A program made the translations under genes and the position numbers. DNA of 64,000 nt, taken from NCBI GenBank assembly GCA_003566775.1, contig PXBW01000079.1, positions 18,635 through 82,634 on the forward strand, given 5' to 3'. This document shows positions 1 through 64,000 of the stretch, piece after piece; positions within the stretch are counted from its first letter, which is position 1, and every line of letters begins with the position of its first letter. The notes beneath the pieces are model-generated. The model was not told the origin of the DNA. It made no database searches and worked only from the letters and a program-made list of their open reading frames with translations. Source of the DNA: a candidate division WS1 bacterium. Lineage in GTDB: Bacteria > Armatimonadota > Zipacnadia > Zipacnadales > UBA5352.

Positions 1-458
1 ATAGCGTTCACACAGATCGGCGGCCTGTTCGATGCCGAGTTCCGTAAGATCGGCGAAGACAGGGATGCGTCGCTCCTGCAGCGCCTCGAAGAGCGGGCCG
101 CTCACCGCGTCGGTAAGGGGAAAGCCATGCATCTTCGGGGCGATGCGCGCGGAGCGGACGCCGCGTTCGAGCATCTCGGCGACAAGCTCATTCGGAGGAG
201 CCATCTCCTGGGTGTGATGGGGCATGACGATCCACTGTGGAACCAGCCCCGGATGGCCGTCGATCTCCTCCAGGAGCCTGCGGTTTCCGTAGTCCTGATG
301 ATACTCCAGAGCGGAGGCGTGGTACACGAGCGCCGCTCCGATGCCGTAGTAGAGGTGATCGCGCTCGAACTCGCAGGGGCTCCAGATAGTCTCCGGATGG
401 CGATTCGCCCGCCAGCCGATCATCGCACAGCCATCAAAGAAACGCAGTTTAGGCATGG
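1..458 (-). CDS. hypothetical protein, 5' portion only (C-terminus beyond window edge); possible metal-dependent TIM-barrel hydrolase-like
   Basis: I translated the reverse strand by hand: ATG at 456-458, open in frame to position 1 (MPKLRFFDGCAMIGWRANRHPETIWSPCEFERDHLYYGIGAALVYHAS...). Absent from the ORF track because it is open-ended. Sits directly downstream of queC on the same strand. No confident family assignment. Confidence 0.4.
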
Positions 459-466
459 GCTCCTCC

Positions 467-1132
467 TCATCCGTTCGAACCATTGTCGGCCTGCTTTAGT
501 CCCGGTCGGAGTCCCGGCTGATCGGCCTTCTGCAATGCTTCGCGGAGTCTTCGGCACGAGGGGCAGCTCCAGCAGTGCTCCGGACCGGAGCCGTAACAGC
601 TCCATACGAGATGCAACGGTGCTTTCAGTTGCAGCCCCAGCTTCACGATCTCGGGCTTCGTCAGGTCAAGGGTGGGAGAGACCAGCCGCGGGGCGTTCCG
701 GGTGGCAAGCTCGAGCACCGCATCGATGCGCCGCACGAACTCCGGCGAGTTGTCCGGGAAGGTGGCGGCCTCCTCAGCGTTGAAGCCGCAGACAATCGTG
801 TCACAGTCGAGAGCCTCAGCATGGGCTGCCGCGATGCTGACGAAGACCGCGTTGCGTGCGGGGACCCAGACGGAATCGTCGTCTGTGGCGGAGAGATCGG
901 AGGAGGCGTTCGTGAGGTGGCCGGGGGTGAGCCGGCGCATCCACGGGAGCTTGACGAGCCGATGGTCCACGTTCAGTTCCGCGGCTATCGCAAGTGCGGC
1001 CTCAATCTCACGCGGAGCCGCACGCTGGCCGTAGTCGAACGTCAGCGCGAGCCGGGGCGGGGCATCTTCTCGCGAGGCCCACGCCGCGACAGTAGAGTCC
1101 AGTCCACCTGAGAGCAGCAGGACGCTCGCCAT
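467..1132 (-). CDS. queC: 7-cyano-7-deazaguanine synthase QueC
   Basis: 221 aa. N-terminal SGGLDS PP-loop motif and a C-terminal CxxCxxC zinc cluster (CWSCPSCRRL). Length and order with queD are typical. Confidence 0.9.
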   Translation of the reverse strand: MASVLLLSGGLDSTVAAWASREDAPPRLALTFDYGQRAAPREIEAALAIAAELNVDHRLVKLPWMRRLTPGHLTNASSDLSATDDDSVWVPARNAVFVSIAAAHAEALDCDTIVCGFNAEEAATFPDNSPEFVRRIDAVLELATRNAPRLVSPTLDLTKPEIVKLGLQLKAPLHLVWSCYGSGPEHCWSCPSCRRLREALQKADQPGLRPGLKQADNGSNG

Positions 1133-1135
1133 TCG

Positions 1136-1546
1136 CTATGCACCACGCCCGGCAGCCGGGCCGCGATAGGTGACAGAACTCGTGGCCGACTCGAAGATCC
1201 TGATCGCCGAGACGCCCACACCCTCCGGTAGCCGCTCCGCCACGCACTCGAACAGATAACGCGCGAGATTCTCACTGCTGGGGTTGATCTCGTCGAAGGG
1301 CGGGACCTCGTTGAGGTGGTGATGATCGAGCCCCGCGAGGAGATCATCGAGTATCCGCTTGAGTTCTGCGAAATCCATCAACATGCCTCCGTCGTTTAGC
1401 TGCTCTCCCTCGACGGTAAGCAGAACGCGGTAGTTATGTCCGTGGAGTCGGGCACATTCGCCCGGATGACCCCGCATCGTGTGCGCCGCGGAGAAATCGC
1501 GTTCGATGGTAAGCTCGTACACGGCCATCTCCCGTTGCAGAAGCAT
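1136..1546 (-). CDS. queD: 6-carboxy-5,6,7,8-tetrahydropterin synthase QueD
   Basis: 136 aa. CxxxHGH zinc-binding motif (ECARLHGHNY) typical of the QueD/PTPS family. Lies 3 nt upstream of queC on the same strand. True start may be the internal Met (MAVYELTIERDF) near 1528. Confidence 0.85.
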   Translation of the reverse strand: MLLQREMAVYELTIERDFSAAHTMRGHPGECARLHGHNYRVLLTVEGEQLNDGGMLMDFAELKRILDDLLAGLDHHHLNEVPPFDEINPSSENLARYLFECVAERLPEGVGVSAIRIFESATSSVTYRGPAAGRGA

Positions 1547-1575
1547 CGGTGGTCTCGCTCGCGTGTCGGTGGAGG

Positions 1576-1606
1576 ATTATAGCACAGGCGTCGAATTCGC
1601 GGCAAA
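1576..1606 (-). promoter_or_regulatory. putative sigma-70-type promoter for queD-queC (TTGCCG -35, ~18-19 nt spacer, TATAAT -10 on minus strand)
   Basis: Reverse complement of 1576-1606 reads TTGCCGcgaattcgacgcctgtgcTATAAT, about 30 nt upstream of the queD start. Leader is too short for a preQ1 riboswitch. Confidence 0.3.
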
Positions 1607-1803
1607 TCTGCGGACGCGGCAGTAAGCATCGAGGTTCGGGCGTTGCGCCCAGGCACGTCCGCCTGCTCCACGACAGCTTGCCTCAGGCCACATGCGTATC
1701 CGGTGCTTTCACTCGTGTCCTGAATTGAGCGGCACCCGGAAGGGGCTTATGGGTCTTCCGCGAAGTACTATTTGCGGACAAGGACACCTGAAGGAGGTTG
1801 GTC

Positions 1804-2481
1804 ATGAATATCTGGAAACTGTTGCCTGCCACACTTCTAACGCTTGGAGTGATCACGATGGCCTGTCCACAGCAGCCAGCACCTGAGAGAGACGCAATCG
1901 ACCGCATCGAGCTTCCGGCTCCTGAGACCGACGGGGAGGTGGCCGTGGAGGCATCGATTGAGGAGCGCCGCTCCATCCGAAACTACACCGACGAGGCTCT
2001 AACACTCGAACAGATCGGGCAGCTTGCATGGGCCGCGCAGGGGATTACCGACGAGGGGCGCGGATTGCGGGCTACTCCGTCCGCGGGCGCGACCTATCCG
2101 CTCGAGATCTACCTCGTCACCGCCGAAGGGGTAGCTCACTATTTGCCCGACGAGCACGCGCTCGAGGTAGTAATCGATGAAGACCGTCGCCCGGCGCTGG
2201 CTGATGCGGCGCTCGGTCAGGACTGGGTGCGGAATGCCCCGCTCACGATTGCGGTGGCGGCCGTGTACGCGCGGACTGCGGGCAGGTACGGCGATCGGGC
2301 CGAGCGATACGTACACATGGAGGTCGGGCATCTGGGGCAGAACGTGCACCTGCAGGCGGTGGCGCTGGGGCTCGGATCTGTCCCGGTCGGCGCCTTTGAT
2401 GATGCCACGGTCAGTGCGGTTCTGGAGCTTCCCGGAGATGAAGAGCCACTCTACCTGATACCCGTCGGCCATCCGCAGTAG
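1804..2481 (+). CDS. nitroreductase-family protein (SagB-type dehydrogenase-like), probably a lipoprotein or secreted
   Basis: Nitroreductase-fold signature (RRSIRNYTDEALTLEQIGQLAWAAQGIT ... HMEVGHLGQN). Hydrophobic N-terminus ending in a Cys (TLGVITMAC). GGAGG RBS 6 nt before the ATG at 1804; the ORF track begins at an upstream TTG at 1798. Confidence 0.7.
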   Translation: MNIWKLLPATLLTLGVITMACPQQPAPERDAIDRIELPAPETDGEVAVEASIEERRSIRNYTDEALTLEQIGQLAWAAQGITDEGRGLRATPSAGATYPLEIYLVTAEGVAHYLPDEHALEVVIDEDRRPALADAALGQDWVRNAPLTIAVAAVYARTAGRYGDRAERYVHMEVGHLGQNVHLQAVALGLGSVPVGAFDDATVSAVLELPGDEEPLYLIPVGHPQ

Positions 2482-2536
2482 AGGCGGCGTCGCACAGATG
2501 GTTCCTGCGCGGGCGGTCAGCCGTTGCGGGGTAGCG

Positions 2537-2562
2537 GCCGGGCGGGGATGCGCCCGCCCGGC
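2537..2562. terminator. GC-rich hairpin between convergent genes (GCCGGGCGGG-gatgcg-CCCGCCCGGC), possible bidirectional terminator without U-tract
   Basis: Perfect 10-bp inverted repeat. Sits between the stops of the nitroreductase gene (+) and the 761-aa minus-strand gene. No T-run on either side, which is common in high-GC genomes. Confidence 0.3.
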
Positions 2563-2618
2563 CTCATATCATCGGCTGGCGTGAGTCAACCCACTTGTCT
2601 TCGTGGAGGAGATCACGC

Positions 2619-4904
2619 TCAGTCGTTCATCGCAAGTGCAGCAACCAGCAACTCAGACGGTGACAGGCTCAACACCACGCCGTCGCCCACCAGACGGAAC
2701 TGCTCCGGCTCGCCCACCAGCAACTCCGTGCCCCCAGCCTGCATCGTCAGGGGCATGTGCAGTTCCTGCTCCTCGCTATCGTAGCCAATCGCCACCAGAA
2801 ACCAGGTATCGTTTGCGCCGCGGATCGTGAGCACGCGAGCCTGTCCGGTGTTCAGGGACGGTCCTATGTGCCGGCCCGACCAGCACGCGGTCTCCTCAGA
2901 GTCGATTGCGGTCAGCAGAGCCAATGCCGAGTCTTCGATCAACGCCTCAGTGTACAGTTTCCTTGTGCGTTTGATGGAAGGATGCAGTAGCTCATGGTAG
3001 CAGAGGCTGTGTCCGGCTGCGCGTCTCTCCCCGTCGATCAGCAGAGTGAATCGCTCCTGACCATCGAGCGCGACTACTCCGAGCATGTCATCGACGTTGA
3101 TCCAGTGGCTGTTGATGATCATCTCCTCACGGGGACAGCCGGGGCCCGGTAGTTCATAGTGGGCTTCCTCGCAGGACAGTTCACGGGCGTTATCGTTGAA
3201 GATGTCGTTGGCGATGTTGAGGCACATTCCCTCGTTCAACAGCATCTCCACGGGTCGAACCGTGCGCGCCCGGCTGAGATAGACCGTTGTGCGGCCGTCT
3301 GGAAGTGCGGCGAAGCCCACCTGATGCTCTATAGCGCCATCACAGGCGGCGATTCTGCCGGAGGCGGCGCATCCGCCGTCAAAGACGCTCTCTCGGTGCT
3401 CCAGCACCCGGCGATTGCAGGGGGCCCCTCTTACCGTGAAGCGCGAGATCAGATTGCCCTCCCACTCAGCGAGGTGATCGCCCTCGCGCGGGAGCACGAC
3501 GCCCTGTGCGCCGCAGCGATGGGCGTTCCAGCTCCATCCGGCGAACCTCTCGGGCGAGCGGTGGAATACGAGCCCGCAGTCGGGTTCGATGAAGGGCTCG
3601 GTCAGTTCCTGATCCATCTGTCGCTCCGATACAGGCTCCACGGGTTCGCGGCGCTGATGCCACCGGTACGCGAGTGCCTGATAGTATGCCGGATCTACCT
3701 GACTGCGGTAGTACACTGAGGGGGCCGGACGGGTCGGGACGGCCAGATCGGGCCCTTCCTCAATTGCCTTTCTCCAGGCCTCAAGCCGAAGCGCGTTGAT
3801 GGAGCCGTCGCCGTTAGCCTGCTGCTCGCGGCGGAGCAGATCGGCGAGCCTCAGTTCGGCGCGACGCGCCACCGGATCATCAAGCTCATGCTGCACGAAG
3901 ACAAGCACCGGGAGCAGGTAGAGCAGGCCCCAACAGTAGCGCGGATAGTCGTCGCCCGCAGGATATGCGAGAGCGCCGTCCCAGAGGAGGAGCCGGCGCT
4001 GGACGTCCCACACCTCGGGGACATTGCGCAAGAGCGATTCCGGACGCTCGGCACCTGCGTCCTCGAAGGCGTACGCCGCGCTGGCGAGGGAGAGCAATGC
4101 GCGATTCACGTAGCCGGGATGGAAGAACCCGTGGTGTTCGAGTGCGAAGCTGGGGTGCAGATTCGCGCCCGCGTGCCAATCACGGATCGGCCGGCCGTCA
4201 ACGATTGTATCATCTTCGGCATCGGCGGGGGTCGATAGAGCGTTAGTCAGATACGTCAGCATGGCCTCATGCCATCTGTCGGCGCTGTCGTGGTCCGGGT
4301 CATTCAGCAGCGCTCGAGCGAGGATGCAGGCCCGCCACGCATTGCTTTCGGGATAAGACGTCCCGAAGCGCTCCGTCGGCACCGGTGGGCGCTTGCGGTA
4401 GAAGCCGTGATCCACGTGTTCGAGATGGAAGGGCAGCAGGGTGTTAGAATCGGCCTCGTGCTCGATGAGGCGCTTGAGTTGCTCCCGATCCTGATCTTCG
4501 AGGAAGTCGTCAAGCACCTCCGCGGCGAGTGCCATCTGATCGGCCATCTTCGGGGACATGCCGGTCCCACCCCACGCAGGTTCCTTCGGGAACTCGTCGG
4601 GATACGCCCTGTGGGTGTGAAGACAGTAGCGAAACGCGGAAAGTCCGCGATCCGCGCATTCATCGTGGGAAAGCGAGCAACTGTTGAGGTCAAACGTGTC
4701 GTCAGATGCGGCGAGTCCGTGGACGAATGCATAGAGCGAGGTGGCCTCGATTCCGAGCGGGCCGGCGCTGGTCGGCCCGAAGCGTCCGAGGTGCGATGGG
4801 TTCTCGAGGAAGTGGAAGTATCGGGATCCGAAGTCCAACCATTCTGTCACTGCTTCTGCGTAGTGAGGTCCAACCGTTCGGCTGCTACTCATAAGAACCC
4901 CCAT
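2619..4904 (-). CDS. large cytoplasmic hypothetical protein, possibly heparinase II/III-like (alpha/alpha-toroid plus beta-sandwich polysaccharide-lyase fold)
   Basis: 761-aa uninterrupted ORF with no signal peptide. Aromatic/His-rich N-terminal half and beta-rich C-terminal half resemble heparinase II/III-family lyases. Assignment by resemblance only. Confidence 0.4.
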   Translation of the reverse strand: MGVLMSSSRTVGPHYAEAVTEWLDFGSRYFHFLENPSHLGRFGPTSAGPLGIEATSLYAFVHGLAASDDTFDLNSCSLSHDECADRGLSAFRYCLHTHRAYPDEFPKEPAWGGTGMSPKMADQMALAAEVLDDFLEDQDREQLKRLIEHEADSNTLLPFHLEHVDHGFYRKRPPVPTERFGTSYPESNAWRACILARALLNDPDHDSADRWHEAMLTYLTNALSTPADAEDDTIVDGRPIRDWHAGANLHPSFALEHHGFFHPGYVNRALLSLASAAYAFEDAGAERPESLLRNVPEVWDVQRRLLLWDGALAYPAGDDYPRYCWGLLYLLPVLVFVQHELDDPVARRAELRLADLLRREQQANGDGSINALRLEAWRKAIEEGPDLAVPTRPAPSVYYRSQVDPAYYQALAYRWHQRREPVEPVSERQMDQELTEPFIEPDCGLVFHRSPERFAGWSWNAHRCGAQGVVLPREGDHLAEWEGNLISRFTVRGAPCNRRVLEHRESVFDGGCAASGRIAACDGAIEHQVGFAALPDGRTTVYLSRARTVRPVEMLLNEGMCLNIANDIFNDNARELSCEEAHYELPGPGCPREEMIINSHWINVDDMLGVVALDGQERFTLLIDGERRAAGHSLCYHELLHPSIKRTRKLYTEALIEDSALALLTAIDSEETACWSGRHIGPSLNTGQARVLTIRGANDTWFLVAIGYDSEEQELHMPLTMQAGGTELLVGEPEQFRLVGDGVVLSLSPSELLVAALAMND

Positions 4905-5192
4905 TCCGTCCGATCATCTATACATGTCAGACACGGGTTTACAGTAGGCCCTCAGTCTTCGAGGACGACATGATCGGGCGGGTCGCGGATCCATGAGAGC
5001 AGTTCCTGCATGATCCTCCGACACCGTGGCCCTCAGACAGGGGAATTGCCGTCTGCTGATGTCGCCCCGCACAAAGGTGTAACCTTCGGAAAAGCGAACC
5101 TGTTACCTGACCCTCCTTTCCACTGTCCTGAGATGTAATTCAGTCTTAAAGAAACACCAGCGGGCGCAATAAGTTCCAGGAGGAAAGATATC

Positions 5193-6830
5193 ATGCAAGG
5201 TGCAGAGGCACTTGTGCGGCAACTGCAATCTCGAGGCGTTCCGTTCATCTCGATGCTGTGCGGCAACGGTACCGAGCCGATTATCGACGCCGCCGCCAAG
5301 GTTGAATTGCCGCTGATACACACTCGTAATGAGCAGGCAGCAAGTTACATCGCCGACTCGTACGCGCGGCTCACGAGGCGAGTGGGAGTGTGCGTGGTCT
5401 CGAGCGGGATCGCTCACGTGAATGCGATGGCCGGGTTGCTCAACGCGCACTACGACGGCGGTCCGATGCTGCTGATCACCGGCGCGAACGAATCATACAC
5501 CCTCGGTCGCGGCGGCTTTCAGGACATCGATCATGTCGCGATGTGTGAGTCTTTCTGCAAGTACTCAGAGCAGGTCGATCGTCCTGAGCGTATCCCCCAG
5601 GCAGTGGCCGAGTGTTTCCACGCGGCCACCACCGGGCGTCCCGGACCCACGCACCTGACTATCCCGCGCGATATACTCAACGGAGAGATCGCTGATGGAC
5701 GCCCGATGCCGCCTGTCGGTAGTAGGGGGATGGTCGATCAGTCGGCGATGCCGATGGCGGATGATGTGAAGCAGGCCGCACAGATGCTGGCGCAAGCCGA
5801 GAGACCGCTCATTATCGCAGGCAGCGGATGCTTCTACGCCGACTCGGGTGCCGAGTTGATGGCGCTGGCGGAGACTGTGGGCGCCGCGGTCGTGACACCC
5901 ATCTGGGACCGGGGTGTGGTGAATGAGCCGAGCGAGCACTTCATGGGTGTGATCGGCGCGGCCACCGGGGAGCCGTCACTGCTGGAGGAGGCCGACCTGC
6001 TGCTGATCGCGGGCGCGGACGTCGACTATCGTCTGAAATACATGGACCGCTCGCCACTGCGCGATGATGTGCGAACGATTCGCATCGATGTCGATGCCCG
6101 CAGGCTCTACCAGGCAATCGCTCCGGATCTCGCAATGCTTGCGGATCCCGAGAGCGCGTTTTCCGCATTGAACCGGGAGTACGATGGCGGCGATCACAGT
6201 GACTGGATGTCAGCCGCGCGCGAGTTGCACGCGCGCTTTTATGCGGCGTGGGACGAGCGGCCGGATACTCCTGAGGGGGCGATGGTCGGATGGGACATCG
6301 CCCGCGCGGTGGGGGAGGTGCTCGATGAGGACATGGTGCTCGCGGTCGATGGCGGGAACATCGGTCAGTGGATGCACATGACGCTGTGCCGTAGCTCCTA
6401 TCCCGAGGCGCTGCTCACCTGCGGGGCGTCGGGCGTGATAGGCTACGGCGTGCCCGGTGCGATGGCGGCGAAGCTCGCATTTCCCGATCGGAAGATCCTG
6501 CTTGTAACCGGCGACGGTTCCCTCGGCTTCTGCGTGCCGGAGTTCCAGTCGGCGGTTCGCCACGAGATTCCTCTCGTCGCGGTGGTCGCTGATGATGAGG
6601 CGTGGGGCATTGTGGTTACCGGGCAGAAGGAGCGCGGCGCGGCCTGCATGGCCAGCGAACTGGGCGAGTGCGGCTGGGCCCGGACTGCGATGGGCTTCGG
6701 CGCGCGAGGCGTCCGGGTGTCTGCTCCCGAGGAGATAGCACCGGCGATCGAGGAGGGCTTTGCCTCAGGGCAGCCGACCCTTATCGAGGTCCCGCTGATG
6801 GTGAAATCGCCCGGTGAGTGTCGACCGTAA
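5193..6830 (+). CDS. thiamine-pyrophosphate-dependent enzyme, acetolactate-synthase large-subunit family (could be sulfoacetaldehyde acetyltransferase or benzoylformate-decarboxylase-like)
   Basis: 545 aa. N-terminal TPP-Pyr domain, central domain, and C-terminal TPP-binding motif GDGSLGF...N. GGAGG-like RBS (CCAGGAGGAAAGATATC) before the ATG. Confidence 0.85.
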   Translation: MQGAEALVRQLQSRGVPFISMLCGNGTEPIIDAAAKVELPLIHTRNEQAASYIADSYARLTRRVGVCVVSSGIAHVNAMAGLLNAHYDGGPMLLITGANESYTLGRGGFQDIDHVAMCESFCKYSEQVDRPERIPQAVAECFHAATTGRPGPTHLTIPRDILNGEIADGRPMPPVGSRGMVDQSAMPMADDVKQAAQMLAQAERPLIIAGSGCFYADSGAELMALAETVGAAVVTPIWDRGVVNEPSEHFMGVIGAATGEPSLLEEADLLLIAGADVDYRLKYMDRSPLRDDVRTIRIDVDARRLYQAIAPDLAMLADPESAFSALNREYDGGDHSDWMSAARELHARFYAAWDERPDTPEGAMVGWDIARAVGEVLDEDMVLAVDGGNIGQWMHMTLCRSSYPEALLTCGASGVIGYGVPGAMAAKLAFPDRKILLVTGDGSLGFCVPEFQSAVRHEIPLVAVVADDEAWGIVVTGQKERGAACMASELGECGWARTAMGFGARGVRVSAPEEIAPAIEEGFASGQPTLIEVPLMVKSPGECRP

Positions 6831-7056
6831 CCGCTCGGCATCTCCCCTCCGTGGGAAGCAGACACGGGTTATCATGCGCTGCTCGAACGGAGCGACAATA
6901 CGGCCAGCGGGGGGCGACGCTGGTCCGGCTGAACCGGCCTGCAGCCGGTCTTACGCACGATACTACGGTGTTGTCGCCGGGTGAGCGCGGGCCTGTGCGG
7001 ATGAGCGAATGGGCTGCGGAAGACGGATTGGAGGCCCGTCTCCCGCCGCCTCGTTA

Positions 7057-8577
7057 TCACCGATTACGCCCCCAGTCCGGATTCTTCACATGCTCCGGCA
7101 ATACACCGAGGAACGAGGTGTAAGCCGGCTCCATCGAGTGCAGCAGGCGATCCATCAGAAGCTCCGACATCTCGCGCCTGACATCGGCGTAACCGGGATC
7201 ATCCCACAGGTTGCGCGTCTCACCCGGATCCTCCTGCAGGTCATAGAGCTCCCCGATGTATTCGGTGCCGTAGTGAGCGTACTTGTACCGCTCGGTGGTG
7301 ATGAGCATGCCGCCGCATCTTCGAGTGTTGTCCACGTACTCGGTCAGGGCGTGGCCGCGCGAATCGCCGGTGCCCTCGAAGATCGGACGCAGACTCGGAG
7401 CCGCCATCTCCGGGGGAATGTCAACCCCGGCATAGTCCAGGGCGGTCGCGGACAGCGAGAAGTGCTCGATCACGTTGTCGTAGCGCGTCGGATAGGCCTC
7501 CGTGCGGAAGCGTTCGGGAAGGTATGCGAGCGTCGGCAAGTGTACCACCTGCTCGAGGAACACGCCCTTGCCCCACCGTCCCCAATCTCCGAGCATCTCG
7601 CCGTGGTCGGAGGTCGTTATGATGATCGTGTCCTCCGCCTGTCCGTTCGCGTCGAGGTCGCCGAGGATGTTACCGAGCATGTCATCGATCAGTGTGAGCA
7701 TCGCGTAGTAGTAGGCGATACGCGTCTGCACGAAGCGCCTCTCCTCCGGTGTATCCTGCTTTGCCGGGCGCTGCATGAACTCGGGACGTCCGGTGAGTTC
7801 GTGGGTGTATGTCTCGGGGAAGGGCATCTCCTCAGGATCGTACATCTCCGCGTACTCGCGTGGCGGATCGAATGGTCCGTGTGGCCCGCAGAAGCCCACC
7901 CACAGCATCCATGGCTCTTCGGGATTATCCGTACGCTCGCGGAGGAACTCGCGCGCCATCTCTCCGATGAAGTAGTCGATGTACTCCTCGGTCGGAAGCA
8001 CATTGATGAGCGTATTGTTATCGTACTCGGAGGTCTGCCGCTGATCGTATATCTCCCGGTATGCACCCGGACGCTTTTCCTCGAGCCAGCGGGCGTAGGC
8101 CTGTCCAAGCGGCGCCGGTCCGACCTGCTCCCCCCACATCTTGCGCCACCGCCCTCCCTTGCCGCCCGACAGCCGCGTCCAATCGTAGCCCTTCGGCTCG
8201 AGCATGTGTATCTTCCCCGTCGCACCGGTGTAATACCCCGACCCCTGCAGTCGCTCCATGAAGGTGGTCTCCCAGTGCGGCAGCACCGGTGTGGTGTCGA
8301 TCTCGCTTTCCATGTACTGCACCCCGTGCTGGTGAGTGTACCGGCCGGTGTGCAGACAGGCGCGGGAGGGGATACACACGGTATTCTGCGTATAACTGCG
8401 CGTGAAGAGCGTACCGCGCTCTCCCAGCGAATCGAAGTTAGGCGTCTGACAGATCTCGTTGCCGGTGATGCCGTAGGTATCGTAACGCTGCTCGTCGGTG
8501 GTTATGATCAGGATGTTGGGGCGTCCACAACGGTTGGGCATCTCTCTCATCTCCCGTTTGATGTTCGTGCTCTGCAA
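7057..8577 (-). CDS. sulfatase (formylglycine-dependent arylsulfatase family)
   Basis: 506 aa. Canonical sulfatase signature CIPSRACLHTGRY (C-x-P-x-R formylglycine motif) followed by GxxxHxG. N-terminal NILIITTDEQR metal-binding motif. Confidence 0.9.
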   Translation of the reverse strand: MQSTNIKREMREMPNRCGRPNILIITTDEQRYDTYGITGNEICQTPNFDSLGERGTLFTRSYTQNTVCIPSRACLHTGRYTHQHGVQYMESEIDTTPVLPHWETTFMERLQGSGYYTGATGKIHMLEPKGYDWTRLSGGKGGRWRKMWGEQVGPAPLGQAYARWLEEKRPGAYREIYDQRQTSEYDNNTLINVLPTEEYIDYFIGEMAREFLRERTDNPEEPWMLWVGFCGPHGPFDPPREYAEMYDPEEMPFPETYTHELTGRPEFMQRPAKQDTPEERRFVQTRIAYYYAMLTLIDDMLGNILGDLDANGQAEDTIIITTSDHGEMLGDWGRWGKGVFLEQVVHLPTLAYLPERFRTEAYPTRYDNVIEHFSLSATALDYAGVDIPPEMAAPSLRPIFEGTGDSRGHALTEYVDNTRRCGGMLITTERYKYAHYGTEYIGELYDLQEDPGETRNLWDDPGYADVRREMSELLMDRLLHSMEPAYTSFLGVLPEHVKNPDWGRNR

Positions 8578-8611
8578 AAAACCATGCGGCCGATCGGCGC
8601 TCCAACGCGGC

Positions 8612-9853
8612 CTATCTCAGTTCATCCACGTTATAGCGAATCTTCGCGATCGCCCCCAGCATCAGGTCCATGTCCTCGGTGCCGCCGAGGAAGAGGCGGT
8701 GCGTCAGCGAGACACCCTCCTCGGCGTGTATGCGGTCGCATTCAGGGGTATGCGCTGAGGCGTAGTCGGGCGGATCGTTGTCGCCGAAGCACGCCGGTCC
8801 CCAGTGGCGCTTCGTGAAGAGCGGGTTCTTCTGGATCGGCGCGAGGTGTCCGGTGCCCACGCTGAGGCCCTCCGCCGCCAGCGCCTCGCCGAACTGCTGC
8901 CGCGAGATGCCGCCGAACTCCTCGGAGTTGAACTTGAAGTGGTAGAAGTAGAAGTTCCAGCGCGTTACCCAGTCGGCGCGCTCAATCGGAGCGACGCCCT
9001 CGATCTCGCGCAGGCCCGCTTCGAGGTGTCTCGCGTTGCGGTCGCGCGTCTCCGCCTGCTCCTCGAGCCTGCCGAGGCCTCCCAGCAGCACCGCCGCCTG
9101 GAACTCGGTCATCCGCAGGTTGCTGGCGACGATGTGATGCTCGTAGAATGGTCGGCCCTCGAAGCGTCCGATGTGATGGAAGCTGAACAGCTTCTGCGCC
9201 AGGTCCTCGTCGCTGGTGAGGCAGATGCCGCCCTCCCCCGCGGTAAGCGTCTTGCCCATCTGCAGCGAGAAGCAGCCGATGTCGCCGATGGAGCCGCAGC
9301 CGTGACCGTTCCACGTCGAGCCATGGGCATGGGCGGCGTCCTCGATGATCCAGAGGCCGTGCCGCTCGGCGATCTCCCTCAGTGCGGCCATGTCCGCGGG
9401 GTAGCCGCCATAATGCACGGGAGCGATGCCCACCGTCCGCTCGGTGATCGCCGCCTCGACCGCCGCTGGATCGATCTGGTAGTTAGCCGGGTCGATGTCC
9501 ACGATGATCGGGATCGCGTTCACCAGGATGCAGGCGGTCGCGGTCGCGACGAAGGTCGCCGCCGGGCAGATCACCTCGTCACCGGGGCGGATGTCCAGCG
9601 CCTTCAGCGCGCACTCGATCGCCTGGGTGCCGTTGGTCAGCGCGACGCCGTGCTTCGCATCGTGGAAGTCGGCGAAGGCCTGTTCGAACTGGGCCACTCT
9701 CGAGGTCTCCGCGTCACCACCTCCGCGCCACCAGCGCCCGGACTCAAGCACCTCCAGCAGATTATCGCGTTCGGTCTGGTCGAAGATCGGCCAGTCCTTG
9801 CCAATCTGTCGGTCGATGGTTTTCGGGCCGCCGTTGATCGCCAGCTTTGCCAC
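8612..9853 (-). CDS. DegT/DnrJ/EryC1/StrS-family PLP-dependent aminotransferase (sugar aminotransferase)
   Basis: Conserved INGGxP start and PLP-lysine region (SLQMGKTLTAGEGG). Aspartate-aminotransferase fold type I. I place the start at the GTG at 9851-9853, which has an AGGGAGG RBS. The ORF track extends to 10024 with an implausible Arg-rich leader. Confidence 0.85.
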   Translation of the reverse strand: MAKLAINGGPKTIDRQIGKDWPIFDQTERDNLLEVLESGRWWRGGGDAETSRVAQFEQAFADFHDAKHGVALTNGTQAIECALKALDIRPGDEVICPAATFVATATACILVNAIPIIVDIDPANYQIDPAAVEAAITERTVGIAPVHYGGYPADMAALREIAERHGLWIIEDAAHAHGSTWNGHGCGSIGDIGCFSLQMGKTLTAGEGGICLTSDEDLAQKLFSFHHIGRFEGRPFYEHHIVASNLRMTEFQAAVLLGGLGRLEEQAETRDRNARHLEAGLREIEGVAPIERADWVTRWNFYFYHFKFNSEEFGGISRQQFGEALAAEGLSVGTGHLAPIQKNPLFTKRHWGPACFGDNDPPDYASAHTPECDRIHAEEGVSLTHRLFLGGTEDMDLMLGAIAKIRYNVDELR

Positions 9854-10218
9854 TGTTCGCGCCTCCCTTGACTGCTCGATGCTGCGGTGTGATGCTTTGC
9901 GGTCACACCGACGGTCCCCTTCTCCGCTGGCGCAGCGTATCCTGCATTGACGGTAATGCTGTTCCGGTTGTCCAACGACCCCCGGCGAGGGCGCCGGGGC
10001 CACAACGACAACGGCCGAACGCATACGGGTGGTCCGAGCGACGTTGCGCAGGAACGTTGGGAGGACCGGGAGGGCGCCGTGAGCCGTCGCACGAATCTTC
10101 TACCGGTGCAGGGTCACGGGCATCGAGAATGAATCGCCTGCAGTCCGCTCCGGGCGCAGGATAATCTCCCCGCGCGTGGAAGGGGGCGGGACGAACCGCA
10201 CAACTCAGGGGAACTTCT

Positions 10219-11436
10219 GTGGGAGGAGACAGAGCAGTGCAGCGCACTTACGCAGGTGATGATTCCGGACGGGCATGCGCGGTGACGCGCGGCCCGAAGC
10301 ACCATTGGTTCGGCTACTACGACAAGTGTCCGTGGAGCGCCGACGGGCGCTACATGCTGGCGATGGAAGCGGATTTCATGGATCGTCCGGGCCGCCCCGA
10401 TGATTCGATTCGCGTCGGCCTGGTAGATCTCGAGGAGGGCGACGGGGAATTCCACGCGCTCGACGAAACCCACGCGTGGTGCTGGCAGCAGGGCACGATG
10501 CTGCAGTGGCTCGGCACCGACCCGAATCGCCTGATCATCTACAACTCCGTGGAGGACGGGCGGTACGTCTCGATCATCCGCGACATTCACTCCGGCGAGA
10601 CGCGGACGATTCCGCGACCCATCTATGCAGTCAGTCCCGACGGGACACAGGCGATCGGCCTGAATTTCGCGCGCGTGAATCGGACCCGTCCGGGTTACGG
10701 CTACCGGGCCCTTCCTGACCCCACCGAAGGCGAGATGCATCCCGAGGACGATGGAATCTGGCATATTGACCTCGAGACGGGCGAGACTGAGCTTGTCATC
10801 ACCATCGATCAGATCGTCGGCATCGCTTATCGCCAGAGCATGGAGAACGAGAACTGGTTCAATCATATGCAGTTCTGCACCGATGGTAGCCGCTTTGTCT
10901 GGCTGCACCGCTGGTACCGACCGGGCGCCGCGAGCGACAAGTTCAGCGGTAAGGCGCGCTTCACCCGCATGTTCACCGCAAACCCGGACGGCTCGGACAT
11001 CTACCTGCTGGCCGACGACGATATGGTCTCACACTTCGACTGGCTCGATGAGCGGCATATCGTTGCGTGGGCGCAGCATCGGCAGATCGGAAGCCGGTAC
11101 TTCCTCTACCGCGATGAGAGCCCGTGGCTTTCGGTCGTCGGCGGCGACGTCTTCACCAGCGACGGGCATATGTCGTACTCACCAGGCGACCGGAGGTACT
11201 TGCTCACGGACACCTATTGGGACGCGGAGATGAAGCGCTCGCTTCTTATCTATGACACGGAGACCGGCGCGCGCGCGGACCTCGGGCGCTTCCTGTCGCC
11301 GAGGCGCTACTCCGAGGAGATTCGCTGCGACCTGCACCCGCGCTGGAATCGCGACGGCACGCAGGTGTGCTTCGACTCGATCCACGAGAGCACGCGGCAG
11401 ATGTACGTGATCGACCTCGAAGGCATCGTGGAGTAG
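10219..11436 (+). CDS. oligogalacturonide-lyase-family (TolB-like beta-propeller) protein
   Basis: About 400 aa. Repeated DG/SPDG blade motifs and a C-terminal CDLHPRWNRDGTQVCFDS motif typical of the Ogl family. Likely start is the in-frame GTG at 10237, 9 nt after a GGGAGGAG RBS. Confidence 0.55.
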   Translation: MGGDRAVQRTYAGDDSGRACAVTRGPKHHWFGYYDKCPWSADGRYMLAMEADFMDRPGRPDDSIRVGLVDLEEGDGEFHALDETHAWCWQQGTMLQWLGTDPNRLIIYNSVEDGRYVSIIRDIHSGETRTIPRPIYAVSPDGTQAIGLNFARVNRTRPGYGYRALPDPTEGEMHPEDDGIWHIDLETGETELVITIDQIVGIAYRQSMENENWFNHMQFCTDGSRFVWLHRWYRPGAASDKFSGKARFTRMFTANPDGSDIYLLADDDMVSHFDWLDERHIVAWAQHRQIGSRYFLYRDESPWLSVVGGDVFTSDGHMSYSPGDRRYLLTDTYWDAEMKRSLLIYDTETGARADLGRFLSPRRYSEEIRCDLHPRWNRDGTQVCFDSIHESTRQMYVIDLEGIVE

Positions 11437-11485
11437 GGCCGTCGGCTAACGCACAGCAACCCGCGTCGGTTGGGAGGCGCATTCG

Positions 11486-12178
11486 ATGATCTGTTACATA
11501 GTCACCGAGACGCGCGAGAAGTACGATGAGATGGACTGCCACGCAATCAAGCACGACCTCGAGAAGCTCAGCGGCGACCTGTGCCTGGTCATGCACTTCA
11601 GCCAGGTGACGCGCGAGTTTGTCGATGATGTACGGCCGTGGGCGATCTGCCACTCGGGAAAGTCCACGCCGCTGGCCGAGTACGACCTGATGGAGCATGA
11701 GCAATACCGGTGGCTCATCACCGAGTCCGGTGTTCCGCAGATCGGCTTCTGTGGTGGCAAGAACATCATCGTGGAGATGTTCGGCGGCTCCACCGGCAGG
11801 ATGCGCGAGCTGCGGCCCGATGAGCCGGACCTCGCGCCACAGTACCGCCAGGGCTGGTTCAAGGAGTGGGGCGTGTGGCCCATCGAGATCGTGGCCGACG
11901 ATCCGCTCTTCGCATGGCTCGACAGCCCGATCCGGGTCTGGGTCATGCACTGCGGCGAGACGACGATGATCCCCGAGGGCTTCCGGCTTCTCGCCTCGAG
12001 CGCCGACTGCCGGGTCCAGGCGCTGGTGCATGAGGAACTGCCGCTCTACGGCACACAGTTCCATCCCGAGAAGCGCCAGGAGGGCTATCCGGACGGTTTC
12101 CGGGTGCTCTCCAACTTCTTTGACATCGCGCGCGAGCACCATGCATCGCAATCACGGCCGCCGGGAGGCACCAGATGA
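11486..12178 (+). CDS. class-I glutamine-amidotransferase-like protein (peptidase C26 / PuuD-like gamma-glutamyl hydrolase family), copy 1
   Basis: 230 aa. Nucleophile elbow GFCGG and C-terminal YGTQFHPE (His-Glu of the Cys-His-Glu triad). Stop overlaps the next start (ATGA). Confidence 0.75.
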   Translation: MICYIVTETREKYDEMDCHAIKHDLEKLSGDLCLVMHFSQVTREFVDDVRPWAICHSGKSTPLAEYDLMEHEQYRWLITESGVPQIGFCGGKNIIVEMFGGSTGRMRELRPDEPDLAPQYRQGWFKEWGVWPIEIVADDPLFAWLDSPIRVWVMHCGETTMIPEGFRLLASSADCRVQALVHEELPLYGTQFHPEKRQEGYPDGFRVLSNFFDIAREHHASQSRPPGGTR

Positions 12179-12834
12179 TCTGCTATATCGTGACCGAGAC
12201 ACGCGAGAAGTACGACGAGATGGACTGCCACGCGATCAAGCACGACCTCGAGAAGCTCAGCGACGACCTGTGCCTGGTCATGCACTTCAGCCAGGTGACG
12301 CGCGAGTTCGTCGATGATGTACGGCCGTGGGCGATCTGCCACTCGGGAGGCTCGACGCCGCACGACGAGTACGACGTGCTTGAACGCGAGGATTACACCT
12401 GGCTGATCACCGAATCGGGCGTTCCGCAGATCGGTTTCTGCGGCGGGCATCAACTGATCGCGGAGATGTTCGGCTCCGAGGTGGGCACCATGCGCGAGCT
12501 TCGCGACGACGAAGCGGATCTCAATCCCGACTATCATCCGGGTTTGTTCAAGGAGTCGGGCGTCTGGCCGGTCAGGATCATAGCTGAGGACCCGCTGTTT
12601 GAGGGCCTACCCGAGCTAATCCGGGTGCGACAGTCCCATCGCAGCGAGGTCAAACAGCTTCCCGCGAGCTTCCGGCTATTGGCGTCGAGCGCCGACTGCG
12701 AGATCCAGGCGATAGTGCACGAAGAGATGCCGCTCTACGGAACGCAGTTTCACCCGGAGAGCCGCCTGGAGAACTATCCGGACGGCCATGCGATCGTGAG
12801 CAACTTCTTCGGCATTGCGCGAGAGCGCGGATAG
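12175..12834 (+). CDS. class-I glutamine-amidotransferase-like protein (peptidase C26-like), copy 2 (tandem paralog)
   Basis: 219 aa. First ~58 residues identical to copy 1 except one substitution, and the first ~170 nt are nearly identical. Same GFCGG and YGTQFHPE motifs. The remainder diverges to roughly 60% identity. Confidence 0.75.
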   Translation: MICYIVTETREKYDEMDCHAIKHDLEKLSDDLCLVMHFSQVTREFVDDVRPWAICHSGGSTPHDEYDVLEREDYTWLITESGVPQIGFCGGHQLIAEMFGSEVGTMRELRDDEADLNPDYHPGLFKESGVWPVRIIAEDPLFEGLPELIRVRQSHRSEVKQLPASFRLLASSADCEIQAIVHEEMPLYGTQFHPESRLENYPDGHAIVSNFFGIARERG

Positions 12835-12913
12835 CGGGCAACGAGCCGGGCGGTTGCCGTCCACTGTGCAGCTTGCCCGTCACTGCCGTCACCGTCTTGA
12901 AAGGACGATCCTC

Positions 12914-14314
12914 ATGCGCTTCATGGAGCCGGAGGACCTCGCGCGCATCAACGAGCGCAGCCTCGATCTGCTGGAAGAGATCGGACTGCGCATCGACCAC
13001 GAACTTGTGACCGAGAAGCTACTTGCCGCCGGCTGTCGCGAGCTTACCTCCGGGATGATCTCCTTCCCGCGCGAGCTTGTCGCCGCGTGTCTGGAGCAGG
13101 CGCCGTCGGAGGTGCTGCTTGCGCCGGTCGAGGGTGAGCCCGCTCGCATCGGCCCCGGCGGCGACACGGTCTTCTGGACCGGCAACGCGCTCAGCTACGT
13201 CGAGGGAACCGAGGCCCGCCCGATCAATGAGCCGGAATTCATCGCCCTGACCCGTGTCACCGACGCGCTGGAGCACGCACAGGCGGCGGTGGGCCCCACG
13301 ATCGACGATATCCCCGCGCAGTTCCGCGACTTCGTGGGATGCCGGATGCTTGCGCAGCACACGCGCAAGCACCTGCGCCCGTGCATATACACACCCCGCG
13401 GCGGGGCGGCGATCGTCGAGATGGGCCGCGTGCTGGCAGATCCGGATCCGCTGCGCGAGCGGCCGGTGGTCAGCTTCGGGTATACGTCGGTCAGTCCCCT
13501 GCACTGGACTGAGCCGGGGCTGGAGATGTTCGTGCAGACCTCCGGACACGGTGTGCCGATGATGATCAACTCCGAGCCGACCGCGGGCGCGACCTCACCC
13601 GTCACGCTCGGAGGAACGCTGATGCTCGCGAATGCTGAGGCGCTGTCGGGCGTGGTAATCGTGCAGACGCTCGAACCCGGTCGTCCGTGCGTCTTCAACC
13701 TCGGCTTCGCGCACACGATGGACATGCGCCACGCGATCACGCGCACCGGCGGGCCTGAGAACGGTATCATGGGCGCAATCGGCGCGGAGCTTGCGCGCAT
13801 GCACGGGCTGCCGAGCGCCTCATGGATGAGCACCGAGTCGATGGTGGTCGACGAGCAGGCGGCGTGGGAGAAGATGAACGTGGGCCTGATGCACGCGCTC
13901 GCGGGCGTCAATATCATCTGGGGCATGGGGCAGCTTGAGTCACAGCGCGTGCTGTCTCCGGAGATGATGGTGATCGACGACGAGATCGCGGGCGCCGCGC
14001 TGCGGGCGGCGAGAATGCCCGAGGTTGACGACGAATCGCTGGTATATGACGCGGTCGCGGAGATGGCCGCCGTGCCTGACTACCTCAGCCACCCGCACAC
14101 CCTCGCCTACTTTCGCACCGAGCTTTTCGAGCCGTCGCTGGGCTTCGTCGGGCGGCGTGAGGGCTGGGAGGCAGAGGGTGCGCGGTCCGCAGTGGAGAGG
14201 GCGCGCCAGCGAGTGGACGAGATCCTCGCGCGGCCAGAGCAGCCGCGTCTCGACGAGGACCGCGAGCGCGAACTGCTGCGCATAGAGTCGCGCTGGAAGG
14301 AGGAGCTTGCGTGA
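12914..14314 (+). CDS. MttB-family (trimethylamine / glycine-betaine:corrinoid methyltransferase superfamily, non-pyrrolysine) protein
   Basis: About 466 aa from the ATG at 12914, with a GAAAGGACG RBS. C-terminal family signature VPDYLSHPHTLAYFRTELFEPSL. Uninterrupted: no in-frame amber codon. The ORF track starts further upstream at 12815. Confidence 0.7.
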   Translation: MRFMEPEDLARINERSLDLLEEIGLRIDHELVTEKLLAAGCRELTSGMISFPRELVAACLEQAPSEVLLAPVEGEPARIGPGGDTVFWTGNALSYVEGTEARPINEPEFIALTRVTDALEHAQAAVGPTIDDIPAQFRDFVGCRMLAQHTRKHLRPCIYTPRGGAAIVEMGRVLADPDPLRERPVVSFGYTSVSPLHWTEPGLEMFVQTSGHGVPMMINSEPTAGATSPVTLGGTLMLANAEALSGVVIVQTLEPGRPCVFNLGFAHTMDMRHAITRTGGPENGIMGAIGAELARMHGLPSASWMSTESMVVDEQAAWEKMNVGLMHALAGVNIIWGMGQLESQRVLSPEMMVIDDEIAGAALRAARMPEVDDESLVYDAVAEMAAVPDYLSHPHTLAYFRTELFEPSLGFVGRREGWEAEGARSAVERARQRVDEILARPEQPRLDEDRERELLRIESRWKEELA

Positions 14315-14787
14315 CCGGTGACGCGGTGCATCGCGAGCGGCAGTGGGTTGGCTGGTGGGTGCATCTGGTCATGGCTGCGCTGCTGGTGGGCGGTGTCCTG
14401 ACGGAACTGGGCGTCGATGATGAGCCACAGTCATCTCTGCTTCTCGTTGTACTGGTGGTAATCATCGGACTGCTCTACCTCGTGCTGATGCCGATGGAGG
14501 TCGAGGTGGTCAATGAGAAGATGGAAGTTCGCTTCGGTCAGTTCGGTCGGCCTCGCTGGCGTTTCGATCTGGACCGAATACGAGGCGCGCGGCAGGTCGA
14601 GTTTTCCCCGCTGAAGGATTACGGCGGCTGGGGCATCCGCACGAGACGCGGGAAGGTATGTCTGAATCAGCGCGGAGATCGCGGGGTCGAGTTTGACTAT
14701 AACGAGCGGACCTACGTCGTTGGCAGCGATGATCCGGAGAGGCTGTTGGAAGCGCTGAGCGAGGCGGGTGCCGGCAGCGCGCAGTGA
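14311..14787 (+). CDS. membrane-anchored bacterial PH-domain (bPH) protein
   Basis: 158 aa. Two predicted TM helices, then a bPH-like motif (DYGGWGIRTRRGKVCLN...VVGSDDPERLLEAL). Start overlaps the MttB stop (GTGA). Confidence 0.55.
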   Translation: MTGDAVHRERQWVGWWVHLVMAALLVGGVLTELGVDDEPQSSLLLVVLVVIIGLLYLVLMPMEVEVVNEKMEVRFGQFGRPRWRFDLDRIRGARQVEFSPLKDYGGWGIRTRRGKVCLNQRGDRGVEFDYNERTYVVGSDDPERLLEALSEAGAGSAQ

Positions 14788-14911
14788 ATCTACCGAAGAG
14801 AGCCGTGGCGAACGGGATGACGTGGAAGCAATACAGGCCCAATGCTGAAGCGGGCGGCCCGAAGTCGGGCCGCCCGCGGTTTGCTGCAACTGACGCAACG
14901 ACAGGTTCGGC

Positions 14912-16582
<1,671 letters not shown>

Positions 16583-16599
16583 TTATCGTGTGCGGCTGA

Positions 16600-16887
16600 T
16601 CAGCCCTCGCGCACTGCGAGGATATCGCTCTCGGTGATGATGAGGTACTCCTCACCTTCGATCTCGACCTCCGTACCGCCGTATGACGCGTAGATCACGA
16701 TGTCGCCCTCGTCGACTGCGACACCCATCGGCTCACCGTCGTCACCGATTTCACCGGGACCGGCGGCAATAACTTTGCCTTCCCGCGGCCGTTCCTGTGC
16801 GGCCTCGGGCAGGATAATCCCGCCCGCGCTCGTCTCCTCTGCCTCGAGCGGCTGGACAAGCACCCGGGCACCAAGAGGCTGAAGCAT
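16600..16887 (-). CDS. groS: co-chaperonin GroES (Cpn10)
   Basis: 95 aa. [28 protein letters not shown] is classic GroES. Sits 44 nt upstream of groL. Confidence 0.95.
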
Positions 16888-16986
16888 TTGCAGACACCAC
16901 CCTTACTTACATCATGCTACCTGTGATTTTACCGAAATTCGTCCAATGCCCCTCTCTGTGGGGCGGAGCGGGCTTCTAAACCCGAG

Positions 16987-17013
16987 TTAGCACTCGTAAT
17001 ATGAGAGTGCTAA
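16987..17013. promoter_or_regulatory. CIRCE operator (HrcA binding site) TTAGCACTC-N9-GAGTGCTAA
   Basis: Perfect CIRCE consensus, TTAGCACTCgtaatatgaGAGTGCTAA. On the transcribed strand it lies immediately downstream of the groES promoter -10 element. Confidence 0.85.
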
Positions 17014-17021
17014 CCGGCAGT

Positions 17022-17049
17022 ATTATACACGACTCGTCTCTGCTGTCAA
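17022..17049 (-). promoter_or_regulatory. sigma-A/sigma-70 promoter of groES-groEL (TTGACA -35, 16-nt spacer, TATAAT -10)
   Basis: Reverse complement reads cggacTTGACAgcagagacgagtcgtgTATAATactgccgg, followed directly by CIRCE. Confidence 0.6.
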
Positions 17050-17273
17050 GTCCGTTTATCGCCGCGCGGGAGATCACGCTGAGCGTATGATGCAGTTCCG
17101 GCGAAGAAGGCCGGTCGCTCGAAGTTGGGATCCGAAGCAAACTCGACCGGCTAACGCAGGAACAGATTGAGCAATAATCTCCAATACTGGGGAGGGATCT
17201 CTCGCAGGCCGGGGAAATATCCAATGATAGCCCTTCCCGTCATGCGCAGACATGAAGAGAGGAGTGGAGTGTC

Positions 17274-17930
17274 ATGAAGACGAGGCGAGGATTCACGCTA
17301 ATTGAGCTACTGGTGGTGATCGCCATCATCGCCATCCTTGCGGCAATTCTGTTCCCGGTGTTCGCAAGGGCGCGCGAGAGGGCGAGGCAAACGAGCTGTC
17401 TGAGCAACGTAAAGCAGATTACTCTCGCTTTCCTCATGTACGCACAGGACTACAATGAAGTCATGGCACCACGTTACTATCGGTACGATCCTGACGTTGC
17501 AGGTGGCCCCCACTGGGACGTACTGCTGTATCCTTACACGATGAGCATGGACATATACGTCTGTCCGAACACCCGGGCGCAGTCTTACGGATACAATGAC
17601 CGCACATTGGCTTATGAGTCAATGGCCGAGGCAACTCGCCCGGCGGAACTGGTCATTCTGTGTGATGTTAAGATGGGCCAGCGTCCGGATGCATCACCGG
17701 GTTGGCCGCGACGCGTGGGACATCCATCCCAGTACGGTGATCCGCCCGCAGTGCCCGAAAACGACGAAGACCCTTATCCGCTGGATGGGGATCCATACTA
17801 CACCGGCCGAGCGCGGGGCGTGCATAACGGCGGAGCGAATGTGGGATACCTGGACGGTCACGCCAAATGGTCCCCCACCAGCCAGTTCTTCTATGGTCAG
17901 AATCCAACCAACAGGTTCTTCGAGTTCTGA
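17274..17930 (+). CDS. prepilin-type N-terminal cleavage/methylation-domain protein of the DUF1559 (H-X9-DG) family
   Basis: [31 protein letters not shown]-terminus (type IV pilin-like signal). C-terminal [14 protein letters not shown] (H-X9-DG). RBS AGAGGAGTGGAG. Confidence 0.85.
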
Positions 17931-18120
17931 GGTACCCATATGATGTAAGAACATCTGAAGGGGCAGCATTAGATCGGAGGCGGCACGGGATGCCGCCTCC
18001 GATACGTTTAACGAGGCCGCTTCGTCTGCCGATTACCTGTACAAGAATCAAATGCAGGATTCGCCGCATGTTGGTGGAAATATCGCCCGCCGCGCATCAT
18101 GGTACGAGGGAGATTAACAG

Positions 18121-19401
18121 ATGGCCAGGTTGAACGTCGGCACAGGCAGCGGCAACAGGAGCAGTGGGGGAGGTGGATGCGGTGGAGCCGTGCTGGGGGT
18201 GCTTCTGGGGTTGATAATGATTCCGGTGGGCTTTTACGTAGCGTACCATGGTGAAGCGAGGCTGGTGGATCACAGTAAGGTCTTCGAGAGCGTAGAGATG
18301 TCGTCGCCGGAAGCTGCCGTAGCGATGGACGGCGAACTGGTCAAGTTCTCCGGCGAGCCGCAGGGGCAGTTTCTCACTATCCCGCAGGCGGGTGGCGAGT
18401 TTCTATACTGGACGAGGCAGTTGGAGGAGTACGTTGAGGAAGAGGACTCGGATGGTAATGTCGAGTATCGATGGCGCTCGAGACAGAGTGAGACGCACTG
18501 GGTGGATGCTTTTGAGATCGGGTCGATAAGCGTGCGCCCCGACGGCGCTCACCCTGTGGGGCGGCGGGAGGTTTACTCCGCCTACAAGCGCCGGTATGAG
18601 ACCAGCTTCCGCGAGAGTACACAGCCCGGCACACCAGAGGTCGGCGACCAGCGTGAGACGATCGATGTGCTGCGGGCATCGACACCGGCGATAGTGCTCG
18701 GGGAGATGTCTAACGGTAGCGTGCAGGGCGGGAGCAGCTTCATAGTAAGCACGCTCAATGAACAGCAGACGCAGGAGACCCTCAGGAGCGAGTACGTGGC
18801 GGCCTACTGGGGTCTCAAGGCGGGAGCGGTTGCTCTGATCTTCTTTGGGATAATGTCGGTATTCGGCCCGCTGACCAAACTTGTCGGATACGTTCCGCTG
18901 GTGGGAGACGGCCTGTCATGCGCATTCTCCGCAGCCGCGTTCGTCTTTGCTGTTGTCTCGGTGACGATCATCACGGTGTTCATGCAGGCGTTCTGGGTGC
19001 TTGTTGCACTTGCGCTGTTGGCGGTAGCTTTCATGATCTTCCGCGGCGTGACAACACCGCGCAATCGTCCGGGCTCTGAGGCTGAGATCCCAGCACCGGA
19101 CAGTTCACCTTCGCCCGGCGGTGCGACACCGCCCCCTCCGACGGGAGTGGCGCCCGAAGATGAAGCATCCCGGGCTGTCCCCCGGCCGGTCGAAGCCTCA
19201 CAGCCGGCCAAGCCGGTTGAGGATACACCTTCAGCACCGGTCGCACCCCCGCCAGGGGTAGCGGAGGAGCAGTCTGAGGATAGCGCCCCGTCACCGGGGC
19301 AAGAGGGGGATTCGGCCGGTCCGAAGTTCTGCGCCGGTTGCGGTTCGCGGCTGGTGCCGGGCGGCAAGTTCTGCGGTTCGTGTGGGGAGAACGTGCAGTA
19401 G
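18121..19401 (+). CDS. TMEM43/DUF1625-like membrane protein with Pro-rich linker and C-terminal double zinc ribbon
   Basis: 426 aa. N-terminal Gly-rich segment plus TM, then an ~200-aa soluble domain, a cluster of 3-4 TM helices, a Pro/Ser-rich linker, and KFCAGCGSRLVPGGKFCGSCG (zinc ribbon). Confidence 0.5.
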   Translation: MARLNVGTGSGNRSSGGGGCGGAVLGVLLGLIMIPVGFYVAYHGEARLVDHSKVFESVEMSSPEAAVAMDGELVKFSGEPQGQFLTIPQAGGEFLYWTRQLEEYVEEEDSDGNVEYRWRSRQSETHWVDAFEIGSISVRPDGAHPVGRREVYSAYKRRYETSFRESTQPGTPEVGDQRETIDVLRASTPAIVLGEMSNGSVQGGSSFIVSTLNEQQTQETLRSEYVAAYWGLKAGAVALIFFGIMSVFGPLTKLVGYVPLVGDGLSCAFSAAAFVFAVVSVTIITVFMQAFWVLVALALLAVAFMIFRGVTTPRNRPGSEAEIPAPDSSPSPGGATPPPPTGVAPEDEASRAVPRPVEASQPAKPVEDTPSAPVAPPPGVAEEQSEDSAPSPGQEGDSAGPKFCAGCGSRLVPGGKFCGSCGENVQ

Positions 19402-19446
19402 AGGCGGGTGGGGCGGCCAGATTACAGCAGCAGGAAGGGGTCCGTG

Positions 19447-20130
19447 ATGGATTACCAGATTCGCGGCACGGTGATGCAGAGTGTAGAGATCACGCTGGAG
19501 CAGGGGGAGACGGTGTACACCGAAGCAGGCGGTATGTCATGGATGACCGCGAACATCGAGATGAACGCGGAGATGAAGGGTGGCCTGATGCAGGCGTTGC
19601 GGCGGAAGGCCTCAGGCGAGTCGATGTTCATGACTGATTACACCTGCACCTCGGGTACCGGCTTCGTCAACTTCACGCTCGAGGTGCCGGGCAAAGTCAT
19701 CCCGCAGCAGCTTGCGGAAGGACAGAGTCTCATCTGCCAGCGAGATTCATTCATGGTGGCGGAGGCTTCGGTGGGCCTGGATATGCATCTGCACCGGCGG
19801 CTGGGAGCCATGTTCTTCGGTGGCGAGGGGATGATCCTGCAGAAGGTAAGCGGTCCGGGGCTTGCGTTCTTTGAGATAGACGGTGAGGTGGTGGAGTACA
19901 ATCTTCAGGCCGGTCAGGGGCTGAGGATCGATCCGGGACATATCGCGATGATGGACCCCACGGTGGACTTCAACATAACGCGTGTATCAGGAGTGAGGAA
20001 CGTGCTGTTCTCGGGGGAGGGTCTGTTTCTTGCGACGGTGACCGGCCCCGGACGCGTCTGGTTGCAGACTATGCCTCTGGCGAGTCTCGCGATGCGCCTG
20101 ATTCCGTATATACCGAGTTCATCAAGCTGA
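19447..20130 (+). CDS. TIGR00266 / AIM24-family protein (DUF124)
   Basis: MDYQIRGTVMQSVEITLEQGETVYTEAGGMSWM is the characteristic N-terminus of the AIM24/TIGR00266 family. About 228 aa. RBS AGGAAGGGG before the ATG at 19447; the ORF track begins at 19408. Confidence 0.7.
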   Translation: MDYQIRGTVMQSVEITLEQGETVYTEAGGMSWMTANIEMNAEMKGGLMQALRRKASGESMFMTDYTCTSGTGFVNFTLEVPGKVIPQQLAEGQSLICQRDSFMVAEASVGLDMHLHRRLGAMFFGGEGMILQKVSGPGLAFFEIDGEVVEYNLQAGQGLRIDPGHIAMMDPTVDFNITRVSGVRNVLFSGEGLFLATVTGPGRVWLQTMPLASLAMRLIPYIPSSSS

Positions 20131-20226
20131 GAGCGGGGGACGCGGATCGCAGCCGCCAGAGCGCGATGTACGCCATGTTCTGAAGCAGGCCAAGCTGCGA
20201 CCGCCCCCATTGCCGCAAACCAGGAG

Positions 20227-20643
20227 CTACTCGTCTTCGGTGTCGAGGCCGAGAGCCTCGGACGCCGCCTCGAGGTCGGCATCGGCGAAGGTGAGCAGGG
20301 CGGCGTAGTTGCCTCCGGCGGAGAGCGCGGCCACGTCTTCGATGCTGATGCCTGCCTGCGCGATCTGCGCGGTGATCTCGCAGAGGGCACCCACGCGGTC
20401 TTCGCCCTCGATCAGAAAAACGGGTCTCATCTGCAGAGAGACACCATGTCGGGAAGCGAGTTTCCGCACAGCCTCAATGTCCTCGGGTACTGCAAGCAGC
20501 GCCGTTCCGTGTCGCCTGAGACTTGCGACTGCCACCATGCTGACACCCGCGCTGCGCAACTCACAGAGCGCCCGGTTAAGCACACCGACTTCGTCCTCCA
20601 CCTGCATGACGACCGCCGTGACCTGTCGTATTGTCTGTCGCAT
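20227..20643 (-). CDS. tandem ACT-domain protein
   Basis: About 139 aa. Two beta-alpha-beta-beta-alpha-beta ACT-like repeats (VMQVEDEVGVL ... LIEGEDRVGAL). Start at the ATG with a GGGAGGTG RBS at ~20643; the ORF track extends to 20694. Confidence 0.6.
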   Translation of the reverse strand: MRQTIRQVTAVVMQVEDEVGVLNRALCELRSAGVSMVAVASLRRHGTALLAVPEDIEAVRKLASRHGVSLQMRPVFLIEGEDRVGALCEITAQIAQAGISIEDVAALSAGGNYAALLTFADADLEAASEALGLDTEDE

Positions 20644-20714
20644 ACTGACACCTCCCGTTGGTTTCGCACACACCCTGTGATTCGCGATGCGCACACTACA
20701 AGCCTGCCGCTGGC

Positions 20715-21833
20715 TCAGAGATTGAACATCGGCACGTCGGTCGGCTCCGGTATTCCGTAGATCTCCCGCTTGGTGCGCAGGTAGAACAGGTAGTCATCGT
20801 AGCTCACATCCGGCGGCACACGGTGATCGACGTGGGGTATGAAGCCGCCCTCATCGACCAGCGGTTTGAGGCGCCTGACCTCCTCGACAATGGCGTCCGG
20901 GCCTGCAGCAAGCGCGCGCTTGTTTACCCCGCCCATCATCAGCACCTCCGGCCCCCAGCGCCGACGGATCTCGAGCGGATCGGAGCCTGCCGCGACCTCG
21001 ACCGGGAACATGCAGTTGACCCCACCCTCCAGCCAGCCATCGATGGAGTCGGTAATGTTGCCGTCGGAATCGACGTAACAGAGAGTCGCGCCCATCTGAT
21101 ACATCAGATCGGTGATGCGTGAGTAGCGCGGGGTCAGCCACTGATGAAACATCTTCGGCGAGATGATGCAGCCCTGCTTGAAGTTTATGTCCTCCCAGAA
21201 AGCGCCGCAGTCCACCTCGCAGCCGGCCTCCACCGCAGGCTCGATGACCGCGCAGGCAAGCTGACAGACGTGCTCGACCATCTCCTCGATAAGCTCCGGG
21301 TCGTCGTAGCACATCACTGCGATGCTCTCGAAGCCGATGTAGTTGCGCAGCTTGCCGAAGAGGCTGCCGCCGTGAATCTGCACGGGAAGCTCGGATTCGC
21401 GCGTGCGCCGCGCGATCTCATCCCAGTCATCGCGGTAGCGGGCCGGGTCGTCGATGCGCAGACGCTCGCGGAACTTCTCCCACGACGCGCGGTCCTTTAT
21501 GGGGAACTCGAGATAGCGCGGGATGGTGTCCTGTTCGTCGAGGTACATGATCTTCTTCACGCCCTCGGCGTCCTGCACAACCTTGTATTCGTCGGTCTGC
21601 TCGATGACGGTGGTCTCGAACGGCGGATGCAGACCGACTGCCGAGGGGACCGTCATTCTTCCCTCGAAGCCGAAGAACTCGTCGGCGACCTCGTTGTTGT
21701 CGATCTCCCCGGGAAGTCCCTCCTGGTGCCATCTCGTAAAGGTATCATCCCAGTAGCCGAACTCCCGGTCGGGTACGTGATCGACCGGCTCGTAACTCAT
21801 GCACGCCACGAAGCGCTGTCGCTGATTCATCAT
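20715..21833 (-). CDS. uroporphyrinogen-decarboxylase (URO-D)-family protein (MtaA/CmuA-like methyltransferase fold), function unknown
   Basis: 372 aa. URO-D-family TIM-barrel features and length. No corrinoid protein gene nearby. Confidence 0.7.
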   Translation of the reverse strand: MMNQRQRFVACMSYEPVDHVPDREFGYWDDTFTRWHQEGLPGEIDNNEVADEFFGFEGRMTVPSAVGLHPPFETTVIEQTDEYKVVQDAEGVKKIMYLDEQDTIPRYLEFPIKDRASWEKFRERLRIDDPARYRDDWDEIARRTRESELPVQIHGGSLFGKLRNYIGFESIAVMCYDDPELIEEMVEHVCQLACAVIEPAVEAGCEVDCGAFWEDINFKQGCIISPKMFHQWLTPRYSRITDLMYQMGATLCYVDSDGNITDSIDGWLEGGVNCMFPVEVAAGSDPLEIRRRWGPEVLMMGGVNKRALAAGPDAIVEEVRRLKPLVDEGGFIPHVDHRVPPDVSYDDYLFYLRTKREIYGIPEPTDVPMFNL

Positions 21834-22645
21834 CAGTTCCCTTCGACTGCGGCTATCTGACCGCGCAGGAATTCTACCACCTGCTCGATGTTGTCCTCTT
21901 TCGCGTACTCGATTATGAGGGGCACATCATCCAGCTCCATCAGGCGCTCGATGAAGCGCGCCCAGTCAACGTCGCCCTCACCCGCCGACGGGAAGCTCGG
22001 CTTCCCATCCTCATCGACTATGCAGTCCTTGGCGTGAGCGAGTACGATCTGCTCCCCCAACACATCGAAGGGGCGCTCGGTGGAGTCGTAGCAGAGGATG
22101 TTCGCGGGATCGAGCAGTACCCTGAGGTTGGGGCTGCCGACTTCCTCGATCAGGCCGCGCATCGTCCAGGAGTTGGGGATCGTCTGTCTGTATGACGGTT
22201 CGACGCAGACGGTGATACCCGCCTCCTCGGCGAGCGGCACGATCTCGCGGAAGGAGGCCACGCAGCGCTCGAAGCCGGCCACGCCCCGGCGTCCGGCCTC
22301 GGTCACTATCGTGTCACAGCCGAGGCCGGGGGCGATGGAGATCGCTCCCTTCATCGCCTCAACGGCCGCCTCGCGCGCGGCGTCGTCCGCGGCGCTCAGG
22401 TCATTGTAGGAGTCCAGCGCCCAGGTATCGAGGCCCGCGTCGTTGAATGCGGTGGCGATCTTCGCGATGACCTCGTCCGGGAACGCGGCTGGATTCATGT
22501 TCGGATGGCGGCTGGAGTATTCGGGGTACTCCTGATATGTCGTTGGCACCGCCACACCCTGGAGGCCGAGAGCCGCAATCCTGGGGGCGGCCTCATCGAC
22601 GGGATGATTGCGCGTGAAGATGATGGCTCTTACGCCCAGTCTCAC
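21833..22645 (-). CDS. sugar phosphate isomerase/epimerase (xylose-isomerase-like TIM barrel)
   Basis: AP-endonuclease-2 / xylose-isomerase-like TIM-barrel motifs (VCVEPSYRQT, LDPANI, AHAKD). I place the start at the GTG near 22645, which has a GGAGTGAG RBS. The ORF track extends to 22900 with an Arg-rich leader. Confidence 0.7.
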   Translation of the reverse strand: MRLGVRAIIFTRNHPVDEAAPRIAALGLQGVAVPTTYQEYPEYSSRHPNMNPAAFPDEVIAKIATAFNDAGLDTWALDSYNDLSAADDAAREAAVEAMKGAISIAPGLGCDTIVTEAGRRGVAGFERCVASFREIVPLAEEAGITVCVEPSYRQTIPNSWTMRGLIEEVGSPNLRVLLDPANILCYDSTERPFDVLGEQIVLAHAKDCIVDEDGKPSFPSAGEGDVDWARFIERLMELDDVPLIIEYAKEDNIEQVVEFLRGQIAAVEGN

Positions 22646-22650
22646 TTCAC

Positions 22651-23442
22651 TCACTCCGCTTCCACATCGGCAATAGACTCTCCGTTGAGGAGTTGCACGA
22701 CCGCTTCGGCAAGCTCCGGCATCACTGACCCCGCGGTTGCGCGCAGGGTGATCTCCGCGACCTCGCTGAGGACAGTTGGGCTCGGATTGATCTCGATCAG
22801 TTCGGCGCCCGACTGAAGCGCAAGCACCGGAAGAGAGGCGGCCGGTTGCACGGTCGCGGAAGTGCCGATCATCAGTAGAACTGCGGCCTTGCGGGCCCAT
22901 TCCTGCGCCTCATCGAACGCTTCGCGGGGAAGTTGCTCGCCGAACCAGACGACATCGGGGCGCAGCAACTCGCCGCACTCGCAGCGCGGCGGCAGTTCAT
23001 CGAACTCACGCGGCAGGTCATCGCCGGCGAAGTCGCATTCGAGACAGCGCACGCGGTGGGCACTCCCGTGTATCTCGATGACCTCACCACTTCCTGCCGC
23101 CTGATGCAAACCATCGATGTTCTGCGTGATTACGGCGGTGTCTGTATCAGGGCTGAGAGCCGCCTCAATCCACGCGAGCGAGAGGTGGGCGACGTTGGGC
23201 GATCCTGCGAGGCAGATCTGTCTCAGTTGCTCGTGAAAGCGCCACCCACGCGTGGGATCGCTCATGAAGCCCTCCGGTGTTGCGACCTCCTCCGGATCGT
23301 GCTTCCGCCAGATACCCGCCCTGCCACGGAAGGTAGGTATGCCGCTTTCCTCCGAAATGCCCGCACCGGTGAAGAATACCACAGGCATGTTCATGCGGGC
23401 GGGTTTTGCAACAATCCGTGCCGCCTCTTCAACCGCACTCAT
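22651..23442 (-). CDS. cobB: NAD-dependent protein deacylase, Sir2 family (CobB-type sirtuin)
   Basis: GAGISEESGIPTFRG NAD-binding motif. Zn ribbon CLECD...CECG. Catalytic H in HGS. Probable start MSAVEEAAR at 23442, overlapping the bioY stop by 1 nt. The ORF track extends to 23475. Confidence 0.85.
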   Translation of the reverse strand: MSAVEEAARIVAKPARMNMPVVFFTGAGISEESGIPTFRGRAGIWRKHDPEEVATPEGFMSDPTRGWRFHEQLRQICLAGSPNVAHLSLAWIEAALSPDTDTAVITQNIDGLHQAAGSGEVIEIHGSAHRVRCLECDFAGDDLPREFDELPPRCECGELLRPDVVWFGEQLPREAFDEAQEWARKAAVLLMIGTSATVQPAASLPVLALQSGAELIEINPSPTVLSEVAEITLRATAGSVMPELAEAVVQLLNGESIADVEAE

Positions 23443-24023
23443 CAAGAAGCGGGCTCCCGCAGGGCTCTTCGCCACAGACCCGCACCCGCGCGCCAGACCA
23501 TCACTGCGGCGGCCAGCTTAATCACATCACCGGGAAGGAACGGCAGCACTCCGAGTGTCAGCGCCTCCATCGCGGAGAGATTCAGCACGAGAGAAATCCA
23601 GGCGGCTCCGGTAAGCAGCAGAAGAACGTTTCCGGCCAACATTGCGCCACCCACTGCGAGGACGCTGTCGGTACGTCGCGCAACCGTTCCGATGAGAGCG
23701 GTGGCCAGCACGAAGCCGATCAGATAGCCGCCCGTGAGGCCCGAGAACGATCCCCCGGCGAAGATCGCAAGACCGGTCGCGCCGAGGCCGATGAAGAGTA
23801 CCTGGCTCAGCGATCCGGCGAGAGGGCCGAGGAAGGCGCCTGAGAGCAGTACGACGATCGTCTGCGCGGTCACAGGAACGGGCGAGAACGGAAGGGGAAT
23901 GCGCACGTAGGTCGCCAGTGCCGTCAGTACGGCGAAGCCGACCACGGCTGAGGCGGTCAGCGCCTGGCGTCGAGTGAGATTCCCGAGGCGTATACTGGAG
24001 GCAATCGTAGTGCTTCGCGGCAT
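23442..24023 (-). CDS. bioY: biotin transporter BioY (ECF-transporter substrate-specific component)
   Basis: Multi-TM protein with the BioY signature (IPLPFSPVPVTAQTIVVLLSGAFLGP ... LTGGYLIGF). Probable start MPRSTTIAS at ~24023; the ORF track extends to 24089. Confidence 0.75.
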   Translation of the reverse strand: MPRSTTIASSIRLGNLTRRQALTASAVVGFAVLTALATYVRIPLPFSPVPVTAQTIVVLLSGAFLGPLAGSLSQVLFIGLGATGLAIFAGGSFSGLTGGYLIGFVLATALIGTVARRTDSVLAVGGAMLAGNVLLLLTGAAWISLVLNLSAMEALTLGVLPFLPGDVIKLAAAVMVWRAGAGLWRRALREPAS

Positions 24024-24159
24024 ATGAATCAGTCCTTCTTTGCAGGCATCGAGATGGTACATCTGGAACTCTCGCGTGACGCGAATCACGCTCGGGCATC
24101 AGTCCCCTACAGCCGCAGAGTATAACACACAATGCCCGCGCTGCAAGGTGGAGATTACC

Positions 24160-25104
24160 ATGCCGGCCGACAGTTTCGTATTCCGCGGCACGACGCAGCG
24201 CCCCTCCTGTCACTGCGCATCGATCACCGAACTCACAGACGGGGGAATGCTCGCCACCTGGTACGCGGGCTCGCGCGAGGGCGCGGAGGACGTTGCGGTT
24301 ATGAGCGCGCGCTTCGACGGTGAAGACTGGGGGGAGGTGCGGGTGATGCTCGATCCGCCGGGGCGACCGGGGGGGAACACCGTCGTCTATCGGCACGATG
24401 AGATGCTCTGGCACTGGGTTGACGTGATTGAGGGCGATGGTTGGCAGTCCGCGCTTCTCTATCTCATGAGGTCCGGCGATGAGGGAGAGACGTGGACGGA
24501 GCCGGAGGTCTTCGATGAAGAGCCGGGTATGATGGTGCGGCACCGACCTGTCCGGCTCTCCTCCGGGCGCATCCTTCTGCCCGCCTACGATGAGAAGGAC
24601 TGGCGCGGTTTCGCGTATATCAGCGATGATAACGGAGCCTCGTGGCGAAGGTCGGGCTGGATGCGTGCAGACACCGGTTGCATTCAGCCTGCGGTGATAG
24701 AACGCGACGACGGATCGCTGCACGCCCTGTTGCGCTCAGATCGCGAAGTAAGTCATTCGTGGGAGTGCGCGTCCGAAGACGGCGGTGAATCCTGGACAAA
24801 ATGCGGGCCGTCTCAGTTGCATAATCCCAACTCGGGTGCGGACATGATACGTTTGCGATCGGGCGAGACAATCGCGTGTTTCAACGACACCCCGGAGGGT
24901 CGCACGCCTCTGACAGTGGCGCTGTCGCGTAATGGTGGAGAGACCTGGATCGCGAGTCGCGACGTTGAGGCCGATCCAGGAGAGTACTCTTATCCCACGC
25001 TCATGGAGGGCGGCGACGGCAGCGTTCACCTCGTATATACCTGGCGTCGCGAGCGCATCAGGTGGATCAACTTTGAGCCCGATTGGATAGCGGAGGCACA
25101 GTAG
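24160..25104 (+). CDS. BNR-repeat sialidase-like (GH33-like beta-propeller) protein, cytoplasmic
   Basis: Four Asp-box / BNR motifs (SGDEGETW, SDDNGASW, SEDGGESW, SRNGGETW). No signal peptide. RBS AAGGTGGAG before the ATG at 24160; the ORF track starts at 24040. Confidence 0.7.
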   Translation: MPADSFVFRGTTQRPSCHCASITELTDGGMLATWYAGSREGAEDVAVMSARFDGEDWGEVRVMLDPPGRPGGNTVVYRHDEMLWHWVDVIEGDGWQSALLYLMRSGDEGETWTEPEVFDEEPGMMVRHRPVRLSSGRILLPAYDEKDWRGFAYISDDNGASWRRSGWMRADTGCIQPAVIERDDGSLHALLRSDREVSHSWECASEDGGESWTKCGPSQLHNPNSGADMIRLRSGETIACFNDTPEGRTPLTVALSRNGGETWIASRDVEADPGEYSYPTLMEGGDGSVHLVYTWRRERIRWINFEPDWIAEAQ

Positions 25105-25256
25105 AGATGAGCCCGGTGCAATCTCTGGGGTTCTCCGGCAGGAGAACAGCGGGCGGCGTCAAAGTACAGTGACGTAAAAGTCGATCCGTCTGACCCGCGG
25201 TGCCACTGCAGGGGTCGGAAAGCCCGTATCGCAGAGAGAGGGGTTGGAGCAAGAAA

Positions 25257-25805
25257 ATGCTGCCCATCGGGCCATTGATGAAGGAACACCGTAAGATTGA
25301 GCGCATGGTGGCGTTGATTACACAGGAGGCAGAGCGACTCACTGAAGACGAGAGCGCAGAGCCGGATCCTGACTTCATCGACACCGCGCTGACCTTCATG
25401 CGCGAGTACGCCGACGAGTGTCATCACGGCAAAGAGGAGGATATTCTCTTCGCGGAGTTGGAGGAGCGGGAGATCAGCGGTGAACACAGCCAGATCATGG
25501 AGCGGCTGCGGAACGACCACCACCAGGGTCGGGAACTGTGTGCAGATCTCGAGGCGGCTACGGATGCCTACGTTGAAGGTGACGAAGAGGCGCGGGAGGT
25601 CATTGTCGAGGCACTGGGCGGGCTTGCGGACCTCTACCCCGATCACATCGCCACTGAAGATGATCGCTTCTTCATACCGGTGATGGACTATCTCTCCGAG
25701 CAGGACAAAGAGGCCATGATGGAAGACATGTGGGACTTTGACCACGAGTTGCTGACGACACTCTACGAGGATTGCATCACGCGGTACGAAGAGAATGATG
25801 ATTGA
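25257..25805 (+). CDS. hemerythrin-like (HHE cation-binding domain) protein
   Basis: MLPIGPLMKEHRKIERM start and further H/E ligand motifs (ECHHGKEEDILF, DHIATEDDRFF). RBS GGAGCAAGAAA. The ORF track starts at 25200. Confidence 0.8.
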   Translation: MLPIGPLMKEHRKIERMVALITQEAERLTEDESAEPDPDFIDTALTFMREYADECHHGKEEDILFAELEEREISGEHSQIMERLRNDHHQGRELCADLEAATDAYVEGDEEAREVIVEALGGLADLYPDHIATEDDRFFIPVMDYLSEQDKEAMMEDMWDFDHELLTTLYEDCITRYEENDD

Positions 25806-26623
25806 GGCAGGAAGTCCATCCCCGGTGTCAAAGACTGAGTCAGTCGAACGTGCTCAGGGACTGGAGCAACCGGCGGAGGTGGCGGAAGGTGGACCGGCGT
25901 GAATTCGTGAGATGGGCTGGAGCGATAGGCGTGGCCGGGATGGCGTTCATCGTCGCCGGCGAAGGGGCGGAAGCAGCACCGCCCGGAGTCGATCAGATCA
26001 AGACAATCAGCAGAGGAGAGATCGGAGCTATGGCATTCACACTGCCCGAACTGCCTTACGATTACGACGCACTGGAGCCGTATCTTGGTGAGCAGACAAT
26101 GCGTCTGCATCACGATAAGCACCATCAGGGCTACGTGAAGGGGCTCAACGAGGCTGAGGAGAAGATCGCCGAGGCACGTGAGGCGGGTGACTTCTCAGCG
26201 GTGCGGGCGCTCTCGGACGCCCAGGCCTTCAACTACTCGGGCCACCTGTTTCACACCATATTCTGGAACTGCATGAGTCCCGACGGAGGCGGTGAGCCGG
26301 AGGGGCCGCTTGCCGAGCAGATCGAGCAGGACTTCGGCGGCTTCGATGCATTCCGGAGTCACTTTGTTGCCGCTTCGAATGCGGTGCAGGCATCCGGCTG
26401 GGGCGTTCTGGCCTGGCAGCCGCTGGGGGAGAAGCTTGTGATTCTTCAGGCTGAGAAGCATCAGAATCTGGCGCAGTGGGGCGCGCCACCGCTGATGGTA
26501 CTCGATGTGTGGGAGCACGCATACTATCTCGACTATCAGAACGAACGCCCGCGCTTCACCGAGGGCTTCTTTGATGTCGTGAACTGGGATTACGTCGCGG
26601 AGCAGTTCATGGCGAGCCGGTAA
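25802..26623 (+). CDS. sodA: Fe/Mn superoxide dismutase with twin-arginine (Tat) signal peptide
   Basis: Conserved SOD motifs (LPELPYDYDALEPY, HHDKHH, DVWEHAYYLDYQN). N-terminal RREFVRWAGAIGVAGMAFIVAG Tat-type signal. Probable true start is a GTG near 25890 (VDRREFV) after a GGAGGTGG RBS. Overlaps the hemerythrin gene's stop. Confidence 0.9.
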   Translation: MRQEVHPRCQRLSQSNVLRDWSNRRRWRKVDRREFVRWAGAIGVAGMAFIVAGEGAEAAPPGVDQIKTISRGEIGAMAFTLPELPYDYDALEPYLGEQTMRLHHDKHHQGYVKGLNEAEEKIAEAREAGDFSAVRALSDAQAFNYSGHLFHTIFWNCMSPDGGGEPEGPLAEQIEQDFGGFDAFRSHFVAASNAVQASGWGVLAWQPLGEKLVILQAEKHQNLAQWGAPPLMVLDVWEHAYYLDYQNERPRFTEGFFDVVNWDYVAEQFMASR

Positions 26624-26652
26624 TCACACGCGCATGCCACAACGAACACGAG

Positions 26653-26688
26653 CGGAAGGGTCCCTGGTGGCCGACCCTTCCGCTTTTT
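26653..26688 (+). terminator. rho-independent terminator after sod (GCGGAAGGGTC-loop-GACCCTTCCGC-TTTTT)
   Basis: 11-bp perfect stem, 9-nt loop, then a T5 run, 30 nt after the sod stop. Confidence 0.7.
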
Positions 26689-26719
26689 CGTATTAGGTGC
26701 GTCATGGGCAGGCGCGATC

Positions 26720-29700
26720 TCAGTCGATCGATATCGTTCGCAGGAGTCTCGTGCCGGACACCTCGATCTCGAACCTGGTGGCTCGTGCCGCGAGTATCTC
26801 ACCCGAGACAAGGTCGATTACGCGGGTAGGGCGGTCGAACTGCAGAGTCTCGATTCGCGGTGATGCAGAGTGCAGGCCCACGAAGTTCCTGCTCACGTAG
26901 CTCGGTCCGGTGCCTGCGACGCGGATCGCGATGTCCGCCTCCGAACAGATACGCTTGAGCAGCGTAGGGGAGAGGACAGGCCCGGCGGAGTACACACTCG
27001 TCCAGTCATCGTGTCGTCCAACCGCAATCGCGGGTTCGCCTCCATCCTCCCAGCGCGCGACGACCTCAATGCCATCCTCTTTCGGGACAAAGATCGGCCC
27101 GATCTCTATCCCGGGCTGAACGCCCTCCTCTGCAGGAATATCCACCGCCCATGGATGGTCGCTGACGAGGCTGCTGCGCCATGGGCGAGTCTGCGCTATC
27201 TCTTCGAAATCCATCCCGGTAAGCTCGGATATCCGCGTGACGTCGAGGTCGTCGGCGATGTATCCCGGGGCATACAGCCAGGCGAGCAGCCTGCCTTCAG
27301 ACTTCAACTCCTCATCGATGAACGCGCGCTCATCGCGGGTCATGCGGAAGCAGTTGAGAAAGAAGTAAGCACGCTTCCTCGGCACGCGGCCCGCCACTAC
27401 ATCTTCGAGCAGATAGACGTTCCAAGGTGCGCCGACACGTTCGAAGACCGACTTCTGCCTCTGGAGCAGCCAGTACATGGCTTCAATCTGATGGTTGAGG
27501 TAGGCGAAGGGCGTCTCTTCGTCCACCACTACCGCGATGCCCTCAGGATCGGGTGAGCGATCCCAGTTGACCCAGCGACCTGCGATACTGCGCAGTCGGC
27601 CGATCATCTGCGTCTGACGCGGGTCGCTTGCGAGCCAGCCCCTGTCGAGGTCGTTCCAGCCTACCGCCGCACCTCTCGATACCGCGGCTGCCAGGGATCT
27701 CTGGAGTGAACTGATCGTGGCGGGCAGATCGCCCGAAGTTCTGAGGCGATGCTCCCGATCGTACTTCAATGGGTGAGGGTACGGACCGGCCTCCACCGCC
27801 CAGAGTTTGCCGTTAACTAGTGCAGAGCCAGACGCCCCGTAGAGTGTGGTCGCTTCATCCCTCGTATCCATTGCGCCACCCCATGGTGAGATGAGGAAGT
27901 CGCACAGGTCAGACTCAAGCAGCCGCGAGAGGGCCATGTTGCCGGACACGCCCGTGTGGTAGGTTCCGACACGTGCAGGCTGTGGGCCTGCATCTTTGAT
28001 GACCCCAAAGTAATGCAGAATGCTGTTGGTCGTCATCTCCCGGTGGAAGACGTGGAAGTCTATGACGTCACGAGAGGTCTGCGGATCGCGGAAGAGCATG
28101 TGATCCACCGCCTCCTGTCGCTCGGCTGACGGGATGGTGACCGTCTCAAAGCTCATCTCCGGCATCTGCCATGCTTCGCGAAGCTGCACTTCAGTCTCGT
28201 AACGGTCGCGGAGCCATTCGCGGAAGGCTTCATGCATCGGTTCTGAGTAATCTGCCAGAGGGAAGCCCTCAGCTGATTCAGGTCGGGCCTGCTCCCGCGG
28301 AGCGCCAAAGGCAGGAAGATAGCCGAGGATCCGAGTCGCGTATGGCGCGGAACTGCAGTGCATGACGAATCTCCGCAGGGCGTCGCTGCTGCGCCTGCGC
28401 CAGCGTCGTGATGCAAGAGAGATGATTGGCTCTTCGTCGTCATCGAGTTGTGGATCGCCCGCCTCGGCCTGTGCAACTTCCTCAGGGTGCCGTGCTGACC
28501 ACCACGGTTGACTCCGGCCGCAGAGCATGAAGGTCGGAACGATCATCGCCTTCGGATCGTGCAGCAGCAATCGCGTGACCTTTGCATCCCATGCGGAATA
28601 ATCGAAGGTATCGGTGTCCCTCCATCCGATGTCCTCAGCATCGAGGAAGTAGATGTGCAACCCCGCGTCGGCAATGTTGCCTATCTGGCGGTCGATCACG
28701 GATGAAGTCTGATAGTGGAGAAAAGGATGCGGACGATCGTTGATATGCAGGGTTGGAAGACCGCCGTGCTCGGCGATGCTGATCCGCGGCGTGCGTTCGC
28801 TCTCCGCGGGGGACCGGACGCGGAGTTCAGCCACCTCGATACCTTCGTGTTCCACGTAGCGCATGTGGGGGAAGCCCAGTGCGACGGAGTAAGTGGCAGG
28901 CGCAAGGAAGCGCGAGAGGTGAACGGTTATGGGCCCTATTCTGACGCCGTTGGAAAGCTCCCTGGTCACCCGCTCGACCGGCCGCGACCACCTGAGTATC
29001 TCCCGGCCGTCGCGGCGCAGGCTCAGATGCAACGGCTTCTCAGTCGCACTCTCGGGAAGAGCGGAGACCCTCGCCGAGATCTTAAGGTCACTGCCCGCAC
29101 GTAGCGCCGTCGGCAGCTCAATCGCGCGCAACTCGATCTCCTCACGCCGTCCCTCGTATGTGTACGGGAGGTATCCCCACGGCTCCTCGCCTGCTTCCGC
29201 AATGATAGCCGCTGCGGGCCAGCGCCTGTCATCGAAGTCCGGCGCGGCCCAGTCTTCTTCGGCCTCGCCGACTGCCCGCCATGTGTCGTCGGTGATCACG
29301 GTGATCTCACCGCGCGGCCAGAGTATCGCGGCCTCGGCAAGCAGCCCCCGTGACCCGCTCAGATGGTGCGTCTCCACGGCTATGGTGTTCGATCCCCGCA
29401 CGAGGTGAGGCTGAAGATCGAATCGATCCGGTTCTCGCCAGCCCTCCTGTTCCCGGTTACGACCGACGCGCTCGCCATTGACCCGAAGGGTGTACTGATC
29501 GTCGGCGGCTATCTGCAGGATGGCGCTCGTCACCCGCTCAGGATCGGCGGGAAGCCTGAAGCTGCGGCGAAAGTAAGCCGCCCCCCCGTCTTCCTCGCGG
29601 GTGGCTTCCGCCCAGATCCAGCACGCGCGCCACGTCTCCAGCGGCCTTTCGGTGGGATGAGGAATCTCACGCCGATGGCGCAACTGCACGGCATCCCACC

Positions 29701-30286
29701 AGGCGCGCGCCCGGTCTGAACGAACCTCGAGGCTGAGTGTCGCCTCCGCCGCGAGTCGAGGGACCTCTATGGGGGCACGGATGTGCCGTACCCGGCCCTC
29801 ACCGCGTTCCACTCGCTCCAGTGTGATTGCCTCATCCGCAAGCCTCTGTCCGAAGACATCGTAGAAGCCTATTGTCACGGAGAGGCGCGCTCGTCCCTCT
29901 GTGCGCGGGATCGCGACATCGAAGTCGTAGAGGCCGGTACGGTCGATGGGAAAGCGGGTGGTGGCGGTCGCAGACGGATGATCCGGGCCACGCGCCGCGA
30001 TCATCAGCGAGTGCCTGCCCTCGACGACGTCTTCCTCGGACAGCACGGCCTCAGCGGCGCTGATCTGCCAGTGTTCCGGAAGGCCGTCGGCATCGGAGTA
30101 GCTTTCGAAGCGCGGGTTCGGCACGATATTGCGGGCATCAGCGGTTATGCGCAGTGCGTTGTCGTTGAGATGCACCACCGGGAGACGGTCAGGGGCCTCG
30201 TCTGCGCTAGTGCGTCGGCTGAGAGGCCCGATCGCACTTGCGATTGCCAGAGCTATAACGGCCATGATGGTCAGAGCGCGGCGCAT
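26720..30286 (-). CDS. large secreted multi-domain glycoside-hydrolase-like protein (CBM-like N-terminal domains, rhamnosidase/GH2-type sugar-binding domain, GH42/GH35-like TIM-barrel region)
   Basis: 1188 aa. Signal peptide MRRALTIMAVIALAIASAIG. WRACWIWAE...YFRRSFRLP...TLRVNGERVG motif typical of galactose-binding-like N-domains of GH2/GH78. Central region resembles beta-galactosidase-type (beta/alpha)8 domains. Exact GH family not determinable by eye. Confidence 0.5.
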   Translation of the reverse strand: MRRALTIMAVIALAIASAIGPLSRRTSADEAPDRLPVVHLNDNALRITADARNIVPNPRFESYSDADGLPEHWQISAAEAVLSEEDVVEGRHSLMIAARGPDHPSATATTRFPIDRTGLYDFDVAIPRTEGRARLSVTIGFYDVFGQRLADEAITLERVERGEGRVRHIRAPIEVPRLAAEATLSLEVRSDRARAWWDAVQLRHRREIPHPTERPLETWRACWIWAEATREEDGGAAYFRRSFRLPADPERVTSAILQIAADDQYTLRVNGERVGRNREQEGWREPDRFDLQPHLVRGSNTIAVETHHLSGSRGLLAEAAILWPRGEITVITDDTWRAVGEAEEDWAAPDFDDRRWPAAAIIAEAGEEPWGYLPYTYEGRREEIELRAIELPTALRAGSDLKISARVSALPESATEKPLHLSLRRDGREILRWSRPVERVTRELSNGVRIGPITVHLSRFLAPATYSVALGFPHMRYVEHEGIEVAELRVRSPAESERTPRISIAEHGGLPTLHINDRPHPFLHYQTSSVIDRQIGNIADAGLHIYFLDAEDIGWRDTDTFDYSAWDAKVTRLLLHDPKAMIVPTFMLCGRSQPWWSARHPEEVAQAEAGDPQLDDDEEPIISLASRRWRRRSSDALRRFVMHCSSAPYATRILGYLPAFGAPREQARPESAEGFPLADYSEPMHEAFREWLRDRYETEVQLREAWQMPEMSFETVTIPSAERQEAVDHMLFRDPQTSRDVIDFHVFHREMTTNSILHYFGVIKDAGPQPARVGTYHTGVSGNMALSRLLESDLCDFLISPWGGAMDTRDEATTLYGASGSALVNGKLWAVEAGPYPHPLKYDREHRLRTSGDLPATISSLQRSLAAAVSRGAAVGWNDLDRGWLASDPRQTQMIGRLRSIAGRWVNWDRSPDPEGIAVVVDEETPFAYLNHQIEAMYWLLQRQKSVFERVGAPWNVYLLEDVVAGRVPRKRAYFFLNCFRMTRDERAFIDEELKSEGRLLAWLYAPGYIADDLDVTRISELTGMDFEEIAQTRPWRSSLVSDHPWAVDIPAEEGVQPGIEIGPIFVPKEDGIEVVARWEDGGEPAIAVGRHDDWTSVYSAGPVLSPTLLKRICSEADIAIRVAGTGPSYVSRNFVGLHSASPRIETLQFDRPTRVIDLVSGEILAARATRFEIEVSGTRLLRTISID

Positions 30287-30302
30287 GTAATCCCTGCCTC
30301 CA

Positions 30303-31415
30303 TCAACTGCCCAGGCGATCGAGGAGTCCCCGGCAGTACTCCTCGGAGTAACGCAGGCAGCGGTAGATGCTGCGCAGCGACCCCTCCATGCGGTAGGGGT
30401 TTATGAAGTCCCAGACGATCTCGCCCTTACGCGTCACCTCGAAGAGGTGTTCACTGCCGCCCTCGCAGATGAGCGTGTTACCGTTGGGCAGACGCTGGCC
30501 GCCGGAGATATACGGCGAGAAGAAGTCGCCTGGATCCTGCGCCCGGTACTCCCAGACTATCGCTTCCGAGCCATCATCATCGATTGCCAGCGGATCGATC
30601 TCCATAACACGCGAGAAGCCGCGCAGTGTTCCGTTGTCGAAGAGCATAATGTTACCGTTCGGCAGCATGTGCGGTTTGTGCTGGCCGTCGAGGACGCCCG
30701 GCCCCCACGCCCAGACGATCTCGGATGTCGCCCGGTCGATCACACCGATTACGTCGAGGCTGCGGTAGGAGAAGACGATGTTGCCGGGCCGAAAGATCTC
30801 TGTGTGCCCCTCGGCACGCTCCTTCTCCCAGGTCTGATTCGGCGGGATAACCTGCAGCGTATTGTTGTGCGCCCAGTCGAAGGCGTATTCCTTCGCGATG
30901 CGCAGGCGCACATGCTCCCACCCATCCTCGGGCAGCATCCTCTGCAGTTCCTCAATATGATGCTCACCATGCCACTCCCAGAGAAGCTCCCTGTCACGGT
31001 TGATCTCAATAATGTATGGGCAGCGCTTCAGCTCTGCGCCCAGTTGTGGCCAGAGATGATCGCGGATGGTGTGCATAAGGATGCGGCCATCATCGAAGAC
31101 CTCGAAGTCATGGTCGATGCGGCAGTGAAATGACCACACGACCTCGCTGTCGGGAGTAAGTTCCCGGAGACCGGCCTGGAAGATATTCGACCGATCGCGG
31201 GTGGGATAGATCAGATTCCCGTTTGGGAGCAGCCTGCAGAAGGATTGCAGGGCGGTCTCCACGTACCAGCGATGCACGATCTCCCCGCTCATGTCGATGA
31301 GGCATATCTCGCCCTTGCCCTCAGGGGAATGCGAAGGATCCTCCCAACTATTGCAGTAGAGCGTATATCCCTGCCATGCCAGTTGCTGATCGTGCTTGAT
31401 AAGCCCCGTCTTCAT
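30303..31415 (-). CDS. arylsulfotransferase (ASST)-like beta-propeller protein
   Basis: 370 aa. Repeated LPNGN motifs (LLPNGNLIY, MLPNGNIMLF, RLPNGNTLI) characteristic of the ASST / Arylsulfotran_2 beta-propeller. No signal peptide. Confidence 0.5.
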   Translation of the reverse strand: MKTGLIKHDQQLAWQGYTLYCNSWEDPSHSPEGKGEICLIDMSGEIVHRWYVETALQSFCRLLPNGNLIYPTRDRSNIFQAGLRELTPDSEVVWSFHCRIDHDFEVFDDGRILMHTIRDHLWPQLGAELKRCPYIIEINRDRELLWEWHGEHHIEELQRMLPEDGWEHVRLRIAKEYAFDWAHNNTLQVIPPNQTWEKERAEGHTEIFRPGNIVFSYRSLDVIGVIDRATSEIVWAWGPGVLDGQHKPHMLPNGNIMLFDNGTLRGFSRVMEIDPLAIDDDGSEAIVWEYRAQDPGDFFSPYISGGQRLPNGNTLICEGGSEHLFEVTRKGEIVWDFINPYRMEGSLRSIYRCLRYSEEYCRGLLDRLGS

Positions 31416-31613
31416 CTGCGCGTCCTCCCCGGGCGAACCGCTACCCTGTGTGAGTCAGTTGGGACAGACCTTAGGCGCTCAGGAGGAAGCTTCGCAGCCG
31501 ATGGTGAGTTCTCCTCCCTGCGGCTCCCCAACGAACGGACAGGTGCCCGGGGCGCGCATGGAGAATGACCTCCGCGGCACCGGAACCAAGATCCCTCGCA
31601 GGAGGCGATCCTC

Positions 31614-33074
31614 ATGACCGACGTGATCTTCGGCTACGATGTCGAGGACGTGTACTGCCCGGCCTCGGATGACGCGCTGCTTGAGATCTGCCGCGTACAT
31701 ATCGAGGAAGGGGTCCCCGCCTCGATGCTGGTCGCTGGCGAGAAGGCGCGCTGTATGCGCGAGCGCGGGCGCAGGGATGTGCTGGACGCCCTCGCACAGC
31801 GCGATATCATCGAGATCAGCTACCATGGGAATTACTGGGGCGACTTCCCCGAGCCTGCGACGAAGTACGGCGCCGAGATGCCCTTCGACGAGGCGGTCGA
31901 GTTTGCCCTGCATGTCGAGAGCAGCGGCCTTCACGATGTCGCGGAGATCTGCGGGCAGTTCCCGGTCGCATGGTGCTGCCACCAGGCGCAGCAGTCGCTG
32001 CCGATGCAGTACGCGATGAAGCTCGCGGGAGTGCGCTGCTGGGCCGGCGGGCCGCGCGGGTGGATCATGAATTGGCTTAGCTGGCCGCGCTCCAACTGCG
32101 TGGTCTCCAGCCAGGGAAGCTGGAACATGGAGTACGATCCGCTCAGGCCCGATGAGACGAAGCCCACCGCCGACCGCGAGGCCGACCTGCGAAGCGCGCA
32201 GGAGGACTTCGAGCGCATCGCCGCAGGCACCGACTTCGTCAGCTTCGTCGGCCACCCGGTCTGCTGGGCGGTGCGCGAGTGGAGCGGCCTCTGGGAGTAC
32301 GCGACTCTCTTCCGCCATGGCAGCGCCGGAGCGTACCCGCGGCCGCGTATCACAACCTCCCCGCGCCTGCGCGCAGCCGAGGACCGGCAGGCCGCGCTGG
32401 ACCATCTGCGCGATCTGCTGCGCTGGCTGAAGACCCGCGATGACGTGAACCTGACCAACTACGCGGCCCTGTGCGACCGCGACGAGGAGCCTGGACAGCA
32501 GTGGATCACCTGGGAGCAACTCGTCTCACTCGCGCGGCGGATGACCGAGGACCTGGATGCGATCGTGGACTTCGGCACCAGCTTCTCGCCTGCGGATGTG
32601 ACGGGGATGCTGATCTTCGCGGTGCAGTACTGTTATGAGTACAATGCTTGGCCGCGGGAGATTCCGGTGCAGCGCGTCCTCGGGCCGGTGGAGGAGCCGA
32701 TGAATCAGCCCGACGGCGTCACCGCCGACCGGCGCAGCATCTTCGCCGGATGCCGGGCCGCGTACGCCATCATGCAGGACGATCGGCGGCTGCCGGGTAA
32801 GCTGCGCGCGTCCTTCCTCGACGTGGGGCCCGCTGAACTGCTGCACCTCGCCGCGGGCCTTGTGCTCGGCTTCGAGGAGACGGGAGAGCTTCCCGCCGAG
32901 GTCACGACCGGCCCGCTGCAGATGCTGCCGGGGGTGATCGAAACACCCACCATCACCGACCGGCGCTTCGGCTCATCGAACATGCCGCCCGACTTCGATC
33001 TTGACCCGCTCTGGGACCTGCTGCACTGGCAGGCGTGGAGCTACCGCCCGGCGGTGCCGGGAGCAAATGGGTAG
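31614..33074 (+). CDS. hypothetical protein (486 aa)
   Basis: Long uninterrupted ORF with ~200-nt spacing to neighbours. No family I can name; the N-terminus loosely resembles polysaccharide-deacetylase / GH57-like folds. The overlapping antisense ORF 31479-32519 I judge to be a GC artefact. Confidence 0.45.
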   Translation: MTDVIFGYDVEDVYCPASDDALLEICRVHIEEGVPASMLVAGEKARCMRERGRRDVLDALAQRDIIEISYHGNYWGDFPEPATKYGAEMPFDEAVEFALHVESSGLHDVAEICGQFPVAWCCHQAQQSLPMQYAMKLAGVRCWAGGPRGWIMNWLSWPRSNCVVSSQGSWNMEYDPLRPDETKPTADREADLRSAQEDFERIAAGTDFVSFVGHPVCWAVREWSGLWEYATLFRHGSAGAYPRPRITTSPRLRAAEDRQAALDHLRDLLRWLKTRDDVNLTNYAALCDRDEEPGQQWITWEQLVSLARRMTEDLDAIVDFGTSFSPADVTGMLIFAVQYCYEYNAWPREIPVQRVLGPVEEPMNQPDGVTADRRSIFAGCRAAYAIMQDDRRLPGKLRASFLDVGPAELLHLAAGLVLGFEETGELPAEVTTGPLQMLPGVIETPTITDRRFGSSNMPPDFDLDPLWDLLHWQAWSYRPAVPGANG

Positions 33075-33176
33075 CCGTGAAGCGGCATCGATCCGCACGG
33101 ATGAAGGACCCGCGCATCCCAGCACCGAAGAATCCTGCTCCGTGTGGAATCTCATCTCTCGTTGAGGAGACAGGCC

Positions 33177-34598
33177 ATGAACATCGTCGCCATCGTGCTG
33201 GACACGTTCCGCAGAGACATAGTCGGCCCCGGGAAGAAGTTCAGCCATGTACGGACCCCGTGGCTCGATGACTTCTACGCTCGTTCTGTGAGCTTCGAAG
33301 GCGCGTACGGCGAGGGACAGCCAACCCTGCAGATGCGCCGCGCGTTCTTCACCGGGCATCGAACCTTCCCATGGAGCTTCAACTTCGACCGTCGCGGTCA
33401 CTGGCATCATCAGCCCGGCTGGCACAAGATTCCGCCACATCAGGACACGCTTGCCGAGGTGCTGCTGGCGCGCGGATATTACACCGGTCTGGTCTCTGAC
33501 GTCTATCACATGTTCAAGCCGACGATGAACTACTCGCGGGGCTTCGCGACACTGGACTTCATCCGCGGCCAGGAGTCGGATAACTGGAAGCCGGTCAACA
33601 CCGATATGATCGCGGGTCAGATGAAGCGCCATGTGCGTGAGCCTATCGACTGGAAGCGCCACGCCACCCTGTCGCAGTACCTCGCGAACATGGTCGGGCG
33701 GGAGAGCGAGGACGATTACCTATGCGCGCGCGTGGCTTCCAGCGCCTTTGAGTGGCTTGACGCCGCGTATCGCAGTTCCCCGTTCATGCTCTGGGTTGAG
33801 ATGTTCGACCCACACGAGCCGTGGGACCCGCCCACGAGGTACGCCGACGAGTATGTCCCAGCCTGGGATGACATCGACCCGGTCTTCCCCGGTGCGGCGT
33901 GGGAGGGTGGCGAGCCCTCAGAGGATATGATCGAGCGTATTCGCGCCCTCTACCAGGGTGAGGTCACCTTCGTGGACAGGCAGGTCGGGCGCATCTTCGA
34001 GAAACTGGAAGACCTCGGCCTGTGGGATGACACGATCGTGCTGGTTCTGTCCGATCACGGGACGGAACTGCTCGATCATACCAGGTTTGGCAAGGGCAAT
34101 GGGAACATGCGCAGCTACAACACGGGCTTCGTGTGGTACATGTGCCACCCCGATGGCCCGAATGGAAGAGTGGTTGGCTCCTACGTTCAGAGCCACGACG
34201 TGATGCCGACACTGCTGACAATACTCGATGTCCCGCATCAGTGCGAGGGGATCGATGCCTGGCCGCTTGCGACCGGTGAGGCGGAGGTCTTGCGCCCCTG
34301 GGTGGTGAACGGCTGGGCCGGGCATTCAAGTGGTCCCGCCTCGGGCTGGGCCTCAATGATGGATGATCGGTGGATGTACTGCTGCCCGGTGGGCCGAGGA
34401 GACACCGCGCCGGAACTCTTCGCGCTGCCCGACGAGGATGAGAACGTGAATGAGGACCATCCGGAGGTGGTCACGAGCGCGCGCAGACGCATTGAGGAGG
34501 TTGTCGGGCGGCCACTGGAGGATCTACGGTTCAACGAGGTTTGCGATCCCGCGCCCGCCCCGTATATCGGCTGGCTGAACGCCCGTGGCGTTGAGTGA
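33177..34598 (+). CDS. sulfatase-like hydrolase/transferase (alkaline-phosphatase superfamily) lacking the canonical C-x-P-x-R motif
   Basis: N-terminal NIVAIVLDTFRRD metal-binding motif and downstream sulfatase-fold blocks (VLVLSDHG). No CxPxR. Start at the ATG at 33177, after a GAGGAGACAGGCC RBS. Confidence 0.65.
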   Translation: MNIVAIVLDTFRRDIVGPGKKFSHVRTPWLDDFYARSVSFEGAYGEGQPTLQMRRAFFTGHRTFPWSFNFDRRGHWHHQPGWHKIPPHQDTLAEVLLARGYYTGLVSDVYHMFKPTMNYSRGFATLDFIRGQESDNWKPVNTDMIAGQMKRHVREPIDWKRHATLSQYLANMVGRESEDDYLCARVASSAFEWLDAAYRSSPFMLWVEMFDPHEPWDPPTRYADEYVPAWDDIDPVFPGAAWEGGEPSEDMIERIRALYQGEVTFVDRQVGRIFEKLEDLGLWDDTIVLVLSDHGTELLDHTRFGKGNGNMRSYNTGFVWYMCHPDGPNGRVVGSYVQSHDVMPTLLTILDVPHQCEGIDAWPLATGEAEVLRPWVVNGWAGHSSGPASGWASMMDDRWMYCCPVGRGDTAPELFALPDEDENVNEDHPEVVTSARRRIEEVVGRPLEDLRFNEVCDPAPAPYIGWLNARGVE

Positions 34599-34681
34599 GG
34601 ACAGGGGGTAAGACGACAGTTCGCCGCGCTCGTCTCGGGACGGCGCGATCCATCAACTGACCGACGCAGGAGGCAACACCA

Positions 34682-35719
34682 ATGAGCTTCAAAGTCGCAT
34701 TTCTTGGGTGCGGCTCGCGCATGAACGCTCACGCGCGGGTCTATCCGAACATCGAAGAGGGCGTGCCGGTCGCATGCTGCGACCTCGTCGAGGAGAAGGC
34801 GGTCGAATTCGCGGAGAAGTACGACATCCCGCAATGCTATCTCGATCTCGACGAGATGGTCGAGAAGGAGCAGCCGGACCTCGTTCACATGTCAATGCCG
34901 CCCACGATTCGTTACTCGCTGATGAAACGGCTCTCGGATCACGGTGTCCCCGCGGTGAACGTCGAGAAACCTGTCGCCATCGGCGCGCGTGACTACCATC
35001 AACTGCGCGATCTTGAGGCCGCGAGCGAGACGAAGTTCACCGTAAACCATCAGCTTCGCTATCACGAACTCACTCTCGAGTTTCTCGACCGCGTGGCACA
35101 GGGAGAGATCGGCAACGTGCGCTGCCTCGACGCCTCGGCGAAGCTGCCCATGAACGGGCAGGGCGTGCACGTGCTCGACCTCATGTACTCATATGCGGGG
35201 TACACGGATGTACGCTCGGTGCACGCCGCCTGCTCCGGCTTCGATGACATCAAGGGCACGCATCCGAGTCCGGAGACTGCGTCGGCCCTGATCACCTTCG
35301 TCGATGAGAAGCGCGGGGTGCTTCAGTCGGGCGAGGGCGTGCCGGAGATCGCGCAGGATGTCCCGCGACACATGCACAAGCGCATCGCGGTGTACGGAGA
35401 GACCGGCTACCTGCATTGGAAGATGAATGGCTGGGAGATGGGCATCCACGGTAAGCACACCAGCGGCGAGCATGTCTACGGTGAGGTCGATGACGTCGGA
35501 CAGGCGAACCTGGTGCGCGCGGTCTTCGAGTGGCTGCGAGGTGGCGAGCCCGCGCCGACGAATCTCTCGATCGCTCTCGACGAGTGGCTGATCATCCTCG
35601 CGTGCTATGCCAGCACCGTGGAGCAGAGGCCGATCGAGTTCCCCTGGGATCCGCCCGATGACCTGCTCGAGCGGTATATCGACTTCACAGGCGCAGAGTG
35701 GGAGAACCCGCACCGTTAA
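34682..35719 (+). CDS. Gfo/Idh/MocA-family NAD(P)-dependent oxidoreductase
   Basis: VAFLGCGSRMNAHARVY Rossmann start, EKP motif (VEKPVA), and a C-terminal alpha/beta domain. 345 aa. Confidence 0.85.
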   Translation: MSFKVAFLGCGSRMNAHARVYPNIEEGVPVACCDLVEEKAVEFAEKYDIPQCYLDLDEMVEKEQPDLVHMSMPPTIRYSLMKRLSDHGVPAVNVEKPVAIGARDYHQLRDLEAASETKFTVNHQLRYHELTLEFLDRVAQGEIGNVRCLDASAKLPMNGQGVHVLDLMYSYAGYTDVRSVHAACSGFDDIKGTHPSPETASALITFVDEKRGVLQSGEGVPEIAQDVPRHMHKRIAVYGETGYLHWKMNGWEMGIHGKHTSGEHVYGEVDDVGQANLVRAVFEWLRGGEPAPTNLSIALDEWLIILACYASTVEQRPIEFPWDPPDDLLERYIDFTGAEWENPHR

Positions 35720-35906
35720 CTGCGCACCTGTCAGGAAAACCGCATCCGCGGGATCGGCCGATTGGCTCAAATCGGCCCGCAGAACGCCCAATCGCAGGCC
35801 AGGCGGTTTGCACCCGGGTCGAGCCATAAGCATGGTTCAACGGGGGCGTGAACGGGAACTTCGTGCGCCCGGCAGGATGGCCTGCAAACTGGTGGATGCA
35901 CCTGAG

Positions 35907-35936
35907 CGCCCCACGATGCGGCCGCATCGTGGGGCG
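35907..35936. repeat. perfect 30-bp palindrome CGCCCCACGATGCGGCCGCATCGTGGGGCG (hairpin / possible terminator or protein-binding site)
   Basis: Exact reverse-complement symmetry, 12 nt downstream of the stop of the minus-strand TPR-thioredoxin gene. No U-tract. Confidence 0.5.
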
Positions 35937-35948
35937 CGGTCCTGTGTC

Positions 35949-36959
35949 TCAGTCGGCCTTAGCACGAATGTGCTGCAGCAGGCCCAGCGCCTGCGGTGTC
36001 CACTCGCTGTCGAAATAAGGAGAGTTTCTGTCATCGGTCTCGAAATCCGAGAGAATTCGGCTTGCGGCATCATGATCTTCCGAGACGTAATGAGCAACAG
36101 CCCGGTAATACTGGATCTCCAGGCTGCGCTCACCCTCTTCCTCCTCGGCAAGCCGACCCAGGGTATCCAGCGCTCCCCTGGGGTTGTCCGGCAGCCGCAG
36201 GATGGCGAGGTCAACTCGCGCATCGAAGTTGGCTCCAGTGGCATTATCGGGATCACGCTGTATCGCCTTCTCGAGGTTGCGGATCGCCGCGCGGTAGAAG
36301 CGATCACCGCGTGAGAAGTCCATCTCCATGTAGGCTCTGCCGAGATTGCGCAGGAGTACCGGATCCTCGGGATCTTCGACAACCTCCCGGAGCTTCTCGA
36401 AGAGATTTGTCGCGCGAACGAGTTGAAGCTCGTACGCTTCAGGCGGCAGGTAGCCGTGGCGGCGGAAAAGCTCGTCACCGTTTGCGTCAAGGAAGAGTGT
36501 TATGGGATAGACACCCACACGCTCCTGTTGCTCATCGTTGGTCCTCACCACCGGTGAGACCTTGAGCCTCTGTCGCGCTTCATCATTGTCCTTGAGGCGA
36601 ATGTCGAGCATCACCGGTTCGAAAGCCCGCGCCGCCTCCTGCACCCCGGGGGACTTCAGCGTCGTGTCAATCATGCGTCTGTGATCGACCGCCTGCCTCT
36701 CTCGTGCCGCCCTGCTGCCCGGCAGGGTGATCCGCTCCTGCACCCCCTCATAGTCATCTGTTTCGGTGCCAAGATAAACGAACACGAGTATTGGCTTGCG
36801 CGATTCTCTCGCCGCTTCGAGAGCGTCTTCAAAGCTGGTGTACCAGTCAACTTCGCGCGCACTCACAGGGAGTGCTATCGCAAGGATCGCGGCGGCCACG
36901 AGCAACGGCACAATACCGCGGAGCAGGTTGCATTTGCGCGACGTCGGTCGGGATAGCAT
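35949..36959 (-). CDS. secreted thioredoxin-fold protein with C-terminal TPR repeats
   Basis: Signal peptide LLVAAAILAIALPVSA. Thioredoxin-like segment KPILVFVYLG (no CxxC seen). TPR-like helical repeats at the C-terminus. Confidence 0.55.
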   Translation of the reverse strand: MLSRPTSRKCNLLRGIVPLLVAAAILAIALPVSAREVDWYTSFEDALEAARESRKPILVFVYLGTETDDYEGVQERITLPGSRAARERQAVDHRRMIDTTLKSPGVQEAARAFEPVMLDIRLKDNDEARQRLKVSPVVRTNDEQQERVGVYPITLFLDANGDELFRRHGYLPPEAYELQLVRATNLFEKLREVVEDPEDPVLLRNLGRAYMEMDFSRGDRFYRAAIRNLEKAIQRDPDNATGANFDARVDLAILRLPDNPRGALDTLGRLAEEEEGERSLEIQYYRAVAHYVSEDHDAASRILSDFETDDRNSPYFDSEWTPQALGLLQHIRAKAD

Positions 36960-36986
36960 CTAACTACGCACCTCCGCACCTTCCGT

Positions 36987-37475
36987 TCACAATCGCTTCG
37001 CGTCCTCAGTCTTCATAATGTAATGTATCTGACGCACGATCTCCTCGAAGCCGAAGCGTGGATAGAGGCCCTGCCCCGGCTCATTGGTGGCCAGCGTCTC
37101 TATCTTGATCAGGTCCATTCCCGCGTCTTCAAAGCGGTCGATCGCGGCGTTGATGAGGCTTGTGCCGATACCCTGTCCCTGGGTCTCGGGCGCAACCGCG
37201 AGATTTGGAATGCGTCCGATGCCGGAGAGTTCATCGGTGATCGTGGTTATGTATCCGAGTACTTCACCGTCTTCATTCTCCGCGACAAGCACCCCCTCGG
37301 GTTCCGCCTCGATATCCGCGTCGATCTCGACGCACTTGCGCTCCGCCCATGTCGTTCCACGGAGCTTGCCGTACATTCCCTCGAGCTTGCCGTGAATCGA
37401 TGCGTCACGGAACGAGCTTGAGGTAATTTCGTGCAGCCTCTCACGGTCTTCTTCCCGGTACTGCCTTATGTGCAT
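36987..37475 (-). CDS. GNAT-family N-acetyltransferase
   Basis: Acetyl-CoA binding motif (QGQGIGTSLINAAIDRFEDAG). Start MHIRQYREED with a GGAGG RBS at 37475. The ORF track extends to 37550. Confidence 0.8.
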   Translation of the reverse strand: MHIRQYREEDRERLHEITSSSFRDASIHGKLEGMYGKLRGTTWAERKCVEIDADIEAEPEGVLVAENEDGEVLGYITTITDELSGIGRIPNLAVAPETQGQGIGTSLINAAIDRFEDAGMDLIKIETLATNEPGQGLYPRFGFEEIVRQIHYIMKTEDAKRL

Positions 37476-37774
37476 CGTAATCCTCCTCGTGCAGATCGAC
37501 GGCATGGGGGGAACTCTATCGCGGAACTCGTCCCAATCGTACCGTGGCAAATCATTGCTGTCAAGATCGTGGCGGTGGGGGGGAGCTTGCGGGACCTCCT
37601 CAATGACAGCATCGGCCGCAAACTACGGCAGGTGATCGGCCAAAGCACGCGCTCACGAACGACACAATCGGCACCGGGAGCGGGACAGTCCTCCGGGCGT
37701 GTGGGGGCGACGCAGAAGAAAGCCAGCATTCGTTCGCTGCACCGCATCCAGAGCTGATGCGGATTGCGGAGTTG

Positions 37775-37803
37775 TTGACTCGACCACGCCGCTGTGCTAT
37801 CTT
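37775..37803 (+). promoter_or_regulatory. putative sigma-70 promoter (TTGACT -35, 17-nt spacer, TATCTT -10) driving the homocysteine-biosynthesis operon, followed by a ~250-nt leader
   Basis: TTGACTcgaccacgccgctgtgcTATCTT seen directly. The long untranslated leader contains SAM-riboswitch-like sequence fragments; see findings. Confidence 0.45.
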
Positions 37804-38056
37804 CCCAGTAGTGACATAATCCCCGTTGACAGCACATATTCCGCTTAACGGTGGCGGAGAAGATGAGATCGGTCAGGCCGCATATTCCGCAGATTGAGGT
37901 GAAGCAACCAACGGTTGAGCTTCCAGGCCGACCGCTGGTTCTGATGCCTCAGGATTAGAGGGGCCCCGCCCGGTCGATTTATCCGCGACTACGGGCAATG
38001 GGGCCTTCTATCGTGTACGGGAACGTTGGCTTGCACTTGAGGACAGGTCGGACAGG

Positions 38057-39358
38057 ATGCAGAGGGCCGCTTCAAGCCGGGCGATGCTTGAGCGATGCGA
38101 GACCTCCTCTGCTGTCCAGGTGGATGAGAGAGTGATCGAGGTGCCGAAGACTTACGAAGAGATCAACGCAAAGATAGGCGCTGGCGACGTGGTGGTGGTC
38201 ACCGCCGAGGAGATGGTGGATGTCGTCGATGACCTCGGAGCCGAAGAGGCCGCGGAGAAGATCGACGTGGTCACCACCGGAACCTTCGGCCCGATGTGTT
38301 CATCGGGGGCCATGATCAACGTCGGGCACGCAACGCCCCGGATCCGCATCTCGCGCGCGTGGCTGAACGACGTGCCTGTCGGCTGCGGTCTGGCGGCGGT
38401 AGACCTGCACATCGGTGCGACCGAGGTGGCCGAGGGAGATCCGCTCAACCGCGAGCATCCGGGCCTGTTCGAGTATGGCGGTGCGCACGTGATAGAGGAC
38501 CTGATAGCCGGTAAGGACGTCCGGCTTAAGGCGCTATCCTACGGGACTGACTGCTATCCGCGGCGGGAGCTTGACACCTGGGTGAATATAGCGGACCTGA
38601 ACGAAGCCTACATGCTCAATCCACGCAACGCATATCAGAACTATAATGTGGCGGTCAACAAGTTCGCCGACCGCGACATATACACCTACATGGGCGTGGT
38701 GAAGCGGGGCCTTGGCAGCGCGAACTACTGCTCGGCGGGACAGCTAAGCCCGCTGCTCAATGATCCACACTACCGGACCATAGGAATCGGTTCAAGGATA
38801 TTCCTCGGCGGCGCTCAGGGCTTCGTCTACTGGCAGGGAACCCAGCACGATCCTACCTGTGAGCGTACCGAGGGGGGAGTGCCCACCGGCGGCGCCGGGA
38901 CTCTCGCGACCGTTGGTGACCTCAAGCAGATGGACAAGCGCTATGCGATGGGAGTGAGCATGTACGGCTACGGGGTCTCCCTTGCACTGGGGATCGGCAC
39001 GGTGATTCCGATCCTTGATGCCGAGATGGCGCGGTTCACCGCCGTCAGCGACGCAGAGATCGTGGCTCCGGTCATAGATTACAGCCATAACTACGGACAT
39101 AACGAGGGCGAACCTCTCGCACATGTCTCCTACGCAGAACTGAAGAGCGGGGCGATCGAACTCGAGGGAAAGACCGTGCCCACCACGCCTCTGTCCAGTT
39201 ACGTGCGCGCAAGAGAGATCGCACAGAAGCTCAAAGAGTGGATCGAGCAGGGGCAGTTCATGTTGAGTGAGCCGGTGCAGGCGCTCCCGTCGGCGGAGGA
39301 ATCCGCGGGATTCCGCCCGCTGAAGCATCGTCCGGTCAAACAGGAAGGCGGCGAATGA
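38057..39358 (+). CDS. homocysteine biosynthesis protein, COG1900/DUF39 family (methanogen-type sulfur-incorporation enzyme, MA1821-like)
   Basis: 433 aa, full-length similarity pattern to DUF39. Immediately followed by its canonical NIL-ferredoxin partner. True start may be an internal Met (MLERCE). Confidence 0.8.
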   Translation: MQRAASSRAMLERCETSSAVQVDERVIEVPKTYEEINAKIGAGDVVVVTAEEMVDVVDDLGAEEAAEKIDVVTTGTFGPMCSSGAMINVGHATPRIRISRAWLNDVPVGCGLAAVDLHIGATEVAEGDPLNREHPGLFEYGGAHVIEDLIAGKDVRLKALSYGTDCYPRRELDTWVNIADLNEAYMLNPRNAYQNYNVAVNKFADRDIYTYMGVVKRGLGSANYCSAGQLSPLLNDPHYRTIGIGSRIFLGGAQGFVYWQGTQHDPTCERTEGGVPTGGAGTLATVGDLKQMDKRYAMGVSMYGYGVSLALGIGTVIPILDAEMARFTAVSDAEIVAPVIDYSHNYGHNEGEPLAHVSYAELKSGAIELEGKTVPTTPLSSYVRAREIAQKLKEWIEQGQFMLSEPVQALPSAEESAGFRPLKHRPVKQEGGE

Positions 39359-39359
39359 G

Positions 39360-39776
39360 ATGGCTGAGAAAGCTGAGACAAGGGTGGTCCTGCATTTTCC
39401 GAAGGCGCTGCTGGACAAGCCGTTGACATCAACCGTGGTACGGCGATTCAATCTCGACTTCAACATATTGCGGGCCGATGTCGGGCGCGACCAGGAGGGA
39501 CTGATGGTGCTCGGCCTCGTGGGTGCCCCTGAGAGCATCGAAGGCGCCATCGAGTGGATGCGCGAGCAGGGAGTGCGCGCGCAGCCGCTGGAACAGGATG
39601 TTCTGCGGGATCGCGATCGCTGCACAGACTGCGGGGCGTGTATCGTGATCTGCCCGACCGACGCACTTGTGATCGACCCTCAGACAGGCGAGGTCATCTT
39701 CAACGCCGACGAGTGCGTGGCCTGTGGCATCTGTGTCCCGGTCTGTCCACCTCGCGCGATGTCGATCAAGTTCTGA
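39360..39776 (+). CDS. NIL-domain plus 4Fe-4S ferredoxin protein (COG2122-type partner of COG1900, MA1822-like)
   Basis: 138 aa. N-terminal NIL-like domain, then two CxxCxxCxxxCP ferredoxin motifs (CTDCGACIVICP, CVACGICVPVCP). 2 nt after the upstream gene. Confidence 0.85.
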   Translation: MAEKAETRVVLHFPKALLDKPLTSTVVRRFNLDFNILRADVGRDQEGLMVLGLVGAPESIEGAIEWMREQGVRAQPLEQDVLRDRDRCTDCGACIVICPTDALVIDPQTGEVIFNADECVACGICVPVCPPRAMSIKF

Positions 39777-39814
39777 GTCGGTGCCGCTGGTGCCTCCGGA
39801 TGGACAATAAATAA

Positions 39815-39837
39815 GCCCGCGGCTCGAAGCCGCGGGC
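39815..39837. terminator. bidirectional intrinsic terminator hairpin GCCCGCGGC-tcgaa-GCCGCGGGC
   Basis: Perfect 9-bp stem between convergent genes. T-rich flank on the minus-strand side (TTATTTATTGT) and CATTTGTCAT on the plus side. Confidence 0.6.
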
Positions 39838-39871
39838 CATTTGTCATCCTGGCTCCTGTGCATTGCGCCTC

Positions 39872-40294
39872 TCAGATCTCCCAGACGGTCTCTCCTTCAT
39901 CTTCGAGACCCGGCCCACCGTCCTCCATGCTCTGGAAGATTCGCTCAACGAAGGTAAGAAGCTCTCTCGGATTGAACGGCTTGGTGAGGTAAGAGCTTAC
40001 CCCTGAAGACCAGCCACGGAAGATGTCCGCATCCTGAGCCTTCGCGGTGAGCATGATCACCGGAATGTCCTGTGTATCCGGATCAGCCTGAAGGCGCTTT
40101 AGCGCCTCGAAGCCGTCCATGCGGGGCATCATCACGTCGAGCACGATCATGTCGGGTTCTTCTTCCTCAACCTTCTCGAGTGCCTCCACGCCGTCGTAGG
40201 CGGTCACAACGTCGTAGCCGGCCCGGGTCAGGTTGACCTCCACCAACCGCACGATATGTCGCTCGTCATCAACTACGAGAATCTTCTTCGCCAT
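39872..40294 (-). CDS. single-domain response regulator (CheY-like receiver)
   Basis: KKILVVDDERHIVRLVEVNL...DMIVLDVMMPRMDGFE...LTAK: receiver domain with phospho-acceptor Asp and conserved Lys. 140 aa, no output domain. Confidence 0.85.
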   Translation of the reverse strand: MAKKILVVDDERHIVRLVEVNLTRAGYDVVTAYDGVEALEKVEEEEPDMIVLDVMMPRMDGFEALKRLQADPDTQDIPVIMLTAKAQDADIFRGWSSGVSSYLTKPFNPRELLTFVERIFQSMEDGGPGLEDEGETVWEI

Positions 40295-40468
40295 GTACAG
40301 CCGCTCCCTCCGTTAGCTCCACCCGTGGGAACTGCGTCCTGCTGCCTATCAGACGCTACGCGGGCTTCGGGGCCATTCGGTGTGCCGCGATTATATCAAA
40401 GCCCCTGGGCCCTGTCAAACCACGCTGGGCGTTGCCTTATGTCGTGATTCAGCCATCCATTGTGCTGC

Positions 40469-42013
40469 TCAGCCATCGGTCGACTCAACCAGCGCCGCGG
40501 TGGTGTCGAACTCGGGCTTAAGTCGTGCATACAGGTTCTGATAAAGCTCGTGGTAACGCGCGTACAGCCCGTGCGCACTCTCGTCGACTCCCGGAGTGTC
40601 AACGAGATCGATGGTGCGCTCACAGGCCTCCGGCACGCCGTCGTAAATTCCCGCCGCGACGGCTGCGAGCAACGCCACGCCGTAGGCCGGACCTTCATCG
40701 ACGTTGATGGTGCTGTGCGGGTGGCCGGTGACATCGGTCTGGATCTGCCGCCAGAGTTCGCTGCGAGCACCGCCACCGGAGGCGCGCACCTCATCGATCG
40801 ACACGCTCATGCTCTCAAGTATTTCGAACGAGTCGCGCAGGCCGAATGCGACACCCTCCAGCACCGCCCGGATCATGTGCGGGCGTTCGTGCCGCAGGCT
40901 CAGTCCGAAGAATACACCGCGCGCATTAGGATTGGGGTAGGGCGTACGCTCACCTGACAGATAGGGGAGAAAGATCAACCCCTCGCTGCCGACCGGCGCC
41001 TGTGCGGCCTCCGCGGCCATCAGTTCGTAAGCATCAACGCCCATGTTGCGGGCGACATCGATCTCCCCCGGGCAAAGGGTGTCACGCAGCCACCGGAGCG
41101 ATCCACCGGCGGAGAGCATCACGCCCATCACATGCCACGTTCCCGGCACCGCGTGGCAGAAGGTATGTGTGCGCAGTTGCTCGTCCACCTTCGGCTCATC
41201 AAGGTGCGCGAAGACCACGCCGGAGGTGCCGGTGCTTACCGAGACGACACCGCCGCGCACGATCCCGTTACCGACCGCGCCCGCCGCCTGGTCGCCGCCG
41301 CCGCCGACCACCGGCGTCCCGGCAGCGAGGCCGGTAAGCTCTGCCGCCTGCGCGCTGATGGTGCCGGTAACCTCGGGCGATTCGTACACCCGTGGCATCC
41401 ACTCCCGCGGCAGTTCGAGGCGATCGAGCATCACCTCGGACCAGCGCCGCTTTGGAACGTTGAATAGCGACGTGCCGGAGGCGTCGGAGACCTCTGTGGC
41501 GTACTCCCCGGTGAGTCGCAGCCGCACGTAGTCCTTGGGCAGCAGCACTTTCTGAACTCGCGCGTAGTGCTCCGGCTCCTCATCGCGCAGCCAGATGATC
41601 TTCGGCGCGGTAAAGCCGGTGAGCACCGGGTTCAGCGTCTCGGCGATCACGTCTTCCTCGCCGACTGTCTGGGTGATGGTGCGACACTGTCGGGCGGTGC
41701 GCTGATCGCACCAGAGGATCGCCGGACGGATGATGTCGTCGTGACTGTCGAGGAAGACTGAGCCGTGCATCTGACCGGAGAGTCCCACGCCGACGATGTC
41801 CTCCGGATCGATCTCCGCCGCCTCTATCGCCGCCGGCACGCTTACGCAGGTGGCGTTCCACCAGTCATCGGGATCCTGCTCCGCCCATCCGGGCCGTGGC
41901 GTGGAGAGGTCGTACTCCGTCGCGTGGCTGGCGACGACCGCGCCGTCTTCGTCAATCAGCAGCGCGCGGGTGCTGGTCGTGCCCACGTCGATGCCGAGCA
42001 GGTAAGTCATTGT
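40469..42013 (-). CDS. xylB: xylulokinase (FGGY carbohydrate kinase family)
   Basis: MTYLLGIDVGTTSTRALL start and the FGGY N- and C-terminal domains (GGGARSELWRQI). GGAGGGAGG RBS. The ORF track extends 7 codons upstream. Confidence 0.85.
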   Translation of the reverse strand, partial: TMTYLLGIDVGTTSTRALLIDEDGAVVASHATEYDLSTPRPGWAEQDPDDWWNATCVSVPAAIEAAEIDPEDIVGVGLSGQMHGSVFLDSHDDIIRPAILWCDQRTARQCRTITQTVGEEDVIAETLNPVLTGFTAPKIIWLRDEEPEHYARVQKVLLPKDYVRLRLTGEYATEVSDASGTSLFNVPKRRWSEVMLDRLELPREWMPRVYESPEVTGTISAQAAELTGLAAGTPVVGGGGDQAAGAVGNGIVRGGVVSVSTGTSGVVFAHLDEPKVDEQLRTHTFCHAVPGTWHVMGVMLSAGGSLRWLRDTLCPGEIDVARNMGVDAYELMAAEAAQAPVGSEGLIFLPYLSGERTPYPNPNARGVFFGLSLRHERPHMIRAVLEGVAFGLRDSFEILESMSVSIDEVRASGGGARSELWRQIQTDVTGHPHSTINVDEGPAYGVALLAAVAAGIYDGVPEACERTIDLVDTPGVDESAHGLYARYHELYQNLYARLKPEFDTTAALVESTDG

Positions 42014-42040
42014 CTGCCTCCCTCGCGCATGCAAGCTCTC

Positions 42041-42418
42041 TCAGGCGCGCTCGACCCTGACGGTCTCTCCGGCGCTGACCGATTTCAGCGCGTCGAAGTC
42101 ACCCTCCATCCTGCCAATGACCATCACCGGACTCGCCGGACGGATCTCCTCGGCGGTGCTCATCGGCGTCATGCCGAAGAAAATGCAGAAAGCGGAACCC
42201 GGCGGCCAGTAGCCGAGATCACCGAGTTCGACCGCCGACTGCATGTCCTCGGCGGGAGCGTCCACATCGATGCTGAAGTAGATCTCCTCGCCCCAGGTAC
42301 TGGCCGATGCCTCGACCGGCAGTGCCTCGGCGATCTGCTGCGCGCAATCACTGTCGTTGAGCTGTGCTTCGACTTCCACATCTCCGACCGTGATACGTAT
42401 CGGAACGGACACATTCAT
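42041..42418 (-). CDS. cyclophilin-like-fold protein (DUF369 / PF04126 family)
   Basis: About 125 aa. Motifs WGEEIYF, GDLGYWPPGSAFCIFFG, PASPVMVIG match the cyclophilin-like DUF369 family. Confidence 0.55.
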   Translation of the reverse strand: MNVSVPIRITVGDVEVEAQLNDSDCAQQIAEALPVEASASTWGEEIYFSIDVDAPAEDMQSAVELGDLGYWPPGSAFCIFFGMTPMSTAEEIRPASPVMVIGRMEGDFDALKSVSAGETVRVERA

Positions 42419-42467
42419 CCCTCCTCGCTTCATCCCCGACAACTGCGGATCTGCGGGTGTTCACTGC

Positions 42468-43340
42468 TTACGCGAACAGTCTAAGGTACTGGAGCCCTCG
42501 CGTAAAGCCTTCCTCACGGCCGAGGGCTCGATCCTCATGCTCGATGCTCAGGACACCGTCGAAGCCGTTGTCGCGCAGGCGCGCGACGTAAACGCCCCAG
42601 TCGATCTCACCGAAGCCGGGTATAACGTAACGCCACCAGCTTCGCCCGTCGCGGTTCCCCAGCCAGCGCAGCTTATGCTGCACGATCTCGGTGTCCTTGG
42701 CATGCGTGTGGAAGATGCGATCGGCGAAGACCTCAACGGCGTGAAGGTGGTCGATCTGCTGGTGGTACAGGTGCGATGGGTCGAAGTTGAGCCCGAAGTT
42801 CTCATGTGGGACTGCCTCGAAGATGTGCTCGAAGTGCCCGAGGTGCATGATGTTGGTCGCGAACCAGTTCTCCATCGCGAAGCGCACCCCCATCTCCGCC
42901 GCCCGCGGACAAAGGTCGTTATAGAAGGGTGCGGCGATCTCGTCGATCGTCTCGTAGCGGTCCATCTCGCCGCAGGGCTTGCCCGCGAGGCAGCCCACGT
43001 TCTGCACGCCGTTGGCCGAGGCCATCTCGACGGCCGCGCGCAGGACGTCCTGATTCCTCTCGCGCTCGCTCTCGTCCGCATCGCTGATATCCACGTAGCA
43101 GGCGATCTGACTGATCTGCAATCCAGCGTCGCGTACGCGCTCGATGATCGCCTCGGCCTCGCCCGCCTCCATCTCAACGTTCAGGTGCTCGCAACCGGGT
43201 CTTACGTCGATCTCCAGAGCATCGAAACCGGCCTCGCTTGCGAACTCGACTATCGTGTCCATCTTCTCACCGCGGAAGGGCGCAGTGAGCATTCCCACCT
43301 GCATCTCACTCATCTCCTGTAGCTGCTGTCTCAATCGCAC
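42468..43340 (-). CDS. sugar phosphate isomerase/epimerase (xylose-isomerase-like TIM barrel)
   Basis: AMENW, FDPSHL and HAKD metal-ligand motifs of the xylose-isomerase-like TIM-barrel fold. 290 aa. Confidence 0.75.
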   Translation of the reverse strand: MRLRQQLQEMSEMQVGMLTAPFRGEKMDTIVEFASEAGFDALEIDVRPGCEHLNVEMEAGEAEAIIERVRDAGLQISQIACYVDISDADESERERNQDVLRAAVEMASANGVQNVGCLAGKPCGEMDRYETIDEIAAPFYNDLCPRAAEMGVRFAMENWFATNIMHLGHFEHIFEAVPHENFGLNFDPSHLYHQQIDHLHAVEVFADRIFHTHAKDTEIVQHKLRWLGNRDGRSWWRYVIPGFGEIDWGVYVARLRDNGFDGVLSIEHEDRALGREEGFTRGLQYLRLFA

Positions 43341-44479
43341 TGCTTGCCCGCGAGGAAGCAGCGCACCATCTGTTCGGAGGTGAACGCTATCATAGCCTTC
43401 GCCCTCTCGGGCTCCATCGCCTCCGTGAGAGTCATCGGACCGGTCAGGACCGAAGCGAGTGCGTGGAAGCCACGCTCATGCAGTTTGACGGCATCGAGCG
43501 AGACGCCGCCTCCGATAGCTACCACCGGGATGCTTTGTCTTCCGGCCACCGAGGCAACCCCGGCGGGAGTTTTGCCGAATGCTGTCTGAGTGTCAATCGC
43601 ACCCTCGCCGGTTATGCACAGGTCGGCCTCGCGCATCGCCTCCGGAAGATCCACCGCGTCGATCACGATCTCGACACCGGGTTCGAGATTCGCTCCGCAG
43701 AACGCCACGAGGCCCGCGCCGAGGCCGCCCGCGGCGCCTGCACCCGGAATGTCGCGTACATCGAGACCAAGGTCGCGCTGCACGACATGCGAGAATCTGC
43801 GCAGGTTGCGGTCGAGCACCTCGACATCCTTGGACGCTGCACCTTTCTGCGGTCCATAGACGAATGCCGCGCCGTTTTCACCGTAAAGAGGATTGTCCAC
43901 GTCACAGGCCACGCGAATCTCGGCGTCCTCGAGTCGCGGATCGGCGTCGGCCATCTCGATGGTCGCGAGGCGGCCGAGTTCGGCGCCGCCGAAACCGATC
44001 TGCTCGCCGTCCTCGTCCAGGAGGCGCACTCCGAGAGCCGCGGCCATGCCCGCTCCGGCATCCGTGGTCGCGCTGCCGCCGATGCCCACTATGAGCTTGC
44101 GCCGTCCCTCGTCGAGCGCCGCCCGGATAAGTTCGCCCGTGCCGAAAGTCGTCGTCTTTAGCGGATCGCGCCGGTCTTCCGGCACCAGTGGCAGCCCCGA
44201 CGCGGCGGCCATCTCGATCACGGCGGTCTCATCGTCCCCCAGCAGGCCGTAGGTGGCCTCAACCGCTTCTCCCAGCGGCCCGGTGACGCTCTCGGTCACC
44301 AGTTTACCGTCTGTCGCATCAACCAGGGACTGCACGGTACCCTCGCCGCCGTCCGCCATGGGGACCTGCGCGATCTCGAACTCGGGGTCGATCCTCTCGA
44401 TGCCGGCGGCGGCGGCCTCGCAGACCTCAAGGGCGGTGAGACAGCCCTTGAAGGAATCGGGCGCGATGACGATTCTCAC
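43331..44479 (-). CDS. glycerate kinase (GlxK/GarK family)
   Basis: VRIVIAPDSFKGCLTA start, a GTG with an AGGAGTG RBS at 44479. GxGGSATTDAG and downstream motifs of the glycerate kinase I family. The ORF track extends to 44515. Confidence 0.85.
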   Translation of the reverse strand: MRIVIAPDSFKGCLTALEVCEAAAAGIERIDPEFEIAQVPMADGGEGTVQSLVDATDGKLVTESVTGPLGEAVEATYGLLGDDETAVIEMAAASGLPLVPEDRRDPLKTTTFGTGELIRAALDEGRRKLIVGIGGSATTDAGAGMAAALGVRLLDEDGEQIGFGGAELGRLATIEMADADPRLEDAEIRVACDVDNPLYGENGAAFVYGPQKGAASKDVEVLDRNLRRFSHVVQRDLGLDVRDIPGAGAAGGLGAGLVAFCGANLEPGVEIVIDAVDLPEAMREADLCITGEGAIDTQTAFGKTPAGVASVAGRQSIPVVAIGGGVSLDAVKLHERGFHALASVLTGPMTLTEAMEPERAKAMIAFTSEQMVRCFLAGKQCD

Positions 44480-44560
44480 GGATCTCAGCACTCCTGTTGA
44501 AGCCGCGGCAGCCACCCGGTGGCGGCCGCCGCGGCCGTTGGTGTCGCTGGATGATGCGTC

Positions 44561-45508
44561 TTACGCACCGAGCATCGCCCACGCCTGCTGGAAGGCGCGC
44601 TTGGTGCCTGCGATCAGCAGGTCGGAATCCTCATCACCGACCGGTGCTACCTCAAAGGTCACGATCGGCCTGTCAGTCGGAAGCTCCTTGTCGAAGTAGC
44701 CCACGTATATCAGCGTCTCGAGGAAGCGCACCAGATCCTCGACGTCGTTCTCGCTGCCCGGATAGCCGAAGCCGGGGTGCTTGTCACCGTAGGCATCATG
44801 GTGCTCGTCTTCCATCAAGGCGTTGCCCACGTGGATGTGGATCAGGTGATCGACGGTGGGCGCGAGGAACTCCTGCGCGCTCTCGCTCAGAAGCGGCATG
44901 TGTGAGAGGTCCTGCGTCAGACCGAAGTTGTGCACCTGCTCCTTGACGCGATCCGCAAGCTCGACCGCGCGCGGCGTGGGCCCGATGAGCGAGCACTTGT
45001 CGATCGTGTCATCGAACTGCTCAAGCGAGAGCCACACCGGCTCCCCGTCGCCCGCCTTGCTCTGCGAGTACTCGCAAAGCTCCACGCACGAATCCACCAT
45101 CGCAGCCATCGCGCTGTCGCGGTCCTCCGGGTTGTCCGGTCCGGAGAGGAAAGCACAGATCCGGCAGCCCAGTTCGTACGCCTGATCGATCGAGTTCTTC
45201 ACTGCGTCCACGGCCTTCTTCCGCTCGCCGTCATCAAGCGAGTTGATGTCGAGTTGGTTGATAAGCAGCGGCGGCTGTGAGCCCATCCCGAGCTTGATGT
45301 GGCTGGTCATTGCGATCTGCTTGAGCCCGTCAATTACCCCCTGATGCTGACTGGGGCGGACCTCCAGCACCTGAAAGAAATCGTCGAGGGCGATCTTCCT
45401 TGCGGTCTCGAGGATCATGTCAGGGTCATCGTCCTGGATGATCGGGTAGGCCATGAAGTGAACGATCCCGAGGTCCATCATGTCGCGCCAGTGTTTGTCG
45501 CTGTACAT
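44561..45508 (-). CDS. sugar phosphate isomerase/epimerase-like TIM-barrel protein
   Basis: 315 aa. Xylose-isomerase-like TIM-barrel pattern (FEVAPVGDED, HIHVGN). Confidence 0.65.
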   Translation of the reverse strand: MYSDKHWRDMMDLGIVHFMAYPIIQDDDPDMILETARKIALDDFFQVLEVRPSQHQGVIDGLKQIAMTSHIKLGMGSQPPLLINQLDINSLDDGERKKAVDAVKNSIDQAYELGCRICAFLSGPDNPEDRDSAMAAMVDSCVELCEYSQSKAGDGEPVWLSLEQFDDTIDKCSLIGPTPRAVELADRVKEQVHNFGLTQDLSHMPLLSESAQEFLAPTVDHLIHIHVGNALMEDEHHDAYGDKHPGFGYPGSENDVEDLVRFLETLIYVGYFDKELPTDRPIVTFEVAPVGDEDSDLLIAGTKRAFQQAWAMLGA

Positions 45509-45809
45509 AACTATCCTCCCGTGCGCCGTGAGTGCGGCGCCGAACGTTACTTACACACGGAGTGGGCCCGCAAGCGGGCGCCGATGCTCCGGAGTTGTTG
45601 CCGGTACCAGTTATTCTCCGATGCACCGGCAATTCCTCCACCGATCTCACATTCCTGCGGCAACTCCTCGGCAGAAAGCGGGGTTCTCACCAGCGACTTC
45701 TCCGGTGGGCCTTCACCGGACGGTGGCGGAATCCCGATGCAGGTCATGGGGCATCGACGGAGAAATGCCCCCCAGGCTCTGTATCAACGGAAGGAGAGCT
45801 ACCTTGAAG

Positions 45810-47105
45810 ATGAACCGGCTGGTCATGATGGCTGCGGCGATGTCTCTGTGTACGGCCGTTATCGCGCAGGACAATCCCTCGCCCCCTGAGGAACCGTCCC
45901 GCGTGCTGGCCATCGTCGAGGACACTGAGATTAGCTCTGATGACCTCTGGTGGTTTATGGAGCAGACGCGCGGGGGCGATATACTCGATGAACTGATACT
46001 GAGCCGACTGCTTGACGCAGAGGCGAAGCAGAAGCAGATCAACATCGGGGAGCCGGATGTGGACGAGGCGCTCGCCCGGTTGCGGGAGCAGTATGCCACT
46101 GAGGAGGAATTCAGCCGCTGGCTGGCAGAGAGCGGTCAGACACTCAAGGGGCTCAGGATGCAGTTGCAGCAGGAGCTTCTCATCGACCGCCTGCTGGAGG
46201 AGCGCATGGGGCTCACCGATGAGGGTATCCGAAGATACTACGAATCACATCCGCACGAGTTCACCGAGGAACCGCGCGTACGTCTGCTGGACATAGTGAC
46301 AGACACGATCGCCGACGCCTTCGCGGCGCGTGAGCGGCTGGCCGCTGGGGAATCTTTCGCCGAAGTTGCGCGCGAGATGTCGCAGGACCCAACCGCCAAG
46401 GAGGGCGGCGATCGTGGCTGGCTCACGCCCGAGGACGTTCGCAATGCGGATCTGCGTGAAGTCATATTCGAGTTGCAGGAGGGCGAGGTCTCCGATCCGA
46501 TCGAAGCGGTGGATCACTTTCACGTGCTCTATGCGCGGGAGGCAGTTCCCGGCCGCCTGCCGGATCTGGAGGAGGTGCGCCCGCAGGTGATTGAGCGTAT
46601 CCGTGAGCGGCGTGGCATCTCGGAGGAACTCTTCCTGGCACTGCTCAAGCGCCGTGCCGAGATCGAGGTCAGATGGCCCGAGCATCAACATCTAAACGAC
46701 TACTACGCCGATCTGAGCAGAATCAAGGTCGTTGTCGATGATCGGCGCGTCGAGGTTCCGGTGGAGCCGCGTCTGCTGCCGAACTCGAATCTGATAGTGC
46801 CGGCTCAGCCTCTTCTCGAGGCGATGGGCGCTGACGTGGCGTGGAGCGAGGAGGCCGGTGTGCTGGAGGTGCGGCGGGATGGCGTCACTCTCCGCATGGT
46901 CCAGGGCCTCGATATAATGGCCACGGGTGAAGAGGAGCGACGGATGCCGGAGCCGGCGCGACGGGAGGACGGCGTGCTGATGATCTCGCCGCGCGCGCCC
47001 GTATCTGCACTCGGCGGCGAGCTTTTCTGGAACCGCGCGGACAATACTTTGTATGTTAACTCGTACATCGACGATACGGTCGGAGAGATGAACGAACTCC
47101 CGTAG
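45810..47105 (+). CDS. secreted SurA/PrsA-like parvulin peptidyl-prolyl isomerase with C-terminal Cu-amine-oxidase-N-terminal-like domain
   Basis: Signal peptide MNRLVMMAAAMSLCTAVIAQ. SurA-like chaperone N-domain. PpiC/parvulin motif (VAREMSQDPTAKEGGDRGWL). C-terminal domain (IVPAQPLLEAMGADVAWSEEAGVLEV) resembling the Cu_amine_oxidN1 beta domain. AAGGAGAG RBS before the ATG at 45810; the ORF track starts at 45480. Confidence 0.65.
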   Translation: MNRLVMMAAAMSLCTAVIAQDNPSPPEEPSRVLAIVEDTEISSDDLWWFMEQTRGGDILDELILSRLLDAEAKQKQINIGEPDVDEALARLREQYATEEEFSRWLAESGQTLKGLRMQLQQELLIDRLLEERMGLTDEGIRRYYESHPHEFTEEPRVRLLDIVTDTIADAFAARERLAAGESFAEVAREMSQDPTAKEGGDRGWLTPEDVRNADLREVIFELQEGEVSDPIEAVDHFHVLYAREAVPGRLPDLEEVRPQVIERIRERRGISEELFLALLKRRAEIEVRWPEHQHLNDYYADLSRIKVVVDDRRVEVPVEPRLLPNSNLIVPAQPLLEAMGADVAWSEEAGVLEVRRDGVTLRMVQGLDIMATGEEERRMPEPARREDGVLMISPRAPVSALGGELFWNRADNTLYVNSYIDDTVGEMNELP

Positions 47106-47277
47106 CCACATCGGGCGCAGGGGAGTCGTCGGGGATGGGCGGCCTCTGCAGCGGCAGGGGCCGCGCTCTGTGACCGAAGGCATTCAGTACATGACACCAG
47201 ACACTACTGCCGAGGGACTGCGCAACTGGCTTATGTCCGTGGCGAGGCCGCAGGGAAGCCCTGTCTGAGGGAGATTA

Positions 47278-48729
47278 TTGGCCCACTCCAGCCCCCAACC
47301 AGCGGAAGTACCGGTCCTGCGTATACTGCACGAGCGCCCGGACGAGTGCGCCCACCGCACGCTTACGCGGGGGCAGGCACTCGCTGTCCTCTTCATCCTC
47401 GCTCTACTGATCGCTCTGATCGCCTGGCGGCCGCTTGCGAGCCTGATCGTCCTGAACGCTCTCGCCATCATCTTCTACGTTGTGCACTCGCTATACAAGT
47501 TCTACCTCGTATATGTCTCGCTCGAGCGTCCAGTCCTGTTCGACGCAACTGAGGATGAACTACGCGATCTCGACGAGGCGACGCTGCCCACCTACACCCT
47601 GCTGATTCCCCTGTATCGCGAGGCCGCGGTACTGCACAGACTCGTTCAGGGCGTCAGAAACCTCGACTACCCCGTCGAGAAGCTTGACGTGATGCTTCTG
47701 CTGGAAGAAGACGACACTGAGACGATCGCTGCCGCGGAGGCCATGGATCTTCCCCCACACATTCGGCCCGTGGTCGTGCCCGACAGTGAGCCGAAGACCA
47801 AGCCGAAGGCCTGTAACTACGGGCTCTTCACCTGTGAGACCGATCTGCTGGTCATCTACGACGCCGAGGATCGGCCTGAGCCGGATCAGCTCAAGAAGGC
47901 GGCCATCGCATTCCGTCGCGCGCCCGATGACGTGGTATGCATTCAGGCGAAGCTCAACTACTACAACCAGCGGCAGAATCTGCTCACCCGCTGGTTCACC
48001 GCCGAGTACTCCGTCTGGTTCGACCTCTTCCTGCCCGGACTGACGGCCTCCGGCGCGCCCGTGCCCCTTGGTGGCACCAGCAATCACTTCCGCGTCGATG
48101 TGCTGAAGGAGCTTGGCGGCTGGGACCCGTTCAACGTGACCGAGGACTGCGACCTCGGCGTGCGCCTGCACAAGCACGGCTGGCGCACCGCGATGCTCGA
48201 CTCGACCACCTGGGAGGAGGCGAACGGGGCGTTCTTCTCGTGGTTCCGCCAGCGCTCGCGCTGGGTCAAGGGTTACCTGCAGACATGGCTTGTGCATACG
48301 CGCAGACCGCTTCGAATCATCAGCGAACTCGGGCTCGCGGGCTGGTTCTCTTTTCAGATGACTATCGGCGGCTCGCTCGTATGTTTCCTGATCAACCCGA
48401 TCTACTGGGCGATGACGATCTACTGGCTGTTCACACACGCAGGCTTCATCAGCGTCCTCTTTCCGCCCGCGATCTACCTGCTGGGCAGTTTCTGCCTCTT
48501 CGGCGCCAACTTCGTCTTCGTGTATATGGCCGTCGCCGGATGCATGCATCGGGGGTACTACGACCTCGTGAAGTACTCCCTGCTCACTCCCGTTTACTGG
48601 CTGATGATGAGTATAGGGGCGTACAAGGCCTTCGCGCAGATCATCGTACGCCCGCATTACTGGGAGAAGACCGACCACGGTATCTTCGAATTCGAGGATG
48701 CCGGGTTCGACGACGGTGATTCCGCATGA
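47278..48729 (+). CDS. membrane-embedded family-2 glycosyltransferase (processive, cellulose/chitin-synthase-like, QxxRW motif)
   Basis: N-terminal TM helices. GT-A catalytic core with DAED (DxD) and TED. FRQRSRW (QxxRW) motif. Several C-terminal TM helices. 483 aa. Confidence 0.8.
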   Translation: MAHSSPQPAEVPVLRILHERPDECAHRTLTRGQALAVLFILALLIALIAWRPLASLIVLNALAIIFYVVHSLYKFYLVYVSLERPVLFDATEDELRDLDEATLPTYTLLIPLYREAAVLHRLVQGVRNLDYPVEKLDVMLLLEEDDTETIAAAEAMDLPPHIRPVVVPDSEPKTKPKACNYGLFTCETDLLVIYDAEDRPEPDQLKKAAIAFRRAPDDVVCIQAKLNYYNQRQNLLTRWFTAEYSVWFDLFLPGLTASGAPVPLGGTSNHFRVDVLKELGGWDPFNVTEDCDLGVRLHKHGWRTAMLDSTTWEEANGAFFSWFRQRSRWVKGYLQTWLVHTRRPLRIISELGLAGWFSFQMTIGGSLVCFLINPIYWAMTIYWLFTHAGFISVLFPPAIYLLGSFCLFGANFVFVYMAVAGCMHRGYYDLVKYSLLTPVYWLMMSIGAYKAFAQIIVRPHYWEKTDHGIFEFEDAGFDDGDSA

Positions 48730-50294
48730 CCGAGCAGCGACATGGACCGGCTGCAAGCTCCGCACCGGAGCGGCCGGAAGCACGTCTGCGCCGCTTCGAG
48801 CTTCCGATCGTCTTCCTTCTGGGCGTGGTGCTTACACTCGCGGTCGGGTTGCGCGGTCGCCTCGTAGACCTCCAGGTCAACTGGGACGCCCTCGCAGCGG
48901 TCGCGCATGCCTATGACGTATTTAACGCACAGGACTACGCGAATCTCGCCATGATCGGTTTCGTCCAGCCACCGCTCCCCACGCTGTTGCAGCTTCCGCT
49001 GGTGCTGATGGCGCCCTCACTCGCAACGTCGGGCGTCGCGGCGAACGTTCTCGGAGCGATCTACGCCGGGACGTCGGCTGCGCTTATGCTTGGCCTCGCG
49101 GCGGAGTGCGGTCTGTCCCGCGCCCTGCGCTGGCCATTGGTGGCGCTCTTCGCGCTCCACCCGCTTGTGCTCGGCCCGGCTGCGTCAGGAGCCCCGATGG
49201 CTCTGCTGACCACCCTGCTTCTCGGCGCGTCGTGGAGCATGCTGCGCTGGGCGCGCACTGAGGCTCTGCGAGACCTTATCGCCTCCAGCGCTCTCCTCTC
49301 CGGCGCGGTCATCACCCGCTATGAGTCCGTATTCGTGGTCGTGGGCGTCCTGATCTACCTCGCCTGGTGCACATGGCGAAAGGACAGGTCGGGCAGGAAG
49401 CTTGAGGGGACATTGATTGCCTTCACCTTGCCCATCGCATACGTCGCGGGCGTCTGGATCATGTCCAACTGGGCGATTATGGGCGATCCATGGCACTTCC
49501 TCCGTGAGACTTTTGATGCTCGCGTGGTGCCTCCGGGGGCCAGAGTGTTCTCTATTGTCGTAAGCACGTCGCTGCTGGCGTTCTTCCCGGTGCTTGCCCT
49601 GATCTACCATCAGATGCATGGAGCATGTCGATATCCGGCGGACGCGCGGCCGGTGGCATGGATGGTGCTTTCCGTGCTCGTGGCCCCGATGGTCTTCCCC
49701 GCGGCATTCGTGCTGCCGGGCGCGGACGGCCACTGGGCAAGCCTCTCCACCGTTCTCGCCATGGTCCTTGCGGGCGGCTATGTGATGCTTGCCTCCATCA
49801 TCGGCGATCTCATGCAGGGAAGAGGGAGACGGGCGCTGGGCATCAGCGCTGTGGTTCTGGTGGCCGGACTCGGAGCAGCCGCATGGCTCTACGCCGGTGG
49901 AGCCGCCGCTGCTCTCTCGCCCGCGCGCATTCTGGCCGGTCACAGCCCGCTGGCCGACACGGCGCGTGCCGAGATCGAGGCGGCAGATCTTCTCCGGGAT
50001 ACGACGCTTCCCCCGGGACAGAAGCACCTCATCGCAGGATGGCCGGGCTTCGCGGTTGTGCTCTTCGCCGGGAGGACGGGCGAGATGGTGGTGATCCGAA
50101 CTCCTGAATTGCTGGAACGCATCGACGCCCTCTGGGCGGGCAGCCGTCTGGTGCTGCTCGTCACCGATGAGCCCGGCGCGGTGCCGCCCGCCGCTGTCGA
50201 CGCAGACCTTGGTCTCCCCCCTGATCTCACGCTGCAGCGCGAGTGGGTAGCGGGACCCTGGCACTGCTACCGGGTGGTGAGAGCGGCCCCGTAG
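48726..50294 (+). CDS. polytopic integral membrane protein (possible GT-C-type glycosyltransferase or polymer-export partner of the upstream GT2)
   Basis: 522 aa, 10 or more predicted TM helices. Start overlaps the GT2 stop (ATGA). The coincident antisense ORF 49185-50348 I judge to be an artefact. Confidence 0.5.
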   Translation: MTEQRHGPAASSAPERPEARLRRFELPIVFLLGVVLTLAVGLRGRLVDLQVNWDALAAVAHAYDVFNAQDYANLAMIGFVQPPLPTLLQLPLVLMAPSLATSGVAANVLGAIYAGTSAALMLGLAAECGLSRALRWPLVALFALHPLVLGPAASGAPMALLTTLLLGASWSMLRWARTEALRDLIASSALLSGAVITRYESVFVVVGVLIYLAWCTWRKDRSGRKLEGTLIAFTLPIAYVAGVWIMSNWAIMGDPWHFLRETFDARVVPPGARVFSIVVSTSLLAFFPVLALIYHQMHGACRYPADARPVAWMVLSVLVAPMVFPAAFVLPGADGHWASLSTVLAMVLAGGYVMLASIIGDLMQGRGRRALGISAVVLVAGLGAAAWLYAGGAAAALSPARILAGHSPLADTARAEIEAADLLRDTTLPPGQKHLIAGWPGFAVVLFAGRTGEMVVIRTPELLERIDALWAGSRLVLLVTDEPGAVPPAAVDADLGLPPDLTLQREWVAGPWHCYRVVRAAP

Positions 50295-50391
50295 CTGTGA
50301 AAGGCAATCGTGGCAAAGCGTCTTTCTGTATTGCGTTGCTCGGAACACCTCACTCTTCCAACGAGCATATCGGATAAGAGGGATGATCGGA

Positions 50392-51792
50392 ATGAGCGAT
50401 CAGTTGCTCGCAGGAGTCGCAAAGATAGACATCACGCCACCGCTTGGCCTCACCATGGCCGGCTACGGCGGTCGCACCGAGACCTCCGATGGTATAGAGG
50501 ATCCGCTCTTCGCACATGCGCTGGTGCTGGAGCAGGGGGATGAGGCCTGCGGTATCGTCGTCGGCGACGTCATAGGCCTCCCACGTCCGCTCACCGAGAT
50601 GCTCCGCGAGCGTGTCACCGAGCTTTGCGGCATTCCGGGCGAGAAGGTTCTCGCCAGTGGTACGCACACGCACTGGGGTCCCGCGCTGAAGAGCACCGGA
50701 TACCTCAGCGATCGTCTCAATGAGGCGGTCTGCGAGGATTACGCAATCACCTGCGTCCGGCAGATGGCGGGAGCGATCTCCGAGGCCTGGCGGAGGCGTG
50801 AACCGGCCGTGGCCCTTGCGGGAACAGGTGAGGCCGATCTCGTTAAGTTCAACCGCCGTCCGGTCAATGTCGAGGGATGCACCGAGATGAACATGCGGTT
50901 GCCGCTCGATCAGGCGCTGGTCGCCTCGCGCGTCGGCGCTGAACTCGCCGACACGTGGGAGAAGGGTGGGCCGCCAGGAGAGCGTCTCAGTACGCCACAG
51001 GAAGGGGTTCAGGGGCTGCGCGTCGGTCCCGCGAACCCTCATCTTCCTCTGCTGAAGCTTTCCACCTCTGATGGAAAGCCGCTCGCAGCGATGGCCGCGT
51101 TTGGCTGCCATCCAGTCTGCGGCGGCGATCCGGAGACGACCTTCTACCGCTATTCAGCCGACTGGCCGGGCTACGCGCGCAGGGTGCTCGAACTTGCCCT
51201 CGGCTGTCCGGCGGTCTTCCTGCTCGGCGGGGCTGGAGATCAGGTACCCTTGCGCCGCACCGGCGACTCGCGCAGGCGCATTGGACACTCGATCGGCGGT
51301 GAGGCGTTACGCGTCTGGGAACTGCTCGACGGGGAGAGCATCGGCCCACTGCGTGTGGCGAGTCGCCGTGTGAATCTGCCCCTGCGGGACCTGCCGACCG
51401 TCGCCGACGCGAGGCGGGCGCTTGACGAAACCGACGATCCAACCGGCGCAGGAGCGTCTCGGGAGCGCCACGAACTTACACTTGCGGAAAGGTATGAGGG
51501 CCGGGACAGTGTGAGTGTGGAGATATGGGCGATGGCGCTGGGCGATCGCTGGGGCCTCCTCGGAGTGCCGGGGGAGATACTGTGCGAGATCGAACTGCAG
51601 ATACGTCAGCGCTCGGCATTCGCGAATACGTGCGTGATCGAACTCGCGCTTGACGCGCCAGGGTACATGCCGACCGATGCGGCCATCGATGAGGGTGGCT
51701 ACGAGTCCGGATGGTCGCCCTTCGGCCACGGCACGGAGGCCGCGCTGGTAGAAGCCGCTTCGGCGCTGCTCGACTCCGTTGGTGGTGGCTGA
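50392..51792 (+). CDS. neutral/alkaline ceramidase-like (PF04734-like) hydrolase
   Basis: N-terminal pattern GVAKIDITPPLGLTMAGYGGR...GIEDPLFAHALVL matches the ceramidase-family N-terminal consensus (G.AK.DITP...M.GY...S.GI.D.L.ARALV). About 466 aa. AGAGGG RBS 9 nt before the ATG at 50392. Confidence 0.55.
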   Translation: MSDQLLAGVAKIDITPPLGLTMAGYGGRTETSDGIEDPLFAHALVLEQGDEACGIVVGDVIGLPRPLTEMLRERVTELCGIPGEKVLASGTHTHWGPALKSTGYLSDRLNEAVCEDYAITCVRQMAGAISEAWRRREPAVALAGTGEADLVKFNRRPVNVEGCTEMNMRLPLDQALVASRVGAELADTWEKGGPPGERLSTPQEGVQGLRVGPANPHLPLLKLSTSDGKPLAAMAAFGCHPVCGGDPETTFYRYSADWPGYARRVLELALGCPAVFLLGGAGDQVPLRRTGDSRRRIGHSIGGEALRVWELLDGESIGPLRVASRRVNLPLRDLPTVADARRALDETDDPTGAGASRERHELTLAERYEGRDSVSVEIWAMALGDRWGLLGVPGEILCEIELQIRQRSAFANTCVIELALDAPGYMPTDAAIDEGGYESGWSPFGHGTEAALVEAASALLDSVGGG

Positions 51793-51983
51793 AGACGCAT
51801 CGCGGGTTCCTCGCAGTCACGGGCGGTCTTTGGTGCTGAGCGAGATGCGGCGTCGATGTTCCACCGGAGAAAGGTGCGTTCCTCCATCCAACAGCGCCGC
51901 CGGTGGCGACGGCAGCGGCATCTGCGCAATGCCCTGCTGCCGCATACAGCATGTAGCGAAGTGGTAGAGACAGGAGAAGTAAG

Positions 51984-52544
51984 ATGTCGGACAACGCGAG
52001 ACAGACCGGGGGTAATCTCGAATGCTACTCACGGCTCGCCGGCGAAGATGACCTCCCAGTGTTGGCAATCTTCGAACGCGAACTGGCTAAGATGTCTTTT
52101 CCCGAGGATCCGATCCTCGATCTGCAGTATCACACCGAGAAACTGCAGCGGGCGATGGATCGCGAGCCGGAAGGGATGATCGTGCAGGCGGTCTCCGCGG
52201 ACGACGCGCCGGTGGGCGACGAGATCGCGGCGTGGCTCTGGCTGGAGACGAAGACCACCCTGGCGACTTCTGAGCCATACGGTGTACTGCGCAGCATCTA
52301 CGTTCGTCGCCGCTACCGCCGCCACGGTCTTGCCCTGAGCCTGGCTGAGTACGCCATTCGTTACTTCGCCTCCCGCGATGTCAAGAAGATCATGGCGAAG
52401 GTCCATGCCGAAAACAGACCGGCGATCCAGGTACTCCGGCAGATCGGCTTCGATCCCCTGCATACAACCCTGCAGTTCCGCCTCGAACCCGGCGCGCCGT
52501 ACGTTTTCGATGAGGAAGACGAAGAGCGCCCGAACGAAGGCTGA
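51984..52544 (+). CDS. GNAT-family N-acetyltransferase
   Basis: RRRYRRHGLALSLAEYAIRYF (acetyl-CoA binding R/Q-x-x-G-x-G/A) and GNAT fold length (186 aa). Confidence 0.7.
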   Translation: MSDNARQTGGNLECYSRLAGEDDLPVLAIFERELAKMSFPEDPILDLQYHTEKLQRAMDREPEGMIVQAVSADDAPVGDEIAAWLWLETKTTLATSEPYGVLRSIYVRRRYRRHGLALSLAEYAIRYFASRDVKKIMAKVHAENRPAIQVLRQIGFDPLHTTLQFRLEPGAPYVFDEEDEERPNEG

Positions 52545-52672
52545 GCCCTCGTCCGGACGCTCCGGATCCCTCCCTAACGGATCGCGCGGCACTCCCCTCA
52601 TCCTGCCCGCGATCCTGTGCGTCTCCTGCGCCCTGCGTCCATCGGCGCAGAATCACCGCACTCCTGATGCAC

Positions 52673-54688
52673 CTACTCGCGAACCAGTGCGGGAGCGGGC
52701 GCGAAGTAGTGTATGATGATCCAGATCGTCAGGATGACGCTCACCCCGAGGATCAGGCCGAAAGCGATCGGCCGCAGCTTCTGGAAGCCCCGATAGCCTG
52801 CAACGCGAACAACCAGGACCTTCCAGAGCCACCCGAGGAAGATCGACATCCAGTAGCGATCGGTCGGCCAGCCAAGCCACGCGATATACCCCAGCGGATG
52901 CAGCGGCCACCAGACGAATCTTCGTCGGAGGGCAACAAGACCCCAGGTGAGTAGAGCGCCTCCACCCATCGCCGCCCACTCAACAGGTGCCATGGTCGTG
53001 GGGGACTGAATGTACCGCACCAGCATGTTTGTGGTGTTCAGGGATGCGCCACTCGGCCACCAGCCAAGCTTCGGCACTCCCCAGGAGTAGATGATGTGAA
53101 GCGAGGTCACATGGCTTGCAAGGATCGCCACGACCACCGCCGCCATCCCCGCGAAAATGATCTTGCGGCGATCCGCTCCCATCACCGAACCGATCTTGAG
53201 GCCCTGGGCTACGGCGCCCATGTTCATCGTTGCTGTGGAGCGAATCTGAGTCCAACTCGTCATGGTCATCAGCGTCATGTTCTGAGCCCCGATGCGCTCC
53301 GGACCGGCAATCTCGAAGATCGCCTCGTTGATCCTGAACGGTGTTGAGTATATGAACATGCCGCCCTCGGCGACCACTCGGGCCACGACCATTCCCGCCA
53401 GCGGGAAGGCTATGTACTGAGCCAGCGCCCATGTCAGGTCCATGCCCACCCAGGTGCACCACCAGATGATGAAGATGAAGGCACCCACAAAGCCGAGCAC
53501 CGCAAGCCGATAGGGTTCATCGGCGTCGGCCGCACCCTCGCGGGGTCTAATCGCACCGATCGCGATCCTTACGGCTCGCCGTACGTGATCCCGTGCCGAC
53601 CAGAGCAACGCGCCGGCCATTAATATGTAGGCTCCTATCGTCTGAAAGCGGAAGAATTGCGCGTGCCCCGTGTCAACTCCCACGCTCATCCGAACGAACT
53701 CCTGTATACGCCGGAACCAGTAGAAGAACCAAAGCGAGAAGCCGACCTCGGACGTGAGAAGATAAGCGACCCCTACCATCTCCGGATACAGATGGATGGG
53801 TATGCGGTTGAATGCGGCCCAGGGGCCTCCCAGCGTCGCTTCAGTCGTTCGCTGCAGGTCGATATCCGGCAAAGCAGGCCAGTAACCGTGCAGGCCCTTG
53901 ATCGTAAACAGAATCACTGGCACTGCGAATGCCACCCACATCATGGGGCTGCGGATCAGTTGCGAGGCGACTGCAGGCTCACCCTCGACCGTCTCCACCG
54001 GTACCTCTACCAGCGGATACAGGAGGCGCTCCTCTCTTTCCCAGCGATGTGCCAGTATGGCCATGAAACACAGCACCAGCCAGTACACCGCCAGTATGAA
54101 TGGCGTCCAGACGGTTAGGGGCGTGATCCACGCTCGCCACGGAACGCTTTGCCCGGGCGGCAATCCCTCGAACGCCCAGCGAATCGCCGGGGCCTGCGGG
54201 TTCGTGTCCGGCACCAGCATCGGGTTGAGCTGCTCCAGATACAGCTCCGGTGGAGCAATCTCGGGAGTTGCGTAGTAAACAATGCCGAGCGTGTTGAGGT
54301 AGAAGTGCTGGGCGAACTCCTGACCCGCGATGGCGCCCGCCACCATCAGCATCAGGAACACCAAGAGCAACTCGCGGGCGGTGAGCTTCCATCGCCGCGT
54401 TACCCGTCCGACCAGGCGCAGCGCGGCATTCCCACCGAGCAGGGCGAGAAGTATGAAGACTGCGCCACGCGGCAGGTAGCCGGTTCCTATGATCTCGTAG
54501 CGCAGGAATACACCAAAGCAGCCCACCACGGTGAAGGCAACCACCATCACCAGTCCTACAGTTATCGCGCGAACCGTTACGCCTGTGTGTTCAGTGCCGT
54601 GAACTTCCTCACGCGCGGTTCGCGACAGCTCTACCTTATCCTGAGTTGACAGACCCGACACCTCACTTGTGACATCGAGCTTTGGCAA
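52673..54688 (-). CDS. large polytopic membrane protein of unknown function (671 aa)
   Basis: About 16 predicted TM segments rich in Trp/Tyr. No recognisable family motif. Confidence 0.55.
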   Translation of the reverse strand: MPKLDVTSEVSGLSTQDKVELSRTAREEVHGTEHTGVTVRAITVGLVMVVAFTVVGCFGVFLRYEIIGTGYLPRGAVFILLALLGGNAALRLVGRVTRRWKLTARELLLVFLMLMVAGAIAGQEFAQHFYLNTLGIVYYATPEIAPPELYLEQLNPMLVPDTNPQAPAIRWAFEGLPPGQSVPWRAWITPLTVWTPFILAVYWLVLCFMAILAHRWEREERLLYPLVEVPVETVEGEPAVASQLIRSPMMWVAFAVPVILFTIKGLHGYWPALPDIDLQRTTEATLGGPWAAFNRIPIHLYPEMVGVAYLLTSEVGFSLWFFYWFRRIQEFVRMSVGVDTGHAQFFRFQTIGAYILMAGALLWSARDHVRRAVRIAIGAIRPREGAADADEPYRLAVLGFVGAFIFIIWWCTWVGMDLTWALAQYIAFPLAGMVVARVVAEGGMFIYSTPFRINEAIFEIAGPERIGAQNMTLMTMTSWTQIRSTATMNMGAVAQGLKIGSVMGADRRKIIFAGMAAVVVAILASHVTSLHIIYSWGVPKLGWWPSGASLNTTNMLVRYIQSPTTMAPVEWAAMGGGALLTWGLVALRRRFVWWPLHPLGYIAWLGWPTDRYWMSIFLGWLWKVLVVRVAGYRGFQKLRPIAFGLILGVSVILTIWIIIHYFAPAPALVRE

Positions 54689-55021
54689 TAGGGAATGACC
54701 CTATTCTCCTCCAGCCACCGCGCGACCTCCTCCAGAATACCGGAAAGGGATAATCCGCGCAACGGCGAATAGGTCACACACTATTCGCCCGCAGGGAGAT
54801 GTTATGACCGGCCGGACGATCCGGAGACAGGCGGATTGAGCCTTCGGCGGAAACACTGTTCGGTATCGGGATCCTCATGGCAATACCGTTTATGAGCGGC
54901 CCGCAGCATTTCGCGACACGGAGAACGTCTTCCTCCTTAAAGAGCCTCCGAGCGGAGGGTTCGCCTCATCTGCTGTCTCCGCCTCTGTCGGCCGATGCCG
55001 GCGATTAATGGGAGCCCGAAG

Positions 55022-55222
55022 ATGACTGAGAAGCCCCGATGGCACGAAGGTCAACGGGTAGCTTTGAAGAAACCACATCCATGTGGTACGAACGCGTGGG
55101 AGATCATGCGTATGGGGATGGATGTGAAGCTGCGGTGTGAGGGCTGCCGACATATAGTACGCCTCCCGCGCAATCAGTTCGAGCGCCGTGCGCGCGGCGT
55201 TGTCGAAGAGGAAGAGGGCTGA
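55022..55222 (+). CDS. DUF951-family small protein
   Basis: KKPHPCGTNAWEIMRMGMDVKLRCEGCRHIVRLPRNQFE matches the DUF951 consensus (HPCG...W...R.G.D....C..C.H.....R..FE). GGAG RBS before the ATG at 55022. Confidence 0.65.
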   Translation: MTEKPRWHEGQRVALKKPHPCGTNAWEIMRMGMDVKLRCEGCRHIVRLPRNQFERRARGVVEEEEG

Positions 55223-55291
55223 GGTGACCTTCGCGACCGTCTTCATCCGGGTGGCACATGATTCCTCACCGTCTCGTGCCGGGGTTGCGAC

Positions 55292-55729
55292 ATGATTACG
55301 CCAGTGAGGACGACTGAAGAAGCTCGTTGGCTGCGTGAGACATACGGTCAAATGCCCGACCTTTACTGCAGTGGCTGCACGGACTGCGCGAGCCGCTGCA
55401 TGGCCAATCTCAAGATAACATGCTCTGAATTCGAGGCGATCTGCGACTATCTTGGCGGAGTGGTCTTCCGGCCGACGCTACGCCGCGCGCGGCAGATGGC
55501 TGCGCCCTGCGAATTCAGCGCTCCGGACAGTCGGCTCTGCCTGATCTACCCGGTGCGTCCCCTCGTGTGCAGACTCTTCGGGATCGTCGAGTGGCTGCCC
55601 TGTCCGCGCGGCCGGATTCCTACGCTCGTGCAGGACGGCCCGCGCATCATGGAGAAGTATCGCCGCTACCCGCGCAGGTCTTTTCGCGAATGGATGCGGG
55701 AATACCGAACAGACGAAAGCGGCGCATAA
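55292..55729 (+). CDS. YkgJ-family cysteine-cluster protein (CxxCxxCC Fe-S/Zn domain, PF03692-like)
   Basis: CSGCTDCASRC ... C-x-x-x-P-V-R-P-x-x-C-R-x-F motifs typical of the YkgJ/UPF0153 family. Confidence 0.7.
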   Translation: MITPVRTTEEARWLRETYGQMPDLYCSGCTDCASRCMANLKITCSEFEAICDYLGGVVFRPTLRRARQMAAPCEFSAPDSRLCLIYPVRPLVCRLFGIVEWLPCPRGRIPTLVQDGPRIMEKYRRYPRRSFREWMREYRTDESGA

Positions 55730-55766
55730 CACATCGCCGAAATGGGAAGGATACGAATACGGCATC

Positions 55767-56225
55767 ATGGCCACAGTCGAGAGTGCAGTTCGAATCGAAG
55801 CACCCGTTGAAGAGGTCTATCAGATCGCCCGCGACATCGAACGCTTTCCGGAGTTCATGGATGATGTGATCGAAATCGAGATCATCGAGCAGACCGAGGA
55901 GCGACAGGTGAGCCGCTGGGTAGGGCAGATCGAGGAGTTCAACCGCACGCTTGAGTGGACTGAAGAGGACTTCTGGAACGAGGACGAGCGCTGCTGCCGC
56001 TTCGAGATGATCGAGGGGGATTTCACCGCCTATGGGGGAACGTGGACATTCGAGGAGGATAACGGGGGCACGCTGGCGAAACTCACGATTGATTATGAGT
56101 ACGCGATCCCGCTCATCGGTCCTTTGATCAAGAAGCTTCTGCATCGCAAGGTCCAGGAGAATTGCGATAACATGCTGGAGGCCATCAAGGCTGAGGCAGA
56201 GAAACAGCAGTCAGCCGACAGCTAA
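55767..56225 (+). CDS. SRPBCC-superfamily protein (polyketide cyclase/dehydrase-like, START fold)
   Basis: IEAPVEEVYQIARDIERFPEFM start (the V-W/Y-xxxxD-xxxxP-xW motif class). 152 aa. Confidence 0.7.
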   Translation: MATVESAVRIEAPVEEVYQIARDIERFPEFMDDVIEIEIIEQTEERQVSRWVGQIEEFNRTLEWTEEDFWNEDERCCRFEMIEGDFTAYGGTWTFEEDNGGTLAKLTIDYEYAIPLIGPLIKKLLHRKVQENCDNMLEAIKAEAEKQQSADS

Positions 56226-56338
56226 CGGGAGCTTCATTTCCGAGTGCAGTTGACCTTGAGGCCGCAGGCCGGATTATGTTATACTCCGGCGCGGGATCAT
56301 GAAGTTCGGCCGTCGATTACTGAGAGGTGAGGTGCGAG

Positions 56339-57160
56339 ATGGAGATCACCCGCAGTCACCGCACTGCTGTGCCGATCATTGTAGCCCTTCTATGCTGCCT
56401 GCTCGTAACGGGCGTGGTGGAGGCGCGGGAGGTTCAGCTCGCCGGTATGAGACTGGGCCAGCACGCGGTCAACCTCCTCGATATCTACGGCCAGCCCGAC
56501 GGCATCGGAACCGCACAGGGTGAGGCGTACGCAGTCGGCGCTCCCGGTGTTGGAGTGGATCCCGGCATGGAACCAATGAACGGGATGCCGATGGAGGATC
56601 CCGGCATGCCGATGGAGCCGATGGATGACCTTGGCCCCGGCGCCTTCCCCGAGGATGACATGCCGATGGATATGGAGCCGGGTGTTCCGGACGCTCCGGC
56701 CCCTGCAGTGGCGGGAGTGCAGCGCAATCCCTATCCGATGTGGGCGCTTCCTGTCTGGGTGGACCTCGGGGCGAACGAAGTCCAGTGGCTCTACCATGTG
56801 AAGGGTTCTGTGCTCGGCTTCGTTCTTGACCGTGACGGTTACATCCAGTCGATCGCGATCGCCGGTGAGAAGTCCGACTTCGCCCGCACCAGCCTCTGGC
56901 AGCCGCATCGGTACGTGCAGCTTGGAGACAGCTACAGTCGCGTCATCTACCGCTACGGTTGGCCGGACGAGACGCTGACCTATCACTCCACCGGACCGGG
57001 CGCGGTAGGCACCGGTGGCGGACAGATCGCCGTGAGCTTCGGGGGCACCGTCCGCGAGTTCTCACGAGACAGCATCCTGCGCTACACCGAGTACAACAAC
57101 ATTGAGTTCACCTTTCACAATATGCGCTGCGTCCGGATTCACATCTGGATGCACGAGTAG
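56339..57160 (+). CDS. secreted protein with Met/Pro-rich low-complexity region (MxM/MPM motifs, possible Cu(I)-binding) and conserved C-terminal domain
   Basis: Signal peptide TAVPIIVALLCCLLVTGVVEA. Region MEPMNGMPMEDPGMPMEPMDD...DMPMDMEP. GAGGTGAGG RBS 7 nt before the ATG at 56339; the ORF track begins at a GTG at 56327. Confidence 0.6.
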   Translation: MEITRSHRTAVPIIVALLCCLLVTGVVEAREVQLAGMRLGQHAVNLLDIYGQPDGIGTAQGEAYAVGAPGVGVDPGMEPMNGMPMEDPGMPMEPMDDLGPGAFPEDDMPMDMEPGVPDAPAPAVAGVQRNPYPMWALPVWVDLGANEVQWLYHVKGSVLGFVLDRDGYIQSIAIAGEKSDFARTSLWQPHRYVQLGDSYSRVIYRYGWPDETLTYHSTGPGAVGTGGGQIAVSFGGTVREFSRDSILRYTEYNNIEFTFHNMRCVRIHIWMHE

Positions 57161-57184
57161 GATTATCGCAGTGAGGTAGATCAA

Positions 57185-57215
57185 AGCCCCCGGATACCCC
57201 TCCGGGGGCTTTCTG
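57185..57215 (+). terminator. rho-independent terminator (AGCCCCCGGA-tacccc-TCCGGGGGCT-TTCT)
   Basis: 10-bp GC stem followed by a T-rich tract, 25 nt after the stop of the Met-rich protein gene. Confidence 0.65.
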
Positions 57216-57234
57216 CTGCAGAGGAGTGTTAGGC

Positions 57235-57648
57235 GTGAAGTTCGCCACGAAGTATCTCTGGTTCGAGACGAAGAGCAAGCGCGAGTACATCAACATCACC
57301 GATGAGGTCGCGGGGGTGGTCGCCGAGAGTGGGGTGCAGGAGGGAATGGTGCTGGTCTCGGCGATGCACATTACCGCGGGAGTCTATGTCAATGACGCCG
57401 AGTCGGGAATAATCGCCGACATCGACGAGTGGGTTGAGGAACTCGCGCCCTACCGCGAGGACTACCGCCATCATCGCACCGGGGAGTCCAACGCGGACGC
57501 CCACCTCAAGAGCCTGCTGATCCACCACGAGGTGATCGTCCCGATCACCGACGGCGCGCTGGATCTCGGCACCTGGCAACAGATATACTACGCTGAGTTC
57601 GACGGCATGCGCCGCAAGCGCGTAATCGTGAAGGTCATGGGTGAGTGA
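57235..57648 (+). CDS. YjbQ-family protein (secondary thiamine-phosphate synthase enzyme, UPF0047)
   Basis: [17 protein letters not shown]...[19 protein letters not shown]...[17 protein letters not shown] matches the YjbQ/UPF0047 consensus. GAGGAG RBS 9 nt before the GTG at 57235. Confidence 0.8.
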
Positions 57649-57718
57649 TATTCGTGAGACTACCGCGGGGGGAGGCTCTCACGGTCTCGCCCCCAACCTT
57701 TAGGGATACGATTGTCCT

Positions 57719-60133
57719 CTAAGATCTCTGTTCGGTAGGCCACCGCCAGTCCCTGATCTCAGGCATGTCCTCGCCGTGCATGGATATGTATTCCCGGTGG
57801 TCTATGATCCGGTGACGCATCTGCTGCCGGACATGGGCCGCCCTCTCCCCGAGGTCGGGTACGCGATCGATAACGTCCATCACGAGATGGAAGCGATCGA
57901 TATCGTTCCGCACCGCCATGTCGAAGGGCGTGGTTGTTGAGCCTTCCTCCTTGTACCCGCGCACATGCAGATTCGGGTGATTCGTGCGCCGATACATCAG
58001 CCTGTGCAGCAACCAGGGATAGCCGTGGAATGCGAAGATTATCGGTTTACTGGTGGTGAATATCGTATCGAAGTCCCGATCTGAGAGTCCATGCGGGTGC
58101 TCCTCCTCCGGCTGCAGCTTCATCAGATTCACCACGTTGACAACGCGCACTTTCAACTCCGGCAGGTACCGGCGCAGCAGGTCCACGGCGGCGAGTGTCT
58201 CGATGGTAGGGACATCGCCCGCGCAGGCCATCACAACATCGGTATCTCCGTCGTGATCGTTGCTGGCCCAATCCCAGATGCCCAGGCCCGCGGTGCAATG
58301 CTTCACCGCCATGTCCATGTCCAGCCACTGAGGTTGATCGTGCTTGGCCGCTACGATCACATTCACGTAGTTGCGACTGCGAAGACAGTGATTCGCCACC
58401 GACAGCAGCGTGTTGGTGTCGGGGGGAAGATATATCCGAATCACGTCTGCCTTCTTGTTGACCACAAGATCGAGAAAGCCCGGATCCTGGTGGCTGAAGC
58501 CGTTGTGATCCTGCCGCCATACATGTGAGGTCAACAGGTAGTTGAGTGAGGCGATCGGGCGGCGCCAGGGCACCTCGTCGCGCGAGACCTTGAGCCACTT
58601 GGCGTACTGATTGAACATGGAACCGACGATATGCACGAATGCTTCATAGCACGAGAACCACCCGTGACGGCCGGTCAGCAGGTACCCCTCGAGCCATCCC
58701 TGGCAGGTGTGCTCGCTGAGCATCTCCATTACGCGCCCGTCGGGCCCGAGATGTACGTCGAAGTCCTCCGCCTCAGCCATCCAGGTCAGGTCCGTGACAT
58801 CGAACAGCGCGTCGAGGCGGTTTGAAGACGTCTCGTCAGGTGCGAACACTCGAAAGCTGCGCTGATCGGCATTCAACTCCATCGTGTCGCGCAGAAAGTA
58901 TCCCAGCACTCGCGTCGCCTCGGCGTCAATCGCGCCGGGTTCAGGAAGGTCCAGAGCGTAATCGCGAAAGTCTGGCAGTTCGAGATCCGTCAGCAGCAAG
59001 CCGCCGTTTGTATGCGGATTGACGCCCATCCGGCGCTCGCCCTCCGGCGCAAGTGCGAGCAGCTCAGCCACCGGTCGCCCGTCCTCATCGAAAAGCTCCT
59101 CAGGCCGGTAGCTCTGCATCCACTCGGTAAGCCGGCGCATATGCTCTTCGTTGCCGCGCACGTGTTTCATCGGAACCTGGTGGGAGCGGAAATGCCCCTC
59201 GACCTTCTCGCCGTCTATCTCCTCGGGTCCGGTCCAGCCTTTGGGGGTTCGCAGCACGATCATCGGCCAGCGCGGGCGCTCCACCAGGCCTTCGTCGCGC
59301 GCCCGGCGCTGGACAGCCTGAATCCGCTCGACTGCGCGATCCAGCGCCGCCGCCATCTGCTGATGCACATGGGCGGGTTCATCCCCCTCTACGAAGTAAG
59401 GCTCGTGTCCGTAACCGCGCATCAGGCACGCCAGTTCATCATCGCTGATCCGGGCAAGGATCGTCGGACTGGCTATCTTGTACTCATTGAGATGCAGAAT
59501 CGGCAGCACCGCACCGTCGCGTGCCGGATTTAGAAACTTGTTCGAATGCCAGGAGGTCGCCAGCGCTCCGGTCTCCGCCTCGCCGTCACCGATTACACAG
59601 GCTACGATAAGATCGGGATTGTCGAACGCGGCGCCGTATGCGTGTGAGAGACTGTACCCGAGTTCTCCACCCTCGTGCATCGAACCGGGGATCTCCGCTC
59701 CGGTGTGACTCGGTATCCCGTAGGGCCACGAGAACTGTCGGAACAGGCGGCACATCCCCTCTTCGTCCTGCTTCACTGCGGGGTAAAGCTCCGAGTAACT
59801 GCCCTCAAGCCAGGTGGCTGCGACGACTCCGGGTGCGCCGTGCCCCGGACCGGTTATGTAGATCATGTCGAGATCCCGGGACTTGATCACACGGTTCAGG
59901 TGCGCATAGATCAGGGTGAGTCCCGGCACACTGCCCCAGTGACCGAGCAGGCGCGGTTTGACGTGCTCGTCCTTGAGAGGCTCCCGTAAGAGCGGGTTTC
60001 CCATCAAGTATATCTGTCCGACCGCCAGATAGTTGGCGGCCCTCCACCACGCGTCTATTGTGCTAAGCTCCTCATCATCCAGCGGTGTACCAGAAATGTG
60101 TCGCGAGGTCTCCTCACGTTGGTTCTGATCCAT
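57719..60133 (-). CDS. xfp: xylulose-5-phosphate/fructose-6-phosphate phosphoketolase
   Basis: About 805 aa. Full-length phosphoketolase pattern: N-terminal WRAANYL...GHWG, TPP-binding GDGE, and the C-terminal XFP domain. Start MDQNQ near 60133. Confidence 0.92.
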
Positions 60134-60338
60134 CACTGCTCCCTCCTCCAATTCGCATGTACGACCCGGCGGGCGTTACTAAACGATTCTGTGTCATCGC
60201 CGACGTTCCTCGTGCCGATTTCTGCGATTCAGTCAGATGTCGCCTCTAATGGGGAGGGGATGCCGGTAGGAGGAGCGAACTTCTCGCATCAAGGAAATCG
60301 GTGCAGACAACCGAGAATGCCGCCAGGGGAGGCTCATC

Positions 60339-61403
60339 ATGAGCTATCAGATCCAGCTACCTGATGGAGCATACCACGTCGTTACCGCGCCGGAGCACTG
60401 CGCGTGGCCAAACCTTACGCTGATGCCGAATGGAGAGATCGGCGCGGTGATCTACAGCAAACCCAGCCACGGCTGGGACGAGGGCGATCCGGAACTCTGG
60501 GTCAGCTCAGACGGCGGATTCACCTGGGGCTGCCGCAGCGAGGTAACGCAACATCATCCTCCCACGGTGCGCATGAACGTGGCGGCGGGGCTCAATCCGG
60601 ACGGGCACCTCGTCGCGCTGGTGAGCGGCTGGACGCTCGGCGAGGAACGCGACGGCCGCGGCGTGGTGCTCAAGCCATGGGTGAGCATCTCCACCGACAA
60701 CGGGCACACGTGGGAGCACGCGGGCGAGGTCGCGCCGTCAGAGATTGAGGGCTTCGAGGGCGAGCCGGTCCTGATCCCCTTCGGCGACGTCTGCGTGACT
60801 GGCGACGAGTGCGTGGTAAGCTGCTACGGCTCGTCAAGCTGGGAGCAGGACATCGCCCACCACTCGGTTCTCCTGCGCAGCAGCGACGGCGGCCGCACAT
60901 GGGGCGACGTGTCGGTAATCGGCGCGGAAAACTACAACGAGACCGACCTGCTGATCCACTCAAGCGGACGCTGGCTGGCGCTGGCGCGGACAAAGAGCGT
61001 CATCAGCGAGGACACCGGGGGCGCACACGGAGCAAATGTGCGTCTGATGGTCTCCGAGGACGAGGGCCGGACATGGGAGTTCGCGCTCGAACTGAGCCGG
61101 CCGAGCCAGCATCCCGGACATCTGCTGGAGCTTGCGGACGGGCGCATCCTCGCGAGCTACGGGAACCGCATCCCGCGCTTCCGCGGCGTGATGGGCCGCA
61201 TCAGCGACGACGCGGGTGAAAGCTGGTCGGCGCCCTTCGTGATCGTCGGCGGGCTGCTGGAGGGCGACTGCGGCTATCCGTCGAGCGTGCAGGTCGAGGA
61301 CGGGGAGATCGTCACCGCGTATTATACCAACGCCGCGCCGTGGCATCAGCGCTATCACATGGGAGTGGTGCGCTGGAGCCTCGATGCTGTTCCTTGTGAT
61401 TAG
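60339..61403 (+). CDS. BNR-repeat sialidase-like (GH33-like beta-propeller) protein, cytoplasmic, second copy in window
   Basis: Five Asp-box motifs (SSDGGFTW, STDNGHTW, SSDGGRTW, SEDEGRTW, SDDAGESW). No signal peptide. GGGGAGG RBS. Confidence 0.7.
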   Translation: MSYQIQLPDGAYHVVTAPEHCAWPNLTLMPNGEIGAVIYSKPSHGWDEGDPELWVSSDGGFTWGCRSEVTQHHPPTVRMNVAAGLNPDGHLVALVSGWTLGEERDGRGVVLKPWVSISTDNGHTWEHAGEVAPSEIEGFEGEPVLIPFGDVCVTGDECVVSCYGSSSWEQDIAHHSVLLRSSDGGRTWGDVSVIGAENYNETDLLIHSSGRWLALARTKSVISEDTGGAHGANVRLMVSEDEGRTWEFALELSRPSQHPGHLLELADGRILASYGNRIPRFRGVMGRISDDAGESWSAPFVIVGGLLEGDCGYPSSVQVEDGEIVTAYYTNAAPWHQRYHMGVVRWSLDAVPCD

Positions 61404-61431
61404 ATAGGCTATTGTCGCTTCGCCCGCGTCG

Positions 61432-62400
61432 CTAACCTCGCCGGAAGGGACGCGGGCGAGGAATCAGGTCATCGGAGTCCGGCGGACCCTCCAGCCCCTC
61501 GGGAGCATCATATTGCACGAACATATTTCGGAACCGCAGGTAGTGCTCGTGCCAGCGGTCATATGTTGTCATGCCGTCGTGACGGACCCCGAGAACGTAG
61601 TTGATGTCCTGCTCGGGCAGGCGGACTTCAACCCATGAACGCACGTAACTGTCGGCGGGACCCGCCACGTCCGTGAAGCTGGTCTCCCGCCTGTTGCGAC
61701 CTGTGCCTTCAGTGAATGACTCGCTTCCCATGAGGCTCTCTCCCGGAGCGAGCTTCGTCCATCCCGGCTCGCCCGACCGTCGCGGGGAGTAAACGTAGAA
61801 CTCGATCGCTCCGCTCGGCGTGCCGAAGGACATTCCATCCGCATCATAGCTGTCCGACTCGGGTGCGGAATCATAGCCGAGCGGTTGGAACTCCACCGGA
61901 TAGTCGATGTCGAACCATGGCCCGCGGTAGGTAAGCCAGCCGTCACCGAGCACCGCTACGCGAAGCTCCATTCCATCACCACCTTCAGGTGGCTTCAGGG
62001 TGAGGCTCCTTTGCCGGAACTCGACGGTCGTGCCGAATGCCTCGGCCACGAAGCGGGCCGGAACGTAGGTGATCTGGGCCAGCGTCAACGGCGCGCTGTC
62101 GAGCACTATTGAACGCCCGTTGATGGACGCGGTGCTTGATCCCGGCTGCAGTCGCACCGTTCTGTCAGCGCTCTCAATGATGATAGTTCTCTCCTGCGGT
62201 TCCCAGCCGACCTCGGCTCCCAGCCACTCGGCGGCTGCGCGAATCGGTATCAGGGTGTGTCCGCCATCGAGAACGGCGATCGCCGATCCATCGTCGTTGG
62301 CGGCGAAGAGGGGTAGCGAGACGATCAGCAGTGCGACGATAACCAGACCTGACCCTGCGCGCACGGCGGGCACCTCCCGTTGATCTGTCGCTTCCCCCAT
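61432..62400 (-). CDS. secreted protein: Cu-amine-oxidase-N-terminal-like domain plus conserved C-terminal domain of unknown function (paralog A)
   Basis: Signal-peptide-like LVIVALLIVSLPLFAA. Cu_amine_oxidN1-like segment (AIAVLDGGHTLIPIRAAAEWLGAEVGW ... ITYVPARFVAEAFG). C-terminal block YRGPWFDIDYP...EFYVYSP shared with the downstream paralog. Confidence 0.6.
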   Translation of the reverse strand: MGEATDQREVPAVRAGSGLVIVALLIVSLPLFAANDDGSAIAVLDGGHTLIPIRAAAEWLGAEVGWEPQERTIIIESADRTVRLQPGSSTASINGRSIVLDSAPLTLAQITYVPARFVAEAFGTTVEFRQRSLTLKPPEGGDGMELRVAVLGDGWLTYRGPWFDIDYPVEFQPLGYDSAPESDSYDADGMSFGTPSGAIEFYVYSPRRSGEPGWTKLAPGESLMGSESFTEGTGRNRRETSFTDVAGPADSYVRSWVEVRLPEQDINYVLGVRHDGMTTYDRWHEHYLRFRNMFVQYDAPEGLEGPPDSDDLIPRPRPFRRG

Positions 62401-62503
62401 CCGCGATTGCTCATTTTCCGGCGGTCCGGGCAGCGGCCCCGGCGAGACGGACGGCCTGCCTCATTTGCGCCCGGCAACGGCCGCATCAGGCGCAACGATC
62501 GGC

Positions 62504-63367
62504 TCAATCGGCGTACTGCACCAGAGAATTGCGAAAACGACGGTAGTCGTCGCGCCAGCGTTCGTACGTCGCAAGCGTGTCGTAACGGATGCCGAGATAG
62601 TACTTGACGTTAAGCTCGGGCTGATGCACTTCGATCCAGGACCGCGTGTAGTCATCGGTCGGCCCGGTGACAGTCACCCAGGTGAGCTTCTTCCGCTCGG
62701 GCCCGTGACCCTCAGTGGTCGAGTTGCGGTCGAAGAGCATCTCGCCCGGTGCGACCTTCGGCCACTGCGGATCGCCGGACCACTGAGGCGAGTACACGTA
62801 GAACTCGACCTTTCCGTCGGATGACCCGAAGCGCATCCCGTCCTCGTCGTATCCATTCGATTCTGATGCGCGATCGAAACCGAGGGGGCGGAAGCTCGCC
62901 GGGTAGTCTATGTCGAACCACGGTCCACGATAGGTCAGCCAGTCATCCTTGAGCAGGGCCACCCGCAGTTGCATCTGCTGCCCTCCGGTGGGGGGATAGA
63001 GTGTCAGCAGCCCGTCGTCGAAATCAGGCGTGGCCCCGAATGCCTCAGTCACAAAGCGAACCGGCACGTAGGTCACGCCGGCGAGGACCTTCGGAGGGGT
63101 GTCAAGCTCTACCTCCTCTCCGTTGACCTGTGCCGTCTCTGAGTCAGGCCGCAGCTTCACCATAGTGTTCGCGCGCCCTATCTCGACCGTATCGTTCTCA
63201 GCGTCCCAGGAGACGCCGGCACCCAGCCACTCGGTAACGGCCCGGATCGGCGCGAGAGTGCGACCGCCATCGAGGACGGCCACCGCGGAGCCGTCCTCGT
63301 TTGCGGCGAGAGTGGTGGTGGGGGGAAGCAACAGCATCACACCGATTAGAGCTGAAGCGAAGCGCAT
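62504..63367 (-). CDS. secreted protein: Cu-amine-oxidase-N-terminal-like domain plus conserved C-terminal domain of unknown function (paralog B)
   Basis: Start at the ATG at 63367 (MRFASALIGVMLLLPPTTTLAA) with a GGAGGTG RBS. About 50-55% identical to paralog A over the full length. The ORF track extends to 63757 through an implausible leader. Confidence 0.6.
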   Translation of the reverse strand: MRFASALIGVMLLLPPTTTLAANEDGSAVAVLDGGRTLAPIRAVTEWLGAGVSWDAENDTVEIGRANTMVKLRPDSETAQVNGEEVELDTPPKVLAGVTYVPVRFVTEAFGATPDFDDGLLTLYPPTGGQQMQLRVALLKDDWLTYRGPWFDIDYPASFRPLGFDRASESNGYDEDGMRFGSSDGKVEFYVYSPQWSGDPQWPKVAPGEMLFDRNSTTEGHGPERKKLTWVTVTGPTDDYTRSWIEVHQPELNVKYYLGIRYDTLATYERWRDDYRRFRNSLVQYAD

Positions 63368-63524
63368 GGCACAGCACCTCCGTGTCTTCGAACAGTCCCC
63401 CCGGAGTGATTGTTCCACCTCCAGCGAGAATCTCCTCGTGCAGATCCGAGGTGCCTTCGCGCTCTGCGTCGAACTGCCGCTGCGTTGCAGATGGATCACG
63501 CAGTTTGATTCGGAGGCGCGGCAA

Positions 63525-64000
63525 TGTCTGAGTTTCTTGTACAGGACGGTCAGACGTACATCTTCCAGGGTGACTCGATCACGGACGCCACCCGCCGTGG
63601 GGCCAATGCGCCCTTCGGTACCGGCTACGCGAAGTTGACCGTGGATCTGATTACCGCGCAATACCCCGAGCGCAGGATTCGATGGATCAACAAGGGGATC
63701 GGGGGGAATCGCGTAACGCAGCTTGCCGAGCGCTGGACCGATGATGTGATTCGCCACGAGCCTGACTGGGTCTCAATCCTCATCGGTATCAACGACGCGC
63801 ACTCGATGCTGCGCCGGATGGAGCCGATCGTACCAGTGGAGCTTTATCGGGAGAAGTACGACGAGATAGTCTCCCGCACCATCGCCGAGACCGGAGCGCA
63901 GGTGCTGATTATCGACCCCTTCTACATGAGCATCGACGGCTCCGGACAGGACTGGCGCACGGTGGTCCTCGAGGCCCTGCCGCGGTACATCAAGGTCGCG
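63525..64000 (+). CDS. SGNH/GDSL-family hydrolase (N-terminal part; continues beyond window)
   Basis: ATG at 63525 after a GGAGG RBS. YIFQGDSITD block I (catalytic Ser), GIGGN block II, and GIND block III of the SGNH family. Open to the window end, hence absent from the ORF track. Confidence 0.7.

What the first reader, a model, noticed from the sequence alone, without database searches (positions are those of the whole stretch)
47278..51792. GT2 processive glycosyltransferase translationally coupled to a 522-aa polytopic membrane protein and followed by a neutral-ceramidase-like hydrolase
The GT2 has the DxD, TED and QxxRW hallmarks of processive beta-glycan synthases. Its stop overlaps (ATGA) the start of a 10+-TM membrane protein that could be the translocation or acceptor partner (GT-C/PMT_2-like). 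Ninety nucleotides later lies a protein whose N-terminus matches the neutral/alkaline ceramidase family.

This could be a synthase-exporter pair for an exopolysaccharide plus a lipid-amide hydrolase. It could also be a glycolipid or glycosphingolipid-like pathway. Either would be noteworthy in this lineage. A GNAT acetyltransferase follows.
Basis: partly seen in the sequence, partly recalled or inferred. Interest (0 to 1): 0.5.

Follow-up and report, generated by a model that had tools for sequence, protein, structure and literature searches.

The report
Synthase-type glycosyltransferase hard-wired to GT-C partner
An Armatimonadota genome carries a cellulose-synthase-like sugar polymerase gene translationally coupled to a membrane glycosyltransferase of the ArnT/PMT (GT-C) fold, a pairing that recurs in several phyla (sometimes as one fused gene) and that I did not find described, while the neighbouring ceramidase-like gene looks like an unrelated bystander.

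Summary
Window 47278-52544 (+) encodes a 483-aa GT2 with DAED, TED and QRSRW motifs, a 522-aa polytopic protein whose ATG overlaps the GT2 stop (ATGA), a neutral-ceramidase-like protein and a GNAT.

- **Conservation:** all 38 Armatimonadota loci with enough upstream sequence carry GT2 directly before GT-C, usually after a secreted SurA-like PPIase.
- **Relatives elsewhere:** GT2s 45-57% identical (source names on some family members: Chloroflexota, Actinomycetota) carry N-terminal MshEN c-di-GMP receptor domains. They are again followed by one to three GT-C paralogues, or are fused to a GT-C. Some operons add BcsB and a GGDEF cyclase, others a separate GtrB-type GT2.
- **Best model:** the synthase makes and exports a beta-glycan, and the GT-C acts on it at the outer face.
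- **Ceramidase-like protein:** it keeps the zinc-site residues but is short and cytoplasmic. It is linked to the pair only in a shallow clade, and no sphingolipid genes are in the window.

New variant of a known kind; moderate interest.

The parts
45810..47105 (+). Secreted SurA/PrsA-like peptidyl-prolyl isomerase with a C-terminal Cu_amine_oxidN1 domain. It is the conserved upstream neighbour of the pair in Armatimonadota. The mechanical ORF starts at 45480; the likely start is the Met of MNRLVMMAAAMSLCTAVIAQ.
   Evidence: Pfam Rotamase_2 4e-18, Rotamase 9e-14, Cu_amine_oxidN1 2e-12, SurA_N weak. Signal-peptide-like N-terminus and start position. Found upstream of the GT2 in most Armatimonadota loci, even where it is only 27-32% identical.
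47278..48729 (+). Synthase-type family-2 glycosyltransferase, 483 aa. It has 2 N-terminal TM helices, a GT-A domain (DAED 195-198, TED 288-290), an interface helix with QRSRW 325-329, about 4 C-terminal TM helices, and an invariant W462-E-K-T-x-H-G tail.
48726..50294 (+). GT-C-fold membrane glycosyltransferase, 522 aa, about 11 TM helices plus a C-terminal alpha/beta domain (residues ~414-519). Its start codon overlaps the GT2 stop (ATGA). The first external loop carries W53, D54, H61 and D64.
50392..51792 (+). Short cytoplasmic member of the neutral/alkaline ceramidase superfamily (catalytic domain only), substrate unknown. Probably not part of the GT2/GT-C unit.
   Evidence: Pfam PF04734 32.1 bits. 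Profile against PDB 4wgk 3.6e-23 and 2zws 6.8e-20 in three collinear stretches; invariant H95, H97, H243, E398, Y428, E441 and nearly invariant Y440. No TM or signal peptide. Variable contexts elsewhere.
51984..52544 (+). GNAT-family N-acetyltransferase. It travels with the ceramidase-like gene in the close clade.
   Evidence: Pfam Acetyltransf_1 1.8e-13. The CER-GNAT pair is seen in L011, L012, L015, L016, L019 and L023-L025.

Best explanation
**The functional unit** is the gene pair 47278-50294. The ceramidase-like gene and the GNAT are not part of it.

**Proposed mechanism**
- The GT2 is a BcsA/HAS/PgaC/NfrB-class membrane-embedded synthase. It uses a cytoplasmic nucleotide sugar to build a beta-linked glycan and passes it through its own transmembrane region.
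- The translationally coupled GT-C enzyme sits beside it, with its active-site loop and C-terminal domain on the outer face.
- There the GT-C acts on the emerging polymer. Most likely it adds side-chain sugars from a polyprenyl-phosphate-sugar donor. Alternatively it transfers the chain to an envelope acceptor.
- That donor would be made by a separate GtrB-type GT2. This gene lies in the same operon in some relatives from other lineages, and must lie elsewhere in the genome in Armatimonadota.
- In Armatimonadota the pair lacks the c-di-GMP-binding MshEN domains seen in relatives. It is preceded instead by a secreted SurA-like PPIase, which suggests a constitutive envelope polymer rather than a biofilm matrix on demand.

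**Shown:** the folds, the motifs, the gene coupling, the conservation, the fusions and the operon contents.
**Inferred:** processivity, the product, catalytic activity of the GT-C, its acceptor and its donor.
For: **1. The GT2 is synthase class**
- TED and QxxRW align with BcsA; the profile hits BcsA at 3.7e-17.
- Foldseek agrees, as does hhalign to PgaC and NfrB but not ArnC.
- An invariant TED implies a hydroxyl acceptor rather than a phosphate (inference from BcsA mechanism).

**2. The partner is GT-C**
- Conserved acidic and histidine residues lie in the loop after TM1: D54 in 37/42, H61 in 42/42, D64 in 41/42.

**3. The two genes are coupled**
- ATGA overlap in the window.
- ATGA or GTGA sits at the GT2 stop in 24 of 38 Armatimonadota loci.
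- GT2 lies directly upstream of GT-C in 38 of 38 loci with enough upstream sequence. The same holds in two loci found from the GT2 side.

**4. The module extends beyond the Armatimonadota loci**
- A full HMMER scan found 2616 representatives at E<=1e-30. The best are 45-56% identical over the whole GT2 and fused to MshEN domains.
- Source names on family members include Chloroflexota and Solirubrobacteraceae.
- In 54 metagenomic loci, a GT-C homologue follows the GT2 directly in 23, and in one more it lies two genes downstream on the other strand. E-values run mostly from 1e-41 to 1e-13, often with the same 4-nt overlap, and sometimes as 2-3 tandem paralogues.
- Three loci have GT2 and GT-C in one ORF: L108, L109 and L114.

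**5. Operon contents in relatives**
- BcsB (1e-51 to 4e-75) plus a GGDEF cyclase in L067 and L069-L071, alongside the GT-Cs.
- A separate GtrB-type GT2 in L079, L080, L084 and L088, right after the GT-C. It hits GtrB 5ekp at 1.6e-92 and is 35% identical to E. coli ArnC. So the synthase-type GT2 is not the lipid-donor maker.

**6. A secreted hydrolase in sister genomes**
- A Malectin plus GH52/GH116-like (alpha/alpha)6 hydrolase with a signal peptide follows the GT-C in sister Armatimonadota genomes. This fits a beta-linked extracytoplasmic glycan product.
Against: - There is no biochemical evidence at all.
- No GtrB-type GT2, GtrA-type flippase, BcsB, outer-membrane exporter or c-di-GMP module was found in the window or in any Armatimonadota locus. 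The donor for the GT-C is therefore hypothetical here.
- The GT-C has no detectable sequence similarity to E. coli ArnT. Equivalence of D54/D64 with known GT-C catalytic residues was not shown structurally.
- Loci L074 and L075-L077 have BcsB directly after the GT2. No GT-C was detected in L074 or in the truncated L075/L076, and in L077 one lies further downstream on the other strand. The GT-C is therefore not always the immediate partner.
- About ten relatives have large unclassified polytopic partners instead.
Confidence: 0.55

Rival explanations
1. Lipid-linked glycan and protein (or envelope) glycosylation. The GT2 is a non-processive PcManGT-like enzyme that extends a polyprenyl-diphosphate-linked oligosaccharide at the inner face. 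The GT-C is an oligosaccharyl- or O-glycosyl-transferase (AglB/PglB/PMT-like) that transfers the glycan to secreted proteins. The upstream secreted PPIase handles those unfolded substrates.
Against: Close GT2 relatives (about 50% identical over the full length) sit in operons with BcsB, a GGDEF cyclase and MshEN domains, which are hallmarks of c-di-GMP-controlled exopolysaccharide synthases. The GT2 aligns with BcsA over 390 residues including the TM region, and its TM helices carry many invariant polar and aromatic residues. No priming phosphoglycosyltransferase or flippase lies nearby. The PPIase link is absent outside Armatimonadota.
Confidence: 0.15
2. Classical two- or three-component system. 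The GT2 itself makes the polyprenyl-phosphate-sugar donor (like ArnC, GtrB, DPMS or CsbB) and the GT-C transfers that single sugar to an outer-face acceptor.
For: GT2 next to GT-C is the textbook arrangement of ArnC/ArnT, GtrB/GtrX and CsbB/YfhO (described in PMC11127046 and PMC13390465; E. coli arn operon layout).
Confidence: 0.1
3. The GT-C-fold protein is a non-catalytic co-subunit that stabilises the synthase or guides the polymer, as BcsB does. It would be a GT-C fold without transferase activity, like PIG-U/GAB1.
Against: D54, H61, D64 and several Arg, Tyr and Glu residues are nearly invariant in the external loop and nearby positions. GT-C and BcsB co-occur in L067 and L069-L071, so one does not simply replace the other. 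A co-encoded GtrB-type donor synthase in other relatives implies a working GT-C.
Confidence: 0.1
4. One reading: a glycolipid or glycosphingolipid-like pathway. The GT2 glycosylates a ceramide-like or diacylglycerol lipid and the ceramidase-like enzyme turns it over.
For: Weak GT21 Pfam hit (33 bits). The ceramidase-like protein keeps the neutral-ceramidase metal-site residues. Sister genomes have a GH with a weak GH116 hit (1e-5).
Against: The ceramidase-like gene is absent from deeper Armatimonadota loci and from all 54 wider-family loci. Its homologues elsewhere have unrelated neighbours. It is cytoplasmic and truncated. No Spt-like gene lies in the 64 kb. GT2 relatives are linked to BcsB and c-di-GMP. 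A GT-C cannot use a phosphate-free glycolipid as donor (established GT-C biochemistry).
Confidence: 0.03

Closest known systems
Synthase-dependent exopolysaccharide systems: BcsA-BcsB cellulose synthase, PgaCD, hyaluronan synthase, E. coli NfrB
   Same: - GT-A domain with DxD, TED and QxxRW, flanked by TM helices.
- Best sequence and fold matches.
- Relatives carry c-di-GMP receptor domains (MshEN, as in NfrB) and BcsB in the operon.
- Shares the DAED and TEDxDxGxRL motifs with NfrB.
   Different: - Only 19-21% identical to PgaC and NfrB; it forms its own tight clade.
- The window protein has no PilZ or MshEN domain.
- No BcsB, PgaD or outer-membrane component in Armatimonadota loci.
- The obligate neighbour is a GT-C-fold enzyme, which none of the named systems has.
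Three-component extracytoplasmic glycosylation systems: GtrB/GtrA/GtrX, ArnC/ArnEF/ArnT, CsbB/GtcA/YfhO, PPPRS/MATE/GT136 (PMC11127046, PMC13390465)
   Same: - A GT-C-fold enzyme with an external loop carrying conserved acidic residues.
- In some relatives a true GtrB-type GT2 is encoded next to the GT-C.
- The likely role is post-polymerisation modification at the outer face.
   Different: - The gene coupled to the GT-C here is a synthase-type GT2, not the lipid-donor synthase.
- No flippase or donor synthase in the window.
- The presumed acceptor is the product of a synthase-dependent pathway rather than a Wzy- or ABC-dependent glycan, teichoic acid or lipid A.
BcsA-BcsG: phosphoethanolamine modification of nascent cellulose by a membrane enzyme docked on the synthase (PMC11470070)
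   Same: The concept is the same: a polytopic membrane enzyme physically associated with the synthase modifies the polymer as it emerges in the periplasm.
   Different: BcsG is an alkaline-phosphatase-superfamily pEtN transferase, not a GT-C. Here the modification would be a glycosyl transfer.
PcManGT (PDB 6yv7), archaeal membrane mannosyltransferase with a minimal cellulose-synthase-like fold
   Different: - It is 346 aa against 483 aa, and only 17% identical.
- Only the GT-A half matches at sequence level (residues 103-221).
- Its genomic and functional context is N-glycan assembly (my knowledge of the entry, not tested here).
Neutral/alkaline ceramidase (human 4wgk, P. aeruginosa 2zws; Pfam PF04734)
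   Same: The catalytic-domain profile matches at 3.6e-23 and 6.8e-20. The HxH, His, PGE and Tyr positions are conserved.
   Different: - About 466 aa against 646-688 aa; the alignment ends near residue 500 of the solved ceramidases, so the C-terminal domain is missing.
- No signal peptide.
- The single-sequence match is marginal (Pfam at cut-off; PDB E 0.003).
- No NCBIfam hit. Substrate unknown.

Membership tests
Membrane-integrated (processive) GT2 synthases (BcsA/PgaC/HAS/NfrB class) | GT-A domain with DxD, TED (catalytic base) and QxxRW motifs | tested here: met
   DAED 195-198, TED 288-290 and QRSRW 325-329 are invariant in 41 homologues. They align to BcsA, PgaC and NfrB.
Membrane-integrated (processive) GT2 synthases (BcsA/PgaC/HAS/NfrB class) | TM helices on both sides of the GT domain, packing into the synthase fold | tested here: met
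Membrane-integrated (processive) GT2 synthases (BcsA/PgaC/HAS/NfrB class) | Processive synthesis and translocation of a polysaccharide | not testable with these tools
   Needs an enzyme assay or product analysis. PcManGT as top fold hit shows that the fold alone is not proof.
Membrane-integrated (processive) GT2 synthases (BcsA/PgaC/HAS/NfrB class) | c-di-GMP receptor module (PilZ or MshEN) and a BcsB/PgaD-type co-subunit | tested here: not met
   The window GT2 has no extra domain. There is no BcsB, MshEN or GGDEF homologue in the window or in Armatimonadota loci. All of these are present in relatives.
Polyprenyl-phosphate glycosyltransferases (GtrB/ArnC/DPMS type GT2) | Full-length similarity to GtrB/ArnC/DPMS: GT-A domain plus juxtamembrane helices plus 2-4 C-terminal TM helices, and no TED/QxxRW | tested here: not met
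GT-C glycosyltransferases (ArnT/PMT/ALG/OST class) | GT-C fold: polytopic core with a long first external loop | tested here: met
GT-C glycosyltransferases (ArnT/PMT/ALG/OST class) | Conserved acidic catalytic residue in the first external loop | tested here: inconclusive
   D54 (37/42), H61 (42/42) and D64 (41/42) lie just after TM1. Their structural equivalence to the ArnT or PMT residues was not checked residue by residue.
GT-C glycosyltransferases (ArnT/PMT/ALG/OST class) | Sequence membership of a curated family (PMT_2/GT39/GT83) | tested here: inconclusive
   The window protein scores 20.4 bits, below the 26.1 cut-off. Weak hits occur in 28 of 42 homologues, best 4.6e-6. No similarity to E. 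coli ArnT by hhalign, and nothing in PDB by sequence.
GT-C glycosyltransferases (ArnT/PMT/ALG/OST class) | Use of a polyprenyl-phosphate-linked donor | not testable with these tools
   Indirect support only: a GtrB-type GT2 is co-encoded in 8 related loci. None was found in the window.
Neutral/alkaline ceramidase (PF04734) | Catalytic-domain HMM match | tested here: met
   Pfam 32.1 bits, equal to the cut-off. A family profile against PDB gives 3.6e-23 and 6.8e-20.
Neutral/alkaline ceramidase (PF04734) | Zinc-site and catalytic residues (HxH, His, Glu, Tyr) | tested here: met
   H95, H97, H243, E398, Y428 and E441 are invariant and Y440 is nearly invariant. They align with THTHSGP, HPVS, PGE and the Y..YE stretches of 4wgk and 2zws. 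The roles of these residues are from my knowledge of those structures.
Neutral/alkaline ceramidase (PF04734) | C-terminal domain and secretion or extracytoplasmic location | tested here: not met
   The protein is 466-469 aa against 646-688 aa, and its alignment to the solved ceramidases ends near their residue 500. No signal peptide or TM segment.
Neutral/alkaline ceramidase (PF04734) | Ceramide as substrate; sphingolipid synthesis genes in the genome | tested here: inconclusive
   No Spt-like gene among the ORFs of the 64-kb window. The only aminotransferase is DegT-type, at 8612-10024. The rest of the genome was not available.
GT21 ceramide glucosyltransferase | Specific best match to PF13506 | tested here: not met
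   PF13506 scores 33.4 bits against 110 and 98 bits for the general PF13641 and PF13632 on the same stretch.

The most novel reading that the evidence does not exclude
The pair represents an undescribed class of synthase-dependent glycan machines. A BcsA-like synthase is hard-wired to one or more GT-C enzymes by translational coupling, or by fusion in some lineages. The GT-C enzymes glycosylate or ligate the nascent polymer outside the membrane. The class would be ancient and spread across several phyla (source names on family members include Chloroflexota, Actinomycetota and a candidate Parcubacteria genome). It would be c-di-GMP-gated in some lineages. In Armatimonadota it would be constitutive and tied to a periplasmic foldase, possibly building a core envelope polymer.
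Probability: 0.35. Interest if true: 0.65.

Novelty: new variant of a known kind. Interest (0 to 1): 0.5.

Why it matters
- **Known modifications are non-sugar.** Synthase-dependent polysaccharides (cellulose, PNAG, alginate, hyaluronan, NfrB glycan) are known to be modified outside the cell only by acetyl, deacetyl, epimerase or phosphoethanolamine chemistry.
- **What a dedicated GT-C would add.** It would add extracytoplasmic glycosyl branching or ligation to that repertoire. It would also link two textbook pathways that are usually treated separately: synthase-dependent export and three-component GT-C glycosylation.
- **Testable predictions.** The fusions and tandem GT-C paralogues predict a physical complex and a branched product.
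- **Armatimonadota envelope.** For this little-studied phylum, the conserved PPIase/GT2/GT-C triad is a candidate core envelope-polymer system.
- **Glycosphingolipid idea.** It does not stand on present evidence. That matters for anyone annotating PF04734 hits as ceramidases in bacteria.

Tried and rejected
- **Sequence route to the membrane protein.** Single-sequence and profile searches against PDB found nothing, and hhalign to E. coli ArnT found nothing. Only the fold search resolved it.
- **AFDB.** A Foldseek search against afdb50 was not available, so no UniProt-annotated nearest neighbour (for example cyanobacterial monoglucosyl-diacylglycerol synthase) could be checked. That lipid-glycosyltransferase idea stays formally open. 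It is disfavoured by the BcsB, MshEN and GGDEF contexts of close relatives.
- **Names.** Source names for GT2 relatives were mostly absent or generic: 'glycosyltransferase XagB' and 'cellulose synthase/PNAG synthase-like'.
- **Large polytopic partners.** The 880-1107-aa proteins downstream of some relatives had no Pfam hit and no hhalign similarity to the GT-C family. They are left unclassified.
- **Regulatory signals.** The promoter and terminator scan of 45-55 kb gave nothing above shuffles. Rfam found nothing in the window.
- **Other conserved partners in distant Armatimonadota loci.** I found only variable neighbours: uronate-catabolism genes, DUF362 and MreBCD.
- **Literature.** Searches for a synthase-type GT2 paired with a GT-C, for Armatimonadota EPS, for MshEN-GT2 with BcsB, and for short bacterial ceramidase homologues found no description of this module. 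The library omits most subscription journals, so this is absence of evidence only.
- **GH in sister genomes.** It gave only marginal PDB hits (Malectin about 7e-4, GH52 xylosidase 0.008), too weak to name the product sugar.


Full report
**1. What is in the window**

Coordinates 47278-52544 carry four co-directional genes on the + strand.
- A 483-aa GT2 at 47278-48729, with a TTG start preceded by GAGGGAG.
- A 522-aa polytopic membrane protein at 48726-50294.
- A ceramidase-like protein. The ORF starts at 50383. The database protein is 466 aa, which implies a start at 50392, 9 nt after AAGAGGG.
- A GNAT at 51984-52544.

The ATGA overlap of the GT2 stop with the membrane-protein start is real. 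The following gap is 88-97 nt.

Pfam confirms the GT2 (PF13641 2e-31, PF13632 9e-28) and the GNAT. It gives a sub-threshold PMT_2 hit for the membrane protein (20.4 bits against a cut-off of 26.1). It gives a hit exactly at threshold for Ceramidase_alk (32.1 bits, residues 9-160). NCBIfam places the GT2 far below every curated equivalog, including CelA, PgaC and NfrB-like.

Names attached to homologues place the lineage in Armatimonadota, in 'Ca. Zipacnadia' and former candidate division WS1.

**2. The GT2 is a synthase-type enzyme, not a lipid-phosphate glycosyltransferase**

Motifs and sequence:
- DAED (195-198), TED (288-290) and QRSRW (325-329) are invariant in 41 homologues.
- TED and QxxRW align to those of BcsA.
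- A family profile hits BcsA at 3.7e-17.

Fold:
- The AlphaFold model (pLDDT 89.5) has two N-terminal TM helices, a GT-A domain, an interface helix carrying QRSRW and about four C-terminal TM helices.
- DPMS, ArnC and GtrB reach only 14.2-14.5, with about 200 residues aligned. Foldseek agrees.

Profile comparison with E. coli proteins fetched:
- PgaC 95.9% probability.
- NfrB 95.6%, sharing DAED and TEDxDxGxRL.
- ArnC 36%, restricted to the first half of the GT-A domain.

Two further points are inference. The retained TED base implies a hydroxyl acceptor. The many invariant polar and aromatic residues inside the C-terminal TM helices, plus an invariant W462-E-K-T-x-H-G tail, suggest that the TM region does more than anchor the protein.

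**3. The partner is a GT-C-fold glycosyltransferase**

Weak PMT_2 hits occur in 28 of 42 family members. The loop after TM1 carries W53 (42/42), D54 (37/42), H61 (42/42) and D64 (41/42). Further conserved Arg, Tyr, Glu and Asp residues follow. With an arginine-rich N-terminus inside the cell, this loop and the C-terminal alpha/beta domain (residues about 414-519) should face outward (inference).

**4. The pair is a conserved unit**

A scan of one genome per species found 48 loci, all Armatimonadota.
- In all 38 loci with enough upstream sequence, the GT2 sits directly before the GT-C.
- In 24 of these 38, the GT2 stop lies within ATGA or GTGA.
- Two loci reached from the GT2 side show the same arrangement, with more divergent partners.
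- The GT2 is far more conserved (59-87% identity) than the GT-C (33-71%) or the upstream secreted SurA-like PPIase (27-72%). The PPIase is nevertheless present in most loci.
- Everything else varies.

**5. The module reaches beyond the Armatimonadota loci, and the relatives explain it**

A full HMMER scan of 1.84 billion representatives found 12312 hits, 2616 of them at E<=1e-30. The best are 45-56% identical over the entire GT2 and are fused proteins.
- Some carry 2-5 N-terminal MshEN c-di-GMP receptor domains, sometimes with a receiver domain.
- Others are multi-GT fusions with extra GT2 and GT4 domains.
- Named members come from Chloroflexota and Solirubrobacteraceae. One MAG is labelled Sphingomonadaceae, and one is a candidate Parcubacteria genome.

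In 54 metagenomic loci recovered with one such fusion, an HMM of the Armatimonadota GT-C family gave these results.
- It finds a homologue directly downstream of the GT2 in 23 loci. In one more (L077) the homologue lies two genes downstream on the other strand. E-values run mostly from 1e-41 to 1e-13.
- Many of these show the same 4-nt overlap.
- Several have two or three tandem paralogues.
- L108 and L109 encode GT2 and GT-C in a single ORF. L114 encodes the GT2 fused to a PMT_2 domain that scores above the Pfam cut-off.

In a neighbour-joining tree of the GT2 modules, the family forms one tight clade far from NfrB (21% identity) and PgaC (19%). GT-C-partnered members are both basal and derived.

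Operon contents are telling.
- **L067 and L069-L071:** BcsB (1e-51 to 4e-75) and a GGDEF cyclase next to the MshEN-GT2 and its GT-Cs.
- **L074 and L075-L077:** BcsB directly after the GT2.
- **L079, L080, L084 and L088:** the order is MshEN-GT2, GT-C, then a 335-aa GT2 that is a genuine GtrB/ArnC-type polyprenyl-phosphate glycosyltransferase. It hits GtrB 5ekp at 1.6e-92 and is 35% identical to E. coli ArnC over the full length.

Together these contexts indicate three things. The synthase-type GT2 behaves as a BcsA analogue. The GT-C is an additional enzyme rather than a BcsB substitute. The GT-C's lipid-linked donor is made by a different GT2. No GtrB-type gene, BcsB, MshEN or GGDEF is present in the window or in any Armatimonadota locus.

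**6. Most likely mechanism**

- The GT2 polymerises and exports a beta-linked glycan.
- The coupled GT-C acts on it at the outer face. Side-chain glycosylation from a polyprenyl-phosphate sugar is the most likely action. Transfer of the chain to an acceptor is the alternative.
- In sister Armatimonadota genomes, a secreted Malectin plus GH52/GH116-like (alpha/alpha)6 hydrolase follows the GT-C. This recalls BcsZ and fits a beta-linked extracytoplasmic product.
- The window and its three nearest relatives lack that hydrolase.

My estimates:

| Claim | Probability |
|---|---|
| The two genes form one functional unit | about 0.85 |
| The GT2 is a true polymer synthase | about 0.6 |
| The GT-C is catalytically active on that product | about 0.5-0.6 |

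The product sugar is unknown.

The rivals are a PcManGT-like lipid-linked-glycan enzyme feeding a protein-glycosylating GT-C, a classical donor-synthase/GT-C pair, a non-catalytic GT-C scaffold, and the glycosphingolipid idea. They are weighed in their own section.

**7. The ceramidase-like gene**

At superfamily level the call is sound. A 31-sequence profile hits human (3.6e-23) and Pseudomonas (6.8e-20) neutral ceramidase in three collinear stretches. H95, H97, H243, E398, Y428 and E441 are invariant and Y440 is nearly invariant. They align with the HxH, His, PGE and Tyr stretches of those enzymes.

Several points argue against a role with the GT pair.
- The protein is about 200 residues shorter than the solved ceramidases, and its alignment to them ends near their residue 500, so the C-terminal domain is missing.
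- It has no signal peptide or TM segment.
- Its adjacency to the GT-C is seen only in this window and three close relatives.
- In the sister clade a secreted GH, and often an FAD oxidoreductase, lie between them. In deeper clades the gene is absent.
- No homologue occurs in the 54 wider-family loci.
- Homologues in Lentisphaerae and other lineages have unrelated neighbours.
- The gene order here is no better conserved than that of the divergent glycerate-kinase block upstream, so it reflects shared descent rather than function.
- No sphingolipid-synthesis gene is in the 64 kb.

It does travel with the GNAT. I read the two as a separate cytoplasmic amidase/acetyltransferase pair of unknown substrate.

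**8. Comparison and novelty**

The closest known systems are these.
- Synthase-dependent EPS machines: BcsAB, PgaCD, HAS and NfrB.
- Three-component GT-C glycosylation: Gtr, Arn, CsbB/YfhO and GT136 (PMC11127046, PMC13390465).
- As a concept, BcsG docking on BcsA to modify nascent cellulose (PMC11470070).

This locus combines the first two in a way I did not find described. The searchable library is incomplete, so this is only absence of evidence. I rate it a new variant of a known kind. Interest is 0.5. The glycosphingolipid angle that motivated the finding falls away. The GT2/GT-C module, with its fusions, tandem paralogues and c-di-GMP-gated relatives, is a worthwhile and testable lead.

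Noticed in passing
window 52673-54688 (-): A 671-aa polytopic protein with DUF6785 (5e-123) and DUF6784 (1e-27) lies convergent with the GNAT. Homologues lie near the GT2/GT-C pair in close relatives (L012, L015, L024; 69-72% identity). At 27-29% identity they also appear in the distant loci L026 and L057. This may be a further associate of the pair.
   Followed up: partly
L001 8597-11518; also L003, L004, L010-L025, L039: In sister genomes a secreted protein of about 950 aa follows the GT-C. It combines Malectin with a GH52/GtaA_6_Hairpin/GH116-like hydrolase and has a signal peptide. The window and its three nearest relatives lack it.
   Followed up: partly
L067, L069, L070, L071 (metagenomic loci): These operons combine BcsB, a GGDEF diguanylate cyclase, a GT2 with 2-5 N-terminal MshEN domains, and 2-3 tandem GT-C paralogues. 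This looks like a c-di-GMP-gated version of the module.
   Followed up: partly
L079, L080, L082, L084, L086, L088: A flavin amine-oxidase-like protein (Amino_oxidase 1e-29 in L079; the others are grouped with it by BLAST clustering) co-occurs with the GtrB-type GT2 in these six loci. It may be a sugar-modifying enzyme for the lipid-linked donor.
   Followed up: no
L095, L096, L098, L100, L102-L106, L117: GT2 relatives in these loci are followed by polytopic proteins of 880-1107 aa with 7-10 TM segments. They have no Pfam hit and no detectable similarity to the GT-C family. This may be a third partner type.
   Followed up: partly
window 45810-47105 (+), 61432-62400 (-), 62504-63757 (-): Three proteins in the window carry the Cu_amine_oxidN1 domain. 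One is the PPIase upstream of the GT2.
   Followed up: no
window 24040-34598 and 60339-61403: A set of glycan-degradation genes: BNR/sialidase-like proteins (24040-25104, 60339-61403), a 1188-aa GH2/GH42-like protein (26720-30286), an arylsulfotransferase-like protein (30303-31415) and a sulfatase (33144-34598).
   Followed up: no
window 40469-45508 (-): A divergent block of FGGY kinase, two xylose-isomerase-like TIM barrels and glycerate kinase. It is syntenic with the GT2 locus across the close clade and in the more distant L021 and L047. This shows that gene order here is conserved by descent.
   Followed up: yes
window 12815-14314 (+) and 20715-21833 (-): An MttB-family (trimethylamine methyltransferase-like) protein and a URO-D-like protein. 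A URO-D-like gene also sits next to a ceramidase-like homologue in L008/L009, and a weak URO-D-like ORF sits next to one in L005.
   Followed up: no
L008/L009 6001-8859: Two tandem ceramidase-like paralogues (468 and 451 aa) lie next to each other in an unrelated lineage.
   Followed up: no

Follow-up and report, generated by a model that had tools for sequence, protein, structure and literature searches.

Tandem genes and the PF07833 domain

Two tandem open reading frames (ORFs), here called A and B, lie on the minus strand of the window, the whole 64-kb stretch of DNA from an uncultured Armatimonadota bacterium that was analysed, and were confirmed in the ORF listing of that window. Gene B (62504-63367, minus strand) starts with ATG and encodes a 287-aa protein with a signal peptide, a PF07833 domain and a C-terminal domain of PsbP fold. 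The public gene call has the same start, and a GGAGG ribosome-binding site, read by eye, lies 9 nt upstream of the ATG (63377..63381, minus strand). Gene A (61432-62364, minus strand) starts with GTG and encodes 310 aa. The longest ORF for A spans 61432-62400; the GTG at 62364 is favoured by the public gene call and by a ribosome-binding site, GGGAGG, 8 nt upstream (62373..62378, minus strand; by eye). Both proteins are free of cysteine. The 139-nt spacer between B and A lacks a T-run and folds at -60.8 kcal/mol, a value without a shuffled baseline. A promoter and terminator scan of 61200-63700 found nothing, and Rfam and tRNA scans across the window were empty.

A BLASTP comparison of A with B aligned 285 positions without gaps, of which 157 (55%) were identical (E 8e-116), in agreement with the initial annotation of the pair as tandem paralogues at about 50-55% identity. 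The divergence is even, with 55% identity in the N-domain and 57% in the C-domain. B is 62-64% identical to single-copy genes in other Armatimonadota metagenome-assembled genomes (MAGs), whereas A is only 48-52% identical to the orthologues in other MAGs. On sequence comparison, B is the conserved orthologue and A the diverged tandem duplicate. We rejected the possibility that A is a pseudogene, as its ORF is intact, its GC3 of 0.72 is as in the neighbouring genes and a public gene call is present.

Each protein begins with a signal peptide assigned by eye alone, as previously annotated. That of B (aa 1-21; 63305..63367, minus strand) reads MRFASALIGVMLLLPPTTTLA and is followed by AN, and that of A reads MRAGSGLVIVALLIVSLPLFA, also followed by AN. 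A and B are probably Sec-exported, soluble two-domain proteins. The N-terminal domain had been likened to Cu_amine_oxidN1, and an HMM search bore this out: PF07833 matched aa 29-119 of B (63011..63283, minus strand) at 93.7 bits (E 8.7e-27) and aa 30-120 of A (62005..62277, minus strand) at 90.6 bits (E 7.8e-26), both above the gathering cut-off of 24.2 bits. In structure and sequence this domain is a single unit resembling D1, the 'stalk' of E. coli copper amine oxidase (1oac, 1d6u), but the oxidase catalytic domains are absent from A and B. Indeed, the two proteins reached 21.7 and 29.4 bits against the amine oxidase model NCBIfam NF011285, for which the cut-off is 1278 bits, and matched it in the N-terminal domain only. 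PF07833 was the sole Pfam match of A and B; SLH, LysM, PG_binding, SH3b and sortase signals were absent.

Scanning the window in all six frames with local HMMs revealed exactly three PF07833-type domains and two copies of the C-domain. The third PF07833 domain (46731..47057, plus strand; 47.3 bits, E 2.3e-12) forms the C-terminal end of a predicted exported, parvulin-type peptidyl-prolyl isomerase (PPIase) of 431 aa (45810..47105, plus strand), for which 45480 is listed as another start and a public 431-aa protein is 100% identical. The earlier observation that this protein ends in the same kind of domain was thus correct, and the architecture is kept in 43 Armatimonadota clusters. Its parvulin domain scored 66.8 bits against Rotamase_2 (cut-off 27) and 52.6 bits against Rotamase (cut-off 21.7). 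A match to SurA_N reached 27.8 bits, under the 30.8-bit Pfam cut-off, and scores against the NCBIfam SurA and PrsA equivalogs were far below their cut-offs (e.g., 47.7 versus 394 bits for SurA); we therefore describe the protein as a parvulin PPIase whose layout resembles that of SurA and PrsA, and not as a demonstrated SurA.

An unnamed family with a PsbP/Mog1-like fold

The C-domain occupies aa 132-287 of B (62507..62974, minus strand), where it ends in LVQYAD immediately before the stop codon, and aa 132-285 of A (61510..61971, minus strand). Searches with this domain of about 155 aa against Pfam, NCBIfam and, by phmmer, PDB sequences returned only noise (E>0.2), and a profile built from 13 family members matched no PDB chain at E<=10. 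No profile match at E<=1 in Pfam or NCBIfam was found to the named families of the fold described below (PsbP, Mog1, DcrB/DUF1795, Lpp-LpqN and Tli4_C, among others). The C-terminal region had initially been left without a family assignment, and it is indeed unnamed at the sequence level, with no match to a well-known enzyme family. It had also been called novel, which does not extend to its fold. A structural model of the C-domain of B (pLDDT 86.8, pTM 0.83) contains the beta-hairpin, antiparallel sheet and C-terminal helix of PsbP/Mog1p-like proteins and gave significant matches to several members, among them PsbP and CyanoP (Foldseek probability 1.0, TM 0.52-0.60). In the model of full-length B (pLDDT 87.6, pTM 0.80) the junction is structured, with a strand at 111-119, which is consistent with a rigid joining of the two domains.

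At 50% clustering the family has 543 representatives, of which 262 fall below 1e-30; they come from Armatimonadota, Proteobacteria, Patescibacteria, Bacteroidota, Ignavibacteria, Spirochaetes, Verrucomicrobia and Acidobacteria. Members are mostly standalone small secreted proteins. Fusion of PF07833 to the C-domain occurs in at least five representatives at 50% clustering (P0017, P0026, P0036, P0043 and P0087, the N-terminal pattern of the last being read by eye), and one further representative, P0156, joins the family domain to two SH3_3 domains. The proposal of a lineage-specific surface family is not upheld by this distribution: as judged from the sequence clusters, the family is sparse yet widely distributed, and the PF07833 fusion alone is restricted to an Armatimonadota clade. 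An origin in mobile elements was rejected, as tblastn searches with family members were empty in 72,556 plasmids and 50,697 phage records.

The family signature consists of Y.GAWF.I.YP, SPDG.VEFYV.SPQW.G.P, P.E, DGSY.RS, VFGIKY and a terminal FK.SL.Q[YF]xD-COOH. In 173 of 185 instances the domain ends within three residues of the protein C-terminus, and 179 of 183 proteins have Asp as their final aligned residue. Across 183 sequences, P156 and E209 are invariant and F189 (99%), R242 (98%), D287 (98%), S193 (93%) and D176 (87%) are nearly so. Where conservation reaches 80% or more, the residue is usually aromatic, Pro or Gly; a few such positions hold Ser, Asp, Glu, Arg, Gln, Lys or Thr, and none holds His or Cys. 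A departs from the commonest family residue at 11 of these 32 positions, with, for example, SPRRSG for SPQWSG. It also lacks the terminal Asp and carries, in place of the -AD-COOH end of the family, the extension DAPEGLEGPPDSDDLIPRPRPFRRG (61435..61509, minus strand). Of three blocks originally listed as conserved between the two proteins, A and B share WLTYRGPWFDIDYP and EFYVYSP, but LGVRHDG occurs in A only, its counterpart in B being LGIRYDT.

Several known systems share the fold. Among the named relatives, every one whose function is known is a binding, immunity or chaperone protein; the remainder are uncharacterised. Structure-based identity to PsbP, CyanoP and PsbP-like proteins (PDB 2xb3, 1v2b and 4rth) and to Mog1 is 6-16%, and the A/B family differs from these in having no Pfam PsbP or Mog1 match, non-photosynthetic hosts, its own signature and the Q[YF]xD-COOH end. 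The periplasmic immunity proteins of type VI secretion systems (T6SS), namely Tsi3 (4luq_C, 3wa5_B), TplEi/Tli4 (5h7y) and Tli4_C of PA3488 (7wdk_B), have the same fold without sequence similarity; in contrast to these, A and B have no adjacent T6SS or effector gene, and their family shows much stronger conservation and a more solitary occurrence than typical immunity proteins do. Further fold relatives without a sequence relationship are the mycobacterial secreted proteins and lipoproteins MTC28, Apa and LpqN, which come from a different phylum, as well as DcrB and TiME. BT_1490 of Bacteroides thetaiotaomicron (PDB 3hlz) is 10% identical to the C-domain and, as it is uncharacterised, adds no mechanism.

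Gene neighbourhoods

In the window, A and B are flanked by a divergent GDSL/SGNH hydrolase gene, whose product lacks a signal peptide, and a convergent gene for a BNR_2 protein; no recognisable peptidoglycan hydrolase, secretion system, T6SS or effector gene was found near them. We compared the ORFs within 6 kb of family genes at 22 genome loci by all-against-all BLAST and found no partner gene conserved beside the family across phyla. The comparison yielded only clade-level synteny (the GDSL hydrolase and BNR_2) and one proteobacterial cassette. Pfam assigned unrelated functions to 19 same-strand neighbours, including Laminin_G_3, galactokinase, phosphoglucomutase, PD40, PASTA, URO-D, PQQ_2, bestrophin-like, FGE-sulfatase, H+-PPase and ankyrin. 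The BNR_2 protein was too weak a candidate for a partner, as a protein at a second locus (L030) is only 26% identical and co-directional there rather than convergent. The recurrence of URO-D was likewise rejected, the proteins being not meaningfully similar (E 0.002).

The cassette consists of a gene for a 281-aa protein of unknown function, the family gene and, immediately downstream, a gene for a PG_binding_1 protein. It is complete at 2 of the 22 loci, in Crenothrix (L019) and Phyllobacterium (L020), where the flanking genes are 70-80% identical between the two and the family members are, at about 30% identity, the furthest from A and B. In Mesorhizobium (L022) only a remnant is left, consisting of the 281-aa gene and a family gene that is truncated. 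The 281-aa protein matched nothing in PDB or NCBIfam. The product of the third gene is a homologue of phage endolysins (37-41% identity, E 1e-52) whose annotation is L-Ala-D-Glu peptidase; we assign it as a putative M15-type peptidase because of this annotated homology and of two motifs, H-x6-D and DWMH, recognised by eye, its Pfam match to Peptidase_M15_4 reaching only E 0.56-0.61. At two other loci (L026 and L029) the family gene lies in an array of unrelated genes on one strand, almost every one of which encodes a small signal-peptide or lipoprotein product. The products include ankyrin-repeat proteins and, at L026, also a DUF3298 protein and a protein with a faint SH3_3 match. By appearance only, the arrays resemble the heterogeneous polyimmunity loci described previously (PMC3482391).

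Possible roles of A and B

We have high confidence in the structural description, which covers the gene structure, the domains and their fold, the size and distribution of the family and the rule for its C-terminus. On balance, we lean towards A and B being exported binding proteins, and the C-domain is probably a non-enzymatic binder. A single conserved envelope partner would be recognised by its putative surface of conserved Tyr, Trp, Arg, Glu and Asp together with the C-terminal Asp, which has to be free, and PF07833 may dimerise the protein, hold it at the wall or do both. B would retain the ancestral function; A may be a relaxed or neofunctionalised duplicate that could pair with B through the shared N-domain.

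A peptidoglycan-hydrolase partner is possible because of the SH3b fusion, the endolysin-like proteobacterial neighbours and the secreted arrays with ankyrin proteins; the fusions to PF07833, a companion of peptidoglycan hydrolases in Desulfotomaculum (PMC4137172), point the same way. Were the partner a peptidoglycan-cleaving enzyme, which is the candidate we favour but propose tentatively and consider doubtful, the module would be inhibitor- or immunity-like, much as Tsi3, which has the same fold and confers immunity to a muramidase (PMC3792639). The rigid signature and mostly solitary members of the family argue against an immunity role. Immunity proteins usually evolve fast and lie adjacent to their toxin. 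A more specific version, in which the domain is a widespread conserved inhibitor of endolysin-type or L-Ala-D-Glu (M15-like) peptidoglycan peptidases, is improbable. Under it, the rigid SPQW.G loop and the free C-terminal Asp would plug the active site of the enzyme, and soluble, lipid-anchored, transmembrane or PF07833-fused forms would shield the sacculus from injected or phage-derived lysins.

It is also conceivable, although unlikely, that PF07833 is a common envelope or wall anchor for differing cargo, the C-domain and the PPIase, and that A and B belong to a lineage-specific family of structural or surface proteins. The location of every PF07833 domain of the window on a predicted exported protein, the retention of the PPIase fusion in so many clusters and the recurrence of the C-domain fusion would fit such an anchor, as would the finding that PF07833 accompanies peptidoglycan hydrolases in Desulfotomaculum, in a Gram-positive surfaceome (PMC4137172). 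However, the C-domain is not lineage-specific and mostly occurs without PF07833, the PPIase domain is only 22% identical to that of B, and A and B carry no SLH or other anchor domain. One study of PaSOD from Paenibacillus lautus (PDB 8IMD), whose layout follows the same logic of signal peptide, PF07833 and an unrelated exported cargo (a Cu/Zn superoxide dismutase), provides the sole biochemistry on a non-oxidase PF07833 domain and found that it mediates homodimerisation, not anchoring (PMC10432803). The shared envelope anchoring suggested initially for the PPIase and the A/B pair is hence not supported.

The fold would also suit a carrier or sensor of a lipid or small envelope molecule, like the LpqN/Mtc28 lipoproteins or DcrB, with a role in envelope biogenesis rather than conflict. 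We judge this to be distinctly unlikely, as the domain has no sequence relationship to the LpqN, Mtc28 or DcrB families and no MmpL- or Lol-type transporter is among the conserved neighbours. Two further roles seem highly improbable. Membership in a membrane complex as an accessory or assembly subunit, the part that PsbP, CyanoP and PsbP-like proteins play for photosystem II or NDH, would be at odds with hosts that are non-photosynthetic and very diverse, Patescibacteria included, with the missing Pfam PsbP match and with the failure to find conserved complex genes nearby. A new enzyme, e.g., a hydrolase using the conserved Ser-Pro, Glu and Asp, could draw on the invariance of P156 and E209 and the 87-99% conservation of F189, R242, D287, S193 and D176; against this, no enzyme is included among the characterised fold relatives found here, and the conserved positions, without His or Cys, are mostly aromatic or structural Gly and Pro.

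In summary, the finding on A and B is the annotation of an uncharacterised family rather than a new mechanism. We define a domain family that the libraries leave unnamed, with about 540 clusters (50% identity) in many phyla, a clear signature, a Q[YF]xD end and a confident fold assignment, and provide a short list of testable partners for it. If the link to peptidoglycan hydrolases holds, the family would represent a new class of envelope-protecting inhibitors. Known inhibitors of lysozyme are Ivy, MliC/PliC, PliI and PliG, and inhibition of peptidases, if true, would make the family their peptidase-directed counterpart. In Armatimonadota, PF07833 itself recurs beside at least two exported cargos that are unrelated to each other, the PsbP-fold domain and the parvulin PPIase, and this reuse makes the phylum well suited for learning what this common and poorly understood domain does.

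Genes A and B and the PF07833 domains of the window

The minus-strand span 61432-63367 contains two neighbouring open reading frames. Gene B (62504-63367) codes for 287 aa from an ATG that has GGAGG 9 nt before it. The longest frame of gene A reaches 62400; the public gene call starts at the GTG at position 62364, which GGGAGG precedes by 8 nt, and gives 310 aa. The span given initially holds, with the start of A corrected to this GTG. The two proteins are 55% identical across 285 residues without a gap (E 8e-116), have diverged equally in both halves (55% and 57%) and are devoid of Cys. Their N-termini, read by eye, are typical signal peptides, MRFASALIGVMLLLPPTTTLA/AN and MRAGSGLVIVALLIVSLPLFA/AN; together with the reading frames and the identity, these bear out a tandem pair of paralogues with exported-type N-termini. 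GC3 (0.72-0.76) resembles that of adjacent genes, and the 139-nt spacer between B and A (62365-62503, minus strand) is GC-rich, with strong predicted folding (-60.8 kcal/mol) and no T-run, terminator-like or promoter-like match. A, B and the gene for an exported parvulin PPIase (45810-47105, plus strand) were found unaltered in public data, in a 117.5-kb NCBI contig and three metagenome assemblies.

An HMM search assigned the N-terminal domains of A and B to PF07833 (Cu_amine_oxidN1) with 90.6 and 93.7 bits, above the Pfam cut-off of 24.2 bits, as had been supposed from the sequence. The further claim of the same domain type on the PPIase also proved correct, with 47.3 bits at its C-terminus. 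A six-frame local HMM scan of the window detected exactly three PF07833-type domains and two copies of the C-terminal domain of A and B (C-domain). The reading frames, the PF07833 matches, the unmatched C-domains and this count confirm the original observation. With only 22% identity, the PF07833 domains of the PPIase and B are members of one Pfam family and not a module of recent common origin. The PPIase-PF07833 architecture is kept in 43 clusters (44-100% identity), and the homologues carry NCBI names as Armatimonadota proteins. A contig look-up for P0161, a 100%-identical PPIase, gave no match, and negatives from that index are lower bounds.

Directly 3' of the PPIase lie a family-2 glycosyltransferase gene (47278-48729, plus strand; Glyco_tranf_2_3, E 2e-31; QRSRW by eye) and, overlapping it by 4 nt, a gene for a 522-aa protein with no Pfam match (48726-50294, plus strand), which together may form an exopolysaccharide or envelope module. 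A 671-aa protein with DUF6785 (E 5e-123) and DUF6784 is encoded at 52673-54688 on the minus strand.

Sequence family and predicted fold of the C-domain

Pfam, NCBIfam and PDB sequences gave no match to the C-terminal ~155 residues of either protein, in keeping with the view that this region is assignable to no named sequence family. A word-indexed search returned 11 homologues, all of 160-225 aa and without Pfam domains; it missed B, itself a cluster representative of the same collection, and its counts are therefore lower bounds. When 1.84 billion cluster representatives were searched exhaustively with a profile, 543 members emerged, 481 of them below 1e-10 and 262 below 1e-30. Species-representative genomes held 22 loci, 8 in Armatimonadota and the other 14 in Gamma-, Alpha- and Deltaproteobacteria, Patescibacteria, Acidobacteria, Bacteroidota, Ignavibacteria, Spirochaetes and Verrucomicrobia; named hosts include Crenothrix polyspora, Phyllobacterium lublinensis and Mesorhizobium (a truncated copy).

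Positions conserved in at least 80% of 183 aligned sequences give the signature Y.GAWF.I.YP..F / D...F.SPDG.VEFYV.SPQW.G.P / P.E / W.TI.AKDGSY.RS / VFGIKY....AY..Y...Y..FK.SL.Q[YF]xD, within which P156 and E209 (numbered as in B) do not vary. Conserved C-terminal blocks had been rightly recognised, except LGVRHDG, which is specific to A and not common to both proteins. The domain ends within 3 residues of the protein C-terminus in 173 of 185 instances, with tails (B residues 284-287) such as QYAD (76), QFAD (41), QYSD (8) and similar ones, and 179 of 183 proteins have Asp as their last aligned residue. A free C-terminal Asp seems, from the alignment, to be required; it could act as a recognition signal, contribute to a binding site or plug the structure.

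The majority of members are standalone and bear a signal peptide or lipobox. Other architectures have an N-terminal PF07833 domain (P0017, P0026, P0036 and P0043 by Pfam, P0087 by eye), a C-terminal pair of SH3_3 domains (P0156), a C-domain duplicated in tandem inside one protein (P0012, P0035), long linkers or additional unassigned domains, or a cytoplasmic head and several transmembrane helices, with or without YARHG (P0056, P0061, P0062, P0075). In these last four, a cytoplasmic N-terminal region is followed by 4-5 predicted transmembrane helices and then the C-domain outside, a layout reminiscent of transmembrane signalling or anti-sigma-like proteins. The cytoplasmic region of P0062 contains repeated zinc-knuckle-like CxxCGSxxHxxxDCPHG units, and in P0075 the YARHG domain precedes the C-terminal domain.

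A model of the C-domain built from 13 sequences (pLDDT 86.8, pTM 0.83) comprises an N-terminal hairpin, an antiparallel sheet and a single long C-terminal helix, and this predicted structure is of the PsbP/Mog1 fold. The domain was initially described as novel; by the model its fold is already known, and its sequence family is nonetheless undescribed, sequence searches having detectably placed it in no named family of this fold. In the full-length model the junction (mature residues 103-119) is structured (pLDDT 79-87) and pTM is 0.80, which together are consistent with the two domains forming a fixed body and not beads on a string.

Duplication and local gene order

B is 62-64% identical over its full length to its closest relatives in species-representative genomes, which are Armatimonadota MAGs. 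At the position of the two genes of the window, related MAGs (loci L001-L003) carry just one; judged by sequence comparison, B is the orthologue of that gene and A a diverged duplicate (48-52% identity). A departs from the commonest residue at 11 of 32 conserved positions and B at 3. The substitutions in A include W196R, Y262H, S281M and L282F, and SPQWSG has become SPRRSG. Its C-domain (61510-61971, minus strand) ends in QYDA followed by a 25-residue acidic, Pro-rich tail (61435-61509, minus strand) instead of the near-invariant -AD-COOH of the family, which places A among the merely 12 of 185 instances that do not end at the protein C-terminus. Since A is intact and called as a gene, this copy has probably been relaxed or neofunctionalised; it may pair with B via the common N-domain.

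Locally, a divergent GDSL/SGNH hydrolase gene precedes B; A, a convergent BNR_2 gene and a phosphoketolase gene come after B in this order. Both flanks are common to L001 and L003, and the BNR_2 flank alone to L002. The hydrolase gene (63523-64000, plus strand, continuing past the window end; MSEFLVQDGQTYIFQGDSITD...) lacks a signal peptide and shares a ~155-nt intergenic region with B, an arrangement kept in L001, L003, L023 and L024. The BNR_2 protein (60339-61403, plus strand) is a sialidase-like beta-propeller without a signal peptide. Its score against Pfam Tli3, a T6SS immunity protein, is 32.6 bits (sequence cut-off 27), with no single stretch passing; at locus L030 a distant BNR_2 protein (26% identity) lies downstream of a standalone family gene.

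Context in other genomes and proposed function

The context evidence comes from about 30 loci, against about 540 family clusters, and contains no cross-phylum conserved neighbour of family genes. The fusion partners SH3_3 and PF07833 are found elsewhere with wall-active proteins (PMC4137172 for PF07833). Crenothrix (L019, 6280-8561) and Phyllobacterium (L020, 7077-9286) share a cassette of a 281-aa protein gene, the family gene and a PG_binding_1 protein gene, the last two overlapping by 4 nt in L020. The 281-aa protein, described as cytoplasmic, has neither a signal peptide nor a family match. Phage endolysins that carry an L-Ala-D-Glu peptidase annotation match the third product at 37-41% identity (E 1e-52), and it has H-x6-D and DWMH motifs by eye; Pfam Peptidase_M15_4 matches it only at E about 0.6. 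Because the flanking genes are 70-80% identical between a gammaproteobacterium and an alphaproteobacterium, recent horizontal transfer is suggested. A remnant in Mesorhizobium (L022, 7041-8291) retains the 281-aa gene (80% identical) and a truncated family gene; the endolysin-like gene was not detected there.

Loci L026 (1-10141) and L029 (53-5584) are long same-strand arrays of unrelated genes, each including one family gene. Nearly all of their products are small, and all in L026 and most in L029 have a signal peptide or lipobox. Both encode ankyrin-repeat proteins, L026 also SH3_3 (a faint match) and a DUF3298 protein, and in a spirochaete (L017) an ankyrin protein gene lies directly upstream of the family gene. 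The arrays look like polyimmunity islands, whose listed components include ankyrin-repeat proteins and PsbP/Mog1-like domains (PMC3482391); no toxin was recognised in either. Tsi3, the immunity protein against the muramidase Tse3, has the same fold as the C-domain (PMC3792639). The fusion partners, the cassette and the arrays are hints toward the same functional reading.

We propose that the C-domain would be an exported, non-enzymatic binding module that uses its conserved aromatic/polar surface and free C-terminal Asp to recognise a single conserved partner in the envelope. In Armatimonadota it is joined to PF07833, which may dimerise the module and/or position it at the wall, a solution that the PPIase would also use. 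That the partner is a peptidoglycan-cleaving enzyme, with the C-domain acting in an inhibitor- or immunity-like manner, is a tentative suggestion. It is weakened by the lack of a recognisable peptidoglycan hydrolase or secretion system beside A and B, and by the conservation and solitude of the family, typical immunity proteins being less conserved and less solitary. A general inhibitor of endolysin-type peptidoglycan peptidases is improbable.

Four less likely alternatives can be ranked in decreasing order. A wall-anchored structural role comes foremost. In the Desulfotomaculum reducens surfaceome, PF07833 is found together with peptidoglycan-hydrolase domains (PMC4137172), and it is the N-terminal homodimerisation module of the Paenibacillus superoxide dismutase PaSOD (PMC10432803, PDB 8IMD), and neither study demonstrated wall anchoring by it. 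A lipid or small-ligand carrier resembling LpqN or DcrB would follow, then an accessory subunit resembling PsbP. A new enzyme comes last; the 183-sequence alignment has no conserved His or Cys, and those relatives of the fold that have been characterised serve in binding, as chaperones or in immunity, with no enzyme among them.

In summary, neither the PF07833 part nor the PPIase is out of the ordinary. The C-domain is an undescribed family inside a known fold class; new in detail are its fusion to PF07833, the duplication in tandem and the rule for the C-terminus.
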